Assembly: GCA_000697335.1 (NCBI GenBank)
Contig: JNEM01011672.1
Coordinates: 1 to 54,373 of the forward strand
Direction: 5' to 3'
Length of the DNA stretch: 54,373 bases
Source of the DNA: Conidiobolus incongruus B7586
Lineage: Eukaryota
In this document: positions 1-54,373 of the stretch, piece after piece
Numbering within the stretch: the stretch's first letter is position 1
Layout of the letters: each line of letters begins with the position of its first letter
The notes under the pieces: generated by a model
Databases searched by the model: none
Seen by the model: the letters and a program-made list of their open reading frames with translations, nothing else
Told to the model about the DNA's origin: nothing
Translations under genes and position numbers: made by a program

Positions 1-12046: not shown

Positions 12047-15000
12047 TTATGAAGTATGATCTGGTAATATCATCAAATACGTAGTCTTCTGATCCCACCC
12101 CCAGTCGATATCCCTACTCACATCCAAGTCCATTTGGCTATTGCCTCCGTTTTGATTATGGGTTTTGCCTTCCTCAAGGATGAGTTGTGGCAGGAAGATG
12201 CGGCCATACGTCAGTGGATGGCAGGTGACATACAGGACATTTTTGGAGTAGGGCAGACACAGCAGTGATTTGGTCTTGTATCCCGAGAACACTAAGGGAA
12301 TGCTGTTGAAGTCGAAGGATGCCGACAGCTCTTGTGTAAAACTTGTGAGGTTTTGGATCTGGTACTTGATGGAGAAGGGTTGGTTTTCGAATGCTTGATT
12401 GGGTAGATCTAATTTGTCGTTAAAAATAAAATAATTTTTTGATCTAAGGCAATTACCTATATTCACTTCAATCTTATAATTGGGTATAAACAGTGGTGGG
12501 ATGTTAATATTGGTGAAATTGGGTACTTTATCTTTAAAATCAGCTCTATTATCAAATTAATATATTCCTTAAAAATACGTTGATTGAAATTACCTCCTCC
12601 AAATAATTGTCAATTTCTTAAAATCAATTTTCCAACCTCTATTACCAGGCTCTTCACCCTTTGAATGGTTATTGGAAACGGGGTCAAAATCCAGAGCAGG
12701 ATGTTTCAATTGAAGCTTAATCAAATTTTGCATGGAGAATGGGAAATTGGATTTAAGCACTAAATATAATCAATAATAGATTAATATATTAAATGCTAGA
12801 TTTTTACCTTGTTTCTTTAGATAGCTTCCATGTTCAACCATTTCAATCGAATATCTGTCATGGACAATTCTTTCATTCTAAAAAATAGTTAAGCTTTGTA
12901 TCTGTATGTTAAAACGATGTATTACTTGTTCAATCCATTGAATTTCTTCAATTTCAATGTCGATTTCTTGAGTCCCAGAGATGTTTGCAAGTATCAGATA
13001 CTCCCTGACTATATTCAGATTAGGTGCAATGGATTTGATTATTGTGTCAATATTGCCATCAGTTGATTCGTTGTGAATGTATGGTTTGATCCCAAATTGT
13101 GGCAAGAATTGAAACTCGAGATTGAAAGGCTTAGAAATATTAAATATGCATGACTGTTCCACTTGTAATTTTATTGATGACGAATTATTTAGTTTATGAT
13201 AGATAACCTAAATAACATTATCATGTATATGCATTATTTAATATAAAGATTATACTTACGGTTGCTGACAATTGTCTCTCACCTTCGAATTCTCTAAACA
13301 CAAAATTGAAATTCTGCTCATAAGATTCGCTAGGCTGGATTGATTCAATATTAAATTTAATCAAATCTTTGGAGATCATTTCGGACTGATCGCTGTCTAA
13401 AAGTTTATCATCTACAAATCAAATGAATAACTGATTACTTATTAACGCAAATATAAGTACCTGGACTAGGATTCAAAATACTGATATACAATTCAACTTT
13501 AATCTCTTCCTTATGTTCATTGGTAATTTTAATCGTTGAATTATTGGCTTCATCCAAAAGACATTGAGTAGGAGGTAAAATTTCCAATTTTAGTAAGGAT
13601 ACTGGCTTCTGAATCCTAAAGTGAAATTAGCCAAAATTACAGTTGAGGAATTGCTGAAGTTACTTGATAGTGTGACAAGTTCCAAAAACTCTAGTTTTAT
13701 AAAATTTGAGACCTTGATCTAAAAAATGAATATTTGAAAAATATTATTATATTGTTTAAAATTACCCTCGGAATGAGACAACCACTTAGATGGACTACCA
13801 CCCAAACCCAAAGCATTTGAACCACTCTGCTGAGCGTCTAACGCCGAATACTGCACTTGATCGTTTAACCCACTCAACTTGGAAGACCCTGAAAGGTTGA
13901 CGTCTGGTAACTTTTGTTTGAAAATGATTTGATAGTTGGCATTGGATATGGATCCATGAATCGATGTAACCTATATCCAATTAATTAGGAATTTTATATG
14001 TAATATATTAATCTACCTCTAGGAATTCGGCATCACCAGGAAGTAAAGTAGTCTCCAAAACCTTGATACATCCCTTCCAATTCAATTCCAAATTAGTTGG
14101 AATGATACGTAGCGTATTATCTTCGTAATTATTTGATTCATTATCGGTGTCTTCGTATGGATGCTGAATGAAACAAACTTGGTCGCCATTCAAACTGGAA
14201 TCTATAGCTTTAACCAAAACAGTATCATCATGCTGGAACTGAAAATCGAATTGAGAGTCTTTGAATGACACTTTAATGAAATTTAAATTGAAGCTATCGT
14301 CAGTGTGACTCTTAGCCACGCTGATTTGTAGTTGAAGTTTGACGCCCAAATGCGTGTCGCTTGGGCTGGGATCGAATATGGCGTTGAAGTAGATGAATGA
14401 CGATTTGGGATTGTCGATATCGATTACTACAGTCTTGGGAATAGAATTGGATGTTTCAGAACTTGGTTGTATGGCGGATTCCTAAACATGAAGTTAGCAT
14501 TTAAATATCATCAAATACTATACAAATAGGATTACATTCAACTTCTCACTAATCCCTCTGACGATGTTTTGGTGCTGATCGTCGTTTAACGCAAAATTAG
14601 GCGACAACAATTCGAATGAATTGAGTAAGAACCACTCCGCCGAATTCTCCATATTTTTAGCGCAAGTTAACAAGTTTAATAATACGGTTTGTAATAAATT
14701 GGGCCAAGATTCTTTACGGTAGCTTTTAGCTATTCTTTCGTAAAATCTAATTTCAACATTAGTTATAAATTGTTATGGAAAGTTTTAAGTTAATTACTTG
14801 GAAGCTAAATCATGTTTCCCAGAATTTAAATAAGTTTCAGCAATTTTGGAAGCAACTAATAAAGTCATACGATGACCACGATATTTTTTGAACTGTTCAT
14901 AACTTTTGGATAATACTTCAATGATGGTGGTTGTGGTTTTGGCTGATTCTTCCTCAGTTTCTTTTTCTGAATTTTGATCTTGACTGGTATTTTGCTAAAT

Positions 15001-17030
15001 AATTATTAGATTATGAAATATATTGAAATTAATTGAAAATTCACCTCTTCAAGATAGGCCTTACGTTGACATATCCGATTAATCAAACACTCAGCAGCTT
15101 GATAATAATAGTAACCAGGATGTTGAACTATCGAAATTGGATTCACATCATCATACTGGAAAACATTTGAGTTATTGGGTGAAATATTCGTAGTCTCGGA
15201 AGAAAATTGAAAAGAGGAACCCGAGTGCGTTGTGATTTTAGTTTCTCCAATTCTGTTCTTAACGGGAGATCCGTGTAATAGTAAATTAGATGTCATTGCG
15301 ATGGTTTTGTACTGGGATTGGGACGATGCACTCAAGTTGATAGGATTGAATTTCACTCCGAATTTGATACCGCAATCAAGTAGTTCGGCAAATGCGAAAT
15401 ATCTAAGAAACTATATCAATAATATAACTATAGAATGGTAGAATTAAATTACTGAGAGTATTCCCATTCGGAATATCGGTGATCAGGCAATCCCAAGCCA
15501 CTCACTTTGGACAATCTTAGTGACTTCCCATAGAATAAATGTCTCCTCAGCTGAATTAAAGACAATTGAGGAGATTCCAAATATAGCATTAAACGATTAA
15601 TCTAGATCAAATAAATAAAAACAATAATAGATAGTTTATGGAATAAAGTTACGTTCAAACTCAAACAATCCAAAAATGCTAAAATTTCCATCCACCTCTC
15701 TTTCTTAGACGTACTCAACTCCAATTTAATTAACATTTCTATTAAACTGAAATAACAACTTTCGTAATGTCTAAAAACTTAATTAATCAGAGTCCACTGA
15801 ATAACATGATCAAATTACTTGACAGCTAATTCAAAATCCTGCCGAAATGCCGCAAAGGTCGCCAATTTAAATTCGTAGCGAGCGGCCCATCCCAATATAG
15901 ATAAACCATTCTCGGGGAGGGGACTAGGTAAGTGATTCAGGCGCGAGTACTTCTTCTTAACTATTTTGTACCTTTCGCGATAGTAATTCATACACGATTC
16001 AGCCATGGATTTTTGAATACTAATTGCTGGTTAGTGAATGTAACGATGTGAATATGTTGATATGATCAAAACCTGTGAATAAATTCTGGAAGTCTCCTAG
16101 CAGCTTCGTCGTCTAAAATAAAGAATCCTGTTTTAGGATCTAAACCGGAAGTTCTTCTAATATGTAATAATCTATCCTCAACGAAATCATCTTTACATAA
16201 TAAAATATTAGGAAATTTTTAATATTGGAATAATTTTATAGTTTACCTTGGTTGTTTAAGTTCCAAAATATTGCAATAAGTTTGATGCCTCTTTCATTCA
16301 TAGATTTTCTGAAATCAACTGAATATCAATATAATTAACTTCAAAGTATAATTGTAATAATACCTGTATTCGGAAATAGTCATTGCTAGCGCACTATCCT
16401 TCTCCCTCACAGTATTCTGAACCGAACTCTGATTTAAGATATGGTGCAATTTATTCTCGTCGGTTTGGTCATTACCCTGGTCGAATTTCCACAAATCGAA
16501 GAACATAATATACACTGCTGGCGACTCGTTCTGGTGCTTGGAGCACCACAACGGTGTCATAACGCCGTCTGGAAATAGGGGAGACGCCTGGTTGTTAGGG
16601 GAGAGTGACGAAGAAGTTCCAGGAGATTGACTGGTTTTTTTAGTGGGTAATATAACCTAAATTATATTCAATAAAAAAACTAAAAAACGTACTAAATTAA
16701 TTAATTTACTTTGGGCTGAGTAATAACTTTGAACAAATTATGAGTACCCTTCTGAATAGCTTGGCCGCCTTTCTCGAAAAATTTCTCCCTACAATGTTGC
16801 AAAATGCCCGAATTGGAAGTCAATGGTGCTGTATTTGGAATTGCAGAAAGATGCCACAGTGCAGGTCCATCATCAACACCCCAAGCTTCGATGATTTTTT
16901 TAGTGACGTCCACCTTTTGAGCCGTGTATGACGGATTGGTTGTGGATTTGGGATCGATATCGGGATCCAAGCCTATTAGGGATACGAGTGGTAAGACGTG
17001 TTGGATGTATGGAATTGAATAGTCATCCAT
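12047..17030 (-). CDS. TRAPPC11: TRAPP III subunit TRAPPC11 (Foie gras/Gryzun), multi-exon
   Basis: N-terminal MDDYSIPYIQHVLPLVSLIGL, SPLFPDGVMTPLWCSKHQ, GWAARYEFKLATFAAFRQD, QHPGYYYYQAA and C-terminal VFSGYKTKSLLCLP..PLTYGRIFLPQL, separated by many short introns. Confidence 0.85.
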
Positions 17031-18942
17031 CTCAATTAATTATTATTATTATTTTCTATTAATAATTTTCAATATTGATAATCTTCAATGATATTTTTTT
17101 TGTTTTAGATGGATATGAATATTCAGGATTGGTATAATTTCATTTAATATCTTATTTTGTTTTTTCTGTTAAAATATGGGACTGGGTTGAATTCAAGTAA
17201 TAAAGTTAGAATAGAATTGATTGAAATCTGTCAAGATATTTCAATAATATCTAGTTGCTATGCTTTAATTTTGTCATATTAAATTGTTTGAAGTAAATAA
17301 TATATACCTATGGTTGGAATACCACTACAAAATATATATTATAAAATACCAGTAATACTAATGAGGATATAAAAGATGGGTAAATTTTCAGCAAATTTCC
17401 AAACAATTATTGAGCCAATGATAAAAATCATTAGTTTTACAATCATCTTTACTAATGTAATTATATTCTACATATTAAAATTATTTAATAATATCAAATT
17501 ATTAACAAAAAATACAAATCTATATTAAAGTGACTGCAATACAACCCAAATGGATTTCTTGGATCGATATTGCGAATCAACCACCCGTTTTAATTAGCAC
17601 ATTCTTACTACTCTGAGGATCGATCCATACAATAATTAGTATCGGTACTCCTAATAGTCACTAAACTATATCATTATATTTGATAAAAGATTTATAATAA
17701 ATGACATAATCCCTGATATACAAAATTGAACGGAACCAAATTGAATGAAATTTCTAAATTATCAAGTATGTTTTTGAAATATGAAAAAAATTATAATTCA
17801 TAAATCAATGTATATATGGCTTTTATAATATCTTAAATTTCTAGTTACATATATTTAATCGTTATTAAATATTTCTATTATATGAATTATATTAATCTAA
17901 TACATATAGTTCAATGATTTAGTAAAAAATATGAGTATTACAATAGTTAGGAATACAATTTGCCTAATATTATATGATTAAATGCTAATATTGAACTTAA
18001 GCTGATATTTTATATTTCTACTATTGTTAATAGAAAATATGTTTCATAAAACTTAAATATATATATAACTATAACAAATCTATGATTTGATATTAATATA
18101 AATTGTTCATAATCATAAATTATCTAATCAGATCTAATCTTAATTATAATTTTGGTTTTTTAATATTTGATAAAATATGAAATATATCATTATATAAAAT
18201 TATAAATTCATCATTATAAAGAATAATATTAGATAGAGTTGATTAGATAAAATAAATGGTAACTTTTAATTAATTAGTATATATCATCATTAATTTTGTA
18301 ATGCTATTTATTTTTATTTTGTGATAAGATTATCAAATGATCAGTGTGGTTTTATGATACAATTATTAGAATTTTTAAAGATATTTATACTAGAGTTGAT
18401 CATGGAAGAGAAGGGGATTCACTCTTCAAAATACAACAATTATATAAAACAATTAAATCTCTTATAGGTATTTAAAAAGTTTACTATATTAGGTGTATAA
18501 TTAGAGGAATTGAATTCTTTAGGGGGTACGTTTGGTCAATGGTGCGAAAGTAGCAGTTACATACACAAATTTTGTGAAACTAATATATCAGATAATTTAT
18601 CTGTTGATACCTCGTCAATTAGGAAGATATTAGTGAATAGATGGCTATATTAATGCTTAACGCAAAGTTTTACCACAGAACATCTAAATTCGTAACTTTA
18701 GCATACAAAAACTATTACAATTTGATAATAATTATGTATATATATTATACAGAGTGACAATTGGAGCACGAAAGACGAAATATTTAAATTGTTGTATGTA
18801 GAGTGAGAGTGTAAATGAATATAGAGTAAAAAGGAGAGAGAAAGATTTAAGAAAGTGAATTAACGAAATCAAGCATATTGGATGATGGAGAAAAAGTGGA
18901 AATGGACCAAAAATGAGATAACATTTAATCCAAAGTACAAGA

Positions 18943-20169
18943 TCAAAGTTGGTCAGCTAATGTTTCCATTGCTTGGTGCTGAAGATCTGTAGCAATTTGA
19001 CGGATCTAATAGAATACCACATATTAACAACAATCAAGATAATAGAATAAAATATCCTACCGTAAATATATCCATTTCTGGAAGTCTAGATAAAAATGCC
19101 TTAATTTCTGAATTTTCTAACTCTTCTAACCTTTCTCGATTTTGCTGTAAGATAGCTATAACAAAATAGTATAAATATTAGTTCAAGATAGTATACCGAT
19201 AAAGTTTACCTATGCACATATATAAATGAAGATCCATAAAATTGGTAGTTCCAAAATATAAATCCCAAAGAGATATTAGTGTCGCAGGGGGCATTTCTTT
19301 GGCGAATAAATTCGTTAACCAAGATGTAGTCCATTCGTATATTGACACTTGTTCTTCTTCAAAATAATCATTTCTATAAAATATTAGTAATTTTAGTAAT
19401 TTTATTACAATTGGAATATATCAAAAATATTACAAATCGGGTATTAACATTCGGAATAAAGTTTGGAAGCGAGTGAGCTGTATTTCCAAGGGGTTTGTAT
19501 AGAAGTAATCGTCTAGATATTAAATTAATCTAATTTGAGCCAAGTGGATCTTAAATATAATACCTATTATTTGCATTAGGTTCTTAAAGCAATAAAATAC
19601 TTCTACTTCTCTTTCTAATACCAACACAAAAGGTGTACAGAGATGAACCCAACTTGGATTAAATTCCGCTTGCTTGTTATAGTTCAAGTATGCTCCAATA
19701 ACATCTTCATATAACTTGCTAGGGAGAACCTTTTGTATTCTATTTTGAAGTCGACTGACTTCACCACGTATCTTGTTAGTATATTCATGGGTTTGAGGTC
19801 TAAGTTGAAAGTATTCCGCTTCATTGAGCTTATAAGTTTCCATATCATTAGCTAAATAAAATATTTAATAATTGTTCATAATATATAGTACAATAGATGA
19901 ATGTTACTTCTATCAGCGCTTTCAACTTTGAGTAAATACTTCCATACATCCTAAAATGATTATTGGTCAAGAAGTTCATTGTAAAAAAAACCATCAAGGT
20001 TTACCCCACGTAATTCGTCGGGGATGCCATATCTAGAAATCTGACGTAGTTTAGTCAAGTCCACATACATTTCAGCACCTAAAAGAGTGGAAAACTCTTG
20101 GACTACATCTTCACAGTATACATCGTTTTGAGGAGACCATTGTTTATGAACGGGAGATGAGGGAATCAT
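18943..20169 (-). CDS. TBC/Rab-GAP domain protein, multi-exon
   Basis: LRQISRYGIPDELRG-DVWKYLL, EVFYCFKNLM, EWTTSWLTNLFAKEM..LISLWDLYF and FLSRLPEMD. Spliced stop TGA at 18943-18945. Confidence 0.85.
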
Positions 20170-21489
20170 TGGTTATATTAATCATACACTAAATTTTGTC
20201 AATGGAAATCTATTTATATTGAAGCACTTGAAACCCATTTTCAAATAAAATCTCATGCACTGAACAACTCGAATTTATCAAATAAAATGTCTTTAACATT
20301 TGATTGGCTCATTTTTCACTCATCTAACACTTTTCCAGATCACTTAGATTATGAGAATTGTTATCAAACTTGAAATTCACTTCAGTCTCAAAATTTTTGA
20401 ATCAATAATCGAGCCAGAGATATTTCAGACTTACTTCATCTCAGTCCATTTATTGTCATATTAAAAGGATGGAATTTAAAACTATATTTAAGCTTAGGAT
20501 AATATATCATAGATAGTACTAAATATAATACTGGCATGATAAGGCTATGATTTTTGTATAATTAATTTATTACTTCATATTAATGGAATAATTAGCTTCC
20601 CTCAGGATTTGAAAATTTTCCATTTTTATTATTCTCATATTTTATCCCTTACCAACTATTGAAATTAACTCTAAATTATAACAACATTCCATATACTTTA
20701 AAAATAATATCATAAAAAACAGCCAGTTAATTTGAATATATGAAAATAGGGATAAATTAACAAATTATACTAATGATATTATTAATTTCGATAATGTAAA
20801 AAATTTGTTTTATAACATTCTAACCATTTATTCCGATAAACCCTGGTACTAAATTTGGGAAATAGTGAAGTGGATAATCAGATTATACATTTGACCAAAT
20901 TTCCTAATCTTCACAAGAGTCAAAAGTCCAAAATATATTATTACATTTACTATTGGTCTTCAAATTATTCAAGGAAATTTGCGGGATATCTAGGTTTCTT
21001 GATAAATTAAAATTTATAACTTAATTCTAATTTTTTTTAATAACTTTCATTGCTGGTATCAAGTTAATATTATGAATTTGAAAAAAAATAATTACTAATA
21101 GAGTATAAAGCAGACGATGACAATCTTATAAAAATTTATTAGTTAAATTACTTTAGTATGGTTTAATTACACTATATCCCATTTCAATCATCTATAAAAC
21201 AATTAATTCTAGCATATTTCAAATTCAATTAACCATATATTAATCAATATTGTGAAATATACTTATCTGATAATTAATGAATTAAAAATCATTTTCAATC
21301 AAATAATAATTCTCTTTGCCATTATTTTTTTTCATTCATATGTAACTAAAGACTTGAATCATTTGACTTCACAACAGAATATCAATTTAGGTATTTTAAA
21401 ATGACAATATAAAATCTATGGCAAGGAATTTAGAACCAGATTGAGGTTTCTATTCAATATATTTTTATAATCAATTTTATTGATTTATT

Positions 21490-23270
21490 TTAACTTAGAT
21501 ATCGCTCACAATTAAAATTGTCCAAATCCTGCATAGAGTCTAGAGATCCCAATGGAGTAAGCCCCAACCCCAATGTTGAAAGGCTGGCTCGATTGACTGT
21601 TAAATAGTGAGAGAGTGTGTTTCTAGCAGTATTGGCGTTTTGATTCATCTCAACATAACATTGAAGATGCTTGAAAGTCTTGCTTGATCAAGGTTATATA
21701 TGCAAATATCCACAATTACCACATGTTTTGCTTATATAATGCTTATCACAGATGATTAACTCGCACTAAAGGTATTCTCTTATTTGGTTGAGTAAGTATT
21801 ATTTAAATCTGTAATAAAACCATCTTAACATTACATTTATACTTTTACTCTCAATCCATTTACTAGCTTTTCTCCCCATTTTTTCAGTCTCCAATTAAAG
21901 TAAAATTATGCATTTTTTTATTAATCAATTTGCTAAGTTTCTTACATACCTTATCCAGAAGGTTTTGGATTTATTTTCTGATTTTGTAATATTTTCCTTA
22001 GTAGATTTCTTTAAGATTATCTGATTTATAACTTATTATAAGTAAAATAGAAACAATGAATTCTCTCAATATCTTTTTTACTCAAGTTACAATCTAATTA
22101 AAAAAGAGTAATTAGTTGTAAAAGATTATATGTTTGGATCAAAATCTAAAATTCTTTTTTTATATTTCACAAAAAAGCTTTATTATCTTAATTAATTTTT
22201 AGTGGTATCAAAATGTGTTCTTGAAGTTTAATAATAATAGAATAATATGGATATTTAATTTATATGTAGAGGAAGATAATATCAATTATGATTATTTAAT
22301 TTTATATTTGTAATTTTTAATAATTAGATTAATTAAAAATAATGAAATATCTTTATTATAAGTTTACATAAAAATATTAAGTTAATTCAACAATATAAGG
22401 TATTGGTATTAAGTTTACAATAATCAAAAAATAAATTATATAATACTTAAGGGTATAGTATTGAATAATTAAATATTTTAAAATATGAATTCAATATTAT
22501 ATATCAGTAAAATATGATTAAATGTGATAAAATGAACATAAAATAAATTCAAAACGAAATATATCACAATTAATATCTATAACAAATTTTATCATTTAAA
22601 GGTAATAACTATAATTGAGCTTTTCTGGAAATGGTCTAGTTGTTTGAATTAGCTTGCTATTAAAATAGGCATAGTGGAAAACATTTTTTATCTAGTAATT
22701 AAAATTAATAATAACTCAAATTAATTTTATATACTTTTATATTATATTATTTCTTGTGAGTGATAAAATTGGTCTTTATATTTTTAGGAAGTTGTGTATT
22801 GTTATGTTTAAATATAAGTAATTTCTAATACCAACTAGATTTCATCCTTTGAGCTTTTTATATTTACATATTTGATATTAGTTTTTTAATTTATTTTATT
22901 TACTCCTGTCAACCATTCTGAAATATTGATTATAAGTCTAGTTTATTACTCTAAACCGTTCTATCAATATATCTTCTTGTTAAGGTTTGGAAACAGCTTA
23001 ATTTTGTTTTTTTTCTATCAGTTTTTTGAAATTTTTTAATGTCTTTTTTTATGTTGTATTTTATTTTCTTCATTTTTGTATAATATATTTAATTAATCTT
23101 AGTTATAAAATAATTAGATATTTTAAAAAGTAATCTTTAAGTTCCCTTGTTAAATCATGCTTTTTGTGGATTTAACAAAACTATTAGTTATGTGATAGTT
23201 TTTTAAAGATGAACCTATGGAATTTAAATTGTTAACAACAATGTTTTTCAAAATAATAATAATTTTAGAG
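21490..23270 (-). pseudogene. Fanzor2 (IS607-TnpB-derived RNA-guided RuvC nuclease) pseudogene
   Basis: In order: KIKLFPN..ILIERFRVIN*TYNQ (~22925-23005); PFPEKLNY..*MIK (~22590-22640); RuvC-I ILDFDPNI*SFTTNYS (DP at 22135-22140); KDIERIH..YNKL*; IQNLLDKVCKKL; IILL*LETEKM..MLRWFYYRFK*YLLNQIREYL*CELIICDKHYISKTCGNCGYLH (TCGNCG 21709-21726); SKTFKHLQCYVEMNQNANTARN (21619-21648, ancestral DRDxNAARN). The 5' boundary is approximate. Confidence 0.88.
22216..22584. mobile_element. 369-bp AT-rich insertion interrupting Fanzor, solo-LTR-like
   Basis: Fanzor homology stops and resumes at its edges. Termini are TGTT...AACA (TGTTCTTGA vs TGTTATAGA inverted). No clean TSD. Confidence 0.4.
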
Positions 23271-23595
23271 AATAATCCGTTTATAAAATTTTTTAATAAA
23301 TATAAAAACTATTTGATTTGAGGCTAAATTTCAATCTAATATATCACACGATTTCATATTCGGGAAGCTTTTTTAAGGTGTTAATTTTGACGTTTCAAAG
23401 AGACTCTTGTATCGTAAGTTTCTAGGTCGGGCGTGGCTTTTTAGGTTGATTGAGAAGTTGTCAAATATTGGAAACTGGGTGAAACTTGAATTTACCTAAA
23501 GTTCATATGGTTTTAATCTTTTCTGTTCTATTCTAATGTTTAAGACTTGTTGATGAGATTGTAAAATATTGAATTTTAGAAGCAGGAATAATCAT
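23060..23595 (-). pseudogene. tnpA: IS607 TnpA (MerR-like HTH + serine recombinase) pseudogene
   Basis: IPASKIQYFTISSTSLKH*NRTEKIKTI*TLG (HTH; cf. S..TLRRW...GKIKTIRTPG); YDTRVSLKRQ (catalytic YARVS-like, 23399-23416); PEYEIV (23347-23364); FINGLFSKIII, FIFKKL, RELKDYFL..NYFITKIN (C-terminal helix, ~23090-23147). Confidence 0.75.
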
Positions 23596-24822
23596 ATTTG
23601 CTCATATTTGACTGAAGACGGTAATAGTGTATTTGCTGCTGTACTTTTTGAAATTAAACATTATTGTAAAACAATAACCAAAAATCTGTGTTGCAAGTGA
23701 TAGTTTATCTCGGCCTTAATTAAATATTGATAGGCGTGCTCAGAATCATTGGAAGTTTCGGGAATGGTTAAAGAATTTAAATGGGTTCATAATTGAAAAA
23801 TAAATTTTATTTAAGCTTGATAGTTGAGAAGCAGTAAATTTAAAATATTTTTAACATACGATTGTTAAATTTAATGTTATATATGATTTAAAAAGAATAT
23901 GAGAATATTTATTAATATCTCTCTGATTAATTTACTAGAATTTTTTTCCAACATGAGCAACCAAATATCATTATACCATGAATATATTCTATTTTAAAAT
24001 ACCATATGATGAGTATTAACATATCAACTACTAAAAGATTCTAATTTTGCCATATTTAAATTACACAACATGAAGCCAAATATTTATCAGCTAGAGTTTG
24101 TAAAAATTATCACTATATATTTAAAAACCTCTGGTAGTTTATTTAGATCATAAATATACCTCAATATTAGATTCAATCCAAATGAAATTAGAAATATTTA
24201 GTTTAATTAATAAAAATTCTCTTACATATATTATTTCATTATATTTAATTAATTGCACTTCAAATAATTGCCACATTATCTATAAAATTATATCATTTGA
24301 AATTAGCAATATAAGTTCAATGTTGAATTGTGATTACTAAACTTCGAGAAAATATCATCTGACTCAGTATCCCTATCTTTTTAATATCCTGATTAATCTA
24401 TTATTCTCTCAAAATTCAGTCCCAACTTATTTTTAATATTGTGTGTTGTAGTTATATAACAATAATATTATTTATTGATATGGTATACTCTAATTTCATC
24501 GAACTAAATTCTAAGTTTACTAAACTTTATTAGTAATAATTCAAGTCTAATCGAAGTATTAAGAATATATAGTTAATACCTCTATATTTTCCAATTTTTT
24601 CGTAATTCAACATGTAAAGACTCATACTTTTTATTTGGCAAGGTTGATTTTTAATAGCAGATATCATTTAAAAAATTTCCCAAATAATTTTATAATGGAC
24701 TGTTCTTAAGACCTCAAATATCAATCCCATAATTAAAATAAATAACCACATTGATTATATATGGATGATTTCAACTTTGGGAATAATATAAAAAAAACAA
24801 AATAATAATAATTATTATAAAT

Positions 24823-25815
24823 ATGAGTAAACAATACGAACATTTATTACCACCTCAATGGCATCAAACTATCGCGAATTGGCTACAGGAAGATATCCCT
24901 TCTTTAGACTATGGTGGTTTTGTAGTCGGTGTCAAACAAGAAGTCGCTGTTTTATATTGTAAGAGTTATGTAAGTAAAATATCAACATAAATAATTGTAT
25001 CAAAATTAACAATGGGTTGGGAAATAGTCAGTATTAGCTGGTATTCCATTCTTCAACGAAGTCTTCCGCTTGACTAACTGCAAAGTTGAATGGCACTATG
25101 AAGAGGGTACTGTTATTGATCCTGAACAGTTTGGTGCTAAGAAGGTACCCGTCGCTAAAGTTACTGGTCAATGTAAAGATATTTTAATTGGCGAGAGATT
25201 AGCTCTCAATATTTTTGGCAGATGCAGTTCTATCGCAACTCAGTAAGTTTATTTTATTTAGATTTTAAAATTTGTGTTGATTTTTTGGTTAGATGCCGCA
25301 AATTTACCGCTCTTAAGGAAAAGGAAGGATTTCAAGGTGTGATTGCTGGTAGTAGAAAGACTACGCCCGGTTTCCGTCTCGTTGAAAAGTATGGTATGTT
25401 AGTTGGAGGCTGTGACATGCATCGTATGGATCTCAGTAGCATGATCATGCTCAAAGACAACCACATTTGGAGTCGCGGTAGTATCACAGAAGCCGTCCAA
25501 GCCGCCAAGAGCGTTGGTGGCTTCAGTATGAAGATCGACGTCGAAGTCGGTTCCGAACAAGAAGCCAAAGAAGCTATTGAAAGTGGTGCTGATATCATCA
25601 TGTTGGACAATATTTCACCGCCCGAATTGCACCAAGTCGCCAAATCTTTGAAGGAGCAATATAAGGGCAGGTACAACTTCTTGTTGGAAGCTTCTGGAGG
25701 TATTAATATTGACAATATTACCTCTTATTTTGGCCCCAATATCGATATTATCAGTATGAGTGGATTAAATTATGGTGTCACTCCCGTTGATTTCTCTTTG
25801 AAAATTCAAAAATAG
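24823..25815 (+). CDS. BNA6: Nicotinate-nucleotide pyrophosphorylase (quinolinate phosphoribosyltransferase), 3 exons
   Basis: [58 protein letters not shown]. Introns 24970-25027 and 25243-25292. Confidence 0.96.
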
Positions 25816-26303
25816 AAAAAGTTTAAATATTTAAATCAATAAAAAACATATTATTATTGATAACTTAATGTAATATGGTCCCATTATCTATGTCACTCAA
25901 AATGAAGTTTATAAAGATGTTTCTAAAATGACAAAATTTCAATCGAATTAAAATAAATTAATAACATAAATTCTACTAGCTTTCAAAAATTTTATTTTTC
26001 ATATTGGTTTTGGCAGATTATTAATTGATAGTTTTTATATTTTTTTATCATATATAATATTAAATTCTATTAAATTAGCTGTTTACCATTGAAGTTGAGG
26101 ATAAGACAATTCCTTTATAAAAAACTTTTTTCCTCTCCAACTGACAATCATTCTTACAGTTAAAGATCAGCAATGGATTTGGTCAAATTATCGACAGCTG
26201 ATAAATATATTTAATGGAATAGCATACGTAACTTGGAATTTTGTTTGAAAAACTCATTAAGAATAATATATGTTGGATTATATAATTCCAAATAAATAAC
26301 CCT

Positions 26304-27767
26304 TCATAAAGTTAGCTGGTTTTGAATGGGTAAAAAATCCAACCAAAATAAAGTATCGGTATTGGTCTTACCACTCAGTACCACAGTGTTATTGTTGCTG
26401 CAGAGCGCTACAAAATTGAAACTGGGTTTGCACTCTATAGGAATGATACTGTTTGTAGGAGATTCTAAGTCCCAGAAGTGTACCATTGACGATGTGATGG
26501 AATTGTACGTAAAATTGCCGATGACGAGGCCCATGGCATTCAATGATATGGATCGAATGATGGAGCTATGTAGTTTGAGTTTGATTAATTGGAGATTGTT
26601 TGTGTTTGAGTTGTAATGGATATTGAATATCATGGTGCTTTGGGTAAGTACAATCGTATGGTGGTAGATTGAAAAGTGTTTGAATTGATTGTTATCCGTA
26701 GAGTCAATTGTGTCCCTAGTCCAATTTAGGGGATGGAATGTTTGAATGATTTGTAAAGTGGCTAAATCGTAGAGTTGAATAAACCCAAATACATTCACTA
26801 TTAATAGTAAATTAGTATCTGAAATGATCTTTAATGCTAGGATGGGATACTCATAAATTGGAATAGTGTGAACCAACTGATAATTTCTTTTACACCAAAG
26901 TTCGATTGTATGATCGCCAGACTGTGTAATAATATACTTTGATGAGAAAGCACCATGTGTAACCAGCGAAGTATGGCCAATTAACCTATTTACCAAACTC
27001 CCATTATGAATATTTATAACATAACACTCTCTACCATATGGACACGCAAGTAACAGACCATTATCCCAATCCAAATCCAACAAAATACAAATCTGAGGCA
27101 ATTTCCAGCTTGTGATAGACCATCTTTTCAGAATATGAATCAATCTCACCTCCCTATTATCACCCACCACGAGTAGTTCCTTAGGGCCCAAAAGCATAGT
27201 CTTATCGATATTATACGGAAAGATAGCCGATGACGTACGACTCGGCAGGCCCAGCGACCAATTCCTCTTACGATGCAACAGCAGTGTATACTTTTTAAAG
27301 TAAGAAATATCTTTCCTTTGGTCCAAAGGGTCCAATTCTCCAATTAACAAGTTTTGAAAATATTTTTTATACCAAAAGCTTTCATCTTTTAGTAATAAGT
27401 GCCAAGATTTGCATGACTATAACGAACTAATTAACAATTCATCATATTGATAATAATATAATTTTACAATAAAACAATTTAAAATATCATCACCTTCCAA
27501 ATACTTAAAAACCAATAGACTTAGGTCCTTTGGTAAATACTTTATTAAGTTGAATTTACCTCTATTTTGGTCATTTAAACTCTTTTGTAACAAATAACAG
27601 TCTAAAGCACTAGCTTGTTGAATAAGAGTATCAAAACTAGAAAATTGTGATTAGTTATGAATAGAATGATATCTAAATGCTTTTTACAATTGAGTTTTAT
27701 CTTGAGTTGATAATTTTTTAATTTGATGAATTATGTCATCTAGTTTTGTGGTATTGTTATTTTCCAT
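26304..27767 (-). CDS. F-box / WD40-repeat protein
   Basis: Upstream exons give NLIKYLPKDLSLLVFKYLEGDDILNCF..CKSWHLL (F-box). The last exon has WD-like repeats (LIGHTSLVTH..SGDHTIELW, VHFWD). Confidence 0.8.
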
Positions 27768-28334
27768 TTTATATTTTATAGTTAAGATTGAGTGGATGAA
27801 GTTAAAATGAATTTATTGAATTTATAGTGAAATTTAATTGAAATTCAATATTTGGGTTTTGGATTCGCAGTCACTAAAATAATGAATTCATTTAAATTTG
27901 ATATATAACTTTTGAAATATAATTAGTTTCCAAACATTTTGTTTATTGAATAATATACTATTACGATGATCATATTTATAAATTTTCAAATAGAAAATTA
28001 ATCAATTTCGATCATATAATTCAAATATTTGGATTGGTTTTCTTAAATAAAAAATAACTATAACTTACAATTAATCAAATGAAAATGAATCATTGATATT
28101 ATCAAATACAAATGATATGAAAATTGAATTATAAGTTAATGTATTGATTTGAATATTTATTACAAACAGTTATATTCAAAATAATGAAATATTTAAAATA
28201 CTTTAAAAAGCTATATAAATTGCATATTACAGAGTTTTACATTCTTAACAATAGAAATCATCTCAAATCATAAAGTTCTAACATATGACCACACAAATAA
28301 TGAAATCATAATATTTTACACTAATCCAAAGCTA

Positions 28335-29668
28335 TTACTGCCACGAAGCATTCGATTCATCTCTCTCGATTTCGTAAGACCTATGTGGAATTACAGGCCT
28401 TTTCAAATTAAATAATTTAACCATACCCTTCCAAGTCATTTGGTCCATTTCAAAAATCCACTGCCTCTTAATCAATCCTTTGCGATAGTCTTCATGGGTT
28501 GGAGGTTGACTACTCGCTGTAAAAATAGTTAGTATTTTAAATAAATGATAATAATGGTCGTTTACATAAAATGGGATGATTATCTTGATCAATCTCTATT
28601 TTAGCTCTACCATCCCTTATTAAAAAACTTAGGAAGAAAATATTCTCGATGGTTTGTCCATAGCTTAAAGGGTTGATTACGAATTTGAAGAGATTGATGG
28701 GACTGCACTTGGCTAGAGTGTTCGCTACTATTATTACGTTGGCTGTCGTGTCGTTTTCAGTTTCTGTGTCGTTACTGTCGATCTAAATATTGGATTTGAG
28801 ATATATATGATAATATGCTGGAAGGGTACTTACTACTTTGGGTACAGCTGTAGGCTGACCCGATGTATTTAGCGTATTTCTAGTACCTTTAATAGTTCTA
28901 GCTTTATGTTGAATACTTAAAGGGCCCAATCTAAAGTAACCACATAATTAATACCAATAATTCCAAATCCATTTAACAATCACTTACAAAAACTTAATCC
29001 CTGGAACCGGCTGTAAGTGCTTCGAAGCAATTTCATCCAATTCGGACCATCTATTAATCAGATCCTGCTGAGCATACTCTTCATCGCCATCCTCATTGTC
29101 TAAACCCAACTTGTGGAACAGACACGATTTGAACAATTCTAAACTGAAATCTTTCGTCTTTCCTCGCATTTTCCTGGCTCTTTTCACTCCCATATCGGCT
29201 GCCATTACTAGGAGACGGGAGTCAAGTGTGGCTTCAAATGTACTGTTTACTAGAAGTGTGTTACTATGTGGATGTATAATATCGGTAATTGATATATGAT
29301 AAAACCTTGAGAATAAAGTTCATTAGCCTTAGTCAAATGATCAATTAAATGTTCCGTAGTATTATTTTCAATATCATTCTGTGATTCTAAACTCACCAAT
29401 AAATATCATTATTGCCATATATTTAATATTTCCAAATACCTTCTAATTCTGTCAACAATTTCCTATACCTCTTTCTCAATTTTCTATTATTCTCCTTAAC
29501 TTGAGCGTCTTCGACCAAATCGTCCAAATCTGGCAATTGTGTAGCCAACATGGATTCATCCTCCTGCTGCTGATGTTGGTTGGAAATGGTCGAGGTGTTC
29601 ACACTCATAACGCTTTGATTCGCTTCCGAGCTCGATTGAGGTTTTTCACGTTGTAAAATTGCACTCAT
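28335..29668 (-). CDS. NSE4: Smc5/6 kleisin subunit Nse4, multi-exon
   Basis: RKLRKRYRKL, LTKANEL, EATLDSRLLVMAAD, FLLGPLSIQHK, FVINPLSYGQTIENIFFLSFLIRDG, QWIFEMD..W..PVIPHR. Confidence 0.9.
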
Positions 29669-30246
29669 TATATTTTATTAACTCTGAATAATTTATATAT
29701 GATACGAAAATAATATATAATAGTTAATTAAATTTCTTTAAATAATTTTATACAATGAATGACTTAGAAATGAATCAGAATTAATATTTTGGCGATTGAG
29801 TCAATTTTATTTTATGGGATTATTTTTTGAAAATAATTTGACCAAATCATATTTATTAAAATTATTAAGATTGTATATAGAATTGAAAAACATGTAACCA
29901 ATTTTTAAGTAAAAAAAATACTAGTTTTAATAGTTCACTTTAATCATTATTAAATCATGAGTAGTTAGAGATTTAGACAAATAATATTTCAAAAAATTTT
30001 ACAATTCACTTAAAAATATATGAATATATATAATTATTTAATTATTCATTATTTACAAAAATTTTATTAAGATTAATCCTTTGTTTGATAAGATAATCCT
30101 TCAAAAGCTTGTTGGTTATTAAATTTTCTTTCAAAATTCCTATTATCAATTAAAAATTAGATAAGATAATCCCATAAATAAAAATTATTTTGAAAATTGA
30201 TTAAATAATATATTCCCGAGAAAAAAAATATCAATATTAAAAAACA

Positions 30247-31095
30247 ATGGCACCTAAAAACGAATTAAATAAAATAGAATCAAAACCAAATTTGTATAAT
30301 CCATTAAAACCATTATGGTAAAAGTTAATAAATTGAATGTGAATGTTTTTAATTTATTTATTGTACAGGCCAACCATTGATACAGATATTCAACAAACTA
30401 TATTTAAACAATTTTTTGAGTAGATACTAAGCAATTATAATTAATTACCAATTTTTATACTAATATTAATTTAAATTTAAAATAGAATATTAAAGTCGAA
30501 TATAAGCGACTCACCAAAAGACAAAATTCGTTCTAAGGCTTTAGAATTCGTAATAATTAGGAATAACTCAGTTACTCGACTATTGCAAAAAGCTATAAAA
30601 ACAAATATACAGCCAACAATTAATTTAATATTGGTGTGCAAAGAAGATATCAACTGTGGTATATTTATCGATCATTTGCCAAAATTATTACAGCAATTTG
30701 ATACTTCTTTACCCATTGTAACATTACCAAAAGGCTCGCAGAGTGAATTGGCTAATATTTTGGGGATGAGATGTTGTTCAGTGATTGGTATAAAGGTAAT
30801 ACCCATAATTATCAAAAAATACCACATATTTATATTTTCATCAATTTAGAACACTTCACAAATCTTCGATCCTTTACAAAATACCATCCAAACCCTACCC
30901 AAAGTCGCCTTATCAAATTATCTCAAACTGGACTCTCAAATCCAATTCCAAGACACCGTCAAGCCCGAACTGATGCAATTGAGAGTCAAAATGGTGAAAA
31001 TTGCTCACAAGCCCAAGAATAGCAAAAAATTATTGAGGTCAGAAAGAAAGAAATTAAAACAAACTCAATCTCAAGAAATTGGAAAGATTAAATAA
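30247..31095 (+). CDS. L7Ae/L30e-fold protein, likely RNase P/MRP subunit Pop3/Rpp38, 4 exons
   Basis: IIRNNSVTRLLQ..ILVCKEDI..HLP..LPKGSQSELANILGMRCCSVIGIK, followed by a basic tail. Confidence 0.7.
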
Positions 31096-31588
31096 TTTAA
31101 GTATGTTTTTTGATACTAGGATAATAAAATAAATAAATAAAATTATATTATAAAAGATAGGTAATGTTTATAAATACTGAATTTTAATTATTAAGTCATA
31201 AAAGTCTGTATCATGTAATTGTATCAGTTTTAAATATGGATTTCAATCAATGCACCTTGATTTCAATTCCATTTGTTTGTTTTAAAAATATATTTCCAAT
31301 TTATTTAAATCTGATTTTTGTGACTTTTATCTTCACCTGTATAAACAATTGACCAGCTATTCAATAATTTGAAAAATATTTATATCCAATTTAGAATTTC
31401 TTACAGAATTAATTTTATAATTGATATATAATTTTAATTTATTAATACAGCTATTTCATATAAATTAATTCTAATAATATTGTATAAAATTTAATTGATA
31501 TAACTAAAATTAAATCGATTATAAAATATTTACTCTTGTAATGATTTGAAAGATAAGAATTTGGAAAATATTTTAAGATACTTGATAA

Positions 31589-33232
31589 CTATTTATATTT
31601 GTGATCAAATTTAACCAAACTATCTATATACTTCATAAACTCTAAAACCTTTTCATCACTCGATTTCTTACCCACGATTTGAACACCAATAGGTAAACCT
31701 GCCATTTCTTTACTATTATAAAATGAATAACATAATTTTTGCGCCCAATAACCTCTATTATAATCCTTAGGTAATTTCTCTTTCAGCCATTGATTGACAT
31801 TATCCATTCGATCCAAATCAGCATCAACTTTAGTCACAGGAATAACACCACTTGGATAATTGTATAAATTAAAGATCATACAGGGCCACAGCGACGGACT
31901 GATAGCAATGAAGGTATCGTGTTTTTGGGGTGGTGATACAGAAACAGGACATATTAATACATCCATTTGATGGCCATCTTTCTCCCCAGTTTTGATCCAA
32001 GCATCCAAAGTTTCTTTCGCCAATTGATTCTTTTGCTCTTGATAATTCCATAACTTGGCAACAGTTGGCAGGATTGAAAAGGTCAATAAATCGCTATATG
32101 TCTTCTGTCCCAAGAAATTTGCCAGTGCATACTGCAAACATTTCTTGACAAAGTTTGGAATTTGAAGGACTCTAACTAATGGTGAGATTAAGGAAGTATA
32201 CGATTCAGACCAAGTCATAAATCGCTTTGCATTATCTAAGCCATCCGATACTAAGATAGCTCCAGCTAATTTGTACGCTTCAGCTGCTCCAGGTATCTTG
32301 AATTCAAATACTTCATGTCCCTCTTTCTTCAATAATTCAACCACTTCTAACACCGCTCGTTCACATACTGGAGTCGAAGGGAATACACCATTGCTGACAA
32401 TATATCCAATCTTATAACGTTTCTCTTTAGTAAATTGAAATGGTTCATATGGTGTTTTAGTGCTGTCACTATCAATTTCCCAAGGTTTTAACTGAATAAC
32501 ATGACGGAATACAGCTGCAAGGTCATCCACACTTCTACCCATAGGCCCTGGAGAAGTCAAAATCGAATCTTGGCCCGAAGAGAATCGAAAGTGACCAGCC
32601 ATTGGAAATCGTCCAGCAGTTGGTTTGAACGAATAGATCCCGCAGTAACTCGCAGGAATTCTCAAGCTACTTCCTGAATCACTACCGATTCCCAAAATGG
32701 AGCCTCTCGCACCGATTAGAGCACCCTCACCGCCACTACTTCCACCACAAGTAAACTCAGGATTATAAGGGTTCTTAGTGACACCAAACACTGGATTAGA
32801 GGTCTCAGTAGTCAATCCAAATTGAGGTACATTAGTTTTACAATAGGGAATACATCCCAACTGTCTCAACAATGCAACAATTGTAGCATCTTCTTGTTGA
32901 TCAACCTCTCCTAACCTCTGATAACCGCCCCAAGTTGGCCAATTTTTAACATGGAAGGAATCTTTCACTGATAGCGGAACTCCCAGAAAAGGATACTCGG
33001 ATTCAGGAAATGAAATCCCAGCTTGAATATCGATATCCAAACGTTCAGCGGCTTCTAACGCCTCCTGTTCCTTCAGAAGAATTACACTGTTGGTAAATGC
33101 GTTAGCCCGTTCCGTCATCTGAATCACTGTTTCCATCACTTTTTTAGCAGTCCAATTCCTCGAGCGGATTTTGTTAGCTACTTCTAAAGCTGATAGTTCT
33201 TGAATTTCTTCAATTGAATTTTGATTTTTCAT
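31589..33232 (-). CDS. Amidase-signature family enzyme (FAAH/acetamidase-like), copy 1, intronless
   Basis: GVPLSVKD (Lys), KTNVPQ, GGSSGGE (cis-Ser), GSDSGSSLRIPA (Ser nucleophile), GLPIGVQIVG. Confidence 0.93.
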   Translation of the reverse strand: MKNQNSIEEIQELSALEVANKIRSRNWTAKKVMETVIQMTERANAFTNSVILLKEQEALEAAERLDIDIQAGISFPESEYPFLGVPLSVKDSFHVKNWPTWGGYQRLGEVDQQEDATIVALLRQLGCIPYCKTNVPQFGLTTETSNPVFGVTKNPYNPEFTCGGSSGGEGALIGARGSILGIGSDSGSSLRIPASYCGIYSFKPTAGRFPMAGHFRFSSGQDSILTSPGPMGRSVDDLAAVFRHVIQLKPWEIDSDSTKTPYEPFQFTKEKRYKIGYIVSNGVFPSTPVCERAVLEVVELLKKEGHEVFEFKIPGAAEAYKLAGAILVSDGLDNAKRFMTWSESYTSLISPLVRVLQIPNFVKKCLQYALANFLGQKTYSDLLTFSILPTVAKLWNYQEQKNQLAKETLDAWIKTGEKDGHQMDVLICPVSVSPPQKHDTFIAISPSLWPCMIFNLYNYPSGVIPVTKVDADLDRMDNVNQWLKEKLPKDYNRGYWAQKLCYSFYNSKEMAGLPIGVQIVGKKSSDEKVLEFMKYIDSLVKFDHKYK

Positions 33233-34210
33233 TTTTAAATTGTGATATTATTGTCAATTGAAACTAAGTCTTAATTGTTTTTCGATTTTGATTTGTGATT
33301 AATATACTAAAACTTTCGGACAATACTTTCAACTGATGACAAATTCTTACAATATTATTTAATACTTACAAATTGAAATCTATGATATTTATCCATATAT
33401 TCAAGATGATGAACTTTAATGTCAATTTATGAACTAAATATTAAAAATTATATTCAACAGGATTTTATTTATAAAAATGGTCGGATTTCTTAGGTAGATT
33501 CTATGGAATGTTAGTAATCAATTAATTTAAATTTCCATTAATAACAATATATGATTTCAATACGTGAATAACAAATAATTGAAAAAATTGGAACTATATT
33601 AAATTCAAATATGCACTGACTTGTGATGATGTCACTAATATATGCTTCATTTTTTACCAATTTTATTATAACTAATTGAATAATGTAATAGTGTTGAATA
33701 TTTTATTGTATTTATTTAACTATAATATATTAAATTCTATAAATATTAAAACAATGTTATCATATTTTTCATTGTGACATCTTTATATATATTTTTTTTA
33801 ATCGATCAAGATGAATCAATACAAATTTGATGAACTTATTCATCTTGCGAAATTTTATGCCTTATATTATTATGTGGAAGTTGAATTTATTCCAAACTCA
33901 AACCTTTTGAATATTAATGAATTATTATAATAAATAATGTAGAGTATTATCTTTACAATATTTATAAATTGAAAATTCATTAAAATATATCAACACAATC
34001 CATTTTAAATATTGATTATTAAATTTATTATTTGTTTTGTATATATTTTATGAATATTTTTAAACTTTAAGTATTGAAACAAAAAATAGTGTATATATAA
34101 TTCATGATTTGATTTGAATTAATTTAATTTGTATTGAGGTGTTTGAAGAAAATTGAGTTTTTGATTTAATGTAATAATTTTGAACAATATAATTCGAATG
34201 GATTAATTTT

Positions 34211-35782
34211 TATAATATCAAAACATCAATATACCTCATAGTAATTTAGGTTCTTTCATATTCGGATTCTGTGCCTACAATTCGAATTCCTATTAATAAC
34301 ACAGTCATTTAATTAATATCATAAAGTGAATACCATAAAATCTGTGCCCAAGCTCCTCCTTTATAATTTTTTGCAACTTCTACGACCATTGGTCAGTCTC
34401 ATTCAATCTGTTTAAATTAGCTTCTACTCTAGTCACAAGAATCGCTTCACTGGAATAGTTGAGCATATTTAAATTCATGATAGGCTGGAGACATGGACTA
34501 ACCTAAATGAAATTGTTATACTTTTAAGGAAGCAATACGACTGCAGGCAATATTTAAATATCCTTCCCATTACCATCAAGGCCTGTGTTATTCCAAGCAC
34601 CCAAAGATTGTTTTGCTCTTGATGGTTCCTCAATTCGACAACGTATAGGGGTACTACAAAGTTGAAAATATCACTTAAAGCCTTTTCCAGAAATACTGGC
34701 AAGAACCAAATAAAAACTTTGAATCACCAAATTCAGAATTTCAAAGCTTCTAATGAGTACAACTTTCACTCAGAAGTATGGCTCATTCCATTCCACGAAT
34801 TATTTTGCATTTTCTAGATCATGTACAGCTAGAATTGATGCCGCTAACCTATAGGCATTAGCCATTCCAGGTAAATTAAATTCAAATACTTCACGACAAT
34901 GACTTCTCAATAATTTGACTACCAAATCTGCTCATTCACAAGCAGGAGTTGCAAAAATAGTTGATTATTTACAACACATCCAATCTTATTGTGTCTATTT
35001 TAGATAACTCCAATTGTCTGTAAAGAATTTTAATTGACTCGCGATTTATTTTTCAAGGTTCAGACTTAAGCATATTTCGAAATGCTGTCTCTAAATAGTC
35101 AGCACTCTTCCTCATTAGACCTGGTACCGTAAGTGTCGACTCTTGACCTGAGAGATAATTGTGATTACCAGTTATTGGGAATTTTCCAGGAGTTTGTTTC
35201 AATGAATAGCTCTCACAAAAACTACCTGGGATTCCCAGGCTACTTCTTCAGTCGCTTCCGATTTCGAGAATAGGACTGTGAGCTCTAACTAATGCTCATT
35301 CACTGTCACTGCTCTCTCCACTGGTAAATGCAGGATTATATGGATTATTGGTAGCGCCAAATACAGGATTAGCAGTTTCAGTTGATAAACCAAATTGAGG
35401 GACATTAGTTTTGCAGTATGGGATACATCCTAATTTTTTAACACTATGGCCAAAATAGCATTTTCTTTTTGCACCACTTCTCCCAACTTGCGATATACCG
35501 TTCAAATTGGCCAACCTTGGAATGGAGCATCAAAAAATGAATGCTCAGCTTCTAAGAATGAAAAACTAGCTTTAATAACAATGTCTAAGTGTTCAGAAGC
35601 TTCCAAAGCCTCCTGCTGCTTTAACAGAATCACATTGTTGCTCAATTCGCGAGCTCGTTTTAGTATCTTTATCACTTTCTCTATTACCTGCTTCGCAGCA
35701 CATTCTTCAGAGCGAACCTTGTTACCCTCTTTCAAAGCTGCAATCGCTTGAATTTCTTCTTCAATAGCATTATATTTATGCA
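34211..35782 (-). pseudogene. Amidase pseudogene (full-length, frameshifts and stops)
   Basis: Colinear fragments EEEIQAIAAL..QEALEASE, LGCIPYCKTNVPQFGLSTETANPVFG, GSD*RSSLGIP, EVFEFNLPG, GIRIVG..MRYID. Confidence 0.9.
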
Positions 35783-36897
35783 TAGTAGACAAACAATTTA
35801 TTTCATAATTGTTGTAAGAATACTAGACTTATAAAATTAACTCGAAACAATTTTTTATTTATTTCATCATGTGACTGGATTTGACTACAAATAATTTACT
35901 CAAAAAAATTTTGTATTCCAGAAAAAATTATTGTATATTTATAAAATTAATGAATTCAAATTAATTGAATATATGTTCCTAATAACCAAAGCAATATTAA
36001 TCATACTATACATGTTTAATTTTTGCAAATAATATGAATTTTATATTTGAAACTGAACAATATCAAAATAATATTATGAGCAGGGAAATGCACAAAGAAT
36101 AATTAAATATAATCAATATATTCCTTATTTAATTATGTCAATATCAATATTACATATTAAATATTTAATATTATTAACTCAATTATACTAATAAAATTGA
36201 ACAAAATATTTTAATTAGTGGTCAATGGAAAATAATATATTTTTTTAAAGTTAGACTTGTAGATTTAAATTTAACAAATCACTATAATTTCTAATTATTT
36301 ATATATAACAATATTTCATTTTACTTTGAGTATCATATATTTAATTGATTCAAAAATATTACTACATTTTTTAACAGCATTTTTATTGGATATGATAAAA
36401 ATTCTTGTTGAAATAGTTCAAATGAATAATCTATGTTATATTTACATCATCAATTTACTTATCTTTCAATATTATAATTATACGTTTGAATTAAATTTTA
36501 ATTATGATATTTCAGAAATCATGTTTCAGTTATATATATTATTTGACGCTTATTTTAAAAAAATCATAAAATTTTTATAATTATTAATTAATCTTTTACT
36601 TATTATTGATTTATAAAGCATTTTTTTGATTAGATATCAAATATTTAAAATTCAAAATATAATTATTATAATACAATTGGATGAATTTAAGTTATGTAGC
36701 ATGAAATTTAAGGTTTAACTAAGTAGATATCAATTTATATAAACATTTGCAGTATCAATGAAAATGTATTTTTTGTAATAGTTGTCATATGTGGAAGCAG
36801 TGATATTTTTCGATAAGAATATTGATATTTTTATTTTTAACCAAGAGTTATATATGGATATAAATCATTGCATTAATCAAAAGTTCAGCTAATTTGG

Positions 36898-38541
36898 TTA
36901 TTTGATTTGATGAGTTTTAATCAAACCATCAATGTATTTCATAAATTCTAGCACCTTTTCATCCTCTGATTTTTTGGCAGCAACTTGAATCCCAATTGGA
37001 AGTCCTGCCATTTCTTTGCTATTATAAAACGAATAACATAATTTTTGGGCCCAAGTTCCTCCATTATAATCTTTAGGTAATTTCTCTTTGAGCCATTCAT
37101 CCACGTTATCTAATCTATCTAAGTCAGGATCTACTTTAGTTACTGGGATCACACCACTAGGATAGTTCAGCAAGTTGAAAATCATGCAGGGCCAAAGGGT
37201 TGGACTAATGTACATGAAAGTATTGTGCTTCTGAGGAGGCATTGCGCTAACGGGACATATTAAAACATCCATTTGATGACCATCTTCCTCTCCTGTCTTA
37301 GTCCAAGCTTTAAGTGCTTGTATACTCAAATCATTTTTCCTCTCTTGGTAATTCCAGAGTGTGGTGACAGAAGGTAGATTTGAAAAACCCAAAATATCAC
37401 CTAAAGTGTGTTGTCCAAGGATATTAGTGAACAAAAATTGTAATCCTCTAGCAATAAAGTTGGGAATTTGGAGAGTTCTAACAACAGGTGCGGTTAATGC
37501 CGAATAAGTCTCATACCACCCCATGTGCCTTTTAGCGTTTTCTAAACCGTCAGCAAGTAAAATACGACTGGTTATCTGATAAGCATCGGTAATTCCAGGT
37601 AAATCAAACTCAAAAACTTCATGACCTTGATTCCTTAATAATTCAACTACTTCTAAAACTGCTCTCTCACAAGATGGAGTCGCTGGAAAAAGATTGTTAT
37701 TTACCATATATCCAATTTTGAATTTTTGGTCTTTTTTAAGGGTGTATGGATCGTATGGAGTCTTGGTACAATAGCCATCAAATTTCCAAGGTTGAGATTT
37801 GATCACATATCGAAACATAGCTTCAACATCCTCAACACTTTTTCCCATAGGGCCTGACGTAAAATTGATTGAATCCTGACCCGACATAATTGACATTTGA
37901 CCGTAATTTGGAAATCTTCCAGGAGTAGGTTTGAATGAATAAATTCCACAAAAACTAGCTGGGACTCTCAAACTACCACCAATATCACTTCCAATACCTA
38001 ATACCGATCCTTGGGCTCCAATTAAAGCTGCTTCACCACCACTGCTACCACCAGAAGTAAAATTAGGATTGAATGGATTCGTAGTGGTCCCAAATACAGG
38101 ATTGGCAGTTTCAGTTGCTAAACCAAATTGAGGGACATTAGTTTTGCAGTATGGGATACATCCTAACTTTTTCAAAACCGTTACAATAGTAGCTTCCTCT
38201 TCTTGTACTACTTTGCCAGCTTTTTTGTAACCACCCCAAGTAGGCCAGCCTTTGACATGAAAGAAATCTTTAACAGATATAGGAACACCCAAAAATGGAT
38301 ATTCTTTCTCAGGGAACTCTTCTCCAGCTTTAATTCTGCTATCCAGACCTTCTGCGGCTTTCATGGCTTCTTTGTCTTGCCAAAGTACGACACTATTAGT
38401 GAAATCTTGTGCTTGTTTTGATAACTGGATGACAGTTGCCATGACTTGTGTTGCAGTCCACTTTTTAGAACGAATATTTTTAGCTATTTCCAAAGCTGAA
38501 CTCTTTTGAATCTCATCTTCGATTAAATTCACCATTGTCAT
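36898..38541 (-). CDS. Amidase-signature family enzyme, copy 2, intronless
   Basis: GVPISVKD, GGSSGGE, GSDIGGSLRVPA; 547 aa. Confidence 0.93.
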   Translation of the reverse strand: MTMVNLIEDEIQKSSALEIAKNIRSKKWTATQVMATVIQLSKQAQDFTNSVVLWQDKEAMKAAEGLDSRIKAGEEFPEKEYPFLGVPISVKDFFHVKGWPTWGGYKKAGKVVQEEEATIVTVLKKLGCIPYCKTNVPQFGLATETANPVFGTTTNPFNPNFTSGGSSGGEAALIGAQGSVLGIGSDIGGSLRVPASFCGIYSFKPTPGRFPNYGQMSIMSGQDSINFTSGPMGKSVEDVEAMFRYVIKSQPWKFDGYCTKTPYDPYTLKKDQKFKIGYMVNNNLFPATPSCERAVLEVVELLRNQGHEVFEFDLPGITDAYQITSRILLADGLENAKRHMGWYETYSALTAPVVRTLQIPNFIARGLQFLFTNILGQHTLGDILGFSNLPSVTTLWNYQERKNDLSIQALKAWTKTGEEDGHQMDVLICPVSAMPPQKHNTFMYISPTLWPCMIFNLLNYPSGVIPVTKVDPDLDRLDNVDEWLKEKLPKDYNGGTWAQKLCYSFYNSKEMAGLPIGIQVAAKKSEDEKVLEFMKYIDGLIKTHQIK

Positions 38542-39171
38542 AATATTTAAATTAATTTTAAATTTTAAAATTTTGTATTATAATTTTTTTTTATAAAATT
38601 TTATTAAAATTTTAAAAAGATTTAATATTTATATAAAAAAATAGATGACGTATTAAATAACTCATTATCAAATTAAAATACACTATTTGAGTCATTCAAT
38701 TAAAATTGCATAGATATTTCTATTTTGAGATTGTGTCATTATTATTAATCAGTGTTTTTATTTGCATATAACTTTATTTGTTATTCAAATTTATATTAAT
38801 TCATCATTTTCCTAGAAATTATTTAAATTATACTAAAAATAGAAGAAGGAATAATATATTTTCCGTAATACAAATTTTATAATAAATGGAATTATTAGGA
38901 TGGAATTAGTACTTGGTTAAAAATATAAGAACTTTTTTTTGAAAAAATATTAATATAAATTTATTACTAAAATTTTGTTTAATTGATATTAATATAATAT
39001 ATTCTTTTGGAAGTATAAATATTTTAAAATGTTCCATTTGATCAACTAACCTGGTTCAATAGTGTTATTTTGAATGATTATTTTAATTGACTAAAATTAT
39101 TATTATATTATTGACAATTGTTATTTGAATTGATTGAAAATATATTTAATAAAAATATTAATAAAATAATA

Positions 39172-40487
39172 TTACTCTGCATTTTTAATAATGGGAATTT
39201 TTTGCAATTAAAAATAAATAAACATTTGAATATATGATATATAAAAATAAATATATAATATAAATTTAATAGTTTCTTTTATTATTAATAATTTTTTGCT
39301 ATACTTTTAGCAAACTTCTAACACTTAAAAAACAGTTCTTTTTATTAAAGACTAAAATTTAATGTTTCACAAACCAATTAAATTTTCCTGCAGAAATTTT
39401 CTTTCCTACAAGCTGGTTTTTTAATTGCCTAAAGCAATTATAATTACATAGGTTATAATCAAAAGAATATACTAGATGTGGTAGTTTTTTCTAGTTATTT
39501 TTAATTAGAAAGTTTTTTACAACTTTAGATTTATGTATTTTGCAATTATCATGCAAAATAATAAGTCTTCTCAAATTATATTAAAAACACTAATTAGAAA
39601 TACTTTTATTTAAAAAAACAATATATAGTTTACTATTAATTAATTTTCTTTCAAGAACTAAATAAGAATAGCATATACTATTATAATCTATTGTAATAAT
39701 TAATATTCACTTATTAACAAAGTGTTTATTTAAAGGGATTTGTGGAAAAGGTTAATTTAACTTAATCTAACATTTTGATTTGTGTTTTAGTAAAGGATTA
39801 TACATAAAAATCTAAGATTCATTAATTGTAATTATTTACTGTAAAAGTTTAAGCTTCTAGTAATATTTTAATAAGTTTTGTTTAGTAATAGCTACTCTAG
39901 CTTTTTTTTAAGCTTTAGTTAAATTATAAGGTACCTATTTTACATTTTTATTTATTAATTTTAGTTTAAACTTTAAAATATATAAAATACTTGTAAAACT
40001 AATATTAAAATGCTTAGATAATTCTCTAGTTGAAATAAAAAAGTGCTTTTCAATATATTTTTTCACTTTATTTACAATTAAAAGAGTAATAGTTAAAGTT
40101 AGTCTTTTAGATTTTAACAGGTTTTAAATAGTTTCTTTTTTAGCTTTAAAGTAATTTACCCAACAATAAATTGTTGATTTAAATAATACTTCATTACCAA
40201 AAGCTGCTTGTAAATTTTAAATAATTTTAGAGGGTTTATGGTTAAGTTTTACTAATACTAAAATAAAAAACTTTTGATGATTACTATTTGGTTTAAGTAT
40301 AATTAAATTAAACAACCAATTTTAAAAAGTTAATTTTTTAATCAAAAAAACTAATATATATATATATATATATATTAAAAATATATAATTTCCTATTAAC
40401 TTTGTATATATTTATTCATTTCAAACTAATAATATGTTTGAAAAATTAGAAATTAAAAAATTTCCCATTATTTCAAATTCAAGGTAA
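39172..40487 (-). mobile_element. Degenerate mariner (DD34D) DNA transposon, copy A, 1316 bp
   Basis: Flanking TA at 39170-39171 and 40488-40489. Imperfect TIRs TTACTCTGCATTTTTAATAATGGGAA / TTACCTTGAATTTGAAATAATGGGAA. Dead transposase ~39266-40300 with K*VPYNLT (WVPH), IITINES* (D1), LHDN (D2) and PHLVYSFDYNLCN (YSPD..CD, D3); 34 residues lie between D2 and D3. Confidence 0.93.
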
Positions 40488-40689
40488 TACTATAATAATG
40501 TAAAATTAATTACCATATTTGATTGTTATTTAATATTTAAAAAATTAAAATGAATAATATTCAAAATTATATAATTGAATTTTAATTATATATTATAAAA
40601 CTATATTTGGTATTTATTAAAATAATAATATCATAAATATTTATATTTGAAATAGATAATTATCAATTCATAATTTGTTTAATTTGCTA

Positions 40690-42333
40690 TTATTTGTTCT
40701 GATGGGCTTTAACTAATTCATCAATATACTTCATAAACTCTAATACCTTTTCATCTTCAGATTTTTTACCTACAACCTGAATACCAATTGGTAGTCCAGC
40801 CATCTCCTTGCTATCGTAAAATGAATAACAAATCTTCTGACCCCAAGTCCCTCCATTGTAATCCTTAGGTAATTTCTCTTTCAACCATTGGTCTACATTG
40901 TCTAATCTATCTAAGTCGGCATCAACTTTGGTAACTGGAATAACACCACTAGGATAGTTGAGCAAGTTGAAAATCATGCATGGCCAAAGGGTTGGGCTGA
41001 CAAACATAAAGGTATTGTGCTTTTGAGGTGGTAATGCGCTTACAGGACAAATCAAGATATCCATTGGACGCTCGTAATCATTTCCAGTTTTGTTCCATGC
41101 TTCATGTGCTTGAATACTGAGGTAGTTCTTTTCTTCTTGATAATTCCAAAGCTTAGTAACAGATGGAAGATCGGTAATGCCGACAATTTCACTAAGTGTC
41201 TTTTGGCCAAATACCTTATCAAGCAAAAATTGTAAACCTTTGGTTATAAAGTTAGGAGTCTGAATAGTTCGAATTACAGGAGCAGTTAATACTGAATAAG
41301 TTTCATACCATCCCATGAAGCTTTTAGCATTTTCCAAACCATCAGCAAGCAAAACGCGAGAAGATAATCTATAAGCATCAGTTGCTCCAGGTAAATCAAA
41401 TTCAAACACATCATGACCTTGCTTTCTTAATAATTCAACTACCTCTAAGACTGCTCTTTCGCAAGCTGGAGAAGAGGGGAAGAGTTTATTGTTGACAATG
41501 TATCCAATTCTGAATTTTTGATTTTTATTGAGTCTGTATGGCTCATATGGAGTCTTGGTACAATAGCCATCATGCTTCCAGGGCTGTGATTTGATTACAT
41601 ACCTAAACATTGCCTCAACATCCTCAGCACTCTTTCCCATAGGTCCTGAAGATGTATGGATTGAATCCTGACCTGACATAATTACCATATGACCATAAAT
41701 AGGAAATCTTCCAGGAGTAGGTTTGAATGAATAAATTCCACAAAAACTAGCTGGGACTCTCAAACTACCACCAATATCACTTCCAATACCTAATACCGAT
41801 CCTTGGGCTCCAATTAAAGCTGCTTCGCCACCACTACTGCCTCCACACGTAAATTTAGGATTAACTGGATTCGTAGTGGTCCCAAATACAGGATTGGCAG
41901 TTTCAGTTGATAAACCAAATTGAGGGACATTAGTTTTGCAATATGGGATACAACCCGCTTTTCTCATAAGAGTAACGATAACAGCTTCTTCTTCCTGAAT
42001 TACTTGACCAGCTTTGTGATAACCACCCCAAGTAGGCCAACCTTTTACATGGAGGAAATCCTTAACAGATATAGGAACACCCAAAAATGGATATTCTTTC
42101 TCAGGGAACTCTTCTCCAGCTTTAATTCTGTTATCTAAATCAAATGCAGCTTTCATGGCTTCTTTTTCTTGCAAAAGTACCACACTATTCGTCAATTCTT
42201 GAGCCTGCTTTGTCAATTCGATCACAGCTTCCATGACCTCAGTAGCAGTCCATTTTTTGGAACGAATGTTATTGGCTATATCCAATGCTGAGCTAATTTT
42301 AATTTCATCTTGAATTAAATTTCCTTCGGTCAT
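40690..42333 (-). CDS. Amidase-signature family enzyme, copy 3, intronless
   Basis: GVPISVKD, GGSSGGE, GSDIGGSLRVPA; 547 aa. Confidence 0.93.
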   Translation of the reverse strand: MTEGNLIQDEIKISSALDIANNIRSKKWTATEVMEAVIELTKQAQELTNSVVLLQEKEAMKAAFDLDNRIKAGEEFPEKEYPFLGVPISVKDFLHVKGWPTWGGYHKAGQVIQEEEAVIVTLMRKAGCIPYCKTNVPQFGLSTETANPVFGTTTNPVNPKFTCGGSSGGEAALIGAQGSVLGIGSDIGGSLRVPASFCGIYSFKPTPGRFPIYGHMVIMSGQDSIHTSSGPMGKSAEDVEAMFRYVIKSQPWKHDGYCTKTPYEPYRLNKNQKFRIGYIVNNKLFPSSPACERAVLEVVELLRKQGHDVFEFDLPGATDAYRLSSRVLLADGLENAKSFMGWYETYSVLTAPVIRTIQTPNFITKGLQFLLDKVFGQKTLSEIVGITDLPSVTKLWNYQEEKNYLSIQAHEAWNKTGNDYERPMDILICPVSALPPQKHNTFMFVSPTLWPCMIFNLLNYPSGVIPVTKVDADLDRLDNVDQWLKEKLPKDYNGGTWGQKICYSFYDSKEMAGLPIGIQVVGKKSEDEKVLEFMKYIDELVKAHQNK

Positions 42334-44259
42334 AATATTATTAAATATAAATATATATAACCTATATTACAATTTTGAATTTCAAACAAAAAAATTTTTT
42401 CTTGAGAAGTTTAGATTTTTTTTAAAAAAAAAAGAAATAAAAAAGAAATCTACACTATTTATACTATTTTATTATTAAATTTACTTTTTATCCAATATGG
42501 TATTTTAATACTTGTTATTACTAATCACAAATCCATAATATCCATTTGGCTTTATTTGTTTGTTCATTTTAATGCTCAATAAAACATTTCCCTTAATTCA
42601 TATATTGGTAAATGGAGTCGGGTAAAGTTTATTAAATTTTTTATCCTAAATTTTAAAATTTTAATTAAATTGAAATTTAAAGATGATCTTATTATTATTA
42701 TTATTATTATTTAAATTAAACTTTTATAGGTTTCAGTAAAGTATGTAAAAATATAAAAATTCACTTATCTCAAATATTATTATGTATTAAATGAGACTGC
42801 TCTTATTTAATTCTTTTATTCAAACTTATTTAATTAGGGATTAATTAATTAAACTATAGAATACAATTTAAATGTCTATAATCAAATAATCTAAATCATT
42901 AAATTGGAATAATATAACTAATCGGTCATTTTAACTATTTCTATAAGTACTTATAAATTAGGAAATTGAACATAAATATCCTTATATATATTTAATTTAA
43001 ATAATATTTAAAATGATAAATTGAATAAACATAAAATTTCAGTAAAATTAAATCATATTATTACTTCTTTTATAAATAATTAAAAGTTTATTATGATTTA
43101 TTTTAATTTATATAAAACTTAAATAATTTAATAATATAAATAATTTTTTAATGTATAGGTTAATTATAATAATTTTACTGAATAATTTTATTAATATATA
43201 TAAATTAAAATGATTAGACTTAATAAATTTTAATTTATGCTTTAATATAATATATAAAAATTTTATGAATTTTTATAACTTTAAAATAAATAAAAAAATA
43301 CACTAAAAATAAATTAAATTTTAAATATTATCTATGGTTTGATTTTATGCATAATAAGTCAAAGAGCATACTTATAACTATTTCATACTAATTCAATTAT
43401 GATATGAAGTTTAAATAATTTTAATACTTATAACAAATAACTAATAATATTATAATTAATATTAAAGTATAATTTTGAAAATGAAAAATAATATGAAAAT
43501 AAAATTTATATATAATAAAAATTTCGGATAAAATATCGGTTATTAATATATTTATTTAGTTGTACAAATTTAATTTTAATTGAAATTATTTATATTAATT
43601 TTAAAATTTTAAAAATAAAAATTTTAATGAAAAAAAGAATTTTTTTTTATAAAATATATACTTTATAATTATTATGCAAATAATAAAATAGTTGAAATTA
43701 ATTAGTAGATAATTTACAGTCATTTCTTAATTTTGGTATTGGTAATTATGTTATATACTGTAATTTTGATTGATAGTATCAAATTTAATCTACGAATTTC
43801 GGATCTTATTAATATATATACTCATATCAAAAGTAATGTTTAATCTGACATAAATTTAATCAAATTTATAAACTCTCTAATACTGAATGCAATTAACATT
43901 TTAAGATGATATATTGCATATTGTTATAAACATTTTTGTTCAAGCTATTGAATTAAACTAACAATAAAATTATCTTAATAATGATAAATATTTGATATTA
44001 TTTTTATACTCTATTGTTTCAATTATATTTCAAATATCATAGAACTCTAGCTAATTGCTTAATTAATTCAATGTTTATATAATGAATATAACTAACTAAA
44101 TAATATCTTATTTTGTTCAAAACTTTATTTCTATATCAAATTTTTAGTTTCAATTAAAATAAAAATTTATTGGTTATTAAAATCAAAGATCAAATTTCTT
44201 AATATTATTGAAGTATTAAAAAACTATATATTAATAAACTAATTATTGTGTGGGATGTA

Positions 44260-45526
44260 TTACTTTGTAATTTAAATAATGGGAATTTTTTGTGATTGAA
44301 AATAAATAAACATTTTGATATATGATATATAAAAATGAATATATAATATAAATTTAATAGTTTCTTTTATTATTAATAACTTTTTGCTTTACTTTTAATA
44401 AACTTTTAATACTTAAAAAATAATTCTTTTTATTAAAGACTAAAATTTGATGTTTTATAAACTAATTAAATTTTCCTACAAGCTAGTTTTTTAATTACTT
44501 AAAATAATTATTATTATATAAGTTAAAATCTAAAGAATATATTAGATATGATAGTTTTTTCTAATTATTTTTAATTAAAAAGTTTTTTATAACTTTAAAT
44601 TTATGTATTTTATAATTATCATGTAAAATAATAAGTTTTATTGAATTATATTAAGAATACTAATTAAAAATAGTTTTATTTAAAAAAAATATAAAGTTTA
44701 TTATTAATTAATTTTTTTCAAAATTAAATAAGAATAACATATGTTATTATAATTTACTACAATAATTAACATTTACTTATTAATAAAGTATTTATTTAAA
44801 GGAATTTATAAGGGGAGTTGATTTAATTTAATCTAACACTTTAATTTATATTTTAGCAAAAGATTATACAAAAGAATTTAAAATTTATTAATTATAATAA
44901 TTTATTATAAAAGCTTTAGTTTCTAATTATACCTTAGTAAATTTTATTTAATAATAATTACTCCAACTTTTTTTAAGTTTTAATTAAATTATAAGGTATT
45001 TATTTTATATTTTTATTAATTAATTTTAATTTAAATTTTAATATATATAATATACTTATGTAATTAATATTAAAGTATCTTAATAATTCTTTAACTAAAA
45101 TAAAAAGGTATTTTTTAATATAATTCTCTACTTTATTAATAATTAAAAAAGTAACAATTAAAATTAGTTTTTTAGATTTTTATAGTTTTTAAGTAATTTT
45201 TTTTCTTAATTTTAAATTAATTTACTTAATAATAAATTATTAATTTAGATAATATTTCATTATTAAAAGATACTTATAAATTTTAAATGATTTTAAAGGG
45301 TTTATAGTTAAGTTTTACTAATATTAAAATAAAAAACTTTTAATAATTACTATTTGGTTTAAGCATAATTAAATTAAATAACCAATTTTAAAAAATTATA
45401 ATATATATATAATTCAAAACTATTAATTTTCCTATTTATTTTGTATATATTTTTTTATTTGAAACTAATAATATATTTGAAAAATCAGAAATTAAATAAT
45501 TTCCCATTTTTTTAATTCTATAGTAA
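44260..45526 (-). mobile_element. Degenerate mariner (DD34D) DNA transposon, copy B, 1267 bp
   Basis: Colinear direct repeat of copy A with TA flanks at 44258-44259 and 45527-45528. Same TIR core (AATAATGGGAA..TTCCCATT). ATG retained at 45364-45366. More AT-shifted than copy A. Confidence 0.92.
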
Positions 45527-48500
45527 TAATTAGATTATTTAAAATAAAACATTATATTAAAATTATAAATTATGAAATCTAATTACTTATGCTTATTATT
45601 AAAATAATTTTATAAGTTCAAATACAGGTATTTTAATCTATCTATATAATAAATTAATTTGATATATACTTAATTATCAAGGAAATATTGTTATAAATTT
45701 GATAATTAAAAATTTAAGTTTAAAACAATAAAATATATAATTTATGGTAATTAAATTTAAAAAATTTACAATCTAAAATAATTTAATTATAAAGAATAAT
45801 TTAAAGATAATTAGTATGATTCCAAATAAAATATTATATTATTATAAATCAAATTAAATTACCATATATAATGGTTTTTTCTGGATTTTTTAGTTTTCAA
45901 ATAAAGTTTATAATTATATTAATTATATTAATTATATAACTTTGATTCAACTTTCAATTCTTAATTTTTAAAAATTAAACTAAATAAAATTTAAAAAAAA
46001 GAAGTTTATTAATAAAAGAGAAGTTAATTATAATAATTAATATTTTAAAATACTATATTATTAAATTTCGTTTAAAATTTAGCTAAATATAAAAATCAAT
46101 ATTAATTTATAATCTGTTTTGATTAATGAATAACATTATAATCCTAATATATCCTATTTATTAAATTGATGTTTTAAATATGTTATGTTTAAATGATCTT
46201 ATTTTTTATTATATATATAGGTTTAAAATCAATTATTTTTATAGATAAAATTAGGATATTTTTCAAAAAGTAACAAATAATTAGTGCAAAAATATAAATT
46301 CAAAACAAACACACTTTATTTCAATATTTTACCAATTATATTCAAATTCAATTATTTATATATTTATATTACTATATCTAAATATTTTTACTTTGTTTTA
46401 TTATTTAAATTTCAGATAATCTAAAATAAAGCAAAAAGATTTTTAATTAATATTAGTCTATTGGGGTTTATCAATTGATATTCACTAGAATTATTAAAAT
46501 TTTAAATTTTAATAACTATTCAAGCATTGTGCTGGATATGCTAAAAATTTAAATAAAAATGAGAATTTAATTTGGTTACATGTAAAATAAGTTGGGTATT
46601 TATTCTAAAAAGAACTATTAGAAATCAGTTTTATTAATAAATGAAATAGAGTAATCTTATTCAAACGTGTAAATCAGAAGAAATTGTAAGGATCTTAAAT
46701 GAAGTATAGACCATATGCTCATTTATTTATATATGTAAAATTTTATTAATTATTTGATAGGGAATGAATACTTTTATAAATTTAAATTATCGGGAAAAAG
46801 AATGGTGGATAACAATTAGATTAATAATTTTTCAAAATCCATAAATTTATAATATTATATTAACTTAGAAATTGAAAAAAAAAGATTCAATTCTTTTTTC
46901 TTTTTATAAAAAAATTTACAATTTTCAACTTATATATTTAAGAAGTATTTGAGGTGTTCATATTGTAACTAAAAAAATATAAAATATTAGAATTGATTAA
47001 ATTAATCGAAAACCCAAATTATTAAATTTTCTAATTATTTTTCTATATCTCCACTTTTGGATACCTTTTATAATTTTCATATGAAATTTTATTGGGTTTA
47101 TTTTTATATATTATAATTATAATTTATAGTTTTAAAATCAGCTCTTTCGATTCTTTTATATAATACACGAATTATTAAACACTAATTAATTAGTAAAATT
47201 AACACTCGAAATATTGAAATTGGAATTTTTTTCATAAAATAATAATTAACATAAATGATAGCATTAAAATGCTTAATACTTCACTAATTGTTTAATTTTA
47301 AATTATTTGAATCTATAATATTAATTATTAATTAAATACATATTATATAATACCAATTTCCAATTTTTATCAATTCCATTTAATACAAATATAAATAATA
47401 CCATAAATAAAAATTAATATAGTATATATATTATTCATTAAAACCTTTTGAAGTTAATATTATAATTAATTATAGTCTAATTTAAATAATTGATATATTG
47501 AAAATTTGAATAATATAAAATAGTTAATAACTTACCTACTAAATTCAGGAAATATATATCCAGCTATAAGTGATAGTATTGGTTAGAAATTTTTAATATT
47601 AAAATTATATAGTTTAATTTATGTTGTTTTTAATAATTAGAAGTAATATTAATTATGCGTTTTAATTAATATTAAATAATAGTAAAAAATGAATTGATTG
47701 GTATATAGTTGTAAAAGTTAGGAAATTGACATTAGAGGAATTAAAAGTTAATTCCAAAAAAATTGAGTTTAAATTAAAATAAAAACAAATATAAAAAATT
47801 AATCAATTTTTTGAACAAATAAGGAAGAGGTTCAGCAATGGAGAAGTTTAATTCAAGATAGAACCATTTCTTTATAAATTAAAAATATAAACAAGGTTTA
47901 AATTATTCATCTTCTGGAGTAGTTGATAAACTTTGTTCATTTTATGGTCAGATGATATATATATATAAGTATACTAAATTCTCAATTATTTAAATTTTAT
48001 TACAAGAAATTTAAACTTATACTAATAAAATTATTAAAAATAAAAATTAAATCTTTTAATTACAAAATGATTAAAATATTATAATATTAAGAAATATATT
48101 TAAATTTTAATCAAATAATGATATTGCAGATTAGATGCATTTTCAAAATGAGATATAGTTAGTCAAAAGAAAATGCCAGGTATTGGGTATTGTATTGATA
48201 CAGATTTAGAATATTTCAAATTTTGCATAAATAACTGATATATTTGAAATCGATTAATCCATAAAAGTATTTTATTAATTTGTATTATATATACTTTTTA
48301 AATATTTAATATATGTTATAATTAATCTCTAATAATTTAGTTAGTTTCACAATGTTAACTGTTAATTATTCTAAATCATGTTTCCTTATGTAATGTTCTA
48401 GTAAAAGTGAAATTTTAAAATTAAAATAAATTTATTTTAATATTTAAATTATATTGATAATTTGTATTATATATAAGCTTTTATTTACTATCAATGCAAT

Positions 48501-50233
48501 CAAAATTTCTATTTAAATAAACTATATATTAAATATGAAGATTGTTCAGAATTGGAAATAACGACCTTTTTGAGTATTCAGAAAATTTTAACACTGATTT
48601 TTTTCATTTTTAAAGTAAAAATTTAATATATTCAAATGTGATAAAATTAATAAAGACATAGATTGATATAAAAAATGATAGATATATTATAAAGGATCAA
48701 AGCATAGACTCAAATAATCATAAAGATTATCATCATCATAAATATCAATATGATAGTTGCATTCTTTAATTAACAATTATTAAATTCAAAATTGGAATAA
48801 TTCTTCCTTAAACACTCTAGCTTGGTCAATTCAATAATAATTAAACTCAAATGCCACATATCCTTCAATGATCCTATCATACTTGTTCAAGTGACACCGA
48901 ACAATAGTTCACCTCTGTAAAAAACAATATTGTAGAATAGTTTTTATCACAATTTAATAATGAAAATTTTAATGATAAAAGCTAGTGTAATCACTGAAAT
49001 TTTGGTTTTACAAAAACTCAACAGTTGACAATGGTTAAAAATGACTTTAATAGTGTTTAAATTTTGATGATTTTAGTATTGCATTGAGTAGTGTTAATAC
49101 TATATCAGTAATACTTGAATCCATTTCCAAATTATTAGTGTATTTAACTAAATTAAATAATATTTCATTATCCAAAATAATTTAAAAATTAATTAAGAAT
49201 TCTTTTCCAAAAAGTATGTAAATGTGATAATTATTTAATCAATTCTCAACAATTATTATTTTATTTTTTCACTATACCACTTCCTTAATTTTATTAAGTG
49301 TAATGAATAAATTTTATAATTTTTTATAAAATTTACTAATTGAGAATTATTCTGGACTTTTTAAAATACAATGACCCGAAAACAAATTTCATAATTCATT
49401 GATATAAATTTATTAAATCTCTCATATTTATCCGGTAATCATTTTATGAGAATTTTTAAATTAGAATAATAATTTAATTAAATCGTTATATATATATATA
49501 TATAAATTAAATTTCTAAATTTAGATTAAAATTTATTTTAAATATTAAAAATTTTTGAGGATAATTGGCAAAAATATAAATTTTTCTATTTTTTTTTCCC
49601 TTCTTTTTTATTATTAAAATTTTAAATAAAAATTAAATTTTATAATAAGAATTAATTATTAATAAAATTAATTCATTATTAATATTTAATTTTTAATCAA
49701 ATTTTAAAATAATTTAATAAAATTCTGCAGTATTAAATTATTAATATATCTTGTTCTTAATCAGAACAGTAAATTATTAGTCAATCCATACACAATTCCA
49801 GAAGATCTCTTTTCAATTAACTAGTTAAATTGATATAAATATTATTATAATATTAATAAATTTAATTACAAAGGAATTTACGGATAATAAAGGTTAAAAA
49901 TATTATTATTAATCAATTGTAAATTTTGATATCTAAATATATGATATAATAATCCAATAGTTGACAAAATATTTATACTATTACAAATTACCGCTAAATC
50001 AATATTGTGTTTCTACTAACTTAATTTAAATGCTGAAAAAATTATCATTATGATATATAAAAAAGTTAAGAATTAGCATATTTAGACACTAATGATAACA
50101 TCAATCAATAAGCCAATTAAAGCCAATCTTTGAGAATTCTTATTCCCATTATTTAGCATTCATATGACTGGTTATCCAATTTTATTCACATAATATTCAG
50201 AATCCTATAAGTTACAAAACAATATATACAAAT

Positions 50234-50235
<2 letters not shown>

Positions 50236-50266
<31 letters not shown>
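50236..50266. repeat. (TAT)n microsatellite
   Basis: About 10 tandem TAT units. Shorter (TAT)n tracts lie near 42690 and 52647, and a (TA)n tract near 40355. Confidence 0.85.
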
Positions 50267-50267
<1 letters not shown>

Positions 50268-50798
50268 CATAGTATTTATCTATTAAACAATCAACTATTA
50301 TTAGTTTTATTGACTAAATAATTATACAATGAAAATTCAAATATAATAAATTAAACAAACAATTGAATTTATATTTTAAACAATGGTCAATTGTAAGTAA
50401 TAAATGCTTTGTTATTTGAACCAAGTAAGGGAAATTTTACACCGATGAGAATTTATCCACTATAGTTTGAATTCAATTCCGAATAACAGCCAAAACCCTC
50501 ATTATTTTTTTTTCGTTAAAAATAATTTTGTTTATCCAAGAAATCAATTTTCTTCTTAATTAGCACTTATAATAATATATCAATAAATAAACTATAGTAA
50601 ATTTAATAAATTATAAATAATTTGTTCTAAGTGAGGATAATTAAAAATCCCCAGTAAAATTGAAAGGGTTGCACAATAACAATTTAAGTGGTTCAGTGAC
50701 TAGTTACGGATGAATCTTCGAAAATTTACTAAATGTCAATAAATAGAATCAGAACAGGTGTTACGTTTAATTGGGATAGTAAGGGAAATAAAAGAAAA

Positions 50799-50806
50799 TA
50801 TATAAA
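50799..50806 (+). promoter_or_regulatory. Putative TATA box of the GPCR gene
   Basis: TATATAAA about 50 bp upstream of ATG 50853. Weak evidence in AT-rich DNA. Confidence 0.35.
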
Positions 50807-50852
50807 TACTCTGCATTAATCTTAATATTCTTAAACTTTTTATTTGGTGATC

Positions 50853-51938
50853 ATGGATGAGGAATATAAATTTTATTTTGCAGAGCATATTCTGCCAATT
50901 TTTTTAAAAGTCAATATTGCCTCACTGGTTGCTAGTGCTCTAGTAGCTATATTTATTATTGCTACTAGAATTCTTAGGTTTAGGGCGGCTAAAAGATTGT
51001 CTTATAAGTTATATATGTGGATTACCATATCTGATGTTCTGACACATGCCATCGCTGTTGGTTCTTTAGTTGGAACAGACGATACTTGTAGAGTTTTGTC
51101 TGTGCTTTCAAATTGGATGAATTTGATAACGGTTAGCTTTACATGTGTTCTAGCATTTAATATCCATGCCGTCTTTATCATGTCTAAAGCTCACCTTGTC
51201 AGGTCTGAGCAGTTCTACTTTGTTTTGTGTGTTATCATCCCAGCAATTATCATCGTTCCAACAGCTATTCTCACATATATGAGACCCGGTTTTTGCGATC
51301 CTTTGGTGGCACTTGAAGTACACAAGAAGCTTTTATTGTTCTGGTTACTTTCAGGACTGTGGATTATGATTGGGACTTTGTATTGCTTTGCTGTATTCAT
51401 TATTGTTATCATTAAAATTGTTAATCATAAAAAAATGGACCAGCATGGAAGTAAGCTGACTGGCGGCCATCTTAAACGAATTGTCGCACGTTTAATCTTG
51501 TATCCTTTGGCTCCTGTCATTTGCCTCTTCCCCTTCATGGTCACTTACACAATTAGTCCTTTTGTTGACGAAGAATCAAACAAAGTAATCGATATCATTC
51601 AACTAACTTGCTTGGCCATCCAAGGTTTAGTTAACTTCTTTTTCTTCATGGCCGATCCTGCACTCCCAGATATCTTTGGGGAACTCCAGGGTAGTGTAGA
51701 AAGCTTTTCCATTTATGGTAGTACCACAAGGTGTACAGAGAGTGATGAGGACAAGTTGGAAACTCATGATTTGCGCAGCGATACACCATCTATTGCTACC
51801 AGAGAATACTCTACGCCAACTCCAAGACCAACCATCCAGTATACCGAGCCTGTTGGCGCTTTCCAATCAGCGTTCCCTATATTTGGACATGTTTCACATC
51901 CTACAGTCCCAGAGAAGCACTGGGTCAAATTGGTTTAA
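50853..51938 (+). CDS. Intronless 7TM G-protein-coupled receptor (cAMP-receptor/Git3-like fungal class)
   Basis: Seven hydrophobic segments; RLSYKL..ITISD (TM2), Cys before TM3, LAFNIHAVF, RIVARLILYPL, IQGLVNFFFFMADP, and a Ser/Thr-rich tail. The first ATG is at 50853. Confidence 0.85.
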   Translation: MDEEYKFYFAEHILPIFLKVNIASLVASALVAIFIIATRILRFRAAKRLSYKLYMWITISDVLTHAIAVGSLVGTDDTCRVLSVLSNWMNLITVSFTCVLAFNIHAVFIMSKAHLVRSEQFYFVLCVIIPAIIIVPTAILTYMRPGFCDPLVALEVHKKLLLFWLLSGLWIMIGTLYCFAVFIIVIIKIVNHKKMDQHGSKLTGGHLKRIVARLILYPLAPVICLFPFMVTYTISPFVDEESNKVIDIIQLTCLAIQGLVNFFFFMADPALPDIFGELQGSVESFSIYGSTTRCTESDEDKLETHDLRSDTPSIATREYSTPTPRPTIQYTEPVGAFQSAFPIFGHVSHPTVPEKHWVKLV

Positions 51939-54373
51939 TATTTATTTATATTTCATTAATTAATTCATAATAAATTTTATCAAATCCTTCACCAATATAT
52001 CTATAATCAATATTTTTTACCCCTTTATTTGATTATCTTTAATTAAATTTTTTATTCTCAATTTGAATACAATTAAATCAAGTTTTTATCTCGTTTTGTA
52101 CAATCCTTTAAATTTAAATTTGTATTTAAAATATGTTACACTTATAATGTCTATAAATTTTAAATTAAATAAGTGAATCTTGAATTATATTATTAAATTC
52201 AATTTAAAAGGGAAAAAAAAATAATTTTAATATCTCAATAAAAATAAAATTGATGAATAATTTATATTAAATTAAAAATTTTAAAATTTTTAATAAGATA
52301 AAAAAAAACCAAATTAGATTGATATAATTATTATTTTATGATTATAAAACTAAATATCATTTATAAAATAAATTATTAAAATTTTAACTTAATTATTTTG
52401 ATCATGTTAATTTTCACATTTTTATGAATTTAACATAAAAAAAATAAATGAATCAGAATCATTTCTAATTTTTATCACTAATTAAATTAAATTAATAATA
52501 TAATGGGGTAGATTAAAAAGTTAATGGAAGGTATCTCGGCGTATAAATTGAATGTCATTTTTTTGCTATGCATGATTCTTTTTAGATTAATTCTTCCAGA
52601 TTTTTACTCTATATATCTAAATAGATCAAAATTTGATAATTTTGATTATTATTATTATTATTATTATGATTTATTTATTATGAAATACTATTCGAATTTT
52701 GATAGATTATTAAATAGCTTAAAGATGATACAAAATTCTAAATTTTTTCACTTGTACATCTATTTAAATCAAAATTAGTCATTAAAGGAAAAATACTGAA
52801 TAACATAAATATTGATTATTTACTATATATTTAGTAACGGTATTGAACAGTATTTTTATTAAAATATACATGATAGGAGTTATATGGTTAGACTTTAGTA
52901 ATGTGGCTACTTGGGTAGCAACCTGCTCCACTAACTTCATCTCGGAATCTATTACCATATAGAGATATAACCCGGGAATACCCGTCATACCACTTCAACA
53001 ATTAATTTTTCTACAGACCTAATACACTTCTTTACATTACATACTGCCGACAAATGGCCTATGAATCAATCACTGTGCGGATATATTTTCATTATCATCT
53101 TCGATCTTCGTTGAAATCCATCAAACCCTAATAAAACATCCAAACTCAAACTCCGAACTAACCGTCAGCAAGTCGCTCCCTACCCTATTATCAAAATTTT
53201 ATGCGCAATTGTTAAAATCACAGTGATAACATCCACAACTCTATATTTTCAAATTCAATTTATCAAAATCACCTCAATTAGATATAATCATTGCTTTACT
53301 TAATTAAAACATAAGGATTGGTATTTTGTACACGTATTATACTGATCTTTATATTTCGGACTAATATATTATATTAAGTATAATTTGGTTAATATTTAAA
53401 TATCCAACATATAAAAATTCCAAATACAGATTAATTTTAATCCAAATTTAATATAAAATATAATTTTAATTTTTTAAATTTTTAAAAAAATTTTTTAATA
53501 TATTAATATTTTTTTTTAAAAATTTATCTTAATATTTAGATTTTATATAAATATGATTAATTTTTATTTCAAATTCATTGATAATAAAGAAAATAAATTA
53601 ATAAAATATTATTTATTAAATTAAAAAGAAATAATATCTTATTGATAATTCAAGATTTAATTTCCAATTTGATTTAGAATATATCATATTTTTTTGATAT
53701 TAGATGAAATACCTAAAATAACTATATTTTGCAATTAATTATAATTGATAAAAAATGGTGAAAAATTAAAAATTTCATATATTATCCTTTTTTTTAAATA
53801 AATTTAATAATATAATTTGTTTAATTTTATTAAGCTAATTTAAATTATTAATAATTTTATTATTTGAAATTAATATTTAAATGGAATTAATATATATTAA
53901 TAAAATTTAATAAAAGTCAAACTTAAAACAACAGAAGTTTTAACCAAAGTAAATAAAATATTAAATTCATTTAATAATTAATTATTTTATTATAATGAAA
54001 TAAAATAATTAATTATATTAATAAAGATAAAATATTAATTAATATGTTAATATAATAGTAAAAAGTAAAAATTAATTATAATTACAAAATATTTAATAAA
54101 AACTAACAAAACAAGTACTATGATAATTTATTAAACAAAATTAATATTCATAATAATTATTAATAAATATAGGATTTGAATAGATTTTTTAATATAAAAT
54201 CTTATTAATATCTTGAAAAATAACAAATATTTTACATATTTTCATCCTTATTTTGATAAATATTTAATATATTATAAAAAAATAAATTTAATAATAATAT
54301 AATTAAGATAATATATTTGCCAAATTTATTTGAAATTAAATACTTTAGTTAATATAAATATATTATATCTATA

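What the first reader, a model, noticed from the sequence alone, without database searches (positions are those of the whole stretch)
21490..23600. Hidden IS607-type TnpA + Fanzor2 RNA-guided nuclease element in an apparently empty intergenic region
Seen: no ORF is called between the TBC gene and BNA6. Yet the minus strand reads, in the right order, a MerR-like HTH and YARVS-type serine recombinase, then all TnpB/Fanzor landmarks. These are the N-terminal K.KLFPN..W.YNQ, RuvC-I (DP, ancestral DPGVR), IILL..ET.KM, W..YRFK, CD(E>K)HY.SKTCGNCG zinc finger and RuvC-III (NQN.NTARN from DRD.NAARN). Established: Fanzor2 descends from IS607 TnpB and has its catalytic Glu shifted next to the zinc finger, matching the 'CDEHYTSKTC' position here. 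IS607 uses a serine-recombinase TnpA. Inference: an autonomous, prokaryote- or giant-virus-style IS607-Fanzor2 family colonised this fungal genome. This copy is dead, but a consensus or intact sibling could give a new compact eukaryotic programmable nuclease with its own recombinase.
Basis: partly seen in the sequence, partly recalled or inferred. Interest (0 to 1): 0.9.

Follow-up and report, generated by a model that had tools for sequence, protein, structure and literature searches.

The report
Dead IS607–Fanzor2 transposon in Conidiobolus-like fungus
Between two ordinary genes of a Conidiobolus-like fungus lies the mutated wreck of a bacterial-type jumping gene (a serine recombinase plus a small RNA-guided nuclease of the Fanzor2 kind) with dozens of equally decayed relatives in the same fungus, which likely spread by its own transposition long ago; this kind of element is already known from fungi, amoebae and giant viruses.

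Summary
Real, but of a known kind. The minus strand of about 21503-23780 carries, in order, a decayed IS607 TnpA, a decayed Fanzor2 and a right-end motif shared with related elements. The nuclease C-terminus scores 128 bits against a Fanzor2 profile (permuted profiles at most -13). TnpA is faint: no Pfam hit, significant only in an end-to-end frameshift-aware test (0 of 200 permutations). The host is Conidiobolus-like (BNA6 79% to C. coronatus). Contigs of the likely source sample show at least 38 different versions of the left-end region and 18 of the zinc-finger region, none 95-99% alike at the left end: an old family; no intact sibling was seen. The closest named relatives are Glomeromycota Fanzor2 fragments, one already in a published table, and intact TnpA+Fanzor2 relatives exist in metagenomes. 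This scan has found dead fungal IS607/Fanzor2 elements before on other DNA. New here: the host lineage and the copy number.

The parts
21503..23780 (-). Whole decayed IS607-Fanzor2 element, about 2.28 kb with the insert and about 1.9 kb without; left end known only to within about 23765-23790
   Evidence: colinear profile alignments; sibling contig cover high inside and at background from 23789; right-end motif
23600..23780 (-). Left-end region upstream of tnpA; the most widely shared part in the sample
   Evidence: 55 of 56 contigs laid on 23600-24200 are not the window's own; 38 differ at 23711; cover back to 21.2 from 23789; three contigs join it to the zinc-finger or mid-nuclease region and one to the tnpA start (table 5); no Pfam family in six frames at E<0.1; no direct repeats
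23085..23598 (-). tnpA pseudogene: N-terminal HTH plus serine-recombinase domain; 7 stops and 7 frameshifts in the best path; catalytic Ser codon kept at 23401-23399
   Evidence: end-to-end score 1.7 vs permuted profiles max -21.1, 0 of 200; HTH 0 of 200, catalytic C-part 1 of 200, catalytic N-part 27 of 200; profile members are NF033518 IS607 transposases
22595..23014 (-). Fanzor2 pseudogene, N-terminal part (KIKLFPN..., ...FPEKLNYSYYL)
   Evidence: HTH block 0 of 100; block 215-275 marginal; block 150-215 not significant
22211..22590 (.). About 380-nt insert, 14% GC, origin unexplained; no convincing terminal repeat and no GT at the inferred junction
   Evidence: junction read by eye
21986..22210 (-). 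Fanzor2 pseudogene, end of WED and RuvC-I (D-P-N at 22140-22132; relatives D-P-G)
   Evidence: 0 of 100; DPG in 96 of 97 relatives over 350 aa
21576..21985 (-). Fanzor2 pseudogene, C-terminal part: shifted catalytic Glu position reads Lys (21744), third zinc-finger Cys reads His (21669), RuvC-III reads N-Q-N (21645-21637)
   Evidence: sibling contigs carry letters giving Cys and D-x-D at these places (table 3)
21503..21650 (-). Expected omegaRNA scaffold and right end; motif ATTGTGAG at 21512-21505
   Evidence: homologous to the 3' region of L002; the L004 family diverges right after ATTGTAGAG; fold of this copy not significant (z -1.2 and -0.55); no Rfam match

Best explanation
This is a dead, nearly full-length copy of an IS607-type transposon carrying TnpA and Fanzor2, which likely entered a Conidiobolus-like fungus by horizontal transfer and likely multiplied to tens of copies by its own serine recombinase before all visible copies decayed. 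When alive, TnpA would have excised the element as a double-stranded circle and inserted it by crossover at a short dinucleotide, without terminal inverted repeats or target duplication. Fanzor2 would have loaded an RNA made from the right end, with flanking DNA as guide, and cut empty sites. This mechanism is taken from published IS607/TnpB work and was not tested here. Shown: gene order, homology, loss of function, host lineage, many diverged sibling sequences. Inferred: horizontal entry, spread by transposition, former activity. Today the copy has no function of its own.
For: Colinear TnpA, Fanzor HTH, RuvC-I, zinc finger, RuvC-III and right end, about 1.9 kb without the insert. Relatives carry the Fanzor fingerprint: Glu at the shifted position in 139 of 140 motif-bearing sequences among 161, DPG in 96 of 97 long ones. 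The copy nests in the DPG/shifted-Glu clade (SH-aLRT/UFBoot 95.9/95), sister to metagenome protein P0005 (77.6/92). A profile of 35 relatives has PDB 9b0l (TnpB-like protein L79, 520 aa) as best hit, E=1e-56, next E=8e-28. Of 120 aligned codons against P0005, 73 are the same and 37 one base away, 23.5 of these by G>A or C>T, including the E>K and both D>N. Flanking genes are fungal: TBC and BNA6, 79% to Conidiobolus coronatus, next named species 65%. One 3703-nt contig spans 21158-24800 without a difference. Siblings: 38 contigs differ at 23711 and 18 at 21692, the listed ones at single-copy-like depth; 0 of 56 are 95-99% alike; cover is at background in the left flank from 23789 apart from one short piece.
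Against: TnpA homology is faint: no library hit, weak local scores, N-part of the catalytic domain not significant (27 of 200). An unrelated host exon reached a higher raw end-to-end score (4.2; 1 of 200 windows), though only about 3 sd above its own permuted profiles against about 9 sd for the element. The middle of the element has little sibling cover (25-83 against about 25 background), so full-length siblings are inferred from joints whose middle letters are not known. Sibling flanks could not be read, so transposition is not proven. The runs laid with cover (X1, X4) are one sample, possibly the window's source. The tree rests on 124 columns and the group with the Glomeromycota fragments is weak (79.4/68), so no donor is named.
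Confidence: 0.85

Rival explanations
1. The nuclease is a Fanzor2 carried by a different eukaryotic transposon (Fanzor2*), or a lone Fanzor2 fragment; the TnpA is a chance pattern and the high-copy 23600-23780 repeat is a separate element.
For: No library hit for TnpA; single-protein local scores barely above decoys (mean 14.4 vs 11.2, best 18.8 vs 16.2, and the best match lies out of register); the left-end repeat is more numerous than the nuclease part (38 vs 18 contigs at one position). Fanzor2* elements exist.
Against: End-to-end TnpA test 0 of 200 under shuffled DNA, permuted columns and permuted blocks; HTH alone 0 of 200; position, strand and length match intact relatives; contigs join the repeat to the tnpA start and to the zinc-finger region; no terminal inverted repeat between the ends among the 25 longest of 213 pairs.
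Confidence: 0.07
2. One horizontally acquired IS607-Fanzor2 was copied passively, by segmental duplication or inside a larger repeat, and never transposed in the fungus.
For: Gilbert and Cordaux explained many eukaryotic IS607-like copies this way and found no proof of transposition. The right flank (20600-21431) exists in a second, about 85-93% alike version in the sample.
Against: Sibling cover stops by 23789 and the left flank stays at background; loose ends inside the element still resemble the window, while the three at 23764 agree poorly with each other (0.64) and with the window (comparison by eye); tens of copies.
Confidence: 0.06
3. The stretch is contamination or misassembly of bacterial or viral DNA, or a domesticated, working gene.
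For: Close relatives occur in metagenome and giant-virus-like contigs; domestication of IS607 pieces has been proposed in yeasts and oomycetes.
Against: A single contig spans both ends and flanks without differences; composition matches host intergenic DNA; no ORF of 70 aa lies in the element; catalytic residues are changed.
Confidence: 0.02

Closest known systems
IS607-type elements with Fanzor2 in eukaryotes and giant viruses (ISvMimi/ApmFz2, ACa-1/-2; Bao and Jurka 2013, PMC3627910; Jiang 2023, PMC10530073; Schargel 2024, PMC11832414; passages read)
   Same: tnpA then nuclease on one strand; DP(G) RuvC-I; Glu position next to the zinc finger; no terminal inverted repeat seen; relatives' profile hits PDB 9b0l best (that 9b0l is ApmFz2 is my inference from its name and 520-aa length)
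   Different: dead; 380-nt insert; overlapping N-terminal extension not detectable; host is an entomophthoralean fungus; tens of diverged copies
Fungal IS607-like/Fanzor2 sequences: yeasts and Ustilago hordei (Gilbert and Cordaux 2013, PMC3673617, parts 2-4 of 6 read); Glomeromycota rows of Yoon 2023 Table S2 (PMC10711439, supplement search)
   Same: same clade of nuclease; RHZ56817.1 of Diversispora epigaea is both my hit P0009 and a row of that table; Scutellospora CAG8436474.1 in that table reads as TnpA followed by Fanzor2
   Different: no Conidiobolus, Entomophthora, Basidiobolus, Neoconidiobolus, Massospora or Smittium row there; copy number here appears above the maximum of 22 per genome in Gilbert and Cordaux
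Cyanobacterial 'pro-Fanzor' IS607 TnpB (Yoon 2023); example fetched: Microcoleus phage My-WqHQDG element (L001)
   Same: DPG and shifted Glu, with an IS607 TnpA
   Different: more distant: 37% over 89 aa against 60% for P0005; not next to this copy in the tree

Membership tests
Fanzor2 / pro-Fanzor clade of TnpB | RuvC-I motif DPG | tested here: inconclusive
   this copy reads D-P-N at 22140-22132, two G>A steps from DPG; the Pro is kept, unlike D-hydrophobic-G in the canonical outgroups; block significant, 0 of 100
Fanzor2 / pro-Fanzor clade of TnpB | catalytic Glu six residues before the zinc finger, none at the canonical place | tested here: inconclusive
   position reads Lys (AAG, one G>A from Glu); 139 of 140 relatives have Glu; the canonical position holds a stop where relatives have Pro; sibling letter at 21744 not among the rows shown
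Fanzor2 / pro-Fanzor clade of TnpB | phylogenetic nesting among DPG/shifted-Glu nucleases, apart from canonical TnpB | tested here: met
   IQ-TREE, 40 sequences, 124 columns: clade 95.9/95; FastTree on 228 of 267 candidates agrees
Fanzor2 / pro-Fanzor clade of TnpB | located in a eukaryotic or eukaryote-virus genome | tested here: met
   between fungal TBC and BNA6 genes; one contig spans it
Fanzor2 / pro-Fanzor clade of TnpB | structured omegaRNA with pseudoknot at the right end | tested here: inconclusive
   region homologous to L002, whose 1900-2030 stretch folds at z -3.3 (1925-2045 only -0.3); this copy z -1.2 and -0.55; no Rfam match; pseudoknot not tested
Fanzor2 / pro-Fanzor clade of TnpB | RNA-guided DNA cleavage | not testable with these tools
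   this copy cannot make the protein
IS607 family | TnpA = N-terminal HTH + serine recombinase, upstream of tnpB | tested here: met
   end-to-end test 0 of 200 under three null models; no library hit on the decayed copy itself
IS607 family | no terminal inverted repeats, no target duplication | tested here: inconclusive
   no end-to-end inverted repeat among the 25 longest listed of 213; left end not fixed to the base and decay could hide one
IS607 family | subterminal TnpA-binding repeats; crossover dinucleotide at the ends | tested here: inconclusive
   no direct repeats in 23590-23850; right-end motif shared with relatives; no confirmed empty site
Fanzor1 or Fanzor2* in eukaryotic TIR transposons | DDE or other eukaryotic transposase, TIRs and TSDs | tested here: not met
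   no such Pfam family in the element's three minus frames or in six frames of 23560-24400; TnpA found instead

The most novel reading that the evidence does not exclude
An IS607-Fanzor2 element transposed by its own serine recombinase to 20-50 or more sites in the nucleus of an entomophthoralean fungus. That would be direct genomic evidence that this prokaryotic IS family can amplify in a eukaryote, which Gilbert and Cordaux could not show. The element belongs to a clade shared by Glomeromycota fungi, a protist-like host (with a spliceosomal intron in tnpA) and giant viruses, and the many dead copies would yield ends, target motif and an ancestral sequence. A still-intact copy in this genome is a separate, less likely extra (about 0.08).
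Probability: 0.55. Interest if true: 0.45.

Novelty: new member of a known kind. Interest (0 to 1): 0.3.

Why it matters
It extends IS607-Fanzor2 to a Conidiobolus-like fungus (none found in the searches) and offers a genome where tens of dispersed copies could test whether IS607 transposes in a eukaryotic nucleus. As a source of a new editing tool it is poor: the copy is dead, and intact TnpA+Fanzor2 relatives are at hand (open frames for both in L001, L010, L018, L021, L026, L035).

Tried and rejected
Word-index search with the decayed C-terminus among longer proteins: 0 of 186 candidates. tblastn of 150+ relatives found only 2 matches outside the C-terminus. First TnpA profile (10 sequences): local score reached by 37 of 300 shuffles. 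Other 1-kb windows are not a fair control for the end-to-end score, because open host exons score high; replaced by profile permutation. Single-protein TnpA comparison uninformative. A suspected second TnpA near 39124 is part of a decayed mariner copy. Overlapping Fanzor2 N-terminal extension not detected (82 of 100). The insert as an intron: rejected by eye (no GT at the junction, 380 nt); as a MITE: no convincing terminal repeat. RIP as cause of death: the element's dinucleotide indices (TpA/ApT 0.95; substrate 1.2) are close to intergenic DNA and unlike the mariner copies. Rfam: no match. No RNA holder listed. Runs X5 and X7 (same species label as X1) laid nothing, which is no proof of absence. 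Six host proteins were not in the collection by exact sequence. A joint 21431->24006 in a 1466-nt contig may be an empty site, but has only 43 letters on its short side and unknown letters between; the second lay did not list it. Tree rows dropped: 25 of 267 too short and 14 duplicates; 40 chosen by hand.
Full report
Observation. No ORF of 70 aa lies inside the element. The frame 22098-21496, read with stops as X (P0001), hits Pfam PF07282 at E=1.4e-5, NCBIfam IS607_TnpB weakly at E=0.03, and 1286 of 1.84 billion representatives at E<=1e-3. The best, P0005, is 60% identical over 120 residues (E=1e-39). Among the 161 hits and cluster members, 139 of the 140 with the zinc-finger motif have Glu at the shifted position, and 96 of 97 longer than 350 aa have DPG. 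This is the Fanzor/pro-Fanzor fingerprint of Yoon et al. (PMC10711439; parts 1, 3, 4 of 7 and passages read).

Anatomy of the nuclease. A frameshift-aware alignment to a profile of 35 relatives runs from 23014 to 21576. The HTH block, RuvC-I block and C-terminus each beat 100 of 100 column-permuted profiles; block 215-275 is marginal, block 150-215 is not significant, and the N-terminal extension that overlaps tnpA in relatives is not detectable. The best full path has 8 frameshifts and 36 stops, insert included. RuvC-I keeps its Asp (D-P-N); the shifted Glu reads Lys, the RuvC-III Asp reads Asn and the third zinc ligand reads His. Against P0005, 37 of 47 differing codons are one base away, 23.5 of them by G>A or C>T.

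TnpA. This part is faint. Libraries give nothing. With a profile of 120 IS607 TnpA relatives (three of them scanned, all pass NF033518), local scores are reached by 2-3 of 200 shuffles and by 8-18 of 200 other windows. End to end, 23595-23085 scores 1.7 against -41.1+/-4.6 for shuffled DNA. One host exon scored 4.2 on the same statistic, so I permuted the profile instead: element 1.7 vs -39.8+/-4.5 (0 of 200; also 0 of 200 for permuted blocks), the two best host exons 4.2 vs -11.8+/-5.2 (1 of 200) and -3.2 vs -15.4+/-5.2 (3 of 200). By domain: HTH 0 of 200, catalytic C-part 1 of 200, catalytic N-part 27 of 200. The R-V-S codons are intact. I accept TnpA on order, length and position together, not on any single hit.

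Ends. Downstream of the nuclease, the window is homologous to metagenome element L002 and ends in ATTGTGAG (21512-21505), where L002 has ATTGTAAG; copies of a related family (L004, L005, L009, L029) diverge right after ATTGTAGAG. The would-be omegaRNA of this copy does not fold better than shuffles and has no Rfam match.

Host and family. The flanking BNA6 exon is 79% identical to Conidiobolus coronatus, 82% to an unnamed protein and at most 66% to the rest of the 120 listed; the other neighbour is a TBC gene. X1 and X4 are one sample and may be the window's source. One 3703-nt contig covers 21158-24800 without a difference. On 23600-24200, 56 contigs were laid: 1 at 99% or more, 0 at 95-99%, 13 at 90-95%, 42 below 90%; 38 differ at 23711. 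At 21692, 18 differ. If the sample holds two diverged haplotypes, which the second version of the right flank allows, the locus counts would halve. Three contigs join the zinc-finger or mid-nuclease region to the left-end region, and one joins the tnpA start to it; the letters between are not known. Siblings show letters that give Cys and D-x-D where this copy has lost them. The middle has little cover at 80% likeness. Reading: an old family of tens of decayed copies, with no sign of a young intact one; a copy over 20% away would be missed.

Relatives. In a 40-sequence, 124-column tree the copy is sister to P0005 (77.6/92) inside the DPG/shifted-Glu clade (95.9/95), in a weak group (79.4/68) with Scutellospora and Diversispora fragments (P0010, P0009, P0036; names), L002 (flanks read as intron-broken eukaryotic genes), L003 (flanks read as giant-virus-like; both my reading, by eye) and P0006. 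The relatives' profile hits PDB 9b0l best. Open frames for both TnpA and the nuclease stand in 6 of the 161 loci examined that carry the shifted Glu (L001, L010, L018, L021, L026, L035).

Mechanism. IS607 TnpA is a serine recombinase that works without terminal inverted repeats or target duplication (PMC6188088, abstract) through a double-stranded circle and a dinucleotide crossover; the nuclease uses a right-end RNA. I carry this over by homology; nothing here tests it. The element lacks the RIP-like dinucleotide signature of the two mariner copies in the window, so ordinary AT-biased decay with many indels is the simplest account of its death.

Known and new. Fanzor2 in yeasts and IS607-like elements are in Bao and Jurka (PMC3627910, passages). 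Gilbert and Cordaux list 80 IS607-like sequences in 14 species, including Ustilago and yeasts, at most 22 per genome, and found no proof of transposition. Yoon's Table S2 already holds Diversispora (25 places), Scutellospora (7) and Rhizophagus (9), and none for Conidiobolus, Entomophthora or Basidiobolus; its Syncephalis and Coemansia rows look Fanzor1-like in the 4 rows shown (my reading). Jiang's supplements gave no hit for six names (main-text passages). Full-text searches for Conidiobolus + Fanzor and Entomophthor + transposable elements + TnpB gave 0 papers; two fungal transposon papers do not mention IS607 or Fanzor in their main text (PMC11105155, PMC5751038; passages). I did not see Saito et al. 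2023 (recalled), Repbase or bioRxiv supplements, which may list such elements. This scan has noted dead fungal IS607/Fanzor2 elements on other DNA, none on this genome or on look-alike DNA.

Verdict. It is a new, dead member of a known kind in an apparently unreported host lineage, and its best use is as a test of IS607 transposition in a nucleus. Interest 0.3.

Noticed in passing
window 39170-40519 and 44258-45558: Two decayed Tc1/mariner copies (Pfam HTH_48 E=0.0027, DDE_3 E=0.024 on the first). 170 of 222 differences are transitions, only 11 are transversions at C/G; no CpG is left; TpA/ApT 1.21 and 1.14, substrate index 0.83 and 0.61, against 172 transitions to 73 such transversions between amidase paralogs. 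A RIP-like or methylation-driven signature outside Dikarya; PMC11105155 suggests RIP in Entomophthorales with caveats. One pair only.
   Followed up: partly
L002:250-349: A 100-nt GT...AG intron-like stretch in an IS607 element; removing it opens both the TnpA frame and the overlapping Fanzor2 N-terminal frame. No RNA evidence.
   Followed up: partly
window 20600-21431, and 24006-24049: The right flank exists in a second, about 85-93% alike version at similar depth; one 1466-nt contig joins 21431 to 24006 and could be the empty site.
   Followed up: partly
window 22211-22590: Unexplained 14%-GC insert inside the Fanzor2 pseudogene; a few contigs match parts of it at 80%, which may be chance in such AT-rich DNA.
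   Followed up: partly
window 31589-42333: Tandem cluster of three intronless 547-aa genes that read as amidases (label recalled from the GGSSGG motif, not scanned) plus a broken fourth copy at about 34475-35822.
   Followed up: no
L004, L005, L007-L009, L012, L023, L025, L029: A multi-copy Fanzor2 family in related metagenomes whose copies diverge right after ATTGTAGAG, i.e. different insertion sites in an unknown host; L006 holds a 916-aa open frame.
   Followed up: partly
L001:1644-3351: Complete TnpA + pro-Fanzor-type (DPG, shifted Glu) element in Microcoleus phage My-WqHQDG; the record calls the nuclease hypothetical and lists no tnpA.
   Followed up: no

What the first reader, a model, noticed from the sequence alone, without database searches (positions are those of the whole stretch)
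39172..45526. RIP-like C>T/G>A hypermutation of transposons in a probable early-diverging fungus
Seen: differences between the two mariner copies, and between all three elements and their family motifs, are mostly transitions toward A/T on both strands. Mariner examples are TGG>TAG and CAT>TAT in WVPH (39926-39940), GAT>AAT at D1 and D3, and CAA>TAA. Fanzor examples are the inferred DRD>AAT CAA AAC and GVR>AAC ATA TAA. Many sites are CpA/TpG, but CpG, CpT and CpC are also hit. Element edges (TIR GGG/CCC, the TnpA 5' part, the Fanzor tail) keep G+C while interiors are stripped. Mariner copy A has kept its ~345-codon length, so substitutions far outpace indels. The amidase paralogs and pseudogene next door show no such AT shift. 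Established: RIP is best characterised in Ascomycota and needs RID/DIM-2 methyltransferases. Inference: a repeat-targeted mutator or methylation-driven deamination acts here, possibly a distinct genome-defence system.
Basis: partly seen in the sequence, partly recalled or inferred. Interest (0 to 1): 0.75.

Follow-up and report, generated by a model that had tools for sequence, protein, structure and literature searches.

The report
Transposon-only C-to-T hypermutation, Conidiobolus-like fungus
Two dead mariner transposons in a fungus related to Conidiobolus have lost most of their cytosines to C-to-T change, a pattern absent from neighbouring genes, a pseudogene and equally AT-rich spacer DNA. 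It likely reflects a repeat-directed mutation defence so far firmly documented only in ascomycete fungi.

Summary
Mariner copies A (39172-40487) and B (44260-45526) differ at 202 of 1271 aligned sites: 161 transitions and 41 transversions, mostly G:C in A against A:T in B. Conserved codons of 89 homologues and thousands of other family copies in the organism's own sequencing runs both show the direction is G:C to A:T.

It is not general AT drift:
- Only the 5 of 107 one-kb windows that overlap the mariners have a positive composite RIP index.
- 17 other equally AT-rich windows, three amidase paralogues and an amidase pseudogene do not.
- Loss depends on the 3' neighbour: CpA 63%, CpT 39%, CpC 22% (pooled); no CpG is left.
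- Against an A<->T transversion clock, these transitions run about 9 times faster than at four-fold sites next door.

The host is a Conidiobolus relative (47-64% protein identity, shared synteny), not an ascomycete.

My best reading is a RIP-like, methyltransferase-type mutator acting on high-copy repeats (0.45). The main rival is methylation followed by slow deamination (0.3). Enzymes and 5mC could not be tested because no genome is held.

The Fanzor/TnpB relic lies at about 21.6-23.7 kb, outside the stated coordinates, and shows only a weak signature. Index-only hints exist for Entomophthorales (eLife 2024). This scan noted similar cases in other early-diverging fungi.

The parts
39172..40487 (-). 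Mariner relic, copy A (1316 bp). TA target-site duplications at 39170-39171 and 40488-40489. Inverted ends of about 30 nt. Transposase relic at roughly 39268-40320, in one frame, with 21 stops.
   Evidence: phmmer found 1207 hits; the best has E=2.4e-34 and hits are ~350-aa proteins. The top hits carry Transposase_1/DDE_3/HTH_48. GC 17.9%, no CpG, composite RIP index +0.38.
44260..45526 (-). Mariner relic, copy B (1267 bp). TA duplications at 44258-44259 and 45527-45528. More decayed than A, with 5 indels relative to A.
   Evidence: GC 11.2%, no CpG, composite RIP index +0.54.
40690..42333 (-). Intact amidase gene (paralogue 4), 200 bp from mariner A. Used as an unmutated control.
   Evidence: 547-aa ORF with Pfam Amidase E=5e-98. 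GC 38.0%, RIP index -0.70.
36898..38541 (-). Intact amidase gene (paralogue 3), 81% nt identity to paralogue 4. Used as a control.
34216..35760 (-). Amidase pseudogene (frame-shifted pieces). Used as a control for decay of non-transposon DNA.
   Evidence: tblastn pieces fall in different frames. GC 36.4%, RIP index -0.66. Ti 138 / Tv 92 and no CpA bias.
31589..33232 (-). Intact amidase gene (paralogue 1). Used as an outgroup in the controls.
21550..23700 (-). TnpB/Fanzor-like relic, full of stops.
   Evidence: Pfam Cas12f1-like_TNB E=1.9e-5 at about 21619-21816; NCBIfam IS607_TnpB E=0.05. No PDB sequence match. Interior RIP index -0.09 to +0.05 against a window median of -0.45.

Best explanation
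The two mariner relics carry C-to-T/G-to-A hypermutation that is confined to the transposon, and this was likely made by a RIP-like process in which a DNA-methyltransferase-type activity would convert cytosines of high-copy repeats to thymine.

Shown:
- The changes run G:C to A:T on both strands.
- They depend on the 3' neighbour: CpG is exhausted, then CpA > CpT > CpC. They do not depend consistently on the 5' neighbour.
- They run about 9 times faster, relative to A<->T transversions, than at neighbouring near-neutral sites.
- The family has thousands of diverged copies.
- Unique AT-rich DNA, tandem amidase genes and a pseudogene lack the pattern.

Inferred:
- That the trigger is repetitiveness or transposon identity.
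- That the agent is a cytosine methyltransferase relative.
- That it acts in bursts, for example around zygospore formation, rather than as slow decay.
For: Spectrum: Ti 161 / Tv 41, with 120 of the transitions being G:C in A against A:T in B.

Polarity from conserved codons: at 42 columns conserved in 89 homologues, inferred changes are G>A 11, C>T 7, other 5 in A, and G>A 16, C>T 11, other 6 in B, with about 0 A/T>G/C.

Polarity from the family: 16.5-21 thousand contig pieces at least 80% alike were laid on copy A. In run X1, of 239 variable places 220 are transitions. 127 of 202 G/C places carry T/A variants, against 13 of 859 A/T places with A<->T variants. In 33 of the 36 best-supported A>G or T>C rows, the family majority by depth holds G/C where copy A has A/T.

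Context:
- C in A, T in B: CpA 56/78, CpT 58/113, CpC 6/27.
- C in B, T in A: CpA 18/39, CpT 18/80, CpC 4/18.
- Pooled CpA vs CpT p=6e-5; CpA vs CpC p=3e-6.
- 5' neighbour: flat in the A-to-B direction (0.46-0.62).

No CpG in either copy, against a background observed/expected ratio of about 0.5.

RIP indices: (CpA+TpG)/(ApC+GpT) is 0.83 in A and 0.61 in B, against 1.19-1.48 elsewhere. TpA/ApT is 1.21 and 1.14, against 0.72-0.96 elsewhere. The composite index is above 0 in 5 of 107 windows, and all five overlap the mariners.

Rate: transitions at G/C-bearing sites relative to A<->T transversions are 28 (95% CI 20-43) in the mariner pair, against 3.0 (1.8-5.3) at 177 four-fold sites of amidase paralogues 3 and 4.
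Against: - Three tandem amidase paralogues (69-81% nt identity) are intact, and the pseudogene shows no such spectrum. A Neurospora-style trigger acting on any duplication should have hit them.
- Ti/Tv of 3.9 with 41 transversions and 6 indels is modest for classic RIP and fits slow accumulation.
- Complete loss of CpG points to ordinary CG methylation as at least one component.
- Some 'CpA' events may be former CpG sites.
- Only one family, and two related copies, could be aligned base by base. A two-copy 'de-mutated' ancestor still has index +0.27, so part of the composition may be inherited.
- No strand-coordinated runs were seen.
- A family with thousands of copies shows the defence is not efficient.
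- RID is reported only from Pezizomycotina (PMC5751038, passages read). A kingdom-wide k-mer screen found repeat-enriched signatures only in Ascomycota (PMC12543289, abstract and section 9 read).
- No DNMT gene and no 5mC could be examined.
Confidence: 0.45

Rival explanations
1. Methylation and slow decay. The transposon copies would be silenced by cytosine methylation (CG maintenance plus CpA/CpT methylation), and 5-methylcytosine would deaminate spontaneously over long times, with no dedicated mutator and no pairing of repeats.
For: - CpG is completely gone from both copies, against a background observed/expected ratio of about 0.5.
- Tandem gene duplicates and the pseudogene are spared, as expected if the target is silenced transposons rather than any duplication.
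- The more decayed copy B also has more indels, 5 against 1, which fits age.
- The roughly 9-fold rate excess lies within what 5mC deamination gives at mammalian CpG sites (recalled, not from a call).
- 5mC is enriched on DNA transposons in another early-diverging fungus, Rhizopus microsporus (PMC12019607, passages read).
Against: - CpA/TpG is depleted (0.89 and 0.65), not enriched as CpG decay alone would give.
- 46-72% of CpA and 23-51% of CpT cytosines are lost. This would need very high, lasting non-CG methylation, whereas reported 5mC levels in early-diverging fungi are low (0.34% in R. microsporus, same paper).
Confidence: 0.3
2. General AT-biased neutral drift. Any dead sequence in this 26%-GC genome would decay in the same way.
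For: - Spacer DNA is 10-19% GC.
- Copy B at 11% GC is close to that level.
- G:C-to-A:T bias is universal (general knowledge).
Against: - AT-rich non-mariner DNA has CpA/TpG at or above expectation (1.04-1.21) and a negative RIP index in all 17 windows.
- Four-fold sites have Ti 30 / Tv 41, with A<->T the most common change.
- The pseudogene has Ti/Tv 1.5 and no CpA bias.
- The rate ratio is 28 against 3.0.
Confidence: 0.07
3. A single-strand cytidine deaminase (AID/APOBEC-like), or error-prone repair tied to transposition, would edit the element.
For: The change is C-to-T only and confined to a mobile element.
Against: - There is no consistent 5'-neighbour preference. It is flat at 0.46-0.62 in the A-to-B direction, although 5' A is lower in the smaller B-to-A set (13/65) and in the 36 family-polarised sites (2/36). 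The 3' neighbour matters strongly in both directions.
- Both strands are hit equally (C>T 61, G>A 59), with no strand-coordinated runs (66 runs against 60.9 expected).
- Cut-and-paste mariners have no long single-stranded stage (general knowledge).
Confidence: 0.08
4. Inherited composition. The founder mariner already had this odd dinucleotide make-up, and subfamily structure mimics recurrent mutation.
For: The two-copy reconstructed ancestor still has RIP index +0.27. Many contig pieces are 95-99% like copy A, so mutated copies may have been amplified.
Against: - The context bias is measured on differences between the copies, in both directions.
- The index rises from ancestor +0.27 to A +0.39 to B +0.55.
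- Conserved codons show G>A and C>T damage, including stops from TGG.
Confidence: 0.05

Closest known systems
Repeat-induced point mutation (RIP) of Neurospora crassa and other Pezizomycotina (RID-dependent)
   Same: - G:C-to-A:T transitions on both strands, confined to a repeated element.
- 3'-neighbour ranking CpA > CpT > CpC.
- TpA/ApT raised and (CpA+TpG)/(ApC+GpT) lowered, giving a positive composite index.
- Stops created in the transposase.
   Different: - The host is a Conidiobolus relative, not an ascomycete.
- CpA is favoured over CpT by only about 1.8-fold in rate.
- CpG is the most depleted class, whereas in Neurospora it ranks low (recalled).
- Tandem gene paralogues are spared.
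- The family still has thousands of copies.
- Ti/Tv is only 3.9.
- RID, and timing in the sexual cycle, were not testable.
Dual CpA+CpT and CpG+CpA signatures of transposon copies in Botrytis, Sclerotinia, Magnaporthe and Tuber (Amselem et al. 2015, PMC4352252; abstract and section 12 read)
   Same: More than one dinucleotide is targeted: CpA with CpT, or CpG with CpA.
   Different: Those species are ascomycetes with a RID/Masc1-like gene. Here the lineage is outside Dikarya and the gene content is unknown.
CpG-only hypermutation of transposons in Microbotryum and rust fungi (Masc2/Dnmt1 class IIA; same paper)
   Same: CpG is wiped out in transposon copies.
   Different: That signature is CpG-only and should enrich TpG/CpA. 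Here CpA and CpT cytosines are lost as well, and CpA/TpG is depleted.
Composite-RIP-index signal reported for Entomophthorales (Stajich et al. 2024, PMC11105155; passages read)
   Same: Same fungal subphylum and the same index. 24.2% of Zoophthora radicans windows and 2.4-5.7% in three other species are positive. The authors suggest RIP may act outside Dikarya.
   Different: That report is index-only, with stated caveats. Here there is an alignment-based spectrum, polarity, dinucleotide context, and local controls from unique DNA, in a Conidiobolus-like genome.

Membership tests
RIP (Neurospora-type) | C:G-to-T:A transitions dominate in repeated DNA | tested here: met
   Ti 161 / Tv 41. Polarity from codons is 18 of 23 changes in A and 27 of 33 in B. 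In the family, 220 of 239 variable places are transitions.
RIP (Neurospora-type) | Preference for cytosines followed by A (CpA to TpA) | tested here: met
   CpA 74/117, CpT 76/193, CpC 10/45 pooled; p=6e-5 and 3e-6. The preference is weaker than recalled for Neurospora, and CpG is exhausted.
RIP (Neurospora-type) | Any duplicated sequence is hit; unique DNA is spared | tested here: inconclusive
   Only the mariner windows have a positive index (5 of 107), and the family is highly repeated. But tandem amidase paralogues at 69-81% identity and the pseudogene are not hit.
RIP (Neurospora-type) | Depends on a RID/Masc1-class methyltransferase | not testable with these tools
   No genome is held for this window.
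RIP (Neurospora-type) | Acts between fertilisation and meiosis | not testable with these tools
   Needs crosses or zygospore passages.
RIP (Neurospora-type) | Host in Pezizomycotina, the only group with documented RID | tested here: not met
   Best matches are Conidiobolus coronatus at 64% and 47% identity, with shared gene neighbourhood.
5mC deamination at CpG (Masc2/Dnmt1-type decay) | CpG depleted, with a matching gain of TpG/CpA | tested here: not met
   CpG count is 0 in both copies, but CpA/TpG is depleted to 0.89 and 0.65 against 1.04-1.21 in the background.
AID/APOBEC-type editing | 5'-neighbour motif and strand-coordinated clusters | tested here: not met
   The 5' neighbour is flat at 0.46-0.62 in the A-to-B direction. 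5' A is lower in the smaller B-to-A set (13/65) and in the 36 family-polarised sites (2/36), but no consistent motif emerges. Runs: 66 against 60.9 expected.
Tc1/mariner transposon (mariner, DD34D) | TA duplication, short inverted ends, HTH plus DDE transposase of about 345 aa with 34 residues between the second and third catalytic positions | tested here: met
   TA flanks and inverted ends. 1207 phmmer hits, the best at 2.4e-34. Top hits carry Transposase_1/DDE_3/HTH_48. Catalytic columns fall at residues 226, 317 and 352. The relic itself is below Pfam cut-offs.
TnpB/Fanzor RNA-guided nuclease | RuvC motifs plus a zinc-ribbon (TNB) domain | tested here: inconclusive
   Cas12f1-like_TNB at 25.2 bits against a cutoff of 26.3; IS607_TnpB E=0.05. 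No PDB match. The RuvC motif readings are by eye and from recall.

The most novel reading that the evidence does not exclude
Entomophthoralean fungi run a RID-independent, repeat-directed cytosine mutator. It ranks targets CpG/CpA > CpT > CpC and is gated by copy number or transposon silencing rather than by mere duplication, so tandem gene families survive. This would be a genome defence distinct from ascomycete RIP, either older than Dikarya or evolved convergently.
Probability: 0.3. Interest if true: 0.8.

Novelty: new variant of a known kind. Interest (0 to 1): 0.6.

Why it matters
RIP is the best-known fungal genome defence, and its reach beyond ascomycetes is disputed. An index-based study suggested it in Entomophthorales (PMC11105155). 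A kingdom-wide k-mer screen found repeat-enriched signatures only in Ascomycota (PMC12543289).

This window gives base-level evidence with local controls that a transposon family in a Conidiobolus-like fungus has undergone context-dependent C-to-T hypermutation that unique DNA escaped.

If a dedicated mechanism lies behind it, two things follow:
- It dates repeat-directed mutagenesis to before Dikarya, or shows it arose twice.
- It shows a form that tolerates gene duplication, which classic RIP does not.

It also gives a concrete system for testing which methyltransferase does the work: a very high-copy mariner in a likely culturable fungus.

Tried and rejected
- Whole genome: not held. No search for RID, DIM-2, DNMT1, DNMT5 or deaminases was possible.
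- Word-indexed protein search with the read-through mariner translation: no hit. The exhaustive phmmer search then worked.
I laid 39280-40340 beside them, as the tool advised.
- Read-laying output: only 40 of 248 variable places are printed, so family-wide context could be counted on 36 sites only (CpT 18, CpA 16, CpC 2, CpG 0; same rank order as the pair after normalising, not significant).
- Two exact-pattern scans of metagenome contigs for other copies: no match.
- 42340-44256, first taken for the Fanzor: no Pfam hit in six frames, index -0.24.
- PDB sequence search with the TnpB-like relic: nothing.
- Strand-run test for single-strand bursts: not significant.
- Earlier notes of this scan, by place, relatives and sequence: nothing for this genome.
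- Bewick et al. 2019 on fungal DNMTs: not held, so DNMT content of Zoopagomycota is not cited from it.
- The pseudogene is a weak neutral control, because most of its divergence probably predates its death. Four-fold sites may feel codon selection.
Full report
WHAT IS THERE

The window is AT-rich eukaryotic DNA at 26% GC: genes are about 37-39% GC and spacers 10-19%. Two copies of one ~1.3-kb element lie 5.1 kb apart on the minus strand, copy A at 39172-40487 and copy B at 44260-45526. Each is flanked by TA and has ~30-nt inverted ends that keep a GGG/CCC core. The flanks do not align, so these are separate insertions.

Read through its 21 stops, copy A gives one frame of about 340 codons. An exhaustive phmmer search with it finds 1207 proteins, the best at E=2.4e-34, mostly about 350 aa at 25-35% identity. 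The five top hits scanned carry Transposase_1, DDE_3 and (three of five) HTH_48 of Mos1. The relic itself is below Pfam cut-offs (HTH_48 E=0.0027, DDE_3 E=0.019). The catalytic columns fall at residues 226, 317 and 352, which is a DD34D spacing. These are mariner relics.

THE HOST

Two genes were used to place the host.
- The amidase next to copy A matches Conidiobolus coronatus at 64% identity. The next matches are at 38% or lower.
- An F-box/WD40 gene at 26304-27350 has only two strong matches: 55% to an unnamed JGI protein and 47% to C. coronatus. Each lies on the same contig as the corresponding amidase match.

The organism is therefore an entomophthoralean relative of Conidiobolus, an early-diverging fungus and not an ascomycete.

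THE OBSERVATION

A and B differ at 202 of 1271 compared columns: C>T 61, G>A 59, A>G 21, T>C 20, and 41 transversions of all kinds. GC is 17.9% in A and 11.2% in B. There are 6 indel events.

POLARITY

Two independent lines show the direction is G:C to A:T.

(i) Conserved codons. At 42 columns where 89 homologues of 330-400 aa agree at 75% or more, the cheapest codon paths were counted.

| Copy | Unchanged codons | G>A | C>T | Other | A/T>G/C |
|---|---|---|---|---|---|
| A | 25 | 11 | 7 | 5 | 0 |
| B | 20 | 16 | 11 | 6 | 0.5 |

(ii) Other copies in the organism's own runs. Four public runs of one sample hold 72-81% of the window's words. Laying their contigs on 39280-40340 at 80% or more likeness placed 16,508-21,353 pieces per run, so the family has thousands of diverged copies. 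The four runs are one sample and are not independent.

In X1, 239 places vary at 5% or more share:
- A>G 58, T>C 35, C>T 61, G>A 66, transversions 19.
- That stretch has 202 G/C and 859 A/T letters.
- So 127 of 202 G/C places carry T/A variants, 93 of 859 A/T places carry G/C variants, and only 13 of 859 carry A<->T variants.

Of the 40 best-supported rows printed, 36 are A>G or T>C. By my reading of the X1 columns, the G/C letter holds more than half of the summed depth in 33 of those 36. Copy A has therefore lost G/C that most of the family keeps. Two caveats apply: the 5% threshold favours frequent changes, and depth is not copy number.

IS IT JUST AT DRIFT?

No, on four counts.

(1) Dinucleotides.

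| Measure | Mariner A | Mariner B | Other stretches examined (incl. AT-rich spacer classes, 14-17% GC) |
|---|---|---|---|
| (CpA+TpG)/(ApC+GpT) | 0.83 | 0.61 | 1.19-1.48 |
| TpA/ApT | 1.21 | 1.14 | 0.72-0.96 |

In 1-kb windows stepped by 500 bp, the composite index is above 0 in 5 of 107. All five overlap the mariners, and the 17 other windows below 20% GC are all negative.

(2) Context.

| 3' neighbour | C in A, T in B | C in B, T in A |
|---|---|---|
| CpA | 56/78 | 18/39 |
| CpT | 58/113 | 18/80 |
| CpC | 6/27 | 4/18 |

Pooled, CpA vs CpT gives p=6e-5 and CpA vs CpC gives p=3e-6. The 5' neighbour matters little in the A-to-B direction (0.46-0.62). 5' A is lower in the smaller B-to-A set (13/65).

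Neither copy has a single CpG. With background observed/expected near 0.53 I would expect about 5.6 and 2.1 (arithmetic).

(3) Controls next door.
- Pseudogene lineage, at 967 columns where the three intact amidase paralogues agree: Ti 138 / Tv 92. G:C>A:T is 0.20 per site against A:T>G:C 0.11. There is no CpA preference (CpA 11/67, CpC 18/76, CpT 9/46).
- Paralogues 3 and 4: Ti 172 / Tv 140 overall. At 177 four-fold sites, Ti 30 / Tv 41, with A<->T the most common change.

(4) Rate. Transitions at G/C-bearing sites, relative to A<->T transversions at A/T sites, are 28 (bootstrap 95% CI 20-43) in the mariner pair against 3.0 (1.8-5.3) at the four-fold sites. That is roughly a nine-fold excess.

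CAVEATS ON THE CONTROLS

- The pseudogene probably died recently, so most of its changes arose under selection.
- Four-fold sites may feel codon selection.
- Some 'CpA' events may be former CpG sites hit on both strands.
- A two-copy reconstruction still has index +0.27, against +0.39 in A and +0.55 in B. Part of the composition may therefore be older than these two insertions.
- Only one family could be examined base by base.

THE THIRD ELEMENT

The read-through frame there gives:
- Pfam Cas12f1-like_TNB, E=1.9e-5 (25.2 bits, cutoff 26.3).
- NCBIfam IS607_TnpB, E=0.05.
- No PDB match.

Its interior has an index of -0.09 to +0.05, between the window median (-0.45) and the mariners. Its 3' tail is ordinary at -0.65. 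This is suggestive but weak. 42340-44256 has no recognisable protein relic.

MECHANISM

A strong 3'-neighbour dependence with no consistent 5' dependence, equal damage to both strands (61 vs 59), and no strand runs (66 vs 60.9 expected) together fit an enzyme that reads the cytosine and its 3' base. Cytosine methyltransferase relatives do this. Single-strand deaminases do not (family knowledge, recalled).

Two readings remain.
- A RIP-like active mutator on repeats fits the CpA > CpT > CpC ranking and the size of the non-CG loss.
- Methylation followed by slow spontaneous deamination fits the total loss of CpG, the survival of tandem amidase genes, the modest Ti/Tv, and the greater indel load of the more decayed copy.

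I put 0.45 on the first and 0.30 on the second. Either way, the sparing of gene duplicates means the trigger is not mere duplication as in Neurospora.

WHAT IS KNOWN

- Stajich et al. 2024 (PMC11105155, passages read) computed the composite index in Entomophthorales. It was 24.2% of windows in Zoophthora radicans and 2.4-5.7% in three others. They suggested RIP may act outside Dikarya, with caveats, and found two-domain DNA-methylase proteins distantly sister to RID.
- Badet and Croll 2025 (PMC12543289, abstract and section 9 read) found repeat-enriched k-mer signatures only in Ascomycota.
- Amselem et al. 2015 (PMC4352252, abstract and section 12 read) tie CpA (with or without CpT) signatures to RID/Masc1, and CpG-only signatures to Masc2-type Dnmt1.
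- Muszewska et al. 2017 (PMC5751038, passages read) report RID only in Pezizomycotina and Tc1/mariner in C. coronatus.
- My searches for 'repeat-induced point mutation' with 'Entomophthor', and 'repeat-induced point' with 'Conidiobolus', found no alignment-based report for this group.
- This scan's earlier notes describe similar patterns in other early-diverging fungi. They are unchecked here.

VERDICT

The enzyme, the trigger and the timing are untested. I rate it a new variant of a known kind, with interest 0.6.

Noticed in passing
window 21550-23700 (-): A TnpB/Fanzor-like relic full of stops. It has a near-threshold Cas12f1-like TNB zinc-ribbon hit and a weak IS607_TnpB hit. Its interior is AT-stripped with an intermediate RIP index, and its 3' tail keeps 32% GC.
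   Followed up: partly
window 31589-42333 (-): A tandem family of four amidase-signature genes: three intact 547-aa paralogues (69-81% nt identity) and one frame-shifted pseudogene at about 34216-35760. Mariner A is inserted 200 bp downstream of the last copy.
   Followed up: partly
window 26304-27350 and 40690-42333: The amidase and the F-box/WD40 gene have their best matches on one and the same contig, both in Conidiobolus coronatus and in an unnamed JGI genome. The gene neighbourhood is therefore conserved across these fungi.
   Followed up: partly
window 42340-50800: An 8.5-kb stretch at 10-19% GC with no ORF of 90 aa or more. It holds mariner B. Outside the mariner its RIP index is negative, so it does not look like fully decayed RIP relics.
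   Followed up: partly
window 39280-40340 (runs X1-X4): The mariner family is very abundant in the organism's own reads: 16.5-21 thousand contig pieces per run at 80% or more likeness. More than a hundred deletion joints were also reported (15 listed, 103 more not shown), which suggests many internally deleted copies.
   Followed up: partly
window 40355-40378: A (TA)n microsatellite and about 27 extra bases are present in mariner A but absent from copy B.
   Followed up: no
window 50844-51938 (+): A 364-aa ORF with several hydrophobic segments (it looks like a multi-pass membrane protein) and no Pfam match at E<=0.001.
   Followed up: no
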